Assembly: GCA_030390025.1 (NCBI GenBank)
Contig: CM059437.1
Location: forward strand, 17,112,001 to 17,176,000
Direction of reading: 5' to 3'
Source of the DNA: Squalus acanthias
Taxonomy: Eukaryota
Length of the DNA stretch: 64,000 nucleotides
Part shown: positions 1 through 64,000 of the stretch, piece after piece
Position numbering within the stretch: the first letter of the stretch is position 1
Layout: the number at the start of each line of letters is the position of its first letter
The notes under the pieces: generated by a model
The model's database searches: none
What the model was told of the DNA's origin: nothing
The model's input: only the letters and a program-made list of their open reading frames with translations
Program-made: the position numbers and the translations under genes

Positions 1-592
1 AGCGAGGCGACTAGTGGGTCTGCGGGGGTCAGAGAGGTCCAAAAGTGTGCTGTGGAGGTGAGTGATGGGTACAAGTATGGAGAGGTGAGTATCTGAGGTA
101 AGTGGAAACTGTTAGGAAAAGTGTACTTACCTTTGATTCTTCCTGCAGGCTTCAGTCGGTGGGTATGCGGAGAGTCTCGCACCTCCGCGGTAGAGATGAC
201 AGATGGCCGTTGCATTCTCCAATGCAACAACCAACTCATTTCTGCAAAAGAAAGAGGTTTGATGAGGTCTTGAATTCAAGACCTCATCAAACTACAGAGA
301 ATGTCAATGTTTGACAGATGAAACATCATACGTTGACATTCTCTGCAACCGGCTTTCGCTTAATTGGCCTGCTAAGCCCGCTGGGCGGGCTTAACAAGGT
401 CAATCAAGGGAAAATAGCGTGGGTTGGCCAGAAGTTGATGAAGGTGGGACTGAAACCCGACAAGTGGGAGTCCCACCTCCAAAAGCTCCCCATTGGCAAA
501 ATCACCCCCAATATGACCACCGTGTACATCTCATCAACTGTACATCTTGGCAATCCTAAGTTTCCCGCCCAATCAGCGGCAGCGGGCATGAT

Positions 593-1036
593 ATGAACCT
601 GCATGACATGATCTCAACTTCAATATTTAAAGGGACAGTCCAAGACCGTCATACACTCCAATCAAATGAGTCCATGCACGCCTTCAACACCACCGTGCAG
701 ACTCTGGATGCCAGCATGTCTGCCACCTTAAACAGGTTGACGGCTACCTTAGCCTTAGCCTTACAAGGCCGCACTGATCTGCACCAAAGTGTTCTCCAGC
801 ACAGTGGTAGCAATGAGGTGCGGCTGGCCCATGAGAGGGATGATGGCGAAAGGGGACATGGAAGTGGGGACTCTGCTCAAAGCGCTTCCACTTCTCACCC
901 ACAGCCCACCTCTCAGTCAGTAGCCCGCATGCTGCTTCATCTCCCGATGGCTGACCCTGCACAGGTGCAGGTAGGGCACTCACAGGCTCCAAAACCCAGA
1001 GGACGTCGGCCAAGAGGATCTCAGCAGTCAGAGTAG
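593..1036 (+). pseudogene. Probable C-terminal fragment of the Myb/SANT-like accessory gene of a PIF/Harbinger transposon
   Basis: Low-complexity ORF ending in a basic tail (PKPRGRRPRG). It converges on a Harbinger transposase remnant, an arrangement seen in two-gene Harbingers. The assignment is by context only. Confidence 0.45.
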
Positions 1037-1218
1037 GGATCTGAGCAGCCTGCCTCTACCTCTGCTGAAGCCACATAGGTTGCACCACGTAGGAGTAGCA
1101 GAAAAAGAAGATTTAGGTTTTGTAGTTGCACAAGGGTAGGCACATGGATGTCTGAGAAAATGTTGATTTGATAAGTTTCTGTTCTTTATTTACATCACAT
1201 AAATGTTATTCTTTTTCA

Positions 1219-1960
1219 TCACTTTCCCATCTTGTCCATTCTTGGGTGCTGGGTGGTAAGTGGCCTTCTAAGTTGTTTGATGATGAATGTGAGGACATAA
1301 ATTGATGGAGACCAAAGGGGGATTGTTGAAGGGGTGGTTGGCTGGTTGCAGGACAGCTTTGTGTCAGTGGCATTGGTCGGGGGCAGGAAGAGTGGCATTT
1401 GCATTTTCACGTGACATGGCCACTGGTGCAGCCTAAGTGAACCTTGCATTAATAAGGCCATCCCGGGCAATAATGTGAGCAGCTGGGGATGCTTTGCCCT
1501 CATCACCCTCCTCTTCCTCCTATTCCACGTGTGTGTAGTCGAAGGCGCCCTGCACCTGTGGGAAGCCAGCCAGAGCCACAAAGCCGAATGCCTGCTCATT
1601 CTGACTGGCATCATCGTTGGCAAAGTTGAAATAATTGCCGGCCCTGGCAAACAACCCATCAGTCACCTGTCTTATGCATTTGTGGGCGGCGGACTGGGAG
1701 ATCCTGGATATGTCTGTGGCAGGTCCTGGAAGGATCCAGAGGCAAAAATGTTGAAGGCAGTGGTGACTTTGAGAGTCCCACTGGTAACGCTTGGCCACCA
1801 GGTCCAGCTGGCTGCAGGTCTTCTTCTAGGAGGCTGCAGATTTCTGCCACCACCTGACACGACATCCTGAGCCTCCTGAGATACTGGTGTTCAGACATGT
1901 CATGGAAACTCAGCCTTTACCTGTGGACCCTCTTTCGTGGGTATTGCCTCCTGTGACCTG
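1219..1960 (-). pseudogene. Degenerate Harbinger (HARBI1-like) DDE transposase fragment
   Basis: Frameshifted pieces LRMSCQVVAEICSLLEEDLQP / KVTTAFNIFASGSFQ / ISQSAAHKCIRQVTDGL...AGFPQVQGAFDYTHV match the HARBI1 N-terminal motifs (ASGSFQ, GFPxVxGAIDCTHV). The central region is deleted. Confidence 0.88.
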
Positions 1961-3179
1961 CACCTCTCTGCTGGTCACCTCTCTGCTGGCACCTCTCTGC
2001 TGCTGCCCTCTCTGCTGCTCCCCTCTCTCCTGTGGAGCTACAGGTCTGTAAGCAGCAGGCTGCTGTGGGTGCTGTTGCTGGTCATCTTGGTCCTCATCTG
2101 AGGTCCATTCTAAGGCAGCAGAAGCAGGACTCGTTATGATGCGTTAGAACAAACCTCCAAAGTGTAGAAAGTAACTTCGCAGCAAACGTACTGTGAACAA
2201 ACCCTTTCCCACAAGCAGGTAAGAAAGCAGCTGTGAGTACTGATTGCTTACTGGCATATTTCCCTGAGATTGATTCAGCCCCCTCAATTGCGCTGTGTTC
2301 TCACCTTGCTTTCACTGGCAAGTTTCAGGAAGCCTGGGAAACCCGTGGACCCACGTTAAATCAAAAGTATGTGTTAATATCGCTCTATTTGATATGGTAA
2401 TTGATATGGTAATTGGCAACCTGCCTCGTCCGAGGGGATTGTGCGCACGCAGCCTAACGCGCTCGAGTTAAATGCAGGAGTTGGTGGGTTGGAGCCGGCT
2501 TCCTGACACGCTGACGTTTTTCCTGGTTTTAACCCCCTAACCCCCTACCCTACCTACCCAAACCCATGTGCTCTTCCATGTTAAAATTCAGCCCAATGTT
2601 TAGACTTCTTGAGGGTGGGGAGGGGAGGGGGGTGGTGGCAGGAGGTGCCTTGGAATGTTCCCAGAGAGAGTCGGTGGAATAATTGTAATGTTACATAGTA
2701 CACAATAGTGTAATTGCAAGAACCACAAGGATGCTTATTAATGAGCAATAAGCCAGACCCCAACAGGAGAAGGGGGAATGTGTAGCAAATTAGGCCAACT
2801 ACATTAAGCAGCCATTGAGGATTTGCACAGGGTCCTTACAACAATAAAAGGAGCACATTCACAATGTTGTAGCTAATCTCTCCATAAGTTGATCTGCTGT
2901 AGTGCTGTTTATATGAATTTTTAAAATGGCAGTGTTCAACATTGCCTTTATTTCTTGAAGTGTATGTGTTGAATGTGTTTAGGTGGTGTCACTCTGCATG
3001 TTCCCTTACACTTATAATAATGTAGCACAATTATTTTTTGTACTACTTCCAAATGATGCCCTCATAAAAGGAGTGGATATCGAGGCTTGTTGTAAAGTCT
3101 CTTCTGGACCACTTTGTTATTCCAAAGCCTAAATCTGTCTCTATGCCATGGTCCTTTTTCTGCACCAGGATTAGCCAGT

Positions 3180-3262
3180 CCTTCAACCTTGTTCACCTTC
3201 ATTGCTTTCTGTTTCCCTTCAACCTTGCTCATCTTCATTGCTTTCTGTTTCCCTTCAACCTT
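3180..3262. repeat. 36-bp tandem repeat, about 2.3 copies
   Basis: CCTTCAACCTTG(T/C)TCA(C/T)CTTCATTGCTTTCTGTTTC at 3180 and 3216, with a partial copy at 3252. Confidence 0.9.
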
Positions 3263-4229
3263 AGCCAGTTCTATTCTGGCTGTGGGGAACAACATGCCTT
3301 TTGGGGGCTTCTCCTGTTATTTCCCCCAGGTCGCTTGTTGACAAGTGACTGGCGGTGGCTTGAAAACCTGCATGCATGCCATTTTTAAAGGCCGAGTCCC
3401 AAAGGTGCCCATTAATCTGAGATGCCCCAACTGCCTGTGTGACTGAGGTAACCCCTGGCACTCATGTTGATTGCTACTCTGTGGCAGTCGAGAGCCGGCA
3501 ACTGTTACCCCATGACCGTTCAGAACCAGGTGATAATATTCCCAGCAATATCCAAACCAGCTTCCATTGTGTTCTGCAGAGACACATGTGGCTGGTTCAC
3601 AAATTCAAGCTCATGAACTATCCTTCATTTCATAGGTGGTCCCATGAGGTCAGAATCACAAAGAAATTCAACAGGACAAGTGAACATCCTGGATCTCTGT
3701 TCACCAGCAGTTTCTCATACATATTTCCTCTTCAAGCTCACTAATATCTTCCAAAATGTGTATTTCTGAGCTAGTATCTACTTCAATTGGTGTGTATAAG
3801 AGTTCAAAAATAAGCATTGCGGTACTGCTTCCACCTCCTTGCATCGAGAAGATGGTGCATAATGACTACATAGGCATTGACATGCATTTTGCAGCTGTAT
3901 TGAGATATGTGCTAAGTCTCATGGCAGACCTCAAACACCTAATGAAAATCAAAATCATTACTGCGGCCAATAGGGCTGATTATTTGTGGGGCTATGGAAA
4001 CTTGAAAACTATCCATCCTTATTGAGACTTTGGAACAAGATGTGTGCATGACCTCTAGCGCACAATATACAGCTAGCTGGGATATTACCGGCAGAATGAA
4101 TTGGGTGAAAAACATGAATAAGGCCAGTTGGCCTGATTTACTGAAACGCTGCACAATGGGCGTAGCTGAGCACAAAATCTTCCCTAATATACACAATGCT
4201 GTTTTACAAATTAGGAGGTTTGTCATTTG

Positions 4230-4925
4230 CACAAACTTTACAGTGCAGTTGGCAGCCTGATTTAAATTTAACGTTTGCCGGCCTGCTTTCCCAGGGCTCG
4301 GGAAACCCGGCAACTAAAGAGAGATGGAAGCAGCTGGCTGCAGAAGCTGTGTGCTTTGTGAGCCAGGAGGAGCAGGAATGCTCCCCCTGGCCCCTCAAAC
4401 AAACCTTCTGCCGATCGCAGCTTCTCCTCGCTGCAGTGATCAGCCGAACCCCACCCCCCCACTACACCAAAACCCAATCTGTCCCATCCTCCCTGCTATT
4501 GCCAGGCTCCAACCCCGCCCTACCACCAAGCCCCGATCTTTCCCGATTGGAAGAATTCCAAGCAATTCCCACCCTCTCCTTTATATTCCCAATTAATGCC
4601 AGCCTTTAGAGCCATTCATCATGAACTTGGCAGTGTTGAATCTGGCAAATTTCAAATCTGGCAAATCACCTGAACAGAAGGGATCTTTCAAGCCAGCATT
4701 TGTCTGGAGGAAAGGCAACCTCCTATCACTGGCTTTCCCGTCCGGCAGCTAGCCAGCCTGTCAATTTGACTGGCTGCCAGGCGGGAAACTGAATGAAAAA
4801 TGTGATAATGAGTTCCTGCCGTTAAATTCGGCAGCACCTCCGCGTCCCCGGGATTTCCGGGTTTTCCCACCACTGCCGCACTCCCCACGCTCTCTCCCCG
4901 CCTCCCCGTAAATATTAGGGCCGCT
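4230..4925. mobile_element. GC-rich non-autonomous DNA transposon remnant(s), Harbinger-like
   Basis: GGGAAACCCGG/CCGGGTTTTCCC motifs shared with other GC-rich repeats here (2330, 12400). Boundaries are approximate. Confidence 0.45.
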
Positions 4926-5857
4926 GTGTTCACTGTTACTGCTTCCCGTGACTTCTGTATCCTCTGTTATTTATGGAATTCCCTTCCACTCTTAAGAGAG
5001 TATTTTGCCTTTCCCCCTTACCACGTACAATAATCTGCAGGACCTAGTCAGTGATGCGAACTATTTGCAATCTGTCTGCTCTGTGAATGCTTAAATGTGT
5101 GCATTCCACAGCTGGATGACCCACTGTTAATACATGTTATTTATACTGCTTTCATGTCTATTAAATTGGTTAACAAGTGATCCATCAACATTATTGCAGT
5201 TGCATTCTGATTGGCTCCTCAGTTGTACATTAGTTCTAACGCATGCATCCCCGCAGAAAGTACACATTCCTATGAATGCATTAAAAATGGAAGAGAAAGT
5301 GAACTCTCATTTAATACTCTCAGTGCACTAAGAGAAAGTTCATCCCTAAGGGTAAGAAATACCATGGTGATTTTTTTTTTCTTTAAGGAAAAGACAAGGG
5401 AAGAACCTTATCCGAAAGGTATTCTTTCCTCACCCTTCTTTATTCTTGAAGATGTTATTGTCCATTAGGAGCACCGATGTCATTTGGTGCTGTTTTGTCA
5501 TGATGTTGTGCAAGACGCAATCCTGTGAAATGTCATCTGCAAGCAAGATGAAATCAACGGAAACTTTAATGGTTGCAGCTGTGTATCGCACAAGTGATGT
5601 CATCTTTTATGAAGATGTAACAAATGACATTGGCAGAGTTTTTATTGCTTTTCCCCACAGACAGCCAAACAATTATTTGACTGTGGAATTAATGGTCAGA
5701 TGCTGTTCGAGTTATTTGGATTTGACTAGCTTCCCAGCTTTTCTGGGCAACACGTGTGCCAATAAACGTGAAGGAAAAGCTTGACATAGTTGTGGTATGA
5801 CCCAGATTCTAATGCAGTAAGTAGAGTTTGTTTTATACTTATATGCCAATCACAGAC

Positions 5858-5960
5858 AGAAAGAAAGAACGACCTTGCGTTTATGTAGCGCCTTGCATGG
5901 CCTCAGGACGTCCCAAAGCGCTTTATACCCAATTAAGTACTTTTGAACTGTTGTAATGCA
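5858..5960 (-). mobile_element. 3' tail fragment of a Deu-domain SINE / L2
   Basis: Reverse complement matches the SINE tail AAAGCGCTTTGGGACGTCC...GGCGCTACATAAACGCAAGG seen at 39920 and 51870. Confidence 0.7.
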
Positions 5961-6586
5961 CAGCTCCTACATCATGTGATCAACAGTTATTCTGTGACAG
6001 CCCTGGCAAATACTGACTCGCATTTTATTTTTGTTCTCAGGATGTAGGTGATGTTGGCAGGCTCGCATTTATTGCCCATCTCTAATTGTCCTGAGAAGGT
6101 GGTGGTGGTGGGCCACCTTTGTTGTAGTGATTGCTTTTAGAACTGAGTGGCTTGCTAGGCCATTTTTTATAAACTTTGGAGCACTTTATTACTTCAAACT
6201 TTTATAAGAAATATTTTCTCAATAAATTCTAATTGTAATCTGTTACTTTGATGTTTTGGTACAAAAGAGATTTTGCGCCAAGGGACAGGATTTGTTGAGT
6301 GCACCAAGACACCCTTCCATCATTTGAGGTAACAGATTAGGAAATTAAGTCCATATCTTCCATGCAAAGCAGTCACTTGCTCCACATTTAATAAGAGATC
6401 CATTTACTCTTAATTGCTTTATTCTTATCCCCATGTTTAATTTGGACGCTGACCACAATTTCTGGCCAATCTACTTCAGTACAAACAGTTCAGTTTAGGC
6501 ATCTGTTAACAGAATCAGGATAGATTTTATTTATTTCAGAGGGCGGGGGGATGGGGGGGGCAACATTTTCATAGAAAAAAAACACA

Positions 6587-8253
6587 GGCCGGAATTTTGC
6601 CTACCTGGGCGGGTCTGGTGCGGGCGGTGGTCATGGCGGGTCGCGACCCCGCTGTTGGCTCCATCCCGCTGCTGAAAATGACTTTCCCTTAATAGGACCT
6701 ATTAAGCCCGCCCTGCACGTTACCCGGCCCATTAAATGGTGCGGGTCTGGTGACATCATCGATGACGCGTTCTCAGCTGCTATCTTTAAAGGGGCCATGG
6801 CCACATTGGATTTGAATGTCAATATAACATAGTGCTGTCAATGCACTACAGCATTGGAGTGCTGCAAATACTGACAGTGACTGCACACAGGCAGAGGACT
6901 GCATCCAGGTTCTCCGATGACTCCCTCCATATGCTTATGGAGGGAGTCAGAGCGTGCAGGGAAGTCCCCTTCCCTTCCAATGGGCGGAAGAGACCTCCCC
7001 AAGACACCAAAATAGCTTGGTTGGAGATTGCAGAGGAGGTCACCAGCAGAGATGTGGTCAGGAGGACCTGCATGCAGTGCTTCAAATGTTTCAATTATCT
7101 CATTAGTAAAAGGCCACACTCACCTTCATGCTGCTGTGCCTCTCATCACATCCCCATCAATCTGCCTTCCCGACCTTAGCCCTGCACATCCTTACTCACA
7201 TCAACATACCTTGCATGTCCACCCATCCCTCTCTCTCTACACATCCCCATCTCACTAGCCACCCATCACACTCACCCTCATCCTAGTGCAATCATACCAA
7301 CTAACAACACACAAGGGTAGCCACTTGGGTGTTTTATCCAATGTTTATGTAAACTTTCCATTAATGAGCTGTCAAACATAAAAATCTTTATTTTCATCAC
7401 TTTCCAGTGTTGGACAGATTTGTGTGCACCTTTGGAAGTGGCTTAGTGAGTTGCCGTGAATGGTGAGACATAACGGTACCCCCCGCAATGGTGGTGAGTG
7501 TGAAAGGAATGGCTTGGGCATTCTTGGGATGCTTTATGGTGTTGCTGTGGGGTGGTGCCAACCTGGCGCATCATGTGGCAGCCAGGGTGTACAGCGTCAA
7601 TTGAAGTAAGTCTGGCCATGGTGAGGCCATCCCTGGCGTCCTGGGCAGCAATGTGCTCGGGTGATGATGCCCTCTGTCCTGTGCAGCATCAGATGATTGC
7701 AAAGAAGGTTGGTGTTGTTGTTGTTGTTGTTGGTGCTGCTGGTGTTGGGGCTCATCGTGGTCAGATTCTGTCAATGGTGGGCGAGTTCTTCCAATGAGGT
7801 GACACTGGATGGAGACTTTGCTGAAAAGACTGCAGCCTGCAGAATCTGTGCTGGGAATGCAGTGAGAAACAGCTTCTACTGAGAAAAGTGATCATCTGTC
7901 AGGTGGGAGCTTTTATAATACATTTGATGCTGTCAACTAATCAGCTGGATCTGGAGCAGGAGCCTCAGGTTGACAGACATGGTTCCTGAACAGCGTGTTT
8001 CCCGTGGCCGTGCAGTTACATTTAAAAGGTAAGGTTAAAACCACTCTTAAGGGTTTGACAACTAGGTACTAATAATTTAAATTGGGTCGCCCACCTCTGC
8101 CGGTTGGGTCAGGTCCACGCTGACAGACGTGCCTGGGGGAAAGGCACATGGGAGCGGGATGACAGCGGGTTCCCGAACCGCTCCCAAAAATAACAACTTT
8201 CCCACCCGACCAGCCTCCGATCGTGCCCGCTACCACCCCGGAAAATTCCGGCC
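6587..8253. mobile_element. Internally deleted PIF/Harbinger transposon with TIRs
   Basis: Perfect 12-bp TIR GGCCGGAATTTT (6587) / AAAATTCCGGCC (8242-8253). Contains a Myb/SANT-like remnant. Confidence 0.85.
6880..7110 (+). pseudogene. Harbinger Myb/SANT (trihelix, NAIF1-like) DNA-binding protein fragment
   Basis: RQRTASRFSDDSLHMLMEGV...KIAWLEIAEEVTSRDVVRRTCMQCFKCFNYL matches the RFS..L..L / AW..IA..V / R...QC.K.FNDL pattern. Confidence 0.8.
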
Positions 8254-9492
8254 ATAATCTCTGAACCTACCCCATAGGACACTACTGCATGGATAGCTAA
8301 TGCATGTATCAAAACTTTCTCTCCCCACTATTATAGTGGAGGTTTAACCCATTTAAAATAAATGACCTAACCCCTTCGATAAGTGGAGAGAGGAACTGCA
8401 GATGAACAATTTAAACATTTGAATGCTGGTATACATGACATAATTTCAGGGCTATACATTTTGTACATAGAAATGATTGTCAGGGATATAAATCTTCACC
8501 CAGAAGACACTGGGGTAGAAACGAGTTCTGGCCCGTTTCCAGGTGCATAACCAATGGTGCGCAGACAGCGAGCTCCTGAACCGGGACAAATGAGGCTCAG
8601 CCAAAATTTCAGGGTTAGATGCGATATGCTACTTTGTCCGATTTTGCTTAATGCTCTGTTTCAATGATTCAGTTGGTTATGGGCCAAGCAATGCTTTGAT
8701 TTAAATCCCATGAATAATAAAGTATAGTAATCATGAAGCTCTGAATATATTATTACATGTGGAAGAAATTCTAATGTAACAGTATGTCTCAAGCTCAGTT
8801 GACTGCAATACTCTTGTTAAGTGAATATCTGATATGTGAATTTTTCCATTGACTGAAAATCAATCTAGTTTTAAATCTTCTCCTAATTGCAGCTGTTAAC
8901 TGAATAAGTGGATAATTTGTGCACGGAATACATATTGGTTGGAAGTGTAATGGACCTAGATCCATCATGTTGCATATTATAACATTTTTACATTTTATAT
9001 CTTTTCATTAAAATTTTATCTGGGCCAAAATTTGACAAATTTAAACTCGTTTCTGTTAACTACTGTCTGTAAGGGGCTTATTCTGTCTTGTATGTGGATG
9101 TATGTTTTTTTGAGTGAGTACACACAAGAAGCATTGCGTATTAATGTCAAATTTAAACTGGTTTCTATTAACTTCTTTCTGGAAGGAATTTGTTTATGTG
9201 TGTGGGAGAGACAAATATGCAAACCCTGTCTGGAGTTATAAGTGCTAGCTTCACAGAACAACCAGCTTCTCTTTATATTGATTGCTCGAAAACAAACCCT
9301 TATCAGGACAAAATCGGTTTAATTAATTTCTCAGACAATGTTTGCACATTGGCTACTGCAAGAAAGAGAAGGAACCATTAGCTGGCTGTCCAAGAGGATC
9401 CTGCTGACAAACAAGATATTATTTAAAAAAGCATTTGAGTGCCTTTTTTTTTGCATCATGACTTGGCTCATCCAATTAGATAAAGATACCTT

Positions 9493-10219
9493 GGCCGAGA
9501 AATTTGGCCATGCAGCACCTGTTTTTCAGGCACTAAATGGCCTCCTAAGCCTCCACAATGGCAAGCAGGAAACTGAAGTGGATTGTGAGCTGGAAGTGCG
9601 CCATCCACCATATTGTTAGAGGCCAAAAAATCGCCTTGCCTGAATAGGTGTTAGGCCCTTTGCACATGCAAATAAGGGGCCTAACATCTGTTTGAGGAAC
9701 TCACTGCAAATTTGGTTTGCCCTGAGGCAGCCGGTGGCAGCGAGAAAGCCAGGCCTACCTGTGGCCTATCAGGTGCTCATTAAAGGCCTGTTGGGCCACA
9801 ACCAAAGTAAGTTTTTTTTAAAAATATACTTACCTGAATGTGGAGCAGGAGTGCTCCTCCTGACCCCACATAAAAAGACTGTCGCTGCCGCCAAGCCGCC
9901 ACTCCAACCCTCGATTTCCTCTCTCCCCCACCCCCTGACTCAGCCACTGATTTCTTTTTTTCCTTCCCCACTACCCCCCTCCCCCCCCCCCCCCCCCCCC
10001 CACCTACCAAACCCCTAGCACCAGCCCGGTCGCCCCTCTTCATTACTTGCCCAATCTCCACCCACACTTCACCAGGCGAGCTGCCTCTTACTCTCCGCAG
10101 CTCGCCCGCTTCGTAGAAATGAGGCCCAAAGCCTAATATGGGGAGCGTCTCGGGCCTCACGATTCAGGCGCAGGGATTGTCTCCTGTTCATCCACCGCAT
10201 GCCCAAAAATTTCTAGGCC
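9493..10219. mobile_element. Harbinger-type MITE
   Basis: TIR GGCCGAGAAATTT / AAATTTCTAGGCC (12 of 13 match), flanked by a 3-bp direct repeat CTT (9490-9492 and 10220-10222). Confidence 0.8.
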
Positions 10220-12059
10220 CTTAAGTCTACACCCCCAAAATATTAGATGAGAAGACCTTTAAGCTTAAAAACTTAAATTACTTACATAAAAATACACACT
10301 TGTGATGTTAAAAGCTTACCTAGCATAAAAAGGTCTTGCAATAGCTGCTCATCTTCAGTTCACTCAATTCAACCCTGTGTAGAGGTCATTGCAGTGAGAC
10401 AGAACTCCGTGAATGTAGAGACATGTGCTTACCTCAAAGCTCATCAAAATACTTTCTTATTTGCGTCTTGGAAACAGTGAGAATTCAAGACACTATTCTT
10501 TTATCTGCTCATTGAACTTGCTGCTGTCCATATTTCTTTCATACAATAAACTGTTCTTTATTTAGCCTGAAAAATATTCTCCATTAGCACAGTGTTGTTC
10601 TGCCTATCAGAGAGGTCAGGATCAGACCATTGGTAATTCGTATGATCTCTCATACAATCCAGTAGGGAACAAGTACCTTGTTAGTCCTGAGGCACACGAC
10701 AACCCATTTAGTTCACACTCAAGGTTAAACTTCAGTCCACCAGAGGTACGAACCTACTTATGGAAAATGGCTTTTGCAGTGTGTTGGGAATGAGCCTGAA
10801 TGGTATCAGTAATTTCATTTTAACTAAATGCATTGTCACCCTATTTTACCCTAGATTACATACCAATCTTCAGTATACATTTCAGGTTTCTTATTCTATA
10901 ATCTATTCAATACAACTAATTAAAATATAGCAATCTGAAACTTTTATTTTAGAAAATATCTTATCACAGTATGCAAAAAATTATTTAACATAAAAAGCTT
11001 TTGTATATTTTAATATGTTGAAAGACAAAGTGGCAACAGATTATTTGCTGAACTGAAATTGACTCAACTATAGTGCATTTCCATTTATACAGGTGGAAAT
11101 TGCTAGCAATAAATTATTCATTGATTATATTTTTAGATATAGAGCTATAATTTAATGCTCGTCAAGAACAAAGTTTATTCTTTCTTTTTGCTTTAAGATT
11201 TTGAAAGATGTTACCCTACTAGAATCCTTCAGATAGCAAAATGATGAGGTCATCCTTTATTGCGCCTGGGAAAATGAAGAAACACATTGACCACACAGCT
11301 CAGGAATTGCCCCCTCAATTCTTCTCCATGCACCAAGATCGAAAAGTGAGAGTACCTCATAGGCTCAGGACATTGAAAATAGACTGACTTCTATCTGAAT
11401 ATGAACACTACATCCTTGCACTGTTGCACAAGGTGGCTGGACACAGTTAATCAAGTGGTTTGGCACTGTTGTCAATCTTCTGATGGCACTATTCCACCAC
11501 CTGCTACCATTCTCCATGCAGCTGAAGGAAATCACTACTCCAAACTCCTTTAAGACCTTCACGGGATTGTTGGGCTGAAATGCCACACCTTTTGAAGGCT
11601 GATGATATGAAATATTCTCGTAATGCCTCCTCTCAAAGTTTGACTTCAAGTAGTGTTAGAGGGTTTTCCTAGGAAAATAATCAGTAATAAAGTTAATTAT
11701 TTTTCCTTTTTTATTTTGCAAAAATACAAATAATGATTTACTTTTTATTGAAGACTTGTTCAATTAAAAAGTCACTTTTTCTCACTTCAGTCTGCTGATG
11801 CCAGAAAACAAGTTACCATGTCAATATAAATGTTAAAGAAATGTTAAGGAGACAGTGCTGCAGAGTGGCCTTATACTTCGTATTTTCACTTTCTGCACAG
11901 TTCTGGTAATTCTTCAACATCTTTATCCTGTGCGTGTCCACTTCCTCAATATATGTGTGCTTGCCTATAGCAGAAAACTTATTAAAATGACTAGATAAAT
12001 TGCAACTTTTATTTACATAAATTTGTCACTGCCCTTTTATGTATAATGCACAATATAAT

Positions 12060-12628
12060 ATAGGAGGAGCAGGTGGGGGGTGCGGAGGGTGGCTTCTGAT
12101 GGGATCGGGGACTGGGAGCAACACGGTGAGGGCCGGAGGAGCGTGGTGGGGAGGCCTTGTGAGGGGATCAGAGGCCTTGGGGGGGGGGGGGGGGGGGGTG
12201 GGGGGGGGGGAAGGCCTCTTAGGGGATCAGAGGCCTGGGAGAGGAGACCTCATGGGGGATCGGAGGCCTTTTGGGGGAGGATTTGAGGCCTCATGGTGGG
12301 GTCTCCGATCACGGGGGGTGGGTTAGGCAGGGACCCTGGATCCAGGAGGTAATGTAAAGGCACTAATATCCTTGATCCTGCAGTCCTCGCCTTGCATTAG
12401 CTGGCGGGTTTCACGAGGCGTGCAAAACCCGACCAGCTAAATTTAGAAACAAAATGGAGGTTAAAGCAGAGGCTTTCAGCCTCATTATAATACTTAAATA
12501 GGCAACCCACCTCCATTAAAACTGGATGTGGGTGGGTTGGAGGCGGGTTCAGTGGGATTCAAATTTTTAACATTTTAACTACCCCCACGCCCCCAACCCA
12601 CCCATTTTTTGAGGTTAAAATTCCCCCC
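12060..12628. mobile_element. Harbinger-type MITE fragment, G-rich
   Basis: Right end GTTAAAATTCCCCCC and subterminal GGCAACC...GGGTTGGAGGCGGGTT sequence are similar to 2410-2594. Confidence 0.6.
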
Positions 12629-15600
12629 AGGGTATCAGCATCATGCACTCCCAGGTCAGGAAGTCAGGTTGAATACTTCCAGATGCAGAATAAAGCTCCT
12701 TCTACTCTGCCCCAACAATATACATTAGTTTCAACATCAAACGCATGTCCCCTACTGCACCAATGTGACATTTTTTCCATTTCCCACGCCAACCTGCCTT
12801 GTACCTTCTTATTTATATTTATATTATACTCTCAAAATACAAATTATGACTGAGAATTAAGTTTTGTGCTGTATGCCCATACTAAAAATTGGATTAAGGC
12901 TGCCCAAACTCATTTCACATTGGTCCCCTACAGCCAGCAAGCAGCCTGTGATGGATTTGAACCCAAAGGTAAAATGCTAGAGTTTAACCCACTGCACCAT
13001 CCAGTTCTCTCTCATTCTGATTTTTAACCATTGCTTTAATTGATAACTTACTATTAATGCACTGTTGCACTTTACATGCAATGAACACAATATGTAATTT
13101 AGCAATAGTTAGAGCAAAGTAACAATTTAATTTCAACTGTTGAAGAGATGCAAATATTTCTGCCGACAGGATTTTTATATAACAGCTCCAACTTGAAATG
13201 ATCGTGAGTCAATGGAGTATCAATTCCTCGGTGCCCAGTTTCATGCGGAAAGGCAGTGACGTGGCCGCAACATGTGCCCAAATTGGGAGGTCCGAGGCTG
13301 GCCCGTCATGGGTCCTGTAGATGACAAAGCCCATGGGGTAAAAATGTGTATTCATCTTAAAAGTGCACAGTAATCTTGCATAGTTTGTAATACCACAAAC
13401 CTGTTAGATGAAAGTATATGATTTCTAAGAATTAAATTCAGGACATTATTTCTAGTGTTAGCACTTGTCTTACTTGTTTTTAATTTTCCAGCCATCTCGA
13501 CTTATCTAATGTGCTAGATTTGAATTTATTGCCTATTTGAATTCATGGTTTTATTTTTGCAAATTTGTTTTTACATATTCTTTGTCAAACCTGAATTTCA
13601 GTGTGTATTAGTACACTTCCCACCAAGAAATAGTAACACAGATTGGTCCAGCTCTGTTATTTTAAAACAACCAGTCTGATTGAAAATTTTAACTGGCGGA
13701 TATAAGGACCCAGGGAAGTCTTTGGCTTCATGAGAGTTTAATTCCCTACTTCACCGTGTTAGATTACCTGATTTGTGCCATGATGGTTCTCCGGAGGTCA
13801 GTGAAGGATTAGAAAGCTCAGTTCCATTCAGTGTCATGTGAAACACAGTTCATTAAATGGGTTGATCTGTTCTGGGAATGCAGACAAAACAGTCCCCTGG
13901 TTATACAAAGTAAAAACACTCAGAAAACAGTTAGCACCATGGAAATCCAGAGCATGGTAACTCCTGACGAAATCCATTAGTGCCCAATGCTTGAGAAATT
14001 CTACAGTCAATAAAAATGCTGAAATCACTGATTGCACCTCCAGAGAGGTTTTGTGACTATGAATCAAACACTATTTGTCTTTTCAAATAATGTAAATGTG
14101 TTCTCTAGTCTCTACTTCTGATAAATAATGAATTGATTTTCATTAAAATGGCAACAGAACAATGGAAATATTCCATACCTGGAGGTTATTCATCCTTTTA
14201 AAAGCCAAGGGCTTGATCAAGTTGTACTTTAAAATCATTTTGTTTTAATCAAACTAGTTTTGTATTGAAATTACTTATTCAATGAATTCAAAGTGACAAA
14301 CCAAAAACACTGCCTTTATCTGAACCATAGATTTATGTGATTCATTTTAACAGACTTGTTGTCATTTGTTATGTTAACATATTACAATAGTGAGATTATT
14401 TTTCCTCAGTGTTATTGACTGTTCATTCCTGTAATGACTGGCTTTTGTCATGCTCTTTAATGTTCTTTGTGATGCAAAGTGGATTGTATTTTGACATGAA
14501 TGAAAGTTATCAACTATACCATTTATTCATAATATCAATGCTATCATAAAGTGTTTCTTTTAGTGAGGTCTGAAATTATCCAATGTACAAATAATTTTAA
14601 TATACTCACATTTAGTAAAAGCAACAAGCATTTTTTTTCCAAAATAAGTTATTTCAATACAGAAATGTTACACTCAAGAAATTCAATATAAGAATTCAGC
14701 TTGTTTGGATTCAGATGGTTGAGGTAACTATAGCGATTGGGTCTATAATCACTTGTCATTTTCTCTCAGACTGTATTAGTATCAAATAAACAGAACAGAT
14801 GTGAGTTTCTAGGATAAGTGAAAAGTGTTGCAGAGGTTGTTCCCTTCACTGATAGCTTCTCCATATCACAACTGAACTGAACACTTGTGGTCCCATTCCA
14901 ATCCTTAGTGGACATACTGTGAAATAATTGAGTAACTTGATTTAGTTGCACCCTTGATCCTCTGAGAAACCCATAGTTGAGATTTGATGACTTGAGGGTT
15001 TATCACAGAAGCTCTTTTGAAGATTAATTTTTAAGATAATGAAAGTGGACCCTATCATTGTTGCTAATGTATCCGTTACTAGTTCCTATGGAGGCAAAAT
15101 GTGAAAAAGTAATTTATTTTATTCATGATTTTTAGGAGGTACGGAGAAACTTGGAATGCTCGGTAGCATGCCAAGTAGAAATAGTTTTGCACAGGCACCA
15201 GTATCCTTTCAATTTCTCTTTTCTTCCCAAAGTGTCCGGATGGCAAGATTATTCTGGCCATGACGATTTCACAGATTGGGGAGAGAAATTTTGAATAAAC
15301 AAAACTGGAGGTAGATAGAAGGAATGTGATGAGATTTATCAGGAGCAGAAGACTGGCTGATAACGAAAAGATACGTAATCCAAATAAATCTAATTGGACA
15401 TGACATAGATGTATTGTTTGCTATGAAGTGAATTTGTATTGTTTATAAAAGAATATTTTACATGTTACTTTGGTTATATTGATTCCCTTTTGCCTTAGTT
15501 AGCATAATGCTGTGGAATCAAAATTAGAAGTTGATCAGTTTCTTAATAGACGTGTATTAAAATAAATGCCTTAGATGATGCCTCCAAATAATTTGGTTGA

Positions 15601-18600
15601 TATCCAAATAAACTAGACTAACCAGCCACAAGGAACCGTGGAGTGGTGCCATCTTAAGCAAACCAAATGGGTTTTATACAATGATAATGGCCAATTAACC
15701 ACTGGTGTGATGCCACAAAGAAGCATTAGAAATACACTTGAATGGCTATCTATCCCGCTGGTCATTATCAGGTACTAGACTGTATTTTAAAAGCTATATA
15801 AAGTACTGGCCAGTTTCTTGGTATTCATTCTTAACCTTCAATTCTAAATATCTATATACTGATCAAAAATTGACCTTATATGGAAGTCCCATAATTTTTC
15901 ATTCATTAATTGCTGAGTTGCACAAGTTGTATAAATATATCACACCAAAAGATAGAAAGCATCCTTTACATAAACTTTCAGTTTTTACTGATAATGACTG
16001 ATAAAATCCTGGATATCAAAATTACTAATTCATTTATTTATTGAATTTTCACCCAAAAATTTACATTTACTAAATCACAATGATGAAATCACTGTCAATT
16101 AAATTCCTGGTCTGTCCATGGTCTCCCCGACTTCTTTGCTAGATTCTCGATTTCTATCAAGAACCTTTTGTTTGATCGAATAGAGCCTGCCATCATCAGA
16201 GTTCAAATGTAGTCATTAAAACTTTTTAAAACAAACTCTGACCAAAGAAAAAAATTATTTACTAATTCTGTATCTCTTAAGTAAAATAGGGGACATGTAT
16301 TTTGAAAGCTGTATAAAGAGGCTAAGTGGATAAGACTAGATAGACATGGTTTGACTGGATCCACACTCTCAAAGCATTGTTTTTTTAAAACTATTTCTGT
16401 TGAGAAGGTGCTCAGGTCATCCAGTGTTTGCACCCCTGAGCATGTTTGAAACCCAACTTGACACTGCACTGGAGTTATACTTCATGCCGTGTTCAGTCCA
16501 AGTAGATAGGCCCCAAGAGGGAGGCTTCACATCTCTGCGCTCCCATCAGATCACAACCTGGCTGCAGAGTTATATTGGGACCTTTTATGCCTCCCTGCAA
16601 GATGAAAACTGCCTCTCAGTGACTCAATAGTGACTATATAACTGCAATCTAATTTTCACTAAGTTTATTGATATTAAATTTTCTTTTGACTTTTTTGATT
16701 GGACAACAGATTTAAAAAAAAATAAAAACTGGTATAAATTAATATACACAGATATTCACACTGTTTTTCCCAGTTATTCACTGCAGGTTTCTCAATGAGC
16801 TTGTAGTGATCAGGTCACAGTCATTAACCTTTAATGTGAATCTCATCACCTATGAATGCCACAAAGTCACTGCAAGCAAAAGGGACACAAAACTGAATAA
16901 GATCACTGACAAACTTCATAATATATTAACAGAATAATGAAATACTCTGATGTGATCTTAAGGCTAGTCTAAGGTGTTTGAATGATCAACGTGCTTAAGT
17001 TTCACATTTGTGGTTTATGTCAACTGAATTGCTGAATCACATTACTCTCTTGTAATCATCACAAGGTATATGTCATTCTCTATGTAACAAATTATTTGTA
17101 ATCTAAGTTATGTTATGTATATTCTTATCGAATCATTACACCCCCAGCTGAATTTTTAATCCCTGTGAATCTGCTCAAATACAATTCTAAATCCATCCAT
17201 TACTGTAGAAACATAGAGGTACTGTATTAATTTATAAATTACCATGTATTTAACGAACAAAAATAGCATATATCAATCTTCAAAAGACATGAGCGAATAT
17301 GACCTTATTAATAATATACCTGGATATGAATTATATTTTCTGTTAAATGTATTCAACTGGTATGAAAATGGAATATGCTTTGAAAATATTAAATAAGCTC
17401 AAACAATTATACCCAAAATAGTTACTCAAAAGTCAAAATTTGAGTTGTGAATATTTTTGTTCAGAAGCTTTTATTATCTGAGGATTAATTAAGGAAATGG
17501 ACTAAAATGAGCCATAGTGTAGTATAGATTGATTAAAATGAGGAGAATGTATTTTCAAGTTCAAATAATCAGTGCATTGGGTTCAGTTAGCAGTTAACGA
17601 TTAAAATATCGTCTATTCTGTATTTCAGGGCCAAGTATGTAAAGCCTTTATTTGTGGCTACTGACTTTCTAACTTATGCAGTGTGAAGTGTGGAAAATAT
17701 AAAATATTGGCTGATTGGGAGTAAATTGCAACTTGCATGAGATCCTACTTTGTTTGGAGGGAGTATGTGTCTGTATAACTGCAAGAACACTGACGAGCCC
17801 AAAGCAAAGGACGGGGGCGATTCGCACGGACCATTGGCATCTCCACCTAAGTGATTACCTATACAGGTGAGATAGCTCATTGCTGCACACGAACAATTAA
17901 TACGTGATGTTGGAATAGCACGATGGAATTGCTTAGAGGAATCATGTGAAACTAGTAAGCGCCAATTGGATGGTTTTTTTTTAGGACACATTGGACCAAT
18001 CATCATAATTTGGATGTTCCCGTACTAGTCACTGATGTGTGTTGGAAACATCCACTCTGCCTTTTCCGCTTCTGATGTTGTGTGCAGTTCTGCACAAAAG
18101 GACCATTTTAATGATCCACTCTCGCACTCCCCTCTCTCTGTGCAGAATAACGGATAGTTGGTGAATTGCAGAAGTCTAAGGTGGCTGCAGGTCAGTCTAT
18201 GCCCGAACACTGTAAAGCACAAGTGAATATCGGAAATTCCAATTCCCATGTTTGATATACTGCTGACCATCTACTGCTTTGCGTGAAACGTATGCCCTCA
18301 TGTTATATCTGCTTAAAATGGAAAGGGAAGCGAATGGGTGAGGGGGCCATCAGGACAGGGTGCGCTGTAAGAAAGCACAACGTAAAACCAGGCAGGTGGA
18401 GTAAAATCACGAGGACATTATCTGCATGTTCTGACGTGGGAATCTGAAGTTTAGAGCGTTCATTTTCAGAAACGGCGTGTGGAGGTTAGAAAATGAAACG
18501 GGCTGAGGTGCAAATGTTCCGCTTGATACTACAAAAATAAGCACACCGGCTGCGCAGTCTTGCTCATCAATCATCCAATGTAGTTGGAATTTCAAAGTGA

Positions 18601-21600
18601 ATGGAAGTTTCGTGCTAGTTTTGCTTGTTTGTCTGTGGCAGGGACCTTGACTTAAATAGCACCCTCCCCCTCCCTTATATCGATGGAAAAGCGAACATCC
18701 AGAGGAGACATGCACAAAAATATTTTTTTCGGAATAGGTGTATAATCCGCTCTCCCTTTATTCGCAGAGTCGGGCAGCGGTACAAACATTGAAAGGAAGG
18801 CCCACCTCGACCTGTAATTGCGCTTTTGATTCTAGATTTCTGTCTTTTCCTCCCATACAGTGCTTTATTATACTGATCAAAGCTTTTTTTTTGACCGTTG
18901 CTATCACGCACAAGGTCTCTGAGATATTCGTTGCTTGCTTTTGAAGAAACATTTTCATATTCCCAGTTGCATTGTGTGTGTAAAAACAACCCAAAAAAAG
19001 ATTATTTTTTTAAAAAAACATGTTTCTTGATTAATTCACAGGGCAATCCCTAATGAGAACTAAAATCTTCACCGAACCAAAAGCAGGTTGGATTCACTTG
19101 ACAAAGTGATAAGCGAAGACTCGTTGGACCAACCAGCGGCCAGAACATACTCTTAGCGACATTTTATTTTGTATCTAAGGTGATTAAGAGGAGCCGAGCT
19201 CATTGAAACGGTTTTCCAGCTTTATATTAAACGTAATTGAAATTGCAGTAATATTGCACGAGTTACCAGTAAACGAATATCAGAGACATACTTGAGATTT
19301 AATTTGTCTTTTTTTAAAACTTGGTTCTAAAAGTGTTACCTTCCCAATAAACACACACAAAGATTGGAGTTCTCATACAGAGAAAGGTGATTAACGAATC
19401 CCAAAGCTTCCATCCAGCAACAGAACGCACTGCACGAGCAGTGTACTAGTCTGGCCCTTTGCGATTTATTCTTCCATTTAATAATTAGAAACTCATCCCA
19501 TTTATGAACATAATTGCCTTCAGAAACATTAGCATGAAAGTAATCAAATGCAAAATCTTGAAAAGTGAAACTGCAAAGAAAGCAAAATGTGACTCCAGTA
19601 TTGATAACGGTAAATTCTTTGTAGGGCTGGGCAAACAAGATGAACTATAATGGGAGCAGAAGTGGTTGTGTTCATCAGGGACTCCCCCCCCCCCCCCCCC
19701 CCCCCCGTTAATTCGGTTGAATCGCTCGGCTTCTCCGCCCCTGTCGTTCACTTCTGCAGCAGCCAAGGCAACAGAGCAATTTCGCCTCATCAGGAGATAA
19801 ATGGCGGGAGCAGAGAGTGGTTCTGAAACGAGGGACGCATGTGCCCAAGAACCGCAGGATTAGTGCCCTTCCTGTCGCCATCAAGCTCTGTGCAAATTCT
19901 TTCCAAACCTGCAAGCTTAAACACATCCAGTGGTTATGTGCGAGCTGGCCACTATCCAGTACCACAAATGGAATAGAAACAGCACTGCCTTTCCAAATTC
20001 AGCAGCAAAAACATCATGCTCATTTTTTATTTGCAAATAGGCGCGAGTGCGCGCTCATTTAGAAGAGGACGCTGTGTTGTGTTTAGATTCTTTTGCACGA
20101 ATTGAAACTCGAATTTGATTATATGTTTGCTTATGGGCTGTTATTTGTAAACTACAGATCAAAAGTGCTGATTAGGAGGTGAACAATACATTAATGTTAA
20201 TAATACGTTAAGGTTAACAAAACCATTGTGAGCGCTCCATTATTTGAAGTAGAAAATTAAACATTAAATAATATGATATGCTAAACAACAATCTTTGTGG
20301 TCTTTGGTGTGTGGCTTGTGTTTGGTGTTATTAAAAATACAAATTAAGATTTGGAAATTTTGGTGACACGGAATTACCGAAAGAAAATGCAAGTGATGAG
20401 ACAGCAGCATTATTTTAAACAGCTTATCCGCAATTCGAGTTTCCCTGAATATAGGTTATGAGTGGGGAATGTAACGAAATGATATCTGGGCATTCAGCTC
20501 CGGTCTTTTTGAATGAGTTGCGAGCCAATGCAAACTGAGCCTGTCTCACAAGATGGGGGGCGATCATGCCCATTGAATTTGAAGAGCCTTTTATTTTTTT
20601 TAATCGCCGCGAAACGCAGCTGCTCTTTGTTTGTTGCTGTTAAATAGTTCAAACTAATCCAGTCGCGATTATAGTCATTTTTGTGCCATCAGGAAAAGAT
20701 CATTGTAGCTGAGAGTAACACTGGCGAAATCCGAAGTATCAGAGCCAGAGCATGCATGGCGATTAATTTGAATGTCTACCCATCTCCCCCCCCAACCCCC
20801 CGTCCAATAAAACAAACTACCGTACTAGTCGGTTTAACAATCGGTGTTTGTTTTGGAATAGTCAGATTAAGATATGTTCTCGTCTGTAATCGTAAAAACC
20901 GCTGTTAAAAATCCAGTACCGAAAAGTAAGTGAACTGACTGAAGACTGATAGTAATTCAACCGCCTAAAATCAGCATTAAGAGCTCTAATTAAATGTGCT
21001 TTCTCATTCACAGGCAAAGACTCGTTTAATGGTTCGAATAATTGGATTCTATTTGTCAAATTCCAATTTGTATTTTCCGCTATATTGAGGTGAAAAGTCC
21101 CCAATGGTTTTGAGCATCATTCTGTGATGAACTAACATTCCTGCCCAAACCGGTTCAAATTTTGACTTTGTCTTTGGCTCAGGCTTGTAGAGTGACTGAA
21201 TCGGTCACCTGTTTAGCTCAGTGTCCCTCCTTCATCTTCAACTGTAGAAAATCTGCTTTACAGGTAAAATTTTGTTCATGGCATTAGCTCACAGTCGGGT
21301 AAAAGTTCTGACCACCGTGCCTTTTAAGCTAAGTGTCGGTTTATCAGATTTGTTACTTCATAAGTGCAGTATTCAAAAGGCTGCAATAACCATTTCAAAA
21401 GAACGATTACGGTTTTAGTTTTACGAATTTAAAATCTGTATTTTTATAATGAATATTATAGCATAGTTAACCAGTTTTATTAATACATGTGGGCAACCGA
21501 GATTACCATTATACATTTATTAAAATACGAATGTCAAAGTAGTTTGCATTATAACAAAGGGCACCTTTTAAACGAATATTTCATGTACAAAGTTCACTTT

Positions 21601-24600
21601 TCACAAAGCAAGCAACTAAAACAGATAATTATCTAAACATTATCAATTTTAACGACAACTTAAATTTGGTTATTCGCGGCCAAGGTGTAAATTTGTATGC
21701 ATAGATGGACAAGTGTAAAATCCGGGTTTTATGGTTATTTAGTTTGGAGTTCAATGCAATCAGCCCAGATAAGTGCACACTGCCTAATGGATATATTGCA
21801 GCAACGCCAAACAGGGAAGAGACTTTCCAGTTGGAACAAAGCGGCTGCTATGCATTTTTTCCGTGTCATCATAGTCAAACTCAGTAATTTTCCTTAAGCC
21901 AAGGTTACCCACTTTAACTTGACTCTGGCAATATAAACCATATTTATCTTGATTAAAGAGCAGTTTCTGGTTTTGTGAATTAAGAGAACCCTCTCTGCCC
22001 AATCAAAAAGTCCAGTTCCTTTAGTGGATCTGAATAGGACATTTATTATTTATGCTTATCTTACACCATGCTTGTTGGTCTTGTATTTAAAACGTATTAA
22101 TTCGTTTCAAAGTCGTGTAGTGGGGGTGTTGCGACGCCTGGATGTCTGCTCTGACGTTCCCATGTCTAGTTATTAGAGCTTCTCTCCTTCTATTACTCCA
22201 CATTGAAGCCTCTGCCTCCAATGCATGGCTCCAGGGCTCGCCTTTGTTCTTCCTATATCCATAATTATAGCTTTTAAAAGAGGGTACCTTTCCTTTTCTC
22301 GGTGCTTCTCCGTGTTATGACAACCACTTTGAATTGTCACCAAATGATTTACGTCTTGCACTGCACGATTTGCTAATCCAGCATTTTAAATTTATGTTTT
22401 GCAAATCTAACAAAGTCTAACAAAATTAAAGAACAAACATACAAGTAATGCTTGCGAAAATATGATGTTTCAACTTCCAACAACGAAACAGTGTCTCCTT
22501 TTTATGTTTTTAGATTGTAATGGGAAAGTGGTAAAATGTACTATGTAGAGCATGCTTTTGGGGAATTCTGTACTGATATTCCAGTGTATTTGTGTAGGTC
22601 CCCTATATCTGGGCGAAGGTATTTACGTTGTTATCTAATGTGATTGCATGTTCCTACAGTCCCTTCAATAGGATCATAACTCTAGGATATGTGTTAAAAT
22701 TAGACTGTTAACGACGGCTTAATGGCTTGGTAAAAACTAGTCTGCCTGGATCAGCAAAAGTAAATTAATCGTCTCTATAAAGCTGCATTCATGCTTTTAA
22801 CTGAAAAACAAAGTTTGTGAGCAATTGTATATGTAAATTTATATTGGAATATACTTCCAAGCTAGGGCGGACAATTGATTTGCGATTAAGAATGGATTTA
22901 TTCGTGGCAGCGGATTTACAACAAATGTCATCATAACTGTTCCACTAAATTAGTCAGCGAATATTAACTATTAAAAATTCGTCTTTTAAAGTTTTTTTTT
23001 TACTTCCCCAGAATAGTTCATAAAGTACAAACGGATATTTCTGGAAGATATTTGTCTACAATTACTGATTTTATATGTTCCTTAACTTTTTCGGCCACAC
23101 GTTCTCACCTCAAACTTTACTTTATTCTTCCAATCTATTCAGTAATTTTGAATTGAACGCCACATTTTTTTTAAAGTGCTTGGGTTTCTACTTTTTTTTG
23201 CATCATAAGCTATTAGCTATTAAATGAAGTTACACATTTCTTCCGTGAGTCGTTCCAAAAAAGCGGGTGCGTTTACAAACTGTATGTAAAAGTCCTAAAT
23301 GTACCAATTGGACGAAACCAGACGTTTCCAGGATGTCCTCCTGCCCTTGCAGAAAATGTACAGAAACAAGTTTATCGCGTGAACGCTGATTTTACCTTTC
23401 AAACCTTGTCCAAAGCAAACATAAAGTGGAATAACGATGTAGCCGTGTAGCCATCAGTTCTAAATGGTTCAAAATTGACCTTAATTATTGCAGCAAGTTT
23501 GCATTTCGCAAATTGTTTTCTTGTTGTGTCAGAAATAGATTTTAGAATCGATACATTAGCATCTCAATATCCTTCTATTCGATAGCATATGCAGGACGAG
23601 CGGTGGAGTTATTGGTTAAACAGCTTTTAAAGGGAACAGTTAAGACAATGGCCTAATGTTGGTATTTATCGCTGCATTTAGCGTGTTAAACTGTGCAGAG
23701 TAACACTGGGTATATGAATCTTACACGAAAGCAACAATACCAGTTCCCTCGTGTTGGCTGGATTTAATCAAATAAACGGTTATACCTGCTCAATGCAAAG
23801 AACATGACAACTGTTCTGCAGAAATTACCTTCCATCTAAAGTTTCTCCAAGAGAATTAAGTGCTCAGTCTGGACTGTAGTTGTGAAGCATGTTAAAGTAG
23901 TCGAGATTTGCAGTCCATACTCCGCGTTTTAATTTATTGAGTCAAAATGTATTTTGGCTCAAAATGGAAGGAAGGATCAAGAATTTTAAGTCAAATTGTA
24001 CCAATATTAAACTTCCTCTAAAGCTCCCATGACTGGCAAATGGAAACTCTCCCAGCGCACAAGCTTTAACTTTCACAGTCTTCTGATTACTTGTTTACAT
24101 AACACATTGTACTACAAGTTATTTGGCAAGTTAACATTATTCGCTACCGCATGGACACAAACAGCATCTGGGCACAAGGGGAGGTATAGCACTTTTGATA
24201 GTTATTAACCCACGAGACACGTCTTGGGGAATAGTTGCTAAATGCGGAGGAAAAAACACACAGTGCTGTTTTCAGTCCAAGATGAAATCAAATGCCTTTT
24301 GTGCGAAATGGATTTGAACAGGCTGGAAAGTCAAATTTCTATATACCTCAAATTGTGTCCGTGTGATTTATGAACGTGAGGGGGACATTTATGTGTGTGT
24401 GCATGCTTTGCCAATGACACTCTCTCTTCATATCAGAATAATTGTAGGCGAGATTGTACAGGAGAGAAGGCTGATTGTTGTTTTGCTGATGGCTGTTCAG
24501 TCGAAAATGTTGTACCTCTCGATTAAACAAATGCATCCCAGATTAAATATATATAACCGCAGATTAAATGGATATACCTCCAACCGTAAAATCGAGATGA

Positions 24601-27339
24601 AGCGCCAAGTAGTAATATCACAGGATCCGCAAAGTACTAGTTAACATCTAACCTAGACTCCTATAAAAAAAAACCTTTGCAAAAACTATTTTAAAAAGGT
24701 GACGCACAGCAAGTGTTTTATGTGTATATCACGAATGTATTTATTGAGGGCAAGCAGCACAGCGCTAAGCTACAGAATGATCAACAGAGAGCGTTTATGT
24801 AAACAGGAAGATGGTGTTGCTTCTGAATACACAATCGTTGCTGTATTTTGGTTACCACCCCGTCAATGTAAATACTCTGCATTATATCACCCTTATTCTA
24901 AAGAAAGGCTAGTCTTCTTCATTTTAATAACCCTGTGGTCTTATAAAGTGTGTTTCGCAATCAATAAGCTTCGGATTGGAAATGAATAATATTTCCAATT
25001 CGCCTCGAGCCGAGTGCTTTACATTTTAGGTAAAAATTGAAAGCCAGCAAAATCGCGAAAATAATCCCCAATTTTCGTAAACCGGTTGCACCTGTTATAT
25101 AATTAACTATTTAACAGCTCGCTTCTCCTTTCTCTCGATGAAAATCCTTTCTTTGGCTGGGTTTGAATGGCCGTCCTGGTACATTTGGAAGGCTGCAAAT
25201 CATCTTCTCAGCAGGAGAAAGAAAACGTAGGGAACGGAACGAGCTCCTCACAATGAGGGGTTTATTCATGCTGCACAGATCAGTAGTAATTACGGACCGC
25301 TAGAAGGCAAAAATTGTTAAATACTGACTACACCCCGCAGCGTTCTTTTATTTTACAAAGCAATTTAAAAATAGTACTGAAAGCTCGACAAAGTATGGAT
25401 ATAAGGGAACATGCTTCGATACAGGAGTTAAAAAAAATGTTTCGATTTCCAAGCACTCGAATTTTGTCCGCCGTACAAGTCCAAATTGTGACTTATTCAC
25501 CTGTTCTTGCTGGGCGCGAGACTGCTCCGTGCTTAGCATGTTTTGAGATCTCAGAAAAATCTGCCAGTTATTTAACAACAACAACAAAAAAAAACCCGAG
25601 GGTTGTGATTGTCAGACGAGATTTTCTGAATAGTTTTGAATCTTTTCACAAGGTGACAAATAGCAGGGGAGTAGAAAAGAATTTTTTAAAAAGCTGACGG
25701 TCAGCAACACGCTTTTATATCATCTGTTGACTTTTATTCTGTGCAAAAAATAAATAAATAAGAGAAAAGTTAAATATTCAGATCGGCGATGTCAGCTTTT
25801 TATAGCCAGCCAGTTTGAAAGAATAGACCCGGTATCAGTTAATTCTAGATTCTAATTAGATCTGATATCCTCCAGTTCTATTTTCTAAACAGTTTGGGAA
25901 TCAATAACTGGATGTCGCGTTGATGTTTATATTGTCGTTTTAAACAAAAACAATTAAAAAAAATACATTTAATGCAGCAACTGGCGTTTTTGTATTGTTA
26001 GTGAACTCTTAAAGATCGGTGGAGCATTTCATATTGTACATTTCCCAGACCGTCAGGAGAAAGGCTCGGATCGGATTTCTTTCTCGCGTGTTCCACTCCA
26101 AGGTTAACAAGCAGAGCAAACAAAGAAAATCTCAGCCTCTCCACATGCTTCCCAACACCTTTGAACCCCTTCCTAGGTGTAGGGAGGCTAGGTAGCTACT
26201 CCATTTATTCACAGCCGCCACCTATCGCTGTCACAACGCTCTCCCATCCATCATCTTTCACTGACACGTGTGGATAAAAAACAAATAAAGTTTTTTTTTG
26301 TTTTTTAAACAACTCACTGACATTTCGTTCATCCTGTGTGCAAACATCATTTTCATTTTTTATACCCCCCCCCCCCCCTCTCCCGTCGCCTTGACAATAT
26401 AATCAGCTAGTTATAATCAGATTGGAAAAATGCATTTCTGTACTTCAGAAAACACCGGAGTCCGCGATTCACCCGTTAATTTAATTGCACGCCAGACGCG
26501 GTATGAAGATAGCGGTCAACAACAACAAAAAAAGTACAGAAATTAGTAAAGGATCTTGACTTTAACAAAGTTCCGGGAACTGGTCCATCCAAGATTCGCT
26601 CTGGGTTCAATAAAAGGATCGTATACTAGCGTTTTCTCTGACGGGACAAATACCTGATGTACCGAGTCCTGGTGATTTCCGACACGAGACTCGAAAGGCA
26701 GCAGTGACAGCGCCAGGCAACTCGCCGCTTGTGACAGGACTAAAGACATTTATAGTTGAAGTGGGTATCACATGAGAATGTCACTTAAATCGCCGCATTG
26801 ATTAGCAGATAGCGGAAGAGACCAGGTATAATTAAGGGATAAAGTATAAGGTAAATGTCCCAAATCACACTTTAAAAAATGCAACGTTCTTTGCGCCTTT
26901 TTGAGTTTTTGTGTGTGTGGAATCCAGCCCTTAGCTTTAACTGTGGTGTGACAGATGAACGAAATACCACTTAAAGCTCCGTGTTCAAATTAGTATGTTA
27001 TATAACTTGTGGGGTACAGTTTGCTTCGTGGCCATTTTAAAATCCTTCTTTTAAACAGTATTGCGTGACCTTTCTGTCTCTTAGTTAAGTTGCCGACCAA
27101 ACCAGGATGGTATTTTCAACACAAACTTTGAGATCGCTAAAGCGGCCGCTCAATTTTTCTTTCATAGTTGTGTTTTTTTTTTACTCGTTTACTCCCCCTT
27201 TTCCTTCTCTTTTTTTTCTAAACCCAACGTCGACTTGCGGTGACTGAGCTACGTTCTGGTGATTGCTCCAGTCCTCGGAGGAGAAGTTCGCGGATTCATT
27301 TTTTTTGAGTGTTTGTTTACCAGTTTTGCCGAGCACGCC

Positions 27340-27590
27340 ATTGCTGGACCCATAAAACAATTTCCTAGCATGTTATAACGTGTTTATGAAATTGTCGGCT
27401 GATTATTTCGGATGGGCTGCTCGCTGATGGAAATGCAGCTTTCATTAACTGATTCTAATTAAAGTTAATTAGGATCGCCGCCGGGTAAGTGATGTAATAC
27501 GCCCTCCGTCCAATCACACCGCAGCAGCCAGCCAATTGGATGCGTTTGCATATCAGATCCATATGCATGAAGCGGCCATGCAAATCCAGA
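27340..27590 (+). promoter_or_regulatory. Dlx4 proximal promoter region
   Basis: CpG-rich, with two CCAAT boxes (about 27510 and 27532), a TAAT/ATTA cluster (27440-27472) and octamer ATGCAAAT (27578-27585), 230-470 bp upstream of the ATG. Confidence 0.55.
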
Positions 27591-27810
27591 AGTTTTCCCT
27601 GAATTTCACGGGGAATTCTCTCAACTTAACCCCCTTTTTTTTGACTCCGCATACAAGTGGGAAATTCGCCTCGACTTGGGAAAATTGAGGAGAAGACGGT
27701 TGGATTTGGTTGGCGATCGGCCTCTGTGTCAGTTTCATGTTGCGCGTCAATTCCATGTCAATTTCCTGCACGCTGGTAATTCCTAGTCAGTCCCGTGCAC
27801 TTCCTCGTTA

Positions 27811-28111
27811 ATGATGACTATGACCGCGATGGCTGACGGTCTGTTAGCACCAGACTCATCCAAGTCGGCCTTTCTGGAGTTTGGACACCCAGCTCAGCAG
27901 TCATCCCCTGGCATGTCCCATGGACACTATCCGGTGCACGGCTTGCACTCCAGCGGACACTCTCAGCACGATGGCTCCTACTCCGGCGCCTCTTCCTATG
28001 GCAGATCACTGGGTTACCCGTACCCGAGCCCAGTTAGCAATCACGCACCTAATCCGTACATGCCCTACCAGAACAGCAGCACTTTGGGTCACACCAGGTT
28101 AGAGGACACAG
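27811..28111 (+). CDS. DLX4: Distal-less homeobox 4, coding exon 1
   Basis: MMTMTAMADGLLAPDSSKSAFLEFG...HYPVHGLH...RLEDT is a Dlx1/4/6-class N-terminus with the AFLEFG motif. Phase-1 donor G|GTAAGA at 28111/28112. Confidence 0.93.
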
Positions 28112-28777
28112 GTAAGAACGGCTCGGACACCAGTTCACGTTGTCAAATCGATCGGGTTACACCGTGGCTTCTCTCGCCTTTCTGCAACGGAGTCAAAGCC
28201 CTTGCAGAGTGCGGTGCCGAGATTGGAGCGGCCTGGCTGATGACATTATTTATATATTCATAAAAAAAAAGTATTTTAATTACGTGCTTTAAATAGACAA
28301 GCGCAATTAGGCAAATCTAATGCTGGAAAATCATGAGCTCGTACAGTATTCCGTCTCCTGCCAAAACGCCACAGTCATTGAGTGGCGCTACGGCGAAATA
28401 ATCCATTGTTTGCCGAGAGATCCACTTTGCTGGGAAATTAAACGACCTGACCGATTACATAAGTGGAGTGTTACAGTGAGCTAGCGGGGGAAAACGTTAC
28501 CGACTTGGAAAATATTAAAATTCGATCCATTTTATGTATATTTTTGTAGTAAGACCACATCGGAGTACAGAAAGAAAGCATTGAGTATTAGAGTCCAGTT
28601 GTTGCAAAGGATCAGCATTTCGGTTAAAACGTTACTCTCTCTCTCTCCGGTAATAATAATTACGCTCCCGTCTTTACTGGGATCGCAGTGAATATATTTT
28701 ATTGTGCAGGGGGCAGGGTGTCGTGATTTTTAGAATGTGATGTGCCTAAAACACAGTGTTTCCAATTTCCCTCCAAG

Positions 28778-28971
28778 AACACGAGAAATCGACTGTAATC
28801 GAGAATGGAGAAATCCGATTGAACGGGAAAGGGAAAAAGATCCGAAAGCCGAGGACCATCTACTCGAGTCTGCAGTTGCAAGCCCTGAATCATCGCTTCC
28901 AACAGACGCAGTATTTGGCACTGCCCGAGAGAGCAGAGCTGGCAGCCTCTCTCGGACTCACCCAGACACAG
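28778..28971 (+). CDS. DLX4: Distal-less homeobox 4, coding exon 2 (homeodomain N-part)
   Basis: Acceptor CTCCAAG|; (E)[64 protein letters not shown]; donor CAG|GTAGGG. Frame is consistent with exon 1. Confidence 0.95.
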
Positions 28972-29244
28972 GTAGGGAGCTGGCCACAACCGATTCTCCT
29001 CTCTTAGAGTCTGAGAGTCCACTTAAAAAAATGCAACCTCTTTGTTCTTGGGGGAACTCACACAGAGGCCGTTCTTGAAAAAGTGTGCAAATTTAACCCC
29101 GTTTGACAACCACAGGTCAGTTCTCAAACTCAAAAAAATTCCACACCGTAGCAGGTCTTTAGTAAAAGGCACGGAATTTGCATACCTCAAAGTATTCGCG
29201 ACGAACGAGGTACAAAAATTCCAGCAATAACCCTTCGAATTCTT

Positions 29245-29269
29245 AAATAACAACAGAAAACGCTGGAAA
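29245..29269 (-). mobile_element. 25-bp truncated insertion of a Penelope-derived short element with a 16-bp TSD
   Basis: AAATAACAACAGAAAACGCTGGAAA matches the ends of the copies at 54396 and 62439. It is flanked by AACCCTTCGAATTCTT at 29229-29244 and 29270-29285. Confidence 0.85.
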
Positions 29270-32076
29270 AACCCTTCGAATTCTTGTAGGGTTCAGTCGA
29301 GATCCCACCGCACTTAAAAGCTGTTAATATAATTCTGCATTCGACTGCAATGTTTATGTCCCTGCTCAGGTTTTGTTTTAATGACAGCGTGTGCTGTAAA
29401 GATGCAAGTAGACTGTGTTTGTACCGAAGCATTGTACCACTGCTCAACAAAATGGCAGAGGATAATTACAGGACTTCTGTGTAACGCCACTTTTAGAAGT
29501 TTTCTTGTGGGATGTTTCTAGTTAATCTGCTGAAGGGTGTGCGTTGGAAATTTGTATGTGATGCAGAAGCCCTTATTATATCCGTTAAATTACAAGAATT
29601 TGGGGGCAAAATAAATTGGTAATCGTTTACGCATCATCCATTTTTATAAAAGGTAACTTTAAAAAAAATGTGGTGCAGCTTAACAACCATTCTCCAGGAA
29701 ACTCAGTTGTATGTACTATGACTTGAAGATCAGAATTGAACAGCGCCTTTTCAATTCCTACGTAAGGGACTCAGGACAATTGTGTCATTTTCTAAAACTG
29801 CCATTTGCTCAGGGCAGTGGATTTTTTTTTAAATGCCAAATTTACCTCCTCCAAAATGGCCGCTAGTAATGAAAAGATAGCCCCCTTCCAATATTCCCCA
29901 TCTATTATATTTCAGAACTCCTGATAATGTGGTGCATGAAACAAATTCGTACTATAGCGCATAGGTAGACGGCGCATCGACTCCTCCACACAGTTGAAAT
30001 CATTACACTTTTCAACGCCGCACAGTGAACCAGTCCATTGTTGTCATGCACCCTTCACACTTGTAAAAACACAGTAAGCTCTCAATATGTAATTCAAATG
30101 TTTTGAAGTTTTCATAAGTTTATCAATTTTCTTTTCGTGCTATTGAATGACACTTTTTTTTAAAGTGTGCATAAAAAACCTCAAATTTCTAGAAAACTGG
30201 AAAATATAACTTGCTTCCCGTGAACAATTCACATGCAGCACAGCTCAAGCTATGTGTGCTTTCCTTTCCTAAGGCATTCTGCTGTTTTTGGTATTCCTGG
30301 CGCTTTCAGTTGAGTTCCTGTAAATCGCACATTAAAAATGTATTTCGCATGACTTGTCCATCATAGGATTTCAAGTTTGTACAGGCATTAATAGTTATCC
30401 AGAAAATCTGTTACTAAAGAAAAGAACCAGATTACGTGTGTATGGAAATCTCATATCTCACAGAGAGATAGCCTCTTAATTCGGAATATAATACATTTAG
30501 AATTGATCATGATTATCACCGTAGCGCCGTCCTGTCAAACGAATGATTTTCGTTTTAATTATGTAAATATTTATCCCAATTACAGCTGCCGAACATAAAT
30601 CCGTAAATATGAAATTAAACTAGTAAGAGCATTTTGTTTCATGTCTTAAAGATTCGGAAACAAAACATTGCAACAACGCGGGCTGTAAAATGCCTATATA
30701 GACCTTTATTCCAAACAATAGTTTGCTTGCATCTTCTAAAATAATAAACACTACAGTGTTTCAAATTCTTAGCAACTGTTCTGGCTGCAATTGGTCTTGT
30801 GTTATGCTAGAATGTATGTGTTGTATTGACAATAATTCGCCCCAATGGAACTTTAAGAAAGCAGCTAACACAGCCAGATCATGTGCTGGCGAACGCCACT
30901 TTGACATTGGCGTTGTGTCTGGTCTACAAATGTTCGCTACATAACCACCAGTTATTTCCACATCGAAACACGTTGAAGTCAATATGCTGAAAATAATAAC
31001 TTTATGCAGACGTGCAAATAGGCCCAAGGAAGGGACACGTTTTTAAAGAGAGAGGCGGTTTTAAAAGTTTGCTGCAGGTTCCACAGTCTAAATGGAAGTA
31101 CAGACTCCTTACAGAAACAAATGGCAGTTTTCTGTACAAGGGAGCGTGCTCAACAGATCAGTATAAAATAAACTATAACCATACTGCTGGCAAATACTGG
31201 GTGACATTTTCCCAATGTGCAATACTGATTCAACGCTGAGGGTCTTGCATGGTCCTGTTAGTATCTTCTTGTGCCACTGTCTTTTCGCGTAAAGTATTGG
31301 GCCGGGAAAGAAACTAAACAGCTGGTTATCTTTAGCAAGGAACCAAAGCTCCCTATAGTCATGTTCTATGTGAAACTATAGACTCTCGCATTTTAATGTC
31401 GATCTATAGGTCAATTAAAATCACTTGTGATTTTGCGCCAGTCTATAGCTTTTTACTACTACTGACCGGTTGAACGTGCACCACTTTATACCAAACTCCT
31501 TGTCATTTTTGCAAGGAATCTGTACTCTCATGTAGACTGTGGCATCTGATCCGACTTACAGCTTGCGTATAAAACCGCCTGTCTCTTATGTGTCCTCTCC
31601 TTGTGTTTTTTTTGCATGTCCATATTGAAACCTTTTTAAAACGCCATTATCCCATTCCTTTATTCATCCCACTCATTTTCTTTTCGAAGCTCCTAAATGT
31701 GATTGCAGTAATTATTTACTGACGGCCTGCTTTTCAAGAGCAGCCTGAATGTTCAGGCATCACTGGTTTGACAGGATCATTGGCAAAGGGCTGCGGTAGC
31801 TTGAAGCCTTTTCTATATTACACATCAGCCCTTCATAAACATTAACAACTGTGAATGTAGTTTGCTTTTACAAACATGATTTCAAATACATTGAAATCGA
31901 AAACGGGCGGCGTTTTGGCGGAATCACTTGTGAATGTAAACACATGGCTAATCCATTAAAAAAAAACAGTGGACTCTCTTGCATTCTATAAAGCCGTATG
32001 CGCCAAGTTATTCGAGTGTAGCGTTTCAACTTAACGGTGCAGCAAATGTGATGCGTTTGTTTTAATTTTATTTCAG

Positions 32077-32328
32077 GTGAAAATCTGGTTTCAGAACAAG
32101 CGCTCCAAGTACAAGAAGCTGATGAAACACGGATCCAGCGTGCAAGAAGGCGACCACCTGCCCACCTCCGCTGCTTTGTCCCCATGTTCGCCCAATATCC
32201 CACCAGTCTGGGACGTTACCATGGCAAATAAGGGCGCCACTATGCCACCGAACAGCTACATTAACAGTTTTGGGTCGTGGTACCCGCCGCCCCACCAGGA
32301 CAACATGCCAAGACCCCAGATGATGTGA
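32077..32328 (+). CDS. DLX4: Distal-less homeobox 4, coding exon 3
   Basis: Acceptor TTTCAG|; [19 protein letters not shown]...WDVTMANK...[23 protein letters not shown] and linkage to Dlx3 favour Dlx4 over Dlx6. Total 248 aa. Confidence 0.93.
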
Positions 32329-33003
32329 TTGACCAGGAGTACAATCTACCCCACAAACTTTTTATCATGTAAAACAAAAAAAAAATCAGTGTCCACATGA
32401 TTTGAAGTAGTCTTATGGACGAGAAAAGACGACTGGTTAGAGATAACAATGACTATATGCTTTCAGTCATATCTAAACAGGTTTGTTCTAGAAATACAAT
32501 GGGTATATAGAGTCAGACTCCTCTAATGAGCTTTGTATGATGTTTGGAATTCTATTGGAGAAGTTTGATGCATCTATAATCTACGTTGTGAATTGCAAAA
32601 AAAGGACTGATTTTATAGCTATTCTATTAAGCTCACTTTTAATGTTGTTTTAACAAAAGAAAAACGCATTTTTACTCCAGGATGCAGATCCTTCTTCGTT
32701 GGGTAAAATGCATAGGCTGTATTTCAAAGTGTTCACTGATAGGCCGTCCCAATCCCTTCTTAGGGCAAGTGCCGTATCAGCTTTCTTTGTGTATTTGTAT
32801 TTAATTACCGCAATTCCAGATTGAAGCATTGTGTAATTTACCGTATATAACTTCAGCCAGGCCGAGTTGTAAACATCTGTTTTAGTTGAGGAGCATCTGA
32901 CTGGAATATTCAGGGCTTTGTTTTTGAAAAGAACAATCTGTGTCAGTGTGGAGAGAACGCGATGAATTCAAACACCTACAACCACCAAGCTGCGTATAGG
33001 TGG

Positions 33004-33212
33004 AATAGAACAGAAAGAGCTGGAAATACTCAGCGGGTTCCCCAGCGTCTGTAAAGAGAAAAAAAGACAGACCAACGGGCTTTGATCCTTGATCAGAAAT
33101 TCCTAGAAGTTCTGAAAAAAAAGTCAATACCTCAAACATTAACCTGTCTTTTTACAGCTGCTAAGGGAAATGCTGTTTTTCCAGCGTTAAAAAAAATCAG
33201 ATTGCCAGCACT
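33004..33212. mobile_element. Old, decayed copy of the Penelope-derived inverted-repeat element
   Basis: AACAGAAAGAGCTGGAAATACTCAGCGGG... and GTTCTGAAAAAAAAGTC...AAACATTAACCTGTC...TTCCAGC resemble the arms of 62439-62780. Confidence 0.6.
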
Positions 33213-35539
33213 TTCATGTTTGTTCTGTATATAATTGAACTGTTTTTGGGGACAGTTGAAGGAAACTTTTAAAATTCACATTTCAATATAGGTCCATTAA
33301 AACAGCGCATGCAATTTGTATTGTTATTCTGCACAGTAGTTTCATCCAGGCCCGTCTGCCATGTTTAAATTCAAATGATTGCTGTTCAAGATTTTCAACC
33401 GTTGAAAATCACTAGAGGTGGAAAGGCTTTACACTGGGTCGTACCCGCCCGTTTTCCCCACAGGGAAATGATCGCCCCCACCACCCACTCCACTCCCCGT
33501 TCCCTGCAGACCCTCAAACATGAACAATGCAATTCGTGATGAGTGTGGTGTGTTATACAAGATGAACTGGACATGGCTCCCTTTTGAAATACAGCCTATG
33601 TAGAGAAATAAAAAAGGGATATGTTTAGCTCATCCAAGCAATATGAAGGCAAAAGGTGTCTTGGAGAACGAGAGAACACAGTACGTGTGTGTATATATTG
33701 TTAAATTAGTTGTAAATAGTGCATATGTATTATGTCTCATTATTCTAAGTAAAACAGTGATACGCGTTCAAAGCATCCTATCTACACCCAATTCGGAAAA
33801 ACATGGTTACTCAATTTAACAGTAAGTTTCTCAGGATAATAGAAGCCGGAGTGTGTTAGCATTTTTTTTTAAAGCAATGCCGACTTACTGTGGATTTAAC
33901 TGTAATTATGTGTAAAGGAAAGGCACGGCGTTTGCATGTAATTGATCAAACTATTCCATTCATTCCACATCCCTTCACAATTTCTCGCTTACATTTCCTT
34001 GGGGTCAAGCATAGACATGAAGCTTAATAGATTTCTTTTTAATATAAAATGTCTGCGGTCACGTTAGAAAGTGGAGGAAACGTGCCTTTTTTTTGCATGA
34101 CCACATATTAATTTGCCGAGAAGAACTGGTGCATTTTTTTTTGGAAATGTTGTTATTTGTCTTTATGATTAAAAAAAAAATACCCTGGACTTCTAAAAAT
34201 TCAGCTGTGGTTTCCAGTGTGGCAACCGAGGGCCTTACCTATGTATTTATCTCAAGTGACCTGGGGTTTCCGAGAGATTGGGAGAACGTTAGTTTAGTGA
34301 GATCAAGGGCTGGCTCGCAAATTTCCTTAGATTGTTGCTTCTCTTTTTAATGAAACGCAACAGCTGGCGAGATTAACATGATGCCGAGGCAGCTTTAAAA
34401 AAAAACATCTAAGACAAAAATACGTTTTCAGGGCGGGGGTGATTTATTTTCTACTTCACAATAAGCGTAAAAATGGCACATGATAAGATCCTAACGTGAA
34501 AATGAGACAAAAAAAAATTAAAGTCGGTACTTGTCACACGAGGAATAATTGCAGGTAATAACCTGTCTTTCCAATGTTCAGTGTATGTATTGTCTCTTGA
34601 AGCTTCCGGCATATGTACTTCACCCTAACCTACCTGTGGCCAATCGATTTTGTCACTGACGAACAGTGCCACATTATTTTTAACGCCCCGACATGTATAT
34701 TTAATTGCATTTGTTGACATTAATCCTTTCTCTTGCCTTTCATTCCCATTCATCCTGATCAGCCCTCCTACAGATGCACCTAGATGATGAAATTTATTTA
34801 GTTCTCCGCTTTTTACCACCCCCCCCCCCCCCCACCACCCGCCTTCCTTAAAATAATAAAATGGTGGGAACACTGTACATCGAATCAGCATTTTGTGTGC
34901 CTTTTACTATCTGCAATACGTCACTGGAGGCCCATCCTAGCGTCTGTGCTAATTGTGTTCCATGTAAACCATTCACTAATGGCAAATAACGCGTTTTATA
35001 GATCCGTGATTTAGATTTTGTTCGCCAACATGTTTCGAAACACATGCTATCGGATGTATTTCTTTACTGAATATTAATGAATAGCTGCAGTCAGCCTCTG
35101 GTCAGCCCAGTGAACATATAAATCCGTCCGACCAAAGGTGATTGATTAAGTTGTAATATGTGCTGATTGTCAGTCGGGACTAACGGCCTTTAAGCCTTTA
35201 GGCGTGGCAGAATGTGGTCGACGTTTTCTTAAAAAACATGGAAGCGAATAAATCTATATTCCCTGTTCAAAGGTCTGACAGATACACCTGTGTCTAACAT
35301 TCCCAATTAAGAAAGGTATTACTTACCACGTGTCTCTGATCGCCACTTGTCATGCCTCACAAACTACAACACGTATTGAAATCCATGGTTAGCTCTCCCA
35401 ATTTTTTGTCAAAGTCAGTCTACAAGACAAGATAGTGGTGTTTACAGATTTTAATGCATAAAAGCTGGCATGTCAAGCCTCCCCCCGTAACATCTGCACT
35501 GGAAACCGTGTGCAAAGCCCACTTCTCTGCTATTTTAAG

Positions 35540-35790
35540 ATTTTTTTATGCTTGTGTGAAAGGGACTGTAATTAGAGCAATTTTGACTGTAGCTCCCTGA
35601 ATAAAGCGCTTTCCATCAAGATAATTACCAGCAATTTTCAGCCGCCTAAATGCACTGCTTAATATGTAACAATTCCGAGTGGAAAAAAAACGCGAAATCA
35701 GGCAGATGCACCGGCTGCAGTTTTGCTGCACAGATTTGAGTTGTTATTACCTAAATTACTTGCAGGTGTATATTGTAATCAGCAAAATAC
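35540..35790. promoter_or_regulatory. Candidate Dlx3/4 intergenic enhancer
   Basis: Non-repetitive block with multiple TAATT homeodomain sites (CTGTAATTAG, GATAATTACC, TAAATTAC) in the convergent intergenic region where Dlx enhancers are known to lie. Confidence 0.55.
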
Positions 35791-38700
35791 TGATAAAAGG
35801 AAAAGAAACATGCTTTGGATCGATGTAAAAAGCAAACCAGGAAATCTGCATTACAAAGGTATTTGATGATACGACAGTATTACTAAACGGAATATACAAT
35901 TGTCTGTTTCTTTAGTAATAGGCAGTTTCTGTAACTATGGACAACCTATTGAAGACAATTGAATAGAAAACGGCTGAATATTTCACTGAAATGTTATTAA
36001 CTCCTCACTTTCTTTACCTTGTAGGGAAAAAGCGAAGGTTTTTTCCCCCCAGTAAATGGTAGAAAGGTAAAATGAAGCCAATAACATTGGATCTCAAACG
36101 ATGGCCGAGATACAACATACTTAGTGACCCCCAAGAGAAAAATGCGATTTGATCATCACTATTCTGGTTTCCAACAAGTTTTTGTGGAAGTGTATCTCCT
36201 TTTGCCATTTCACTTAAAATGCCACCTGATATACCCCTTCTCCTTTAAGTTTATTATGACACATTTAGTCTTAAAATGCTTTAAATCTTATACTTCCCCC
36301 TCTTAAACGTTAGCATATATTTTCAAGTGACCTGCCTGTTGAGTTCAGTTTAGTCTACACATTTACAGCATCGGGCCTGTAAGTAATTTTCATGTACTAG
36401 AATAGTCAGCAAATAATCTATCAGCAAACCTGCCTGACAAAAGAGTGGGCAAATCATCATGCTCGTGCACTCGGTATGCCTTTAGGGTAATGGGGGGATA
36501 GAACACACAAGAAAGTCATAAGTGGGTGTGGAATTTTTTTTTTTAAACTTGCATCTTGGCTGATGTAATCGAGGTAGCTTATTAATTTTTCCACTGACCC
36601 CCGCGCACAGCACTTAATGTCATTTGAACAATGAGTCGATATTCCTGTCCGTAGTTTGCAGAAAACTATGCCAGGCGCGCCCTAACAGATCGCCCATCGA
36701 TACAGAAAACATGTATCACTAATAAAGATCACTTAGGCCGAATCAGATTGCCAAACGTTAAGAAAAGAACGCCTTCAAGGCAAAAAAAAACCATACCACA
36801 TACAACCACAGGGGTGAGCAGAACGCGCATTCGTCTCACAGACCGAAACTTAACATGTCGCTTTGCAATATTGCTGGACATCCCAGCCTTTCTCTCTCCC
36901 ATTAACTAAGGCATTCAATATATAGGACAATTATATTTCTTAACTCTACTGGAGAAAAATATCTGATTCAGAGAATACGAGAAGCATAAGCGAAGGGTAT
37001 GGCTTACCTGCTGTGGCTGGTATTTACTCACAAATTATTTTGCAGCCTGCAAAGAAAGGCAATTTGTCAGCCTTTATTTTTTTCCTCTCCCCTGAAATAC
37101 ATGCAGTAAAAGTGTAGGAAATGGAGCTAACAACGCCGGTGCTGCTAGCTCTGGTTAAAGCTCCAAGTGTGAATTAATTCCGCTATCAACGTCCTCTTTA
37201 TATTCTCAGCTCAATTAGCCTTTATTACTGGCCATGTTTACTCATCGAGAGATGGGATAAAATGTGTTGAATAGAGAAATTGCTCATCTTTGCAAATTAT
37301 AGGTAATTTTAAAGCTTGAGATTATAATAATAGCAGTCCAATCTGGACAGCCTACGTATAGTCTTCCAAACAGCATAATTACTGGAAAGGTTTAGGAACT
37401 CCAGAGAACTGAATTCATTATTTACTCTTCTCTTTGACGAACTTGGGGCTGTTTGATGAATACAAATCGTACAGATATAATTACAGTTCGGATTATTTTT
37501 TTTTATTATTATTATGAGCCTCTGGGACACATTCTCCAGTAAATCTAAGAAGGATACTGCTTGTCCACAGTGAGGAGCCGAGATCAGACTGTGCTTTTTT
37601 CCCCCCCTTTTCTCATTTACAGATGTGTGTGAGTGTAGAGAGGTTGGGAAAGTGGCCCTTTAAGGTGAGGTGAGGGATCTTACCATGGACATAGTTGAAA
37701 TACTTTCCATTGTAATCGTTAAGAAAAAGTTTTTAAGGTCAGACTGGGCTCCTACAATGTAAATTAAATTCTGCTGTTCGCTTTGATGTCTAACGATCGG
37801 GATCTTGAAACGCTGTAAATAAAATTCTAATCCGCATCCCCGGATTTCAGTATGTTTCCGGTTTTTAAACGGGCGAAAGTTTGCTTGCAGCCTCGGGAGA
37901 GAGACACCAGCCCTACAGCTCCCGACCCGAATGGTACAGTATGTTCAATTGTCAAGACTGTTGGAAGCGTATTCCTTTTAACCCTCGGCAGACTGCAGCG
38001 GGCTGCTCTGCACAGCATCCTGCCATAATGTACACGATTCTGAGTGGTTCCATTTCACTGAAGCACCCTACGGTACTGCAGGGACGTCAGTCATAACTGT
38101 TATAGTTCCCATGTAGTGGAATGTAATTGACTGCAACTGATGCCCTTCAGTCCGCAAAGGGTTACACGGAAAGATTGCTTTTAGGGACGCTCTTACAGCC
38201 TAAATGTTATGTAATGATTTCAAAATGCTGTGATGTGCCGCATATTTCTTATTTAATATACACATGTATTGCCAAAAATTCGATACACTGGTCGTTTCCT
38301 TTCGATTCCTCTGGTACAAAAAATGATCTTACCGTTGTGTAGTACTTCGTGCAATATTTGAAGACATGGACTCTTTGCAACAATGAATCTGGAGCCTGAA
38401 CCCAATTTCTAATTACCACCACCCCCCCACCCCCCAACCCGCCCCACCACCACCCAGTTTCACTTTCTTTCTGTCAATGGGCGGGCTATTTTTAAATCAC
38501 AGCTTTAACCTAAGTATGTACGAGCTGCTCTTTGTATTGCAAAGCGTCTTTTTTTTTAAAAAAAGCATTATCTTTGCTATCCTTACTGAAACGATTGCAG
38601 TCCACTGCTCCCTCTACCTGTGTCACGTAACATATACCAGGATGCAGAAAGCTGGCCTCCACTTTGATTTTTTTTCCAGTCACTTTTTTAAACGATTTTT

Positions 38701-39869
38701 TCCCCTTTCATACTCGACTCCATCAACTACACCCACGAAACACCGTGTACAATTAAATAAAACCTCAGCCCACGCTATCAAGTACTGTGTATGTACATAC
38801 CGGTCCGCGTCTGTAATTTGCAATATATTCCATATTCAACATCTTTGTGTCTATTTCGATACTATACAGACGCAGAATCTTAAGTTAACCACTTTATAAA
38901 TGGGTTAGAGATTGTTCATTTTTTATACATCTTTTCCATTGCGAAATTCTAAGTAAAAGAAACCACAATTGTCCCACGGCAAAATAGCGAATAAAAATGA
39001 GCAGGTTGTAACCAGTTCACCTGTAGAGATAAGTCGGGTCTCTTCGCTGCATTTAACTACAAATGTTAAGTGCTCATAATGTCGAGGCAGGGCTGGATTG
39101 TTCTTTGGTTTTGTGCCTGGAATACGAGCCTGATCTTACAAACTGGGAATCAAGTTTATAGAATCCACAGAAATTACTTTATAGAACTCGAGCTGAATTT
39201 ATAAAGCAACAGCTCTTTTGTTGTTGTCTGGGTGCAAACTTGGTATTCGAGGTATATTACCTAGTAATTAGGTATTAATTACTAATTGTTTTATATATAT
39301 AATATAAGTTATACAGTAAAGTGTAAGTGAGATTAATAATGCAAATCACTCCACAGCTTGGCCGCAGTGTCAGTCTATGCAATCCCTTTGGGTTAACTTT
39401 GTATGAACTGCAATCCCGAGGAAGTACAAGCGATTAAAACAGAAGAAATATGATGCCATTGTTCTGCTGGTTTCTCCAGGCAAAAACTCCATTAAAATGT
39501 TGTACATTTCCACATAGACCGTGTCTTAAAGATGGCTTATTTTACGATTATAAGAATGAAATATCCCGAATTCGTGCTGTTTTTGCAGATTGTCGACGCG
39601 ATTACGATGCTTTTGACTCAAAATTGGACATTTGTTAACATTGCAATCTCCCTGAGATGATATTTGCTCTCGTAGTTAGGAAAATCAAATGATTGTGTCA
39701 CCAATCAGCCATAAATGTATCGTTCGACTTCTCCCTGCACATTGCATATACACAGACATACATATATCTGCACATATCTACATGAGCAGTTTATCAATGG
39801 AAGTAGCGCAATTGTTCATTGATATGATACGATCATAACATTATAGTAATGTATTCGAACAATTACATT

Positions 39870-39990
39870 ACAACAATTACAACAGTGACTACACTTAAAA
39901 TAAAGTACGTCATTGGCTGTAAAGCACTTTGACACGTCAGATGGTCGTGAAAGGTGCTATATAAATGTAATGTATAAATATATTTTTTTC
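39870..39990 (+). mobile_element. Deu-domain SINE 3' fragment
   Basis: TTACAACAGTGACTACACTT...CATTGGCTGTAAAGCACTTTGACACGTC...GTGAAAGGTGCTATATAAATG. Confidence 0.8.
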
Positions 39991-40122
39991 TTTTAATGCA
40001 TGCACCGTATACGGGACTGGAAAATTTGTGTGCACGAGGGAAAGCTGAACATACATAACTCATCGCTAAGACTACAGTGTAGTGACTGGGATATCACAAC
40101 AATATGTAATGTGATCAGCAAT

Positions 40123-40620
40123 AATCATAGAATCATAGATAATCATAGAATCATAGAATGGTTACAGCACGGAAGAAGGCCATTTGGCCCGTTGAGCCCT
40201 TGCCGGCTCTCTGCAAGAGCACTTCAGCTAGTCCCACTCCCCCCGCCCCCCCCCCCCTTTCCCTGTAGCCCTGCAATTATTTTTCCTTCAGGTACTTATC
40301 CAATTCCCTTTTGAAAGCCGTGATTGAGTCTGCCTCCACCACCCTTTCAAGCAGTGCATTCCAGATCCTAACCACTGGCTCTGTAAAAAAAAAAAGTTTT
40401 TTCTTGCGTTGCCTTGGGTTCTTTTGCCAATCACCTTAAATCTGTGTACTTCGGTTCAGGACCCTTCTGCCAATGGGAACAGTTTCTCTCTATCTACTGT
40501 GTCTAGACCCCTCATGATTTTGAACACCTCTATCAAATCTCCTCTCAACATTCTCTGCTCCAAGGAGAACAACCCCAGCTTCTCCAGTCTATCCACATAA
40601 CTGAAGTCCCTCATCCCTGG
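40123..40620 (-). mobile_element. 5'-truncated CR1 LINE (RT C-terminus, 3' UTR and microsatellite tail)
   Basis: PGMRDFSYVDRLEKLGLFSLEQRMLRGDLIEVFKIMRGLD, with a (ATTCTATG)n tail at 40123-40160. Confidence 0.92.
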
Positions 40621-41734
40621 ATAATGGACAAGGTTGTCAGTAAAACAATGCAACCGATATGTCTGCATATTTAATAATGACTGATAAATGATCATTACAT
40701 TTTAACTGCAACTTGCAATTGATATTTAACGCCTCCTACACAGCCGCCACCCTTGTATATGATCTGGCGACGTAAGTTAATTCTTTTGAATTATGCATTC
40801 GGAAAGTCTCCTTTTCCACCTGATTTTTACAGGTGCCAGTGCCGATTGAAACAGAAATGATTCAATAGAGGTCCAAGCTCTTTCTCGAGTGATTTGGTTT
40901 AGAGTTGTTGGGGAATTGCTGGAGTTATTAAAATTATCACTACAGAGGGCACAACCATTAATTACACCGTAGTCGGAATAACAGGGAAATGAATGTTGGT
41001 TTTGCCTCTGGTACCCCCGGCGCATCCTGCAAAACAGAGCAATTCTAAAAGTTCTCAACCTCTCTTTTCTCGTGGGCTTTGGGTTTCTCCGTGCAATAGA
41101 TTTAATACTACGGCGTATATTTTGCAACATGACACACACACACACACACATTCCCTTCAATTGTATCTAAGAGACCGCTGTTAGGATTTCGTCATGTCAT
41201 TTTAATTACTACCTAAGATATTTCCTAATGCAGCATGTCTATTACTCAGACTTATTTATTGCTAGCACCATTATGTACACAAGTGGAGAAAAATAACCGT
41301 GACTCACGAGCTTCCTTGTTGTAAATAGTATGGATTTATGCTCTGATTTGTAGCTAGGCACCGCGCGCTTGTATGCTTTATTAATATAAACCGCACGCGT
41401 ATTTACATTCTGTGGAGAGAATATGAGGGTCCTCACTATCCACCTATAGATGCGCAAACCAGTGCAACTATATCCAGGAATCGTATAAAATGGACCACCC
41501 GCGGATCTGTTTATATACAGATAGGACTGTATAAATACAATACCGAAAACTGTGTAGGAAACACATCTATTATAAGTTTTAAAACATGTACCGTATTAGC
41601 ACTGAAAGCAATTACATTCGTTGTTCCAGTAATATTCTTTGCTTTTCGGTGGTGGGGAAGCTTTTGGAAACAATAATCCGGGAGAAAATTAACAGCTGCA
41701 TGGACTAATAAAGGAGAGCCAGCGCGGATTTGTT

Positions 41735-41845
41735 AAGTGAAAGTCCTGTTTGACTAACTTGATTGAGTTTTTTTGATGAGTTAACAGAGAGGGTGGATGA
41801 GGGCAGTACAGTTGATGTTGTGTACATGGACTTTCAAAAGGCGAC
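41735..41845 (+). mobile_element. Short internal CR1 RT fragment
   Basis: Encodes SCLTNLIEFF...VDEGSTVDVVYMDFQKA, homologous to the ORF2 of the 55-59 kb element. Confidence 0.75.
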
Positions 41846-43724
41846 CACCGAAACTTAAGTGTTAGAATTATTTAGAGATTGTCAGGACTAAAATGTAATT
41901 GTTATCACGTTTACTGCTGTTAGACCTCAAAACCTGTATAGATTCGCATCTTAAACGGTGAATTATTTCGAACTTCAAACTTAATTTATTACCTGAAGAA
42001 ACTGAAATAAATATGTTGAAGTGTATTTCCATACTAAACATCACTTTGATGCATTAGACACAACAGAGGGAGAAATAACGAGACAACTTTGTCATTTGGA
42101 TAAAGTTCAAATATATCCCGCGCCAACCCCACTTTCCCCCCAGACCCTCCCACCCCTGTCCCCGAGTGTACAGGTCCTTTGCCTTGGAAATGCGGACCTG
42201 TCTTCTATTCGGAGGTCGAGTTCGGTAAGAATAGGGTTAAATCAAGCAGCTCCTGTTGCAGTCAGCCTGGCAATTGCAACAGCTTTGATGCACTTGCTGG
42301 TATGTGAGCTCTAGCACGATATTAACCCCAGGCGATGGAGCAGTTTTTTTCTGGCAGTCGTGCCTAATAAAATCCTGCTCCACACAACTCAGTGTCTCCA
42401 GAATGTCTGCCTGGCTGTCGCCTATAGAGCTTTTGCACGCAGCCCTCAAACCAAACTGCCTTTAATAGCAGGAGATGGGTGTACGTTTAACTATTTACTA
42501 GCCACATGCTAGCCTTATGTGGAGTTCTCATTTGTTTTAATGTGAGTGTGTGTGTGTAATATTTTCGTCCATTCTGATACTTTTGCCTAACCGTGATTCA
42601 GGAAATGGACCACAATGTATCTCGGTGAACTGACCCACGAATATATGTATATAGAAGCCCTTCATCCTCAGTGATATGCAGGTGTAACTCTGGGTCACCC
42701 CACCCTGCTTAAATGTGACTTTCAGAATATGTATGATGGAAATAAGTACTGTCGAAGATGGCACCCCGATTAAAATGCAACTTCAAGTGGAAGTATGAAT
42801 ATTTAATTATTGTATGGTGACTTTTATAACTTAGTGATGAGGCCATGATGTGAATACCAGGGTTCAAGTCAGACAGAGTTTAATTTTGGATAAACCATCT
42901 TGTCAATAGATTTCAAGTCGTAATCATTTCTATTTCCGAAATAAAGAGGGTAAAACAAGCCGTGGAATGATGACTTTTTATTAACATTATTCTCAAGAAC
43001 ATCGTCAAACAAACATTTAAAAGATTTATTACAAAACAGAATGCAAGTTACAACAGAGGTTTGTGTGTATTGGGTGTCCTTTACAAGCCAAATAGTTGCG
43101 ATAAAATTTTGGTGTCTTTGAGGAGTTCCTCCCAGTGTCACATATATTCTTAGAAATTACCCGCAAGGATTTTTCTTAATTATTATTTTACAATTGATGT
43201 GTAAAATTTTATGTACACTTCTTTTTTAGAAAAAGATACCCTCAGAGCATCATAAATACAGTTCCTGATATTTGTCAGTTTGTGCTCCATCATATTGTCT
43301 ATTGGAAATGGAGTTCCTATTTTACAGTGAACACCGTGCTTTTTTATCATACTGCATTGGACATAGTTCAATGGATACATCATATCTGCTACATCAAACA
43401 AACTGGCCGCTACTCTAATAATATACAGGCAGTAATAATTTAACCACTCCAATAGATCAAAAAAAAACTTAAATAATATAACAAAACATAGGCAAAGCAA
43501 TGCAGAATGTTGTTTGTTACTGAAGTTGGGAACAATTATAACAGTTCAGTGTGCAGTGGAGATCTGACAACTGACAGAGTTACAAAATGCCCTGATTTTT
43601 GTTCCTCATATACAGTTTTTGGTATTATATACAGAACTGACGTGTATTACTACAGAAATGAATGGGGGAAAGTCTGGAAGTTACTTAGTTGTCCTGATGA
43701 TTTTAATTCATTTCTACCCTGGTT

Positions 43725-43865
43725 CTCCATGCAGCGTGGCCGTCCAGTTTATTTATTTATTTATGTTTTTGACGCTTCTGTGAAGAGCCTTGGGACGTTT
43801 CTTTCCCCCCCCTACGGTGAAAAGCGCTATATGAATGCAAGTTGTTGTAGTTGTTGTTGTTGTCG
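43725..43865 (+). mobile_element. L2-type LINE 3' tail fragment in the Dlx3 3' UTR (antisense to Dlx3)
   Basis: CTGTGAAGAGCCTTGGGACGTTT...AAAAGCGCTATATGAATGCAAGTTGTTGT aligns by eye with the L2 tail at 60301-60365. Confidence 0.7.
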
Positions 43866-43932
43866 TCTTCCGAAACAGTAAAAGATAAAAAGTTCAAGAG
43901 TTTCAAAGTTTTGAAGTAAAAAACAAAAAGTT

Positions 43933-44229
43933 TTAATAGACTGCTCCAGTACTCTGAGGCGGCGGCTGGTGCAGTGAGTTTGTTGCTGGTAAGTGAGAGC
44001 CTGAGGGGTACCAGTGATTGAAGTCTTCCAGGTAGTTCTGAGACGAGTTGTGCGGGGTCTGATGTTGGAGGGGGTTCCTAGTCGAACTATGGCTCTCCCA
44101 AACGGCCGGAGAAGGGGGTGAATTGCATGCCATCGAATCGCTGTTGTTGGGACTGTGCTCCATTGTGAGCTCTCCGTTTTTGTAAAGCTTCTTAAACTTG
44201 GATCTTCTGTTCTGAAACCAGATTTTCAC
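43933..44229 (-). CDS. DLX3: Distal-less homeobox 3, coding exon 3
   Basis: Polypyrimidine tract and CAG|; [41 protein letters not shown]...GAVY* is diagnostic of Dlx3. Confidence 0.96.
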
Positions 44230-45189
44230 CTGACCAGGCGGGAAAGAAAAAATAAAGAGAACTGGTGGGTAAGACTTTGTTGTCAAGTACCGAGAAGATG
44301 ATAGAGAAAGCATGTAAATACTTAGCAAAAGGCACCATTACAAATTCACCCCTCAAAAGTAGATAGATAGAACTATTATTGTAGAAATAATTTTACTGTT
44401 GCCCCTTTATGGTATCTAGGACTTAAATGACATTTTTTCTGTTGTTCATTCTTTAGTACTTTCTACTTAATACATGTAATCTTTTTAAAATAAAACTCGA
44501 TTGAGTCTCTTTTACTCCACGGATACTCTTGTGTAATCAGTACCAACCCAATCACCTCCCCCCCCCCCCCCCCCCTCCACACACGCACACACAATGTAGA
44601 AAACTCGCTTCTGAGGCCTTTTGGCTGAAATATATTCACATTGTTCCAATGATTTCTCGCGCATTTAGAGAACTCCACATGTCTGCAGATAGTTACAATG
44701 CCGGATCTGTGCAAATGTTTGCTCAATCCCTCTTTGTCACTGAATACATTCTGGTAAAACCAATCCAGTTCTATGTCTGATCATGAATTTGCCCTACCTA
44801 CTGTATGTAACAGGTTTCCACTGTCATCATTTCATCAGCTCTTATTTTCTAAAGTTAGATATACTAGTAACAAGAGGACAGAGCTAGTCAATCAGTGAAA
44901 AACGAACGATATAAATACCTATAGTAAAACATACATAATAGCATAAATAATTCTATGAAAGATTACTTGAGCTACAGAAAAAGCAATGGGAAAATGCAAG
45001 TAAGTGTATTGATATGGTAATGCGAGATTGTGAGGAATGTTTGGGAAACAAGTATGGAGAGAAAGCTTGCATTTAAAGTGTCCCATTATCACGGGTAACA
45101 TGCTTTAGGTTGTTGGTGTATCTGCTTTTGAGCCAGTGTAGAAACAAAAAGCGAGGCCTGTCTCAGCAATAAAACGGGTGTGGAGCTTA

Positions 45190-45498
<309 letters not shown>

Positions 45499-47247
45499 TC
45501 ACAAACAATTAAACATAGACTCTCTGAATTGTCGAGATTTCACATTAAAAAAAAAGCAACGCAGCAATTAAGAGGTCAGACGAGGCAAAGAATTTCTTCC
45601 TCACTGCAAGAATTCCAATTCACGTTGTAAATGCAAAGTAAAGCAAATGCAACACAGAGTGAACATCTTATATTGTTACATTCCTTCAGGAGTGCAACAC
45701 CTCAAAACTCTGTGCCCAATTCATTACACTAGTTAAGTCAATGTTTTATTTAATGGTACAAATTACAGAAAGAGGGAAGAAACTGCTAATTATTATTATT
45801 GATAATTATTATTACAAGATGCAAACCAAAGCTTTATCATCTCATTTGAAAAGTGAAATCCCTTTTCAGGTTTCCTGTTCTACGTCATTCATACACAGTC
45901 TAATCTTTATTTATTAATGACTTTATGTATTTACCTATGTAGTGTGCCCATGGGGTAATGGAATCCTTAAACGATTAAGCAAGCCACCCTGACACAGTGA
46001 AAATGCACAGTGCCGGAGCGAGGAAACTAACCATAGGACAATCTTTACAGTGTTCCATTTGGAATCGTGTGACCATTTTATTATTTTCGCCTGCATTTGT
46101 CCCTTTAAAATAGTGGCAGGAAGAACTATTCATTACTCGGAATTAAAACTCAACTTTCCCTGTCCGCAATGCACGTTTGCAGCACATTCTAGCTTGCTCT
46201 GAGTATTTCACTATAGTCGGGTCTGCAGGTTAACAGCGACCCTGACCAAAGAGAGATAGAGTTCATTCCGGCCAAGTGCTGAAACCAGTTTATGGTCCAC
46301 GCCCTAACTCGAACCCAATGCCCCTACCTAGTTTCTGGCCTCACAACCCCTGTTGGGTTCAAATGTCTATAAACAGGTTTTTGGACTGTCTCATTCCTAT
46401 ATACATAACAAGCTTGTACTCTGAATGATTCTTTGTATCATTGCTAAGAAATATAGAGTAACAAGTTTAAACAGTGTGTTTAATCGTGATCTCGTCTTAA
46501 CTTTCTTAGAGACAGATGCTTTCGATTGGTGGTAATTTCCACTTTTTCGCATACAGAGAGATTTAAAAAAAAGCCCCAGTTAAATATACAAACTGATTTT
46601 CACTTTCACACGTGAATTGGTGTTTTCGCTCGAGTACCGTGCAACTGATTTTGCACCAGTTTCAGCCATTGCTCGAATGAACATTTGTGTCATTTCTTAT
46701 TTGATATTGTCCAACGCGCCTGAGTATTCTGCACCCGAGAACGTTTTAGTCACCCCGGGTGGTTCAAACAATTACAATGCATTCCCTTGACAAAGTACCG
46801 GACACCCTGTCGTCCAGCATGAGGTGGCACCGTACTCTGGTTGGATAATGACAGCGCCAGACTACCTCGAATGGTTCAGCTCTAGAGATTACATGTGCAT
46901 ATTCTATCGAGTTAAACACTCCATTCTAATACATGCATTCTTTCTGCAGTGTTTTAGCTATCTCAGATCATGGAAAGGTTTAGTAAAATAGCACCTAGTA
47001 AACTGAATGATCGCTTTAAGAAGCGTCCGGTCAGGTGTGAACGCTCGGATTCAAAGGCTACACTGCACTTGCACTGCATTCTCCCTTCAACAGCCATTCA
47101 AGCAGCAGATCTCAAGCTCTCTCCTGTAAGGGAATGCAGCATTATATGACTACCCGGCAATTAGTTTGCACCGAGCGTTCGGCTGGAATGTCTTCCAGTT
47201 TGTTTCTGGCTACAGACAGCGATTGGGAAATTTGAAAGCGCCTTTAC

Positions 47248-47581
47248 CTCTCTCGGCCGCGGATATTTGATGATCCCTGTTGAAATGCCCATACTGACGG
47301 TACGAGTTACTGTAAGCATACTCGGGCTTTTGTGAATAGGAGCCAGGCCCGGGAATGTTGCTCAGATTGAATTGATGGTACGGATAGTGGTTCACCGGCT
47401 GAGAATAGGCTGAAGTCGGATAATAATCGTGCTGAGGATGACAGGACTGTGGGTTATAGTAACCAACATCTGTAGCCGTAGACTCTGGCAGAGTTGGAGA
47501 ATCTTTCGCAGGGTGGCATCCCATAGAGCCCTGGATGTCCGTAAGAAGACTGGGCAGCTTTTTCTCATAGGTTCCACTCAT
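47248..47581 (-). CDS. DLX3: Distal-less homeobox 3, coding exon 1
   Basis: [42 protein letters not shown]...YPYHQFNL; phase-1 donor G|GTAAAG. Total 273 aa. Confidence 0.95.
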
Positions 47582-47592
47582 TGTTCCAAACA

Positions 47593-47622
47593 ATATATAT
47601 GTATATATATATATATATATAT
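47593..47622. repeat. (TA)n microsatellite just 5' of the Dlx3 ATG
   Basis: ATATATATGTATATATATATATATATATAT. Confidence 0.9.
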
Positions 47623-47754
47623 TAAAAATAGACGATTTAATCTTTAAAATGCAAAGCTCAAACTATGCACACATCACTCTGCGCCGTGGAGACGAGATCC
47701 TTACAGCAACTGCAACTCAAAGCAAACTGATGTAACCCAACCAGCCCAGCGTGG

Positions 47755-47810
47755 TTAAACCCCTAATTATATGGAACAGAAGGGTGGATACAGGAAGCTT
47801 ATTGGTTCCA
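47755..47810 (-). promoter_or_regulatory. Dlx3 core promoter (CCAAT box, ETS-like site, TATA-like element)
   Basis: The minus strand reads GGAACCAATAAGCTTCCTG...CCATATAATTAGGGG about 180-225 bp upstream of the ATG. Confidence 0.6.
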
Positions 47811-48399
47811 GAGATGTCGCCGAGAGAACCAGTCCAAGTTTTTTCAGACTTCCCACGCTCATATTTGTGGAGCCAAGTCTATTATCACTCTTCCTCAACT
47901 ATTAAAAGTGTCTGCCTTTTTGTAGATGCTCCCTCCAAGCATTCATTTTAAGGGGCTTGAAGAATTTAAACAGAATTCGGAACAAGTTCCGACTCGTATT
48001 TTTTTTACTTCTCAGTTTGATAACTCTGGTTTTATTTCTTAAAAGGGTGATACCCGACCTACATGGGGGGTTGTTAACTCCGGATAGTTTTTGTTGACTG
48101 CAAGTTACGTATTCTAGAAAAAAAACTACAAAGGAAATATATACATATTACGAGAGGTCGTCTGATAATCTGTGTTTAACCCACATTGATGGGGTCCACT
48201 GAAGAATCTTATTTATAATGTTTTAAAGGTTGGATGCAATTCAAACTTCACGGTGCATTCCTGGTTGAATAGCTGCAATGGGCTTTAAACTGAATACTTT
48301 TTTTAAAGATACAATTTATCTGCCGCTGTCACATAAATATCGAAATCCTTTAATCTGTAATTCGTAGATCTTCCACTTTTAATCCGTATATATAATTTA

Positions 48400-48452
48400 C
48401 ATAGGATATACGGCACAGAAACAGGCCATTCGGCCCAACCAGTCCATGCCGG
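48400..48452 (-). mobile_element. CR1 3'-end fragment
   Basis: CATAGGATATACGGCACAGAAACAGGCCATTCGGCCCAACCAGTCCATGCCGG resembles the CR1 3' ends at 40160 and 55450. Confidence 0.65.
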
Positions 48453-50574
48453 CAATTAAATTGTGTTCTTTTTAATGTAATATAACCAAGGTTGTGTAAA
48501 ACTATAAAACGCCTTCAAACCCACCTCCAGCAATCCAGCAGACTGTTTTGGTTGCAGGGAGTTAGGTGTGGTCTAACCTGTGCTGCAGGTTTCCCCATGG
48601 TTTCAGACGCCATAAAAAAAAAACAATGCAAATGCTGTCTCTACCTTTTGCGAAACACCCTTCCACGGTGCGCCCAAACAGGCTTCAAACAGCGGCGAAG
48701 CAAAGGACTTGTGTGTGAGTCACGGGCAGCCGCCCGCCAAGAGGTGCTCTCCAGGCCCCCGCAGAGTGACTCTGCCGAGCGGCGCCGAGTGTGCGTGAAC
48801 TCGCCGCCAAAAAGATGACTAATTGTTTATCTGATGAGCCACGAAAAATGGAGCAAACAAATCCGTGAACAGAATCAATTCTGCTCCTTGGAAAGATGTC
48901 CCCTTTTATGAGGGTCGAGAAAAACTTATAGGTGCGAGTAAAGGAAACTAAACTGTTGGTTCAAAACCAAAAAAAAAACCCGACAGAATGTGAAAAGTGA
49001 CGAATATGAAAGAGGGTCCCTTATTTTAGAGAACAGTATAGCTGGCTCAACAGATCCAATTGTACTTATTTTAAGATGCGCTTAATACAGACCGACAGTC
49101 CCTACAAATTACCACATGTCCTTTTATCTTGCACATAAAACTTAATGATGTCCTTTACATCAATGTACAGCAATGCTTCCTCCAGTTGCACATGGTCAGG
49201 AGGAGGCATGTTTACAGTCCCTATTTTATCTTTCGGGGCTTTTTAAATGAGACAGTGGAGGAGAGAGCCAGGGAAATAAAGCAGCAAACTACCAGTATAA
49301 GTCTGCTGCTCCCGTTATATCGTTTTACGAAATTTAGCTGCAGTTTTTCGAACTATTTTCTCAGTTGTTGCAACTCCCTAGATGTCAGAAACAATCTTTA
49401 ATAATGCAGCAGGACTATAATTGGCGCCAGGTAAACTGAACTGATTTAGTTTTCCTTATAGATCATGGGAACACGTTGTGATACAATTAATATACTAGTT
49501 AGAAAACACAGTAACCAAGTTAGTTTATAATCAGGACCTAGTTCTCCAACAACATGCATCATTCTAATACTGATTCTTGACGCTAATAGAAAACAAGTAG
49601 AGTAAATTCAATTCTTAGATGATTAATACTAGTTTTATTTTATTATTACACGTTTCAGTAGGTGTGAGTTAAAGGGCATTGGTCGTATTTCAAATTACCG
49701 AACAGTGTAAGGACATTTCTGTTACTAGGAGATTGAGTCGAGAAACACGAAAGACAACCCCATTTTTTTTAACCAGTGATGTTGTCTGTCGAACCATTAT
49801 TCGATGTGCAATGGTGCCACCTAGTGTTTTTTTCAGTATAGAATCGGCCACTCCATAATTTATAAGTTTATCTTCGTTTATTAATAATCTTTCTGAAGCA
49901 AAGGTTTACCATAAGCAATCTTGCCACTAGCGGTTCATTATTATCCAGTAGAGAGAAGGCTAACAGTATCTCACACGATTAGATCAATAATTTAATAGAT
50001 GATGTTTTAAACTTTGTTTAAAAAAATTGAAAAGTTGATAACAATTACATTTTTATATTATTGAGCGTTCAATTAGATGCGGTGAAAAAGTTTAAAATAC
50101 CACCCCGCACACCCGCAAATGACCCTAAAAGGGATATGTTGGGCAACTGTTAAAGGCACTGTTAAAACAGGCGCAGATTGTGTGTTGAGCGCCAGGATCA
50201 TCCGAACCTGAAAACTGTCGGACATTTAGAGGCATGTCACATGCACGCGTTTGATCAACGCATTTTTTTTAAAAATACCGTGGGTGTCTGGCACATGTCT
50301 GTACGTGCTGGGCTTAAGAAGTGAGGTGTTGTGTTTGAGGGTCACACCCGTGAAGGAATATTATTCAACATGTTTTGGAATCCAATGTTAACAAAGTTTA
50401 CAAACTTGGCTGGTTCGATTCAACATATTTAGCTAGACGCCAATATGGATATTCACGAACCATGGCTCCTCAACATCGAATCTGTTTCTTTCGTTTTGGG
50501 GGAAAAAAAGGTTATTAGGAGCAGAATTGACAAGTTTTTCAAAAGTATTTCTTAGAGACAAACCAGTTACTAGT

Positions 50575-50775
50575 TCAAAAGCAAAATACTGCGGATGATG
50601 GAATTCTGAAATAAAAACAGAACATGCTGGAAATACTCAGCTGGTCAGGCAGTATCTGTGGAGAGAGACACAGAGTTCTGACAAAAGGCCGTCATCCTGA
50701 AAGGTTAACTCTGTTTCTCTCTCCACAGATGCTGCCTGACCTGCTGAGTGTTTCCAGCATTTTCTGTTTGTATTT
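50575..50775. mobile_element. Penelope-derived inverted-repeat element, older copy
   Basis: Arms AACAGAACATGCTGGAAATACTCAGC... / ...GCTGAGTGTTTCCAGCATTTTCTGTT, a degenerate hammerhead core at about 50674-50712, and an imperfect TSD CAGTTA(C/T)TAGT. Confidence 0.8.
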
Positions 50776-51499
50776 CAGTTATTAGTCGTTACAATCTGTT
50801 GTATTGAGTGATTGAAACATTGCGACTGTTGAAATAGAACCAGGAAATGCTGGAAATGTCTAGCTGATTGGTTAACATCTGGGGAAAAAAGGCAAGTCAA
50901 TATTTCTGGCACTAACCCACCAGCAGGGTTCTCTGAAACATTCAGGTGCTGACTGGCCCACAAAACATTTCTAGACTTTTCTGTTGTTTCAGATTTCTAG
51001 TATTCAAGTTTCTTATTTCTACGGAGAAATTGTCTCATACATTTAAAAACGCAGTGGGAACAGTCAAAGTAATAGGCCACTTATACTAGTCTTATGCTGA
51101 TGAAAAGCAGTTTCAGCTTTGCATTAACACAGACAGTGCGGTGTAATTCAGGTACAAAGTCACCCAAAATGCACTTAGACAAGAGGGAAAGACCATCTCC
51201 AGGAGATAGTCCAACACTGCTTAGGCTTTGCACCTGCTGCAATTTAATTAAAGTCTGGCACAAGCCAAGTTTAAAAGCTTAATTTTAACATTTTTGATCT
51301 TACCAGAGAACTGACTGTCCCAGTGAGACTGGTACTTAGAGTACAAATGACTCCTTATATTACAAATCAATTTAAGCACACAGTAGTGCATAACTTATAC
51401 CAACACAACATATTTAGTGAGAACAGTCCCAAAACAGTGAGACTCACTGAATGATAATGAGACTTGCTGTGCTGTAGGTGAGTTAATTTTATAATGACT

Positions 51500-51930
51500 A
51501 CAGTCTGGCTCAGTTGGTTGTCCTCTTGCTTCTAAGTCAGAAGATTATGGATTTAAGCCTCTCTCTATGAGTTGAACACATAATCTAGACTGATACTCCA
51601 GTACCGAGGAAACACTGCACTGTCAGAGATGCCATCTTTGGGATGAAATGTTAATGCTAGACTCTGCCCACCCGTTAAAGTGGACATAAAAGTCCCTTTA
51701 GTATGATTGGAAGAAGAGCAGGAAGTTATCTTGGTCAACATTCCTCCCTCAACACTGCCAAAAACAGGTCATTTATCTTGTTTCTGGGATTTTGCTGTGT
51801 GCAAATTGGCTGTGGTGTTTGCCTGCTTAAAATAATAAACCACACTTCAAAAAAATAGTAATTCAATGGATGTAAAGCACTTTGAGATTTCCTGAGAGTA
51901 TGATAGAGTGCTATATAAATACACAAGTAA
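51500..51930 (+). mobile_element. tRNA-derived Deu-domain SINE (SacSINE1-like), diverged near-full copy
   Basis: TGGCTCAGTTGG A-box, CTGCACTGTCAGAGATGCCATCTTT core, GAAGAAGAGCAGG, and tail GTAAAGCACTTTGAG...GTGCTATATAAAT. Confidence 0.8.
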
Positions 51931-52381
51931 AAAATACTGGGAAACAAACATGTTAACATGCTTGGATAAAATTCCTTTGTCTACTTTTTTAATGAAAGCA
52001 TTACCCATTTACTTCAAAGGAAGCAAAAAAAATGCACAGCCTATTACCCACTTATTTTAAATGGGTTAACCCCTTCATTAAAACAGGGAACTAGGGAATT
52101 TCATAAGAACATTTGAACATTAGCATAGACTCAACCACTTTTGATTTTAAGACAATCATTTACGTCACATTGGGTTTTAACCAAGATCTAGCTGGATGCA
52201 TTACAGAACTCGATCATGACCCTGACAAGGGTTATACACAACTGTTCTTTGATCCAAATAATGACCAACAGAGATTCACGGTAAGAGGTTTATCCTTATA
52301 CAGAACAATTTTCCTATACATTCACTGTTGTGAAATGAATAGACCAAATTCCATCTTTGTGTTACTTTCTCAGATCACTTT

Positions 52382-52505
52382 GGGAGTGAAATTCCTCCTG
52401 TCAGTAATTTTACCAAAAAGAAACTTGCCATGAGCACAAAATGGGAAATCCCTTTTGAAACATCAACATTTTTGATAGAATATTGATGGAAGGAATTTCA
52501 CCCAC
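52382..52505. mobile_element. Small MITE / inverted repeat
   Basis: GGGAGTGAAATTCCTCC ... GGAAGGAATTTCACCC terminal inverted repeats. Confidence 0.55.
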
Positions 52506-52794
52506 TTAGTGTTGAATTTGTTCAAAAACGCAAGCTGAACGCTCAGAAAATATGCTTTGAATTAGCCATTACTTTTCCTCATCTGTCTGTCATAACTGCT
52601 TGTCTCCATTCAACCTGTGGAAGCTGAGGTAGTGGGCAATTAGGTAAGTGACTCCTGGGTACTCTGTCAGCAGGAGGAATCCTATGAGTCTGATGGAATT
52701 CACAGCTTTCATTGCAGCGGTTTTGTCGAGATCTCACAAAATGAATCACCGGAAAATACCCAGTTGTCAGCTGCTGGTGGGACTTAAACACAAA

Positions 52795-53632
52795 GGGGGC
52801 GACCTTTGACTTCCTCCCCAAATGGGTGCGAATTTGGTGGAGCAACCACTTCACACGAGGCCCAAGCCATTTTGAGCCCTGGGCCTCACTAACAGCTTGC
52901 CAGTTGTGGAAGGGAAATTGGCCGGCTCCCATGCTCAGGATCTTGGGCTGTACACCAAGATAACAAAGGAAGGGAATGCGTTCGTCTTCCAAACAGGGAA
53001 AGCGGGGAATAGCCAAACCCACACAGTCACAGATCACCTCGCCACAGGTGGCAAAGGTGGTGCCCCTCGAACAATTCTGTTCATCTTACTTGGGTACATT
53101 TTTCGGAAATGCCGATATTCCTCTGGTGCCATAAAGTCTTCAATTGGATGAAATGCGTACGTTGTTGGGGGAGGGGATGGTGATACCAGAGAGGGTCCCA
53201 AACAGGCCAGCAGCACACCAGAACTTTTTGAGGGTCCAAGAAGAGCACTCCTGGTTCTCCTGGCACTGCCCAAAACAAATTAAAAGTTTGCTGGGCTGTT
53301 ATTTGAGCGGCCTCCAGCCCTCTCTTTAAGACCTGCTGGTTAGGCCTCTCAATGCCTGGTTCAAATGGGCAGAGGATGCACGGCACCCACTCTGCCCATT
53401 TGTACCTGAAAACTGCAATCAGGGCCTTGCAACTGGCGTAGACACCTAATTTACATATTTACACTGACAGGGGTGCTGCTCGCCCATTTACAGACCCGCC
53501 TGAAAAATGTATCAGGCAGGCCTTGGGCATTAATGGAGTGGCCAAAGTGCTGCCCCCCTCCCCTCGATTTTCAATTACTGGCCGCCCATTTATCAGGCAA
53601 GGAATGGGCAGCTGGCAGTTGAAAATTGCCCC
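52795..53632. mobile_element. Harbinger-type MITE
   Basis: Imperfect TIR GGGGCGACCTTTGAC / GTTGAAAATTGCCCC, with a GC-rich interior similar to 9493-10219. Confidence 0.55.
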
Positions 53633-54395
53633 TGAAGTCCCAAGCAGTTAGAAGTGTGCATCTTAACCATATGGTAAATTAACTTGTTAGTAATAGTAGA
53701 CATTTATTTAAGGTGACACTAATCCTAAAAGTGTAAACTTCAAACCCCCTCTCACAGTAACAAATATTTTGCCTGGTTCAGATGAGCCTCCTCAAATCTT
53801 AGCCAGATGAAGCCCATATTGAAAGAATCAGCTTGTCAGTGCCCAGGAATTCATAAAAATGAAGCTTCACTGTCTATTTTTTGATTAGTCTTTTATACAG
53901 AACTACAACATCCTTCAAACAGTATTCTTCAAGGAGTTTGTCTCTCCTTGCTTTTGCTTCACCACAATCTGCAGTCTAAATAAATGCTTGGGAACTTTCT
54001 AAACTTCATTTCTCAATTTGTTTAAAGTTAACAGCTCTTTACCACTAAACTGCAACCAGTGAGTGAAGGCAAGTGCATGCAAGTCAAATTAATCAAAGTG
54101 TCTTTGCATAAGAGTGGGTAATTTATTGCTCGGTCATACGAGAGAGAGTTTTTTCTCAATTAAAAGCTCCACACTATTATATTTTCTTACTGATTCTTCA
54201 AATTAGAACATGTTTATTCACTTCATTTTAGACCATGTAAAGAAAACTTGCAGTCATATAGCACCTTTCACATCCTTAGGCTGTCTTAAGACCTTCACTT
54301 TCAATTAATTACTTGCTGTTGCTTTGTAGATAACGTGGCCACCAATTTACGCACAGCATGGTCTCAAAAACAGCAATGAGATGAATGACCAGCTA

Positions 54396-54651
54396 TAATA
54401 ACAACAGAAAACGCTGGAAAAACTCAGCAGGCCAGGCAGCATCCGTGGAGAGAGAAAGAGAGTTGACGTTTCAGGTCGATGACCTTTCATCATAACTGGG
54501 AAGAGCTGGAAATCAAATAGATTTAAGGCCAGGGTAAAGCTGGGAAAAGGGGGAGGGGATAAAGGAACAAAGGAGGAGATGAAGAGACATTAAGAGACAT
54601 TAAGAGATATGCAAGGCTAGAGGTGGTGTTAATGTGACAGATTAAGGCTGA
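54396..54651 (-). mobile_element. Penelope-derived short element with a 15-bp TSD
   Basis: Flanked by ATGAATGACCAGCTA (54381-54395 and 54652-54666) and closely similar to 62439-62640. Confidence 0.88.
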
Positions 54652-54906
54652 ATGAATGACCAGCTAATCTGTTTTGGTGGCGTTGGTTGAGGGGATGAAT
54701 AATGGCTAGAACATGGGGGGACACTCTCTGCTCTTGTTCAACTAATGCCATGGAAACATTTATGCCCATTGAACAGGCAGGCAGGTCTCGGCTTGAGAGT
54801 TCATTTAAAAGACAGCATCTCTGACGGTGCAGCACTCCCTCATTACTGCACTGGAGTGTGAACCTCAGTTATGCGGTCAAGCCTGGGAGTGGAGATGAAC
54901 CCACAT

Positions 54907-55075
54907 CAATGTTCCCATTACCTGTGTGGCCGCATGGCCGCTCAGCGCTCTGGAGGTCCCGTGCTGGCTGTGCTCTGGCGTTTATATGAGATAAACCGTA
55001 CATGCACAAACATTTGAATGGGCTGCGCAGCCCATTAAAGGGCCCGCACACCGAAAAAAATAAGAGGGATCATTG
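54907..55075. mobile_element. hAT-type MITE
   Basis: TIR CAATGTTCCC / GGGATCATTG, with an 8-bp TSD ACCCACAT / GCCCACAT (7 of 8 match). Confidence 0.75.
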
Positions 55076-55426
55076 GCCCACATCCTTCTGATTCAGAGGT
55101 GAGAGAGCTACCATGAAGCCAAACAGACACAGTAAATCAATGAGAATGGATGCAGTGTGGAGCTTGTAATGGAACAATATATTCCCACTAATATGGAGAA
55201 CACGAATAATTCCTTTTTGAGATACATGGGAAGATGAAGCAGAATAATCCAGGATTAGCTTACGATCTCCAATGGCGCCACATTGAGTGTGTGTGAACGA
55301 GGAGGCTGGAGAATTTTGTCTTCTGCAGATACCATTTCAGATCTGGCCTTTATGTTTTTGCAGTAGTTTGCAGGGTTCCTTGCTGTATAACACATCTTGT
55401 TATTTTCCTTACTCAAGCCGGCATTA

Positions 55427-58400
55427 AGAACATAGAACATAGAACATAGAACAGTACAGCACAGTACAGGCCCTTCGGCCCTCGATGTTGTGCCGAGCAT
55501 TGTCCGAGACCAAGATCAAGCTATCACACTCCCTATCACTCTGGTGTGCTCCATGTGCTTATCCAATAACCGCTTGAAAGTTCCTAAAGTGTCCGACTCC
55601 ACTATCACAGCAGGCAGTCCATTCCACACCCCAACCACTCTCTGAGTAAAGAATCTACCTCGGACATCCCTTCTATATCTCCCCCCATGCATCTTATAGT
55701 TATGCCCCCTTGTAACAGCTGCCTCTACCCGAGGAAATAGTCTCTGAACATCCACTCTATCTATCCCCCTCATCATCTTATAAACCTCTATTAAGTCGCC
55801 TCTCATCCTCCTCCGCTCTAAAGAGAAAAGCCCCAACTCCCTCAATCTTTCCTCATAAGACCTCCCCCCCAAACCAGGCAGCATCCTGGTAAATCTCCTT
55901 TGCACTCTTTCCAATGCTTCCACGTCCTTCCTATAGTGAGGTGACCAGAACTGCACACAATATTCCAAATGTGGTCTCACCAAGGTCCTGTACAGTTGCA
56001 GCATAACCTCACGGTTCTTAAACTCAAACCCTCTGTTAATAAACGCCAACACACCATAGGCCTTCTTTACTGCTCTATCCACTTGAGTGGCAACCTTCAG
56101 AGATCTGTGGATATGAACCCCCAGATCCCTCTGCTCCTCCACATTCCTCAGAACCCTGCCGTTGACCCTGTAATCCTTATTCAAATTTGCCCTACCAAAA
56201 TGAATCACCTCGCACTTATCAGGGTTAAATTCCATCTGCCATTTTTCGGCCCAGCTCTGCATCCTATCAATGTCTCTTTGCAGCCTACAACAGCCCTCCA
56301 CCTCATCCACTACTCCACCAATCTTGGTGTCATCAGCAAATTTACTGATCCACCCTTCAGTCCCCTCCTCCAAGTTATTGATAAAAATCACAAACAGCAG
56401 AGGACCCAGCACCGACCCCTGTGGCACACCGCTGGTAACTGGTCTCCAGTCCGAAAATGTTCCATCCTCCACCACCCTCTGCCTTCTATGAGATAGCCAG
56501 TTACTTATCCAATCGGCCAAATTTCCCTCTATCCCACAACTCCTTACTTTCTTCATGAGACGACCATGGGGAACCTTATCAAACGCCTTACTAAAATCCA
56601 TGTATACGACATCAACTGCTCTACCTTCATCTACACACTTAGTTACCTCCTCAAAGAATTCAATCAAATTTGTTAGGCAAGACTTACCCTTCACGAATCC
56701 GTGTTGACTATCCCTGATTAAGTTGCCCCTTTCCAAATGGTCATAAATCCTATCCCTCAGGACCTTTTCCATTATCTTACCAACCACCGAAGTAAGACTA
56801 ACCGGCCTATAATTACCAGGGTCATTCCTATTTCCTTTCTTGAAGAGAGGAACAACATTCGCCACTCTCCAGTCCTCTGGCACCATCCCCGTGGACAGTG
56901 AGGACCCAAAGATCAAAGCCAGAGGCTCTGCAATCTCCTCCCTTGCCTCCCAAAGAATCCTAGGATATATCCCATCTGGCCCAGGGGACTTATCGACCCT
57001 CAGGTTCTTCAAAATTGCTAAAACATCTTCCCTCAGAACATCTACCACCTCCAGCCTATCCACCTTTATCACACTCTCATCCTCAAGAACATGGCCCCTC
57101 TCCTCGGTGAACACTGACGAAAAGTATTCATTCATCACCTCTCCTATCTCTTCTGACTCCATGCACAAGTTCCCACTACTGTCCTTGACCGGCCCTACCC
57201 TCACCCTGGTCATTCTTTTATTTCTCACATAAGAGTAAAAAGCCTTGGGGTTTTTCTTGATCCGACCCGCCAAGGACTTCTCATGCCCCCTCCTAGCTCT
57301 CCTAAGCTCTTTTTTTAGCTCATTCTTTGCTACCTTGTACCGCTCAATCGACCCAACTGAACCTTGTTTTCTCATCCTTACATACGCTTCCTTTTTCCTC
57401 TTGACTAGACATTCAACCTCTTTTGTGAACCATGGTTCTCTCACTCGGCCATTTCCTCCCTGCCCGACAGGGACATACCTATCAAGGACACGCAGTAATT
57501 GCTCCATGAAAAAGCTCCACTTTTCGTTTGTGCCTTTCCCTGATAGTTTCTGTTCCCATCTTATACTCCCTAATTCTTGCCTAATCGCATCATAATTACC
57601 CCTCCCCCAATTATAAACCCTGCCCTGCCGTATGGCCCTATCCCTCTCCATTGCAATAGTGAAAGTTACCGAATTGTGGTCACTATCTCCAAAGTGCTCT
57701 CCCACATACAAATCAAATACTTGGCCCGGTTCATTACCCAGTACCAAATCCAACGTGGCCCCACCTCTTGTCGGCCTATCCACATATTGTGTCAGGAAAC
57801 CCTCCTGCACACACTGTGCAAAAACTATCCCATCCGAACTGTTTGACCTATAAAGGTTCCAATCAATATTTGGAAAGTTGAAGTCACCCATGACAACTAC
57901 TCTGTGACCTCCACACCTATTCATAATCTGCTTTGCAATTTCTTCCTCCACATCTTTATTACTATTTGGGGGCCTGTAGAAAACTCCTAACAACGTGACC
58001 GCTCCTTTCCTATTTCTAACTTCAGCCCATATTACCTCAGACGGCAGATCCCCCTCGAACTGCCTTTCTGCCGCTGTTAAACTATCCTTGATTAACAATG
58101 CTACTCCTCCACCTTTCTTACCAACTTCCCTACTCTTACTGAAACATCTATACCCCGGAACTTCCAACAACCATTCCTGTCCCTGTTCTAACCATGTCTC
58201 CGTAATGGCCACCACATCGTAGTCCCAAGTACCAATCCACGCTCCAAGTTCTCCTACCTTATTCCGGATGCTCCTTGCATTGAAGTAGACACACTTCAAG
58301 CCATCTTCTTGTCTGCCGGTACATTCCTGCGACCTTGATACCCTCCTCAGTACCTCCCTACACTCACCACTGGCTCGTGGACTACAGCCCTTTTTCCCAT

Positions 58401-59207
58401 CCCCCTGACAAATTAGTTTAAACCCCCCCGAAGAGCCGTAGCAAATTTCCCTCCCAGGATATTGGTGCCCCTCTGGTTCAGGTGCAAACCGTCCTGTTTG
58501 TACAGGTCCCACCTTCCCCAGAATGTGCTCCAATTATCCACATAACTGAAACTCTCCCCCCTACACCATCCCTGCAGCCACGTGTTTATCTGCACTCTCT
58601 CCCTGTTCCTCAACTCGCTAGCACGTGGCACCGGCAACAAACCAGAAATTACAACATGGTTTGTACTGGCTCTCAGCTTCCAACCTAGCTCCCTAAATTC
58701 CTGTTTTAAATCCCCGTCCCTTCTCCTACCTATGTCGTTGGTACCGATGTGTACCACGACTTGTGATTGTTCCCCTTCCCCTTTGAGGATTCTGAAAACA
58801 CGGTCCGAGACGTCACGGACCCTGGCACCCGGGAGGCAACATACCATCCGTGAGTCTCTTTTGCTGCCACAGAACCTCCTATCTGTCCCTCTGACTATTG
58901 AGTCCCCAATAACTATTGCTCTCCTGCTCTCCCCCCTTCCCTTCTGAGCCACAGGGACCGACCCAGCGCCGGAGATCCGGTCACCGTGGCTTACCACTGG
59001 TAAGTCGTCCCCCTCAACAGTATTCAAAGCAGTATACCTGTTACTGAGGGGAACGACCACAGAGGATCCCTGCACTGACTGCTTCCTCCTAGCCCCTCTC
59101 ACCGTCACCCATCTATCTTCATGCTTTGGAGTAATTACATCCCTGAAGCTTCTATCTATGACCTCCTCTGCCTCCCGAATGATCCGAAGTTCATCCAGCT
59201 CCAGCTC
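55427..59207 (-). mobile_element. Young CR1-clade LINE, 5'-truncated within ORF1
   Basis: Uninterrupted ORF2 and ORF1 remnant, a short 3' UTR and a (TTCTATG)n tail at 55427-55452. Possible TSD CATTA at 55422-55426 and 59208-59212. Confidence 0.96.
55516..58533 (-). CDS. CR1 ORF2: AP endonuclease plus reverse transcriptase
   Basis: EN motifs YFNARSIRNK, AITETW, MGDFNFP and GDSDH; RT motifs PGPDGI, NYRPVSLTS, QHGF, DFSKAFDKV, GVPQGSVLGP and KFADD. No stops. The listed start is TTG, and the true entry point is probably near 58420. Confidence 0.95.
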   Translation of the reverse strand: MEHILGKVGPVQTGRFAPEPEGHQYPGREICYGSSGGFKLICQGDGKKGCSPRASGECREVLRRVSRSQECTGRQEDGLKCVYFNARSIRNKVGELGAWIGTWDYDVVAITETWLEQGQEWLLEVPGYRCFSKSREVGKKGGGVALLIKDSLTAAERQFEGDLPSEVIWAEVRNRKGAVTLLGVFYRPPNSNKDVEEEIAKQIMNRCGGHRVVVMGDFNFPNIDWNLYRSNSSDGIVFAQCVQEGFLTQYVDRPTRGGATLDLVLGNEPGQVFDLYVGEHFGDSDHNSVTFTIAMERDRAIRQGRVYNWGRGNYDAIRQELGSIRWEQKLSGKGTNEKWSFFMEQLLRVLDRYVPVGQGGNGRVREPWFTKEVECLVKRKKEAYVRMRKQGSVGSIERYKVAKNELKKELRRARRGHEKSLAGRIKKNPKAFYSYVRNKRMTRVRVGPVKDSSGNLCMESEEIGEVMNEYFSSVFTEERGHVLEDESVIKVDRLEVVDVLREDVLAILKNLRVDKSPGPDGIYPRILWEAREEIAEPLALIFGSSLSTGMVPEDWRVANVVPLFKKGNRNDPGNYRPVSLTSVVGKIMEKVLRDRIYDHLERGNLIRDSQHGFVKGKSCLTNLIEFFEEVTKCVDEGRAVDVVYMDFSKAFDKVPHGRLMKKVRSCGIEGNLADWISNWLSHRRQRVVEDGTFSDWRPVTSGVPQGSVLGPLLFVIFINNLEEGTEGWISKFADDTKIGGVVDEVEGCCRLQRDIDRMQSWAEKWQMEFNPDKCEVIHFGRANLNKDYRVNGRVLRNVEEQRDLGVHIHRSLKVATQVDRAVKKAYGVLAFINRGFEFKNREVMLQLYRTLVRPHLEYCVQFWSPHYRKDVEALERVQRRFTRMLPGLGGRSYEERLRELGLFSLERRRMRGDLIEVYKMMRGIDRVDVQRLFPRVEAAVTRGHNYKMHGGRYRRDVRGRFFTQRVVGVWNGLPAVIVESDTLGTFKRLLDKHMEHTRVIGSVIA

Positions 59208-59210
59208 CAT
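58413..59210 (-). CDS. CR1 ORF1 (SGNH esterase-like domain), N-terminally truncated
   Basis: IVIGDSIVRG, CCLPGARV, VHIGTND and DGLHLN are the SGNH blocks typical of vertebrate CR1 ORF1p. Confidence 0.9.
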   Translation of the reverse strand: MELELDELRIIREAEEVIDRSFRDVITPKHEDRWVTVRGARRKQSVQGSSVVVPLSNRYTALNTVEGDDLPVVSHGDRISGAGSVPVAQKGRGESRRAIVIGDSIVRGTDRRFCGSKRDSRMVCCLPGARVRDVSDRVFRILKGEGEQSQVVVHIGTNDIGRRRDGDLKQEFRELGWKLRASTNHVVISGLLPVPRASELRNRERVQINTWLQGWCRGESFSYVDNWSTFWGRWDLYKQDGLHLNQRGTNILGGKFATALRGGLN

Positions 59211-59934
59211 TAGTTTTTTAAAAAGCTTAACTATTAGCCCCTTTTCTGTATTTAAGCCTTCTAGTTCATTCTAAGAGGCTTTCAAATACTGGTCAAAGAA
59301 AAAGAAAACTTTTGCTTTTAAGTTTTGTGGCAGCCTGGGATATAACGCAAACAACAATGAAAGCAACAAAATGTCCCTTTCCCGAAATGCACTGATCTTA
59401 TTAGAGTGTTCAGTTTGAAAGCTGACAGTACAGACGTTTTGCATAATGAGGCTGGGTAATTTCTCATAGTGAATCCTCATACAACTGTGCTAATTTAAAT
59501 ATTTTGAACTTTTTTTGACAGAATGGTAGAGGAAACACACATAAGTGATATTAAAATCTAGTCTAAATGGAACAAAAGGGGTTTGATTTAAATTCCATGC
59601 AAATAAATGTCCTGCTGTTGCTGATGGGTAATATTTGCCAAATTCTAAACACAGGTTCATTATTCATCTATTCCAAAGTTGATTTTAAGTCAGTGTCACT
59701 AGTTTATAACTAAACGTGGATATTTTCAGGTGTTGAGGGATTCTGAGAATGGTTCTATCCAAAAATCAACTTAGATTTCTCTTTTGGATGTTGATCTTCT
59801 GTGCATTCCCAGCATTTTACTACATTTTGTTTATAGATATACAGGCAAAATGCAATGCAAACCTGTGAGATTGTATGTATCCTTTGTTTTACCCAGCTAC
59901 ATTTTAATGTATCATGTTAAACATACACGGTAAT

Positions 59935-60370
59935 ATTAAGCAACGCCTCGATTTTAAAATTCTCACCCTTGTTTTCAAGTCCCCCATGGCCTCGGCCCTC
60001 CCTATCTCTGTAATCTCCTCCAGCCCGACAACACCCCTCCCCTCCCCCCCAAGATATCTGTGCTCCTCTAATTCTGGCCTCTTGAGCATCCCTGATTTTA
60101 ATCGCTCAACCATTGGTGGCCGTGCCTTCTGTTGCCTAGGCCCTGAGCTCTGGAATTCCCTCCCTAAACCTCTCCACCTCTCTACCTCTCTCTCCTCCTT
60201 TAAAACGCTCCTTAAAACCTACCTCTTTGACCAAGCTTTTGGCCATCTACCCGAATTTATCCTTATGTGGCTCGGTGTCAAATTTTGTTTTATAACACTC
60301 CTGTGAAGCGCCTTGGGATGTTTTACTATATTAAAGGCGCAATATAAATACAAATTGTTGTTGTAGTAGT
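59935..60370 (+). mobile_element. L2-clade LINE 3' fragment
   Basis: IKQRLDFKILTLVFKS...GGRAFCCLGPELWNSLP...FKTLLKTYLFDQAF, followed by a 3' tail with (TTG)n. Confidence 0.88.
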
Positions 60371-60779
60371 TAAGAATGAAAATTGTGTAGAATAGATTGC
60401 AACACTCAAAGAGTAAGAGTAAGATCGAAACAAAGTGAACATTAAAAAAAATATTTGTTCTAAGGGTACGGGCAACGCTGGCAAGGCTACATTTATTGTC
60501 CATCTCTAGGTGCCCTGAGGGCATTAAAAGACAACCATTTAGTGTGGGACTGGAGTTACATGTAGACCAGACTGGGTAGAGGTGGCAGGTTCCCTTCCCT
60601 GGAGAATATTAGTGAACTAGTTCGGTTTTTACAAGAATCCAGCACATCTCATTGTTATTTTATCTGGTGCTAGCTCACAAATTGCCACTAATTAATTCAA
60701 TACCCCCACTTGCTATGGTGGGATTTAAACTCACAACCTCTGGATTGCTGATCCAGTACCATAACCACTAGGCTGCCAT

Positions 60780-61525
60780 AACTATTTCAGAAAATAACCC
60801 AGTAAGCTTCCACCAGGCCCTGTGTATCACTGCTACTGATGATATTTCTGTACCTTGTTATACCTATCCCTAGTACTTCAATATCTGGCTATGCCCTGAG
60901 TTATACTCTATTCCTGGTGTTTCAGTCACTGGCTGTACCCTAGGTTACACCCTATCAATGATATTTCAGTACCTGATTTATTGCTGCGTTATACCCTATC
61001 CCAGTGTCAGCCGTGGCTCAGTTGGTAGCACACTCGCCTCTGAGTCAGAAGGTTGTGGGTTCACAGTCCCACTCCAGAGACTTGAGCACAAAAATCTAGG
61101 CTGACACTCCCAGTGCAATACTGAGGGAGTGCTGCATTGTGGGAAGTGCCGTCTTTCGGATGAGACATTAAAGTCTGCTCTCTCAGATGGACTTAAAAGA
61201 TCCCATGGCACTATTTCGAGGAAGAGCAGGGGAGATCTCGCTGATGTCCTGGCCAATATTTATCCCTCGCTCAACATCACAAAAAACAGATAATCTGGTC
61301 ATTATCCATGTTCCCTGTAATTTGTGGGGGGGCCTCGTGGTCCCTTTAGCGGGCTGCGTGACCCATTCAAAATTCCACGCACGCGGGTTTTTTTCAATTT
61401 AATAGCCGGCTTGCCAGCTGCGCGGGACCCCTATCCTTGGGTTTTCAGTATCTCATGTTACCCGGGTAATACCTTATCCCCAGTAATTCAGTATCTCCTG
61501 TTAACCATGTTATACCCTACCCCTG
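60780..61525. repeat. Degenerate minisatellite interrupted by a SINE and a MITE fragment
   Basis: Recurrent TTATACCCTATCCC..GTATTTCAGTA units at about 60860, 60900, 60945, 60990, 61430, 61470 and 61510. Confidence 0.55.
61003..61308 (+). mobile_element. tRNA-derived Deu-domain SINE (SacSINE1-like), 5' part
   Basis: GTGTCAGCCGTGGCTCAGTTGGTAGCACACTCGCCTCTGAGTCAGAAGGTTGTGGGTTCACAGTCCC (Pol III A and B boxes) followed by the Deu core. Confidence 0.88.
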
Positions 61526-62502
61526 TAGAGCTAAAAGATAATCGATAGACAGAGCAGGTTGTAGCTCATTGGCTGAACACTTGGCCATGGAAAAATTTAA
61601 GGGGAGGATACCAATGAAAAGTAACCTACATTATTGTAAAATTGATAGAGGAACCTGAATTTGAAGTTCCTTATTACGACACCTATCTGCAGTCAACTGT
61701 ATGTTGCAGTTAGTATTTCAAGGGAGTTGCTGCCTTATTTCTAGTTCTGGGTGGTCTGAATATGCACAGCATTACCAAGATGTCTGTAGTAAATTTGAAA
61801 AGAATGAAAACAGGAACTCCCTTCCAAATCCGAGAACATTTTAACTTCATACCACAGATGAGAGCACCTGAGAAAATGTGTCTGCTTTTTAATATATGGT
61901 TTGTTGCCACATGAAACAGAGGCTGGCCCTTTTCAATGTGATAATAAACAGGAGTGTGAGGCCCATGCTTTATATTTTCAAACCCTCAATTTAGATATCT
62001 TACAAGTCTGACAGAAAGATCCTTGGGGGGTGCTGGGGGATGTGGGGCAACACACTGGTGCTCTAACACACTATCCCATCGAGTGAAAGGACTTGGCTTG
62101 ATGCCAATGAATCCTCAAATGGTGAGTTTCCCAATCTCAATCATGCCAACATAAGGAGTCATTGAGCAGAGGCCAGGCACTTCCCCGCAGCGAGGGAGGG
62201 AACATGAGAAATTTACACCTCTGATTCGCTCCTGAAGCTACCAATCCACATGTTGATCCACAGAATTGTGGGACAGAACTTCGCGAGCCCGATGCCCCAC
62301 AGACACCAATTGAACATTAGCTAGAGGCAGCAGGTGGCACCTCTAAGGTCAGAGGTCGACACTGTCATGTGACTATCTTAAACAAAAGCTGCGTGCCTGT
62401 GAGACCAGAGGAGTGTTGAATGGATAAGGATTCACAGAAATAACAACAGAAAACGCTGGAAAAACTCAGCAGGCCAGGCAGCATCCGTGGAGAGAGAAAC
62501 AG

Positions 62503-62540
62503 AGTTAACGTTTCAGGGCGAAGACCTTTCGTCAGAACTG
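62503..62540 (-). ncRNA. Minimal type I hammerhead ribozyme motif (antisense arm)
   Basis: Minus strand reads CAGTT-CTGACGA-A-AGGTC-TTC-GCCCT-GAAA-CGTT-AACT, with one mismatch in stem II. Confidence 0.65.
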
Positions 62541-62640
62541 GAAAAAAGCAGGAAATGAAATAGATTTAAAGCAAGGATAAAGCTGGGAAAAGGGGGAGGG
62601 GATGAAAGAACAAAAGGAGAGATTAAGAGACATGGAGAGA

Positions 62641-62680
62641 CAGTTCTGACGAAAGGTCTTCGACCTGAAACGTTAACTCT
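62641..62680 (+). ncRNA. Minimal type I hammerhead ribozyme motif
   Basis: AGTT-CTGACGA-A-AGGTC(TTC)GACCT-GAAA-CGTT-AACT: catalytic boxes CUGANGA and GAAA, perfect 5-bp stem II, palindromic AACGUU helix III and stem I AGUU/AACU. Confidence 0.75.
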
Positions 62681-63231
62681 GTTTCTCTCTCCACAGATGC
62701 TGCCTGGCCTGCTGAGTTTTTCCAGCGTTTTCTGTTGTTATTTCGGATTTCCAGCACCCGCAGTATTTTGCTATCGTATCAGGATTCACAGACCATTGGC
62801 GAACTCAGCAAAGGTAATGGTTTAAAGGGTAAGATTTCTGTGATAGCGTAAGGAGGAAATGTAGAATCTGTAGAAGAGTGGAGAGGAGGGAAGAAAGAGA
62901 AAAATGAAATAAGTAATCGTGAACACAGATACTAAACAAATAAAGCAACCTTAAGAGACAATAAATGCTAAAAGGAGTTGTGTAAAGCAAAATTAGAAGA
63001 AGGAGAAAAGTCACATGGGAGATTATCAGGACCATTGTGGGAAAGGTTAAGAAGTTCAGCAAGGCAATCCTGTCAGAATTGAGAATGCTAAAGAAGAGTT
63101 CCATAAAAGGAATCTTTTGAGAAGCTTTGGGAAATGCTGGAGTTAAACAGAAGTAGGAAACAATTTGGTTTGGAAAGAACAAGACCAACTGAAAAACTTG
63201 GAACAAAGTGGGACGAGCAATGAGTTATAAA

Positions 63232-63310
63232 AACGTAAGAAATAGAGCAGGAGTAGGCCATTTGGCCCTTTGAGCCTGCTCCGCCATTCAATGAGATCAT
63301 GGCTGATCTT
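63232..63310 (-). mobile_element. CR1 3'-end fragment
   Basis: GCAGGAGTAGGCCATTTGGCCCTTTGAGCCTGCTCCGCCATTCAATGAGATCATGGCTGATCT. Confidence 0.7.
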
Positions 63311-63391
63311 CTCCTACTATGGAGACACGAGTCTAACAGAAATCGTTGGACATTCTGGCTGCTTTTAGATTTATAGAGGATTCCATTATTG

Positions 63392-64000
63392 TGCCCCAGG
63401 ACATCGCTGCAGGAGTTCCTCAGGGCAGTGTCCTAGGCCCAACCATCTTCAGCTGCTTCATCAATGACCTTCCCTCCAACATAAGGTCAGAAATGGGGAT
63501 GTTCGCTGATGACTGCACAGTGTTCAGCACCATTCACAACTCCTCAGATAATGAAGTAGTCCATGCTCGCATGCAACAAGACCTGAATGACATTCAGGCT
63601 TGGGCCGATAAGTGGCAGGTAACATTCGCGCCACAGAAGTGCCAGGCAATGACTATCTCCAACAAGCGAGAGTCTAATCACCTACCCTTGACATTCAATG
63701 GCATTACCATCGCCGAATCCCCCACCATCAACATCCTGGGGGTCACCATTGACCAGAAACTTAACTGGACCAGCCACATAAATACTGTGGCAACAAGAGC
63801 AGGTCAGAGGGGCAAGGTATTCTGCGGTGAGTGTCTCACCTCCTGACTCCCCAAAGCCTTTCCACCATCTACAAAGCACAAGTAAGGAGTGTGATGGAAT
63901 ACTCTCCACTTGCCTGGATGAGTGCAGCTCCAACAATACTCAAGAAGCTCGACACCATCCAGGACAAAGCAGCCCGCTTGATTGGCACCCCATCTACCAC
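63392..64000 (+). mobile_element. 5'-truncated CR1/L2-group LINE RT fragment, running off the window
   Basis: AGVPQGSVLGPTIFSCFINDL...MFADDCTVF...WADKWQVTFAPQKC...ILGVTIDQKLNW, with a frameshift near 63810. Confidence 0.9.

Follow-up and report, generated by a model that had tools for sequence, protein, structure and literature searches.

A probable duplicated relative of the Dlx5/6 enhancer I56i in the shark Dlx3/4 intergenic region, accompanied by a spliced antisense RNA that encloses Dlx4

The window, that is, the whole stretch of 64,000 nucleotides of Squalus acanthias DNA analyzed here, contains two convergent homeobox genes of three exons each, as delineated by open reading frames, homeodomains and splice sites. 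The gene on the plus strand has a coding span of 27811–32328, with exon 1 at approximately 27811–28111, exon 2 ending at 28971 and exon 3 at 32077–32328. Its assignment to Dlx4 is based on these reading frames, the homeodomain, the splice sites and a catshark Dlx4 primer (PMC3695995) that matches at 32155 on the plus strand with one mismatch (0 of 100 shuffles). The gene on the minus strand spans 43933–47581, includes DLL_N and homeodomain regions, and is matched at 44139 on the minus strand by a catshark Dlx3 primer from the same study (PMC3695995), again with one mismatch and in 0 of 100 shuffles. Forty-four of 50 protein matches to its first exon (E ≤1e-10; 102 candidates) are named Dlx3 and the other six are unnamed or hypothetical, with neither Dlx2 nor Dlx5 among these 50 names; the closest derive from a shark (93%) and a chimaera (75%). 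The exon-1 names and the primer matches therefore indicate that the locus is the shark Dlx4(+)/Dlx3(−) pair, with an intergenic region of 11.6 kb. One might instead read the locus as Dlx5/6, and the intergenic block described below as a decayed ortholog of I56i, given that the minus-strand homeodomain scores slightly higher against DLX5 than against DLX3 structures, partly through chain length, and by itself does not separate the two, and that the start of the plus-strand protein, as we take it, resembles Dlx6. The exon-1 names, the two catshark primer matches and the conservation of shark I56i over more than 300 bp (PMC3695995) make this reading scarcely credible.

Several further features were observed in the window. 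An inverted repeat of 61 nt (82%), 32073–32133 against 44173–44233, corresponds to the homeobox ends in the third exons of Dlx4 and Dlx3. The stretch 32329–35270 is likely a long Dlx4 3' UTR; a contig of a sequencing run from a relative (X18; contig depth 256) spans exon 3 to 35228, and an AATAAA lies at 35247. A short repeat fragment of very high read depth is located at 33009–33070, and within the intergenic stretch 39900–40600 there are SINE/LINE-like fragments near 40000–40600; the repeat search yielded no informative repeats. At 55516–59270 on the minus strand, two long open reading frames (285 and 1005 aa) presumably represent ORF1 and the endonuclease/reverse-transcriptase ORF2 of an apparently intact CR1-type LINE, and the transposon-gene-like reading-frame fragments at 315–1916 and 6575–7900 resemble what we take to be Harbinger/Myb-SANT-type transposon genes.

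The block of interest, at 35540–35790, is located 3241 nt past the Dlx4 stop codon and 8294 nt from that of Dlx3. A sequence-only reading had placed it between the genes and had likened it to I56i; the motifs quoted in that reading were all recovered from the window in the order given, at 35566–35592, 35600–35606, 35620–35658 and 35664–35673. We compared the block with mouse and human I56i, an enhancer that also goes by the names mDlx, hDLXI56i and ei. The two sequences were taken from file 5 of the PMC13125632 supplement and file 3 of that of PMC12807873, and their cores are identical. The comparison covered about 400 of the 530–543 nt of these mammalian sequences. When the minus strand from 35639 to 35569 is aligned with the printed I56i core by eye, rather than by an alignment program, the two agree at 59 of 74 columns, with 12 mismatches (35632, 35630, 35615, 35609, 35604, 35601, 35596, 35594, 35587–35585 and 35578) and two gaps, one of 1 nt and the other of 2 nt. 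The alignment keeps the two TAATT sites in register. The first predicted Dlx-type homeodomain site, TAATTA at 35569–35574, aligns with a TAATT site of I56i, and the second, TAATTA at 35622–35627 followed by CC, is close to TAATTACVVS, the motif given for DLX-bound elements (PMC7768279).

Under blastn scoring, the alignment counts correspond to a score of 66 (60.8 bits), with an E value of 6e-12 for the intergenic region and about 2e-6 for a genome of 4.5 Gb. Three nulls provided the reference: the block against 236 real 530-nt chunks of the window reached a best score of 33, 150 simulated sequences against the whole intergenic region reached 35, and 18 metagenome loci chosen for both motifs at this spacing reached 32. 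These 18 unrelated loci, used as controls, were obtained with a relaxed pattern; the two-site pattern itself returned 0 loci in metagenomes and 0 in viral contigs. A blastn search of plasmids gave two matches, which were judged to be chance. TAATT sites are abundant, with 69 of them in the 11.6 kb between the genes, and a related paired motif occurs in a second element described below; both facts could be taken to mean that AT-rich DNA independently gave rise to a pair of Dlx sites whose spacing is favoured. Such convergence is very improbable and largely refuted by the 37-nt spacer between the site motifs, which is identical to I56i at 28 of 37 positions (by eye) as opposed to at most 20 of 37 (mean 15.4) in all 18 motif-matched loci, and by a core score about twice that of every null. 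Since core and spacer both match above the nulls (score 66 against null maxima of 32–35), the likeness extends beyond isolated TAATT cores, the point on which the sequence-only reading had staked its claim.

The match is restricted to the core. Past 35640, only AATTTTC is common to the block and I56i over the roughly 400 nt compared, and upstream of the core the likeness is weak and unscored. GCCTAAA, GCACTGC and ATGTAACAAT are all missing from the matching place in these 400 nt, and the distal motifs named in the sequence-only reading were therefore wrong; at the core, by contrast, the likeness is stronger than had been claimed. Paralogy with I56i thus holds for about 71 nt and does not extend to the whole block of 250 nt. 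An ortholog would be expected to share about 75% identity with mouse I56i across about 300 bp, a level that a match of 74 columns does not reach, and the block lies between Dlx4 and Dlx3 instead of between Dlx5 and Dlx6, the position expected of an I56i ortholog. The true shark I56i, known from the catshark, keeps 76% identity with mouse over 338 bp (PMC3695995). These data support the view that the block is clearly a duplicated relative of I56i, a paralogous conserved element as judged by its sequence. With I56i it has in common the 71-nt core, two TAATT sites, a kept spacer, an intergenic location on the Dlx1/4/6 side and a link to an antisense RNA, and the matching part of I56i falls inside the 131-nt core unit of the DLX2.0 vector. 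The block differs from I56i in its linkage to Dlx3/4, its unalignable flanks and its host genes, which are not forebrain genes.

A further likeness concerns I12b, which was compared through its primers only, and with an E-box motif chosen with I12b in mind. Thirteen bases at 35759–35771 on the minus strand, including an E-box, CAGGTG, at 35763, also occur without mismatch in a mouse I12b ChIP primer (bioRxiv 463398). No match of this kind occurred in 100 shuffles, none of 253 window chunks shares a 13-mer with the block, and the analytic chance of a 13-base match is about 0.004 for the whole I12b element of 496 nt. The complete ChIP primer agrees at 15 of 20 bases, and a search for the full I12b primers at three mismatches did not find them. 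Another I12b primer matches 9–10 bases at either TAATT flank, by eye and on the same strand. An 11-base match of an I12b primer at 37277, in the second element, was rejected as chance, as it is in the opposite orientation and was reproduced in 10 of 100 shuffles; it illustrates that such short primer matches can arise by chance. Near 37150 and 37585, catshark primers for I12b and I56i match in part by eye; these likenesses were also judged to be chance. I12b contains three AATTA motifs (bioRxiv 463398), MASH1 is reported to act through it, and the two enhancers I12b and I56i are described as having no overall similarity. Known here from primers alone, I12b has in common with the block the 13-base E-box segment and the primer bases at the TAATT flanks. 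The E-box match hints that the block may be linked to both I56i and I12b, in spite of their described dissimilarity. A short, weak alignment between I12b and I56i was reportedly obtained by Ghanem in 2003.

Sequencing runs were used to assess the conservation of the block. Words of 35400–35900 were held by 20 of the 24 runs listed (9 organisms and 9 studies, with four rows that possibly represent the source sample), and none of the runs holding block words is recorded as RNA. Four of the 24 were compared over 32040–39539; the word shares of the organisms coded B, C, G and I and of the remaining runs were left out of the evidence. No paralog contig mapped to the block, and X15 had zero depth on Dlx4 exon 3, but neither observation carries weight, since the mapping discards contigs that resemble human sequence. 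In run X15, from another organism, one contig covers 35469–35861, a non-coding stretch that holds the block and whose limits are those of the contig and not of an element. It shows 13 substitutions in 393 nt (3.3%), compared with 143 in 1393 nt (10.3%) for six other pieces among the eight listed (Fisher p 4e-6); X15 pieces need 80% likeness, so that the background divergence is understated. The X15 contigs here have a depth of 3–5, and most of those compared a depth of 3–11. The pieces obtained from the DNA runs X14 and X10 are long, with 4–5% substitutions, and do not separate individual elements. The X15 figures argue for constraint on the block in its own lineage, as seen in one run that was found through the block itself.

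A second non-coding element, at 37220–37545, is nearly invariant, with three substitutions and five gap positions in 326 nt of X15 (Fisher p 2e-10 against the six other pieces, among the pieces listed). It is more conserved than the block, adjoins the 5' end of the antisense RNA described next, and contains three TAATT/AATTA sites and the related paired motif. We regard it as a candidate counterpart of I56ii/I12a.

The block is embedded in a spliced transcription unit that runs antisense to Dlx4. In one X18 contig, of depth 530, position 35419 is directly followed by 37008, so that 1588 nt with the ends CT..AC are skipped. Its loose end before 35327 maps to 25281–25299 with one mismatch (0 of 100 shuffles), where, on the minus strand, it directly follows a pyrimidine tract and AG and agrees by eye at 29 of 30 letters. 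Both joints derive from one contig of one relative's run, guessed to be RNA, and the strand was deduced from the splice sites. On the minus strand, the first exon seen is 37008–37140, with a 5' end that is approximate and set by depth only and with the donor GTAAGC; the middle exon of 93 nt, with a canonical acceptor and donor, is 35327–35419; and the third exon, upstream of Dlx4, is 24720–25299, its 3' end being guessed from AATAAA at 24740. The corresponding window introns, 35420–37007 (1588 nt) and 25300–35326 (10027 nt), are both of GT..AG type on this strand. The whole Dlx4 gene is contained in intron 2 of this three-exon RNA (25299–37140, minus strand). Its longest ATG reading frame, with the ends guessed, encodes 71 aa. 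The boundary at 35327 is also used by an X15 contig (depth 296), which continues from there to 34175 and covers 33075–34175, a stretch that may serve the antisense RNA as another last exon, overlapping the Dlx4 3' UTR.

This arrangement resembles that of Evf2, which is antisense to Dlx6, carries all of Dlx6 within its intron 2 and is partly transcribed from ei (PMC4047558). Evf2/Dlx6os1, Dlx1as and the shark RNA are all spliced, antisense to a gene of the Dlx1/4/6 type and initiated between the genes; the likeness to Evf2 is one of layout. Whereas the enclosed gene lies in intron 2 in both cases, the core is intronic only in the shark RNA, so that the overlap of an exon with the enhancer core, as in Evf2, is absent from the isoform seen. 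An antisense transcript is annotated at mouse Dlx4 as well. Our literature search retrieved no Evf2-like RNA at shark Dlx4, most subscription papers being beyond reach.

The proximity of the block to this transcription unit raises the question of whether, after descent from a common source with I56i, it was retained to serve the antisense RNA or the formation of the Dlx4 3' end, without itself acting as an enhancer. An acceptor of the antisense RNA is 150 nt away, the AATAAA at 35247, which may end the Dlx4 message, precedes the block by about 320 nt, and deletion of I56i in mouse abolishes Evf2. We consider retention of this sort unlikely, in view of the fact that the features kept with I56i are homeodomain sites and a spacer and not splice signals, that the core is located in intron 1 of the isoform seen (X18 depth of about 1, against 530 in the exons), and that 26000–50000 contains no Rfam match.

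The position of the block is also consistent with a common origin by duplication of the gene pair. Dlx1, Dlx4 and Dlx6 are described as descendants of one gene of the ancestral pair, and the element numbering in the available text of PMC3024246 implies that I56i is nearer Dlx6 and I12b nearer Dlx1. The block is nearer Dlx4, hence on the Dlx1/4/6 side, equivalent to the side deduced for I56i. The mDlx sequence runs in reverse chromosomal orientation which, with DLX6 presumably on the plus strand, would be from Dlx5 towards Dlx6. The strand of the shark core, Dlx3 towards Dlx4, would then correspond to the orientation of I56i. The antisense-RNA layout shared with the Evf2 locus suggests that enhancer and antisense RNA were inherited from an ancient genome duplication.

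Duplicated non-coding elements that date from the vertebrate genome duplications are a known class (PMC3595034). The block likewise represents a short core common to Hox-linked paralogous loci near developmental genes; in the main text of that study, as far as available, Dlx appears only among the linked genes and I56 is absent (PMC3595034). In the catshark study, the available text describes the Dlx3/4 intergenic region as containing no element conserved with the mouse or zebrafish orthologs and reports no cross-paralog comparison (PMC3695995), and none was found because only orthologous loci were compared. This lack of a catshark counterpart conserved with mouse or zebrafish Dlx3/4 would also be expected if a piece of I56i had been copied into Dlx3/4 after the duplication, whether by gene conversion or by transposition, and whether in early jawed vertebrates or in the cartilaginous fishes, and the short match with its fairly sharp edges fits such an event. 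We nevertheless hold a later copy to be improbable, more so than retention for the RNA, as the side, the orientation and the antisense-RNA layout are more simply accounted for by duplication of the whole locus, and a copy of I56i leaves the I12b-like tail unexplained.

The mammalian Dlx3/4 intergenic enhancer is I37-2, which has arch activity in mouse and is conserved between mouse and human, not in zebrafish, with no catshark counterpart by ortholog alignment in the available text (PMC3695995). As judged by description, I37-2 and the block have the gene pair and the intergenic site in common. Sumiyama and Ruddle are said to have noted in 2003 that mouse I37-2 matches mI56i, including a Dlx site. 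As an idea, a match between Dlx3/4 and I56i is thus probably not new. The intergenic enhancers of different Dlx pairs are described as dissimilar in the reviews and primary papers available, and our literature search found no shark Dlx3/4 copy of I56i, with most subscription papers beyond reach.

Taken together, we estimate at roughly three in four the probability that the block is the Dlx3/4 copy of an enhancer that predates duplication of the pair, likely operating in Dlx feedback with an output in arches or ectoderm. According to this interpretation, an intergenic enhancer would already have been present in the Dlx pair before the pair was duplicated with its chromosome; I56i would be the Dlx5/6 copy, and I12b is probably a more diverged Dlx1/2 copy. 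The two TAATTA sites, at a distance of 53 nt from each other, would be occupied by Dlx proteins, and the E-box, located another 140 nt along, perhaps by a bHLH factor. The element, positioned in the first intron of the antisense RNA, would feed back on Dlx3, Dlx4 and this RNA. Dlx feedback is the likeliest function because the block keeps the site pair with its spacer, and I56i itself holds DLX sites and is needed for Dlx5/6 expression, which falls by about 80% when it is lost. I56i is active in mouse forebrain and arches (PMC3695995). In the sources available, Dlx3/4 are not listed among the mammalian forebrain Dlx genes, nor in the catshark subpallium, where Dlx1/2/5 are found; ectoderm and placodes are sites of Dlx3/4 expression. 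Given that neither of the two is a forebrain gene, the output is most likely to be found in pharyngeal-arch mesenchyme, placodes/ectoderm or teeth.

As for its age, the sequence-only reading had proposed that a real match would place the enhancer before the vertebrate genome duplications. The match to I56i sustains an origin before the Dlx3/4–Dlx5/6 split; an origin before both duplications depends on the weaker link to I12b. From the history of the Hox-linked duplications, this split possibly belongs to the second, jawed-vertebrate duplication. The gnathostome elements were not found in lamprey, according to the available text of PMC3695995.

A broader version of this interpretation, to which we give somewhat less than even odds, is that shark Dlx3/4 keeps the whole ancestral cassette, in which I56i, I12b and I37-2 derive from one element, accompanied by an I56ii/I12a-like element and an Evf2-type RNA around Dlx4. 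If so, the Evf2 layout would be older than the Dlx3/4–Dlx5/6 split, and the block would constitute a natural variant of the DLX2.0 core, informative about the bases of forebrain versus arch activity.

With about 80% identity over the functional core, a shark copy would show common descent directly and render the history of the ancestral enhancer traceable. It also concerns an element that is widely used in interneuron vectors, and the question of how old the layout of Evf2-type lncRNAs is. The subpallium expresses Dlx1/2/5 but not Dlx3/4, so that the block and I56i would form a natural test of the division between brain and jaw among duplicated enhancers, a question tied to the Dlx code and to the origin of jaws.

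Follow-up and report, generated by a model that had tools for sequence, protein, structure and literature searches.

The window, a stretch of 64,000 nucleotides from Squalus acanthias (GenBank assembly GCA_030390025.1, contig CM059437.1, positions 17,112,001 to 17,176,000), contains on its minus strand a young, 5'-truncated LINE copy (Table 1) that we take to be a CR1 element, an assignment made from its anatomy, a preliminary description of the locus and general knowledge rather than from a reverse transcriptase (RT) tree with named references. CR1 is a dominant LINE in sharks, reptiles and birds. The match to sister copies (98-100% identity) ends at 59209, and with the 5' truncation at this position ~43 codons are missing from the start of ORF1 in the window copy; where ORF1 is full-length, in sister copies, it encodes 308 amino acids and carries N-terminal Cys motifs. 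ORF2 encodes an APE endonuclease (EN; ~58287-57676, PF03372, E = 7e-22) and an RT (~56835-56116, PF00078, E = 8e-37). Copies are interspersed, with 1273 candidates at first look and varied 5' ends. The element thus has the features of esterase-type CR1, i.e., an ORF2 with APE endonuclease and RT, an SGNH ORF1, a short tandem repeat at the 3' end and 5' truncation, and it shares these with the CR1-clade esterase ORF1 elements in the accessible portions of PMC3905857.

Table 1. Features of the CR1 copy and of its ORF1-ORF2 junction (positions are those of the window)
Feature	Position	Strand	Basis or remarks
Young CR1 LINE copy, 5'-truncated, ends (TTCTATG)n	55427..59209	-	sister-copy homology and 3' microsatellite
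Likely 5-nt target-site duplication, 5' copy	59208..59212	-	sequence
Likely 5-nt target-site duplication, 3' copy	55422..55426	-	sequence
ORF1 remnant	58413..59209	-	SGNH esterase domain ~58913-58467, Pfam PF13472, E = 1.4e-12
ORF2, heptamer to stop, 968 codons	55516..58422	-	Pfam PF03372, PF00078; motifs
Upstream G7 run, indel hot spot, not conserved	58423..58429	-	sequence and copy comparison
Candidate slippery heptamer U_UUA_AAC, ORF1 phase (X_XXY_YYZ)	58416..58422	-	sequence and conservation
ORF1 stop UAA, adjoins heptamer	58413..58415	-	sequence
Conserved G-tract G5-N2-G3, +11 to +20 past heptamer, candidate stimulator	58396..58405	-	alignment
Variable linker, -1 frame open, no AUG in the window's family	58288..58412	-	frame scan

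On the minus strand, ORF1 ends GGT TTA AAC TAA (58422-58413, counted from the T of TTTAAAC), so that the heptamer lies in the ORF1 phase directly before the stop, as the preliminary description had stated. What it said about the open -1 frame of ORF2 and about a first AUG some 120 residues into EN was borne out as well: an open -1 frame of 1005 codons runs from 58533 to 55516, encodes EN and RT, and has its first Met at 57924, i.e., 121 residues past the first EN motif. In the window's family, the G7 run creates an overlapping second heptamer, G_GGU_UUA. The layout seen in the window recurred in all 30 junctions of its family, as well as in 38 of 39 copies chosen by downstream sequence only, the remaining copy being 5'-truncated at the stop.

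Conservation of the heptamer and the stop

Among 192 CR1 junctions, anchored by a motif that precedes the tail of ORF1, in genome searches whose ORF1 queries included this tail, and with a single junction (L035) from outside the S. acanthias genome, 175 showed TTTAAAC followed by a stop, 4 showed the heptamer only and 13 showed neither. Heptamer and stop were present in every one of 12 representatives of families, 11 of them shark and one bird-type; these stand for about four deep lineages and were chosen for intact frames. The stop was TAA in 170 of the 179 heptamer-bearing junctions (TAA in 10 and TAG in 2 of the representatives). Six modal distances between heptamer and EN (104, 128, 143, 191, 194 and 200 nt) were all in the -1 phase; the expected conservation of both TTTAAAC-stop and the -1 phase across CR1 families was thus confirmed. 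In most families the -1 frame extends back no further than 1-5 codons from the heptamer, so that ORF2 would be entered at or after it.

TTA, AAC and the preceding T were each found in 12/12 representatives, and ORF1-tail identity among these was as low as 24-29% against the bird type. The codon that holds the preceding T varied (G, C, D or A), the last C of the heptamer could be T without a change of residue in either frame (AAC/AAT, Asn; CTA/TTA, Leu), and of the other invariant ORF1 columns with degenerate codons, 10 in all, none retained a single codon across the 12 representatives. Nucleotide conservation at the heptamer therefore exceeds coding need.

At the protein level, ORF1s ending in Leu-Asn (LN) were found in rays, coelacanth, frog, turtles, a snake and birds; LN stood at the expected place in 58/80 and 70/80 tail-reaching ORF1 proteins in two protein sets. 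Distant esterase ORF1 proteins often end in Gly-Asn, and some in Lys-Asn; the Gly-Asn tails, read from proteins, hint at a second heptamer. Scans for the DNA of such relatives gave no match in plasmids, nothing useful in viral contigs, two weak loci in prokaryote genomes (both without the junction) and one locus in metagenomes.

The G-tract downstream of the heptamer

The preliminary description had also noted G-tracts 10 nt downstream of the heptamer and considered them a possible G-quadruplex or stem stimulator. The tract itself is present: in the window, G5-AT-G3 begins at 58405, after a spacer of 10 nt, and in the representatives G at +11, +12, +13 and +18 occurred in 12/12, the GGG located 10 nt past the heptamer being invariant. 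Only two downstream G-runs were conserved among representatives. The proposed structure did not hold, as neither a canonical four-tract G-quadruplex nor a stable stem was found at the window junction, a G3x4 pattern occurred in 1/12 representatives (2/12 allowing loops up to 12 nt), and the consensus fold of the representative junctions, computed with no explicit pseudoknot model, was empty; a conserved G-quadruplex or hairpin stimulator was therefore rejected. G2x4 patterns were present in 8/12 representatives (background, 11-41%), and G4Hunter scores were at the 90th-100th percentile in 12/12.

Folds of 60 and 100 nt were not better than shuffles except in 1 of 24 cases, and the junction had no match in Rfam. 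No long-range partner of the G-tract was common to all families, the best duplex sites varying by family. Among the features of canonical -1 programmed frameshifting, the heptamer phase, an open -1 ORF and nucleotide conservation were found here, while a 3' structure 5-9 nt downstream was not. Two further observations concern this region: in related families of another organism, similarity drops past 58394, and a duplex site near -650, on coding sequence, ranked in the top five of 7/11 families and was absent from the window's.

Routes from ORF1 to ORF2

Since heptamer and stop are shared by CR1s from sharks to birds and ORF2 continues in the -1 frame, a one-base backward slip is likely, and we consider it quite probable, on comparative evidence, that CR1 ORF2 is made by programmed -1 frameshifting as a ~1,270-residue esterase-EN-RT fusion. 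Conservation thus favors the fusion predicted in the preliminary description, while its G-quadruplex or stem stimulator falls away.

Ribosomes might instead terminate at UAA and start again close by, either on a linker AUG where there is one or, as has been suggested for L1, on a codon other than AUG; the product would then be a separate ORF2 protein (ORF2p). Such a restart near the stop would also predict an open -1 linker, and the available parts of PMC5009743 and PMC2699510 describe AUG-independent ORF2 initiation in L1 and UAAUG coupling in SART1. The earlier statement that no AUG precedes EN was correct for the window's family, for B128 and for an F200 copy, but in 8 of 10 representatives the linker does contain an in-frame AUG (codons 3, 7, 16, 18, 19, 22, 43 and 44), one of these lying 3 codons past the heptamer start, and reinitiation could operate in such AUG-holding families. 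However, AUG positions are unconserved and their frequency is about that of shuffles (0.42-0.82), three families are without a linker AUG, no overlapping UAAUG or AUGA was found at the junctions of representatives, and no conserved TURBS-like UGGGA was found 40-80 nt upstream. Reinitiation, which also leaves the seven fixed X_XXY_YYZ bases unexplained, thus seems unlikely. That the heptamer is kept for the protein (the C-terminal Leu-Asn of ORF1p), or as a signal in the RNA that has no part in a frame change, would agree with LN being almost invariant in ORF1 proteins; we consider this very improbable, as synonymous positions are fixed at the heptamer only, LN is retained in bird ORF1s with a decayed catalytic His motif, the distant G-N or K-N tails are encodable by other canonical heptamers, and an entry route to ORF2 would still be required.

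Splicing of an upstream AUG exon to ORF2, with CUAAY as branch point and CAG/G as acceptor at +10, would fit the AG found at +10 in 8/12 representatives and the junction CUAAY, which resembles a branch point. Its chances appear slim at best: one family has no AG in +1 to +32 and in others its phase differs, the pyrimidine fraction is 0.29-0.53, the 7-8 nt between branch point and AG are fewer than usual, 0/39 copies (chosen by downstream sequence) were joined at the AG, and contigs of 3 RNA-like runs contained no joints. Least probable of all is polymerase slippage on the upstream G-run, which would place ORF1 and ORF2 in frame in a share of templates. One extra base put the frames in register in 8/29 unselected copies of subfamily B128 (G8 run), and in one genomic copy the frames are fused over 1290 codons, but the run is missing from most families, G8 occurs in 1/39 copies of the window's family, the heptamer is left unexplained and the fused copies form no clade. 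A replicating sublineage of fused-frame copies was likewise rejected (no clade in an 11-row tree). Run lengths (G8 > G9 > G10) are consistent with repeated slippage.

Under programmed -1 frameshifting, a minority of ribosomes would slip back one base at the U_UUA_AAC-stop-G-tract signal. Most would stop and release ORF1p; some may pause, with UUA and AAC in the P and A sites or with UAA waiting in the A site, and the paused tRNAs would re-pair on UUU and AAA, CUA being read in place of the stop. Either pausing route would give ...G-L-N-L-I-C.... We see roughly even chances that the pause arises from slow termination aided by the unstructured G-tract, a bound protein being likelier than a fold-back stem or four-tract quadruplex. 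The ratio of ORF1p to fusion may set particle stoichiometry, like Gag:Gag-Pol. No protease domain was found in the element, in contrast to viral gag-pol, and the fusion would therefore stay whole. According to the available part of PMC5009743, few heptamers shift as readily on mammalian ribosomes as U_UUA_AAC.

The signal is short and fixed, and CR1 ORF2 translation is thus testable with one reporter cassette. If frameshifting is confirmed, the CR1 enzyme would have an N-terminal ORF1 esterase, unlike the separate ORF2p of L1; ORF2 annotation would change, as AUG-based calls truncate the endonuclease; CR1 assay design would change; and one more frameshift site without a fold-back stimulator would be added. 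More tentatively, and with the odds rather against it, esterase-type LINEs across jawed vertebrates and beyond may use Gag-Pol-like -1 recoding in which heptamers were switched at the same place (U_UUA_AAC and, in distant groups, probably G_GGA_AAC and A_AAA_AAC), the stimulator, of a new class, being a stop combined with an unstructured G-tract that a trans-acting protein recognizes, and the product an uncleaved esterase-endonuclease-RT protein.

The searchable literature, a scope that leaves aside the 1997 CR1 papers, describes neither CR1 frameshifting nor another route of ORF2 translation, and the word "frameshift" is absent from the accessible portions of PMC3905857. IBV-type coronaviruses and retroviral gag-pol share the heptamer and phase, the -1 downstream ORF and a predicted structural-plus-polymerase fusion with CR1; in CR1, however, the stop adjoins the heptamer, and an unstructured G-tract lies at 10 nt in place of a pseudoknot or stem at 5-9 nt (as judged with no explicit pseudoknot model). 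The arterivirus nsp1beta/PCBP and cardiovirus protein-stimulated shifts use a conserved short 3' sequence after a spacer of 11-14 nt (PMC5009743, in its accessible part), as compared to 10 nt in CR1, where the motif is G-rich and a trans factor would be supposed by analogy. L1 (AUG-independent reinitiation), SART1 (UAAUG coupling) and Zorro3 (AUG needed) resemble CR1 in their bicistronic LINE RNA but, in the sources as available, produce ORF2p as a protein of its own, their ORFs being non-overlapping or of the stop-start kind, whereas the CR1 ORFs overlap in -1 at the slippery site. The APE-type Dictyostelium elements TRE5-A and TRE3-A differ from CR1 in being amoebal, in targeting tRNA genes and in having an ORF1 of unassigned function; a review (PMC5911963, in its available portion) states that a -1 frameshift is required for their ORF2, and an ORF2 frameshift would therefore not be unprecedented among LINEs.

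The element in the window and its ORF1/ORF2 junction

The LINE copy in the window, which we take to be a CR1 element on its anatomy and on the usual features of that group, encodes an SGNH esterase (ORF1) and an APE endonuclease (EN) with RT (ORF2), and is flanked by a likely 5-nt target-site duplication. As sister copies in this 3.7-Gb genome are 98-100% identical and many reach past position 59209, the copy is young and 5'-truncated. Close ORF1 relatives in a protein search carry shark and ray names. The layout of the junction in the preliminary description (heptamer, phase, stop, -1 ORF2 and late Met) is accurate: from the heptamer U_UUA_AAC (TTTAAAC), ORF2 is open for 968 codons in the -1 frame, and its first Met lies 121 residues beyond the first EN motif. 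Of the sister copies, L237 has extra sequence inserted within ORF1, and L238 lacks ~114 nt of it.

Features of the CR1 copy and related sequences in the window
Feature	Position	Strand	Remark
LINE copy	59209 to about 55427	minus	(TTCTATG)n tail at 3' end
Heptamer	58422-58416	minus	ORF1 end reads GGT TTA AAC TAA
ATG from likely target-site duplication	59212-59208	minus	in frame with truncated ORF1; 265-codon ORF ending at the slippery site
Older RT-related fragment	40620-40283	minus	31-52% identical to ORF2 (range for the three fragments)
Older RT-related fragment	41646-41843	plus	as above
Older RT-related fragment	63367-63801	plus	as above
G-rich stretch upstream of CR1	60330-59930	minus	resembles another LINE's 3' end in antisense orientation

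Conservation of the heptamer

Junctions of the window's family recovered with a query spanning the site were identical in layout (30/30). In a second sample of 39 copies, recovered with a query of just the 256 bases downstream, heptamer and stop were present in 38, the remaining copy being truncated at the stop. The layout belongs to the family itself and is no single broken frame.

Across families, we compiled 192 junctions from four protein searches of the genome, one further search and a metagenome contig (L035, whose ORF1 shares 98% identity with a penguin protein); junctions were anchored on the DGLHL motif with the ORF1 tail left out of the anchor, three duplicate loci were removed, and six copies chosen by hand because of their long fused frames were included. 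TTTAAAC plus stop was found in 175 of the 192, the heptamer alone in 4 and neither in 13; among the first 130 junctions, the copies that missed it were typical in other respects and differed by single changes or by one deletion. In 12 real representatives, amounting to about four deep lineages, the Leu codon was always TTA and the Asn codon always AAC (12/12 for both), and the preceding base was always T (12/12) although the residue specified there is Gly, Cys, Asp or Ala. The conservation of TTTAAAC-stop, put forward as a check in the preliminary description, extends across these CR1 families. Over the last 120 codons of ORF1, a further 10 degenerate columns are invariant in residue, and not one of them kept a single codon (closest, 11/12); codon identity at shared residues fell to 19-50% in comparisons between distant families. 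As TTA, AAC and the preceding T are fixed while the controls vary, and as the heptamer's last C is a silent position in either frame, the constraint acts on the RNA. The junction is real, family-wide and conserved at the nucleotide level.

The modal distances from heptamer to EN motif (104, 128, 143, 191, 194 and 200 nt) are all in the -1 phase. The -1 linker between heptamer and EN domain was stop-free in 10 representatives, with 1-10 stops in the other frames; shuffled linkers were open 0.3-22% of the time, a comparison in which the real representatives had been selected for open frames. Upstream of the heptamer the -1 frame is closed within 1-5 codons in most families (37 in the window's family), which, with the open frame downstream, places entry into ORF2 at or just after the heptamer. 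The claim that no AUG precedes EN applies to the window's family, subfamily B128 and one copy of family F200, but not generally: 8 of 10 representative linkers contain Met (codons 3-44), at about the frequency in shuffles.

Downstream of the heptamer, a gap-free alignment of the 12 representatives shows an invariant G at +11, +12, +13 and +18, the first of which falls on a third codon position of ORF2, and conservation stops past about +21. The same edge appears in contigs from another organism (run X9), where summed depth was near 9,000 over 58394-58429 and about 40 just beyond; no variants fell within 58394-58425 among the 40 listed of 69. The G conservation may also reflect a need for a Gly-X-Gly peptide. 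G4Hunter scores from +8 lay in the 90th-100th percentile in all 12 representatives. Conservation of the stimulatory quadruplex or stem proposed earlier was nevertheless not borne out: four G3 tracts occur in just one of 12 representatives, the consensus fold was empty, and an Rfam search gave no match. A review (PMC5009743) puts the spacer at 5-9 nt where the stimulator is a structure and at 11-14 nt in arteriviruses and cardioviruses, and states that no natural quadruplex-driven frameshift was known as of 2016. Pausing could instead come from the adjoining stop plus a protein-binding G-tract; counted from the stop codon, the spacing to the tract is 7 nt, as would suit slippage while the stop occupies the A site.

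Probable frameshifting and its alternatives

Taken together, the junction probably works as a programmed -1 frameshift. Because the 3' structure of canonical sites was not found, it is no full member of that class. Reinitiation after the ORF1 stop, which the open linker and its AUGs would fit, leaves the fixed heptamer unaccounted for and seems unlikely. Retention of the heptamer through constraint on the ORF1 protein fails the codon control and is very improbable. Still less credence attaches to splicing at a CUAAY...CAG|G look-alike, as the acceptor is unconserved, 0/39 genomic copies were joined there, and three RNA-like contig sets held no joint. Polymerase slippage on an upstream G-run does put ORF1 and ORF2 in frame in some copies, 8/29 in B128 (one with a 1290-codon frame), but the G-run is unconserved and the in-frame copies form no clade, leaving this reading the slightest chance.

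In B128 itself (L128 G000:C10, L129 G000:C1; L244-L273) the heptamer is preceded by a G8 run in which extra bases are frequent (n = 30 including the query: G8, 13; 9 nt, 9; 10 nt, 3; unmatched, 5), and +1 copies have a single frame through ORF1 and ORF2 of up to 1290 codons.

Among known systems, Dictyostelium TRE5-A/TRE3-A are stated to express ORF2 by -1 frameshifting (PMC5911963). For Paramecium LINEs the suggestion is a +1 shift or reinitiation (PMC5405496), and in L1, SART1 and Zorro3 ORF2 is reached by routes of initiation (PMC5009743, PMC2699510, PMC1965478). "CR1" does not occur in the available part of the frameshifting review (PMC5009743), nor "frameshift" in the esterase structure paper (PMC3905857); frameshifts mentioned in PMC4255032 are mutational only. 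No paper on CR1 recoding was found in the searchable, mainly non-subscription literature. Papers of 1997 on chicken and turtle CR1 elements reportedly describe closely spaced or short overlapping ORFs, and may already suggest frameshifting.

ORF1 protein ends in other animals

A profile of the ORF1 tail, made without its final residues, matched 304 of 363 proteins, and a Leu-Asn (LN) end stood at the expected place in 58/80 and 70/80 tail-reaching proteins of two protein sets. Named sources of ORF1 proteins were rays, sharks, coelacanth, Xenopus, turtles, a snake and many birds; those bird ORF1s in which the catalytic motif has degenerated still end in LN, and five proteins continue into FKL, as the heptamer translates in the -1 frame. 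Distant ORF1s with teleost names end differently, which sets a limit to the reach of the signal. Of 70 still more remote esterase ORF1s obtained by profile search, 27 had an end dipeptide encodable by a canonical heptamer (LN 16, GN 10, KN 1; background dipeptides, 4.6%); many of the sequences are mutually related, which inflates the p-value of this comparison. One coherent group ends Gln-Gly-Asn (QGN), matching what G_GGA_AAC-stop would encode, and another keeps an internal Lys-Asn (KN) at the homologous place; on the protein sequences, a switch to alternative heptamers is possible. At the homologous position, P0272, P0277, P0289, P0299 and relatives show a QGN end, an internal KN, or an end made of FF or GF and one further residue, any of which may reflect alternative slippery heptamers. 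Two SGNH hydrolases labelled Pseudomonas aeruginosa (P0007; 72% identity to the shark ORF1 query) and Klebsiella pneumoniae (P0189; 58% identity to the bird-type query) both end in LN and are likely vertebrate contamination of bacterial assemblies.

Follow-up and report, generated by a model that had tools for sequence, protein, structure and literature searches.

Opposed minimal hammerhead motifs in a 342-bp insert of Squalus acanthias: a probable integration product of a very abundant Penelope-like family

A 64,000-nucleotide stretch of the Squalus acanthias genome (GenBank assembly GCA_030390025.1, contig CM059437.1, positions 17,112,001 to 17,176,000; hereafter the window, in whose coordinates all positions are given) contains a short insert with long inverted arms, and each of these arms carries the core letters of a hammerhead ribozyme. 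Is this insert a unit that moves and cuts its own transcripts, or is it what is left after the integration of something else? The results of the current analysis indicate that the insert is no mobile unit, and that it consists of two 3' ends of a single high-copy family, both of them truncated on the 5' side. Very probably it is what a very abundant Penelope-like family, either autonomous or a non-autonomous derivative served by the same enzyme, left behind in an integration that was dead on arrival; we propose that it arose by the two-primer joining of cDNAs that had stopped early.

Two identical 12-mers, at 62427-62438 and 62781-62792, flank a sequence of 342 bp (62439-62780), which confirms the 342-bp insert and perfect 12-bp TSD described in an earlier note on this DNA. 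The inverted arms, put there at about 100 bp, measure 104 nt (62437-62540 and 62641-62744), are 98% complementary and lie 100 nt apart; they differ from each other at two places, 62518/62663 and 62486/62695. The right side carries a tail which starts at 62743 or 62745, and the insert is therefore asymmetric. The same tail is matched by the left end of another copy of the family, at 50575. The left 204 nt of the insert are 89% like a single-orientation copy at 54396-54651, which extends further, while in the right 140 nt this family end recurs in the opposite orientation, the 36-38 additional bases of the tail included. The match to the 54396 copy, together with the opposite orientation of the right piece, leads to the reading of the insert as two 5'-truncated ends that meet head-to-head, so that the 3' ends point outward. 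At the junction, about 2 nt (62641-62642) are compatible with both pieces and probably represent microhomology. Inverted truncated ends, a one-sided tail and a TSD are together the architecture of Penelope-like insertions, as had been proposed. The features of the insert and of its relatives are collected in Table 1.

Table 1. Parts of the insert and related copies in the window (strand "." where no orientation applies)
Feature	Positions	Strand	Remarks
Left TSD	62427..62438	.	12 bp, same letters as 62781-62792
Antisense end-piece	62439..62642	-	5'-truncated; 3' short (tail-less) end toward left TSD; 204-nt match to 54397-54599, 89%
Left minimal hammerhead motif	62503..62539	-	core intact; stem II broken at fourth pair (62518)
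Head-to-head junction	62641..62642	.	read by eye from alignment with 54396 copy
Sense end-piece	62641..62780	+	5'-truncated, tailed; 3' end toward right TSD
Right minimal type I hammerhead motif	62642..62678	+	sole descriptor match in window; predicted cut after 62674
Candidate ATG-led open frame	62697..62780	+	28 codons through end and tail; frame open from 62646, 45 codons
One-sided tail	62743..62780	+	36-38 bp by placement of the 2-nt left-end ambiguity; not in left arm
Right TSD	62781..62792	.	12 bp
Stub of short end	29245..29269	-	25 bp, 16-bp TSD, no hammerhead
Old decayed head-to-head relative	33004..33216 (approximate)	.	short left end, tail remnant right
Head-to-head relative	50575..50775	.	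tail left, short right end, other junction; core broken at G8
Old decayed head-to-head relative	50820..51010 (approximate)	.	short left end, tail remnant right
Single-orientation relative	54396..54651	-	256 bp, short end, 15-bp TSD; core broken at C3

The core boxes CUGANGA and GAAA, with an NUH cut triplet, are present in both arms. In the right arm the order is a 4-bp helix I, CUGACGA, one extra A, a 5-bp stem II with a 3-nt loop, GAAA, CG and UU, and this reading agrees with the cut position after 62674 that had been predicted. Helices I and II have at least 4 bp in this arm, whereas the left arm has a U-C mismatch; the extra base between positions 9 and 10.1 is A, and positions 15.2-16.2 are C-G inside a 6-nt palindrome. 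The right arm thereby shows the published features of a minimal type I hammerhead with a loopless palindromic helix III, the class to which it had been assigned. A descriptor for the minimal hammerhead, which we built from published features, matched the real window once (62646, + strand), and matched once over 500 dinucleotide shuffles of 64 kb scanned on both strands. In the left arm the fourth pair of stem II is U-C, and this arm therefore fails the descriptor. The claim of a hammerhead in each arm is thus sound for the right arm, which passes the strict descriptor, but holds for the left arm only as far as the core, its stem II being mismatched; most family contigs from the sequencing runs restore the pairing base at 62518. 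An Rfam search returned no hammerhead at gathering score in the whole window, and none with E up to 10 in 62300-62900, where the seven weak matches all lay far under the cut-offs.

The motif shares most of its features with the minimal hammerheads (min-HHRs) of metazoan Penelope-like terminal repeats, as these are described in the available text of Cervera and De la Pena (2014, PMC4209133): type I, a 4-bp helix I, CUGANGA followed by an extra base, GAAA, a loopless palindromic helix III and, as in several of the published examples, C-G-U-U at helix III and the cut. It differs from the published consensus in the first stem II pair (G10.1-C11.1), which is A-U in the right arm and G-U in a family variant; the G-C pair is found there in above 80% of cases and is not universal. 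Since A-U and G-U cases occur in the table of PMC4209133, the A-U pair is compatible with min-HHR membership. The same source, in the part available to us, describes min-HHRs as mostly dispersed single motifs, together with dual motifs on opposite strands 100-700 bp apart, and as numbering thousands per genome in coelacanth and Xenopus.

The five relatives named in the earlier note (at 29245, 33004, 50575, 54396 and 62439) all proved real, and a sixth, old copy lies at about 50820-51010. The three copies that were called the youngest do have TSDs of 12 (62439), 15 (54396) and 16 bp (29245), but the copy at 29245 is a 25-bp piece without a hammerhead; the TSD of the 50575 copy is 11 bp with one mismatch. 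A tail is present on exactly one end in 4/4 head-to-head copies (a small sample, in which two decayed copies were judged by eye), and both single-orientation copies (54396 and 29245, again a small sample) have the short end. Only one of the eight arms examined passes the descriptor and two keep CUGANGA; inserted copies decay, that at 54396 having lost C3 and that at 50575 G8. The junction differs from copy to copy in the window. With junctions that vary here and in same-species contigs, and with two copies that are one-armed, the proposal of an element built with two opposed ribozymes finds no support. In the 50575 copy, a single case, the antisense arm ends at the equivalent of the predicted cut and joins the sense arm via 4 helix I bases, a joint which could stem from a cleaved template or from mere palindromic microhomology.

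The window also contains two convergent Dlx-type homeobox genes, at about 27800-32330 (+) and 43930-47660 (-), with homeodomain and DLL_N Pfam matches and homeobox exons that are 80% alike. Two of the family copies, those at 29245 and 33004, fall within this gene pair, the former between two homeobox exons. An intact-looking LINE, which we take to be CR1-type by its motifs, occupies 55516-59270 (-) and encodes a 1005-aa ORF2 with endonuclease and RT as well as a 285-aa ORF1 with a GDSL esterase domain; further LINE RT fragments, frameshifted or broken by stops, are found at 63337-63843 (+) and 40283-41843. The tRNA-like sequence at 60711-60782 (-) is the sole Rfam match at gathering score and is probably the head of a tRNA-derived SINE, and pieces related to this repeat lie at 51506-51721, 54655-54905 and 61014-61303. 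A weak Myb/SANT-like domain match at 6790-7176 (+; E = 0.00024) is perhaps the remnant of a DNA transposon.

How could two opposed ends of one family come to lie within a single TSD? In published descriptions of Penelope-type insertions, a 5'-truncated copy lies in inverted orientation and one end bears a tail of 30-40 bp (PMC8557442, in its accessible part). The Adineta vaga elements Pen2/Pen2a (PMC3846280; PMC8557442) share with the present family the head-to-head ends, the one-sided tail of 30-40 bp and a TSD of about 10 bp; their ORF starts within the repeat, where the tail lengthens it from 12 to 22 codons, as it would from 15 to 28 codons here if the candidate ATG frame described below is the ORF start; the rotifer copy of PMC3846280 combines inverted ends, a 9-10-bp TSD, a 31-bp tail and an ORF start in the repeat that the tail extends from 12 to 22 codons. 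In contrast to what the available text reports for Pen2/Pen2a, both pieces in our insert are truncated inside the terminal repeat and are without RT or endonuclease sequence, and the TSDs are 11-16 bp. For the anole, the consulted part of PMC11167929 reports an element with two internal RT start sites whose spacing equals the tail, with cutting as well as extension of the two target strands. This element, the Poseidon element PAc of Anolis carolinensis, has its hammerhead beside the ORF start and the two RT start sites downstream of the hammerhead (PMC11167929).

By analogy with these systems, we propose a series of steps that may have produced the insert. The RNA of the family would end in a terminal repeat that contains a single minimal hammerhead as well as the opening codons of the ORF. 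The endonuclease of the element would nick both target strands, 12 nt apart, and each nick would prime reverse transcription, one at an inner start site, giving the short end, and the other at an outer start site 36-38 nt beyond it, giving the tail end. Both cDNAs would stop early, after about 200 and about 140 nt, and would be joined via a few matching bases, about 2 nt at 62641-62642 and, in the 50575 copy, the 4 nt of the helix I strands; repair would then yield the TSD. Two opposed hammerheads are present because both pieces are long enough to contain the motif. The two-primer route is inferred by analogy, and an alternative already in print is self-priming on the antisense template (PMC3846280, available text).

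The Penelope identity of the parent family is likewise inferred, and we searched for an ORF that would link it to the family. Counted from the ATG at 62697, an open frame extends over 15 codons as far as the short end and over 28 when the tail is included; it is a candidate for the start of the element's ORF. A Pfam scan of 65 of the 95 stop-to-stop frames of at least 90 aa in the window revealed no Penelope ORF. The short frame had no relevant match in protein searches, the shortness of the query making these weak negatives: a search of 1.84 billion representatives gave two matches, both to unrelated repetitive proteins, and further searches gave 1 and 10 candidates, none of them scoring, and no usable Atlas match. 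Of two DNA patterns scanned for, the first matched nowhere in viral, metagenome or genome contigs and the second nowhere in viral contigs; nine metagenome loci found with the second pattern were set aside as chance, all being 21-22-nt matches without wider likeness. At a distance of 550 bp from the insert, an RT fragment (63337-63843, +) was considered as a partner and rejected, as it is LINE-type and 31% identical to the ORF2 of the window's LINE. Membership of the Penelope group therefore rests on architecture and motif. Just before the ATG and right after the hammerhead, 62676-62699 has a pyrimidine tract and CAG, resembling a splice acceptor; this idea was dropped to a weak lead, as the left arm and the 54396 copy have CGG instead of CAG.

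The lack of a linked ORF, and the fact that the longest copy in the window is 256 bp, would also suit a parent of another kind. The animal non-LTR retrozymes (10.64898/2026.07.22.740005, in its available part) are, like the present copies, short non-coding hammerhead repeats related to Penelope terminal repeats, and in one chondrichthyan they are reported with a mean unit of 363 bp and a derivation from those repeats. On this account the parent would be a non-coding unit of 300-400 nt, arranged in head-to-tail arrays, with dimeric hammerheads and circular or monomer RNA, mobilised by a Penelope enzyme in trans, and the scar would have formed in the same way. However, retrozymes are defined in that source by head-to-tail arrays, whereas the copies of the window are single or head-to-head, and a self-comparison of the window found no head-to-tail pairs. 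A loopless helix III, a tail and an ATG frame all belong to Penelope terminal repeats themselves, and most of the listed joints in the sequencing runs (12 of 15 listed, 130 in total) are skips from the left to the right arm. We therefore regard a retrozyme parent as improbable.

These joints come from a survey of 24 sequencing runs, 20 of which contain part of the stretch and 16 at least half of its words. Four runs were aligned to a 701-bp stretch, with about 55% of run X1 and about 97% of run X2 read; runs with small word shares (X17-X20) were left aside. Both of these are DNA runs, and because their flanks are identical to the window, without differences, they come from the same species or a very near one. 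The 701-bp stretch collected 30,837 of 51,360,340 records in X1 and 44,185 of 19,478,237 in X2, with a summed depth of 10-20 on the flanks versus about a million or more on the arms, a depth which is not to be read as copy number; it points to a very large family. The earlier description of the family as highly active stands as regards its very high copy number and young look, but not as regards present-day mobility. The 12 arm-to-arm skips have 11 distinct left positions, as would be expected from other head-to-head copies with their own junctions. In a look for a truncation hot spot at the cut site, over the 15 of 130 joints and 12 of 101 between-letter rows listed, several breakpoints tracked places where the window itself departs from the family. 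The loose ends seen at 62546 and 62641 reveal another subfamily, which shares the hammerhead-bearing end but has a different sequence upstream. In X1 the contig on the left flank (62250-62432, depth 20.4) matches only as far as the middle of the TSD and leaves 23 letters over, and the contig across the right junction (62752-62950) has a depth of 11; depth is no higher on the right flank, and the 15 of 130 joints listed include none from an empty site. This pattern possibly reflects a heterozygous insertion. Run X21, raw reads of another organism, gave nine reads of 10.1 million and is uninformative, and run X15, which is only guessed to be RNA, gave 2,340 contigs in which A-to-G changes were not in excess over the DNA runs; these contigs are therefore no evidence of transcription.

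Could the insert itself nevertheless be a functional cassette, which spreads as a unit and cuts the transcripts of either strand? The core nucleotides are kept in both arms, and X2 contains a different inverted junction, a joint from 62536 to 62643, in a contig of depth 867 versus about 10 for unique flank; given this depth, some two-armed form has been multiplied in the genome. The behaviour expected of the transcripts points the other way. In a transcript of either strand the antisense arm precedes the sense motif, and in computed folds of the whole insert the two arms form hairpins of about 104 bp (-196 and -200 kcal/mol), in which the pair probability of stem II is 0.0 on both strands. The statement that either strand's transcript carries a hammerhead is hence true of the letters, while the computed fold hides the motif in a long duplex. 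The lone 40-nt motif favours another fold as well (-9.2 vs -4.0 kcal/mol), a cofold of two sense copies did not yield the double hammerhead, and a 140-nt sense piece was predicted to have no more structure than its shuffles (z = -1.06). The minimal hammerhead, according to the accessible text of PMC4209133, requires a second same-sense copy for helix III, and one such motif stayed intact as a monomer and was weakly cleaved as a dimer or trimer. The antisense arm has the palindrome but is unfit as a dimer partner, as it lacks the strand that completes helix I. Since the arms pair mutually, the hammerhead pair is probably silent, and on these predictions the opposed pair of the 342-bp insert is most likely inert. 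Together with the varied junctions, the single-arm copies and the 7/8 arms that fail the descriptor, this makes a functional cassette very improbable. That the insert is a miniature inverted-repeat DNA transposon with an incidental hammerhead likeness, as a short, non-coding, TSD-flanked piece with long inverted arms might suggest, is hardly credible, given a one-sided tail that leaves the arms not terminal on both sides, varied junctions, TSDs of 11 to 16 bp, single-arm copies down to 25 bp with TSDs of their own, and a hammerhead motif that is rare in shuffles.

We counted family variants as differences at no less than 5% of depth in the left arm, from a thresholded table in which reads may fit either arm. 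Within the motif, variants fall on 0/11 core positions and 7/26 other positions (P = 0.064), and in the remaining arm on 6/63 (core versus remaining arm, P = 0.37), so that by position count the core is not significantly conserved. Five of the seven variants keep the descriptor, compared with 31/111 (28%) of the possible single changes and 16/37 of the transitions; these five affect the free position 7, an A-U pair that becomes G-U, the loop, a U-A pair that becomes U-G, and U17, which becomes C, while the two that break the descriptor lie in the CpG of the palindrome. This distribution is suggestive, short of proof, of selection on the source elements.

Whether the hammerhead of the family cuts in vivo is a separate matter. 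Its signature would be a share of copies truncated exactly at the cut, with the cDNAs from opposite nicks joined via the helix I strands. The single 50575 copy has this look, yet we hold such cutting to be rather doubtful. The hammerhead of the anole element cut only with the element's protein and was dispensable for insertion in vitro (PMC11167929, available text). In the literature available to us, in part, we found no in vivo demonstration of Penelope hammerhead cleavage or of two-strand priming; if the family's hammerhead does cut, a genome with tens of thousands of copies could show both.

The motif class, its location in Penelope terminal repeats and the opposed dual motifs have been known since 2014, as the accessible text of PMC4209133 makes clear. 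No cartilaginous fish was seen in its tables as available, and no description of this particular family was found in the literature covered, mostly openly accessible papers. The present results add one family, probably of cartilaginous fish, to the class described in 2014, and indicate that the opposed hammerheads are a by-product of Penelope-like integration. With its very large size, young look, clean TSDs and two defined 3' ends, the family would let truncation points and tail positions be counted genome-wide, and such a count bears on cutting in vivo by weak ribozymes and on priming by both target strands.
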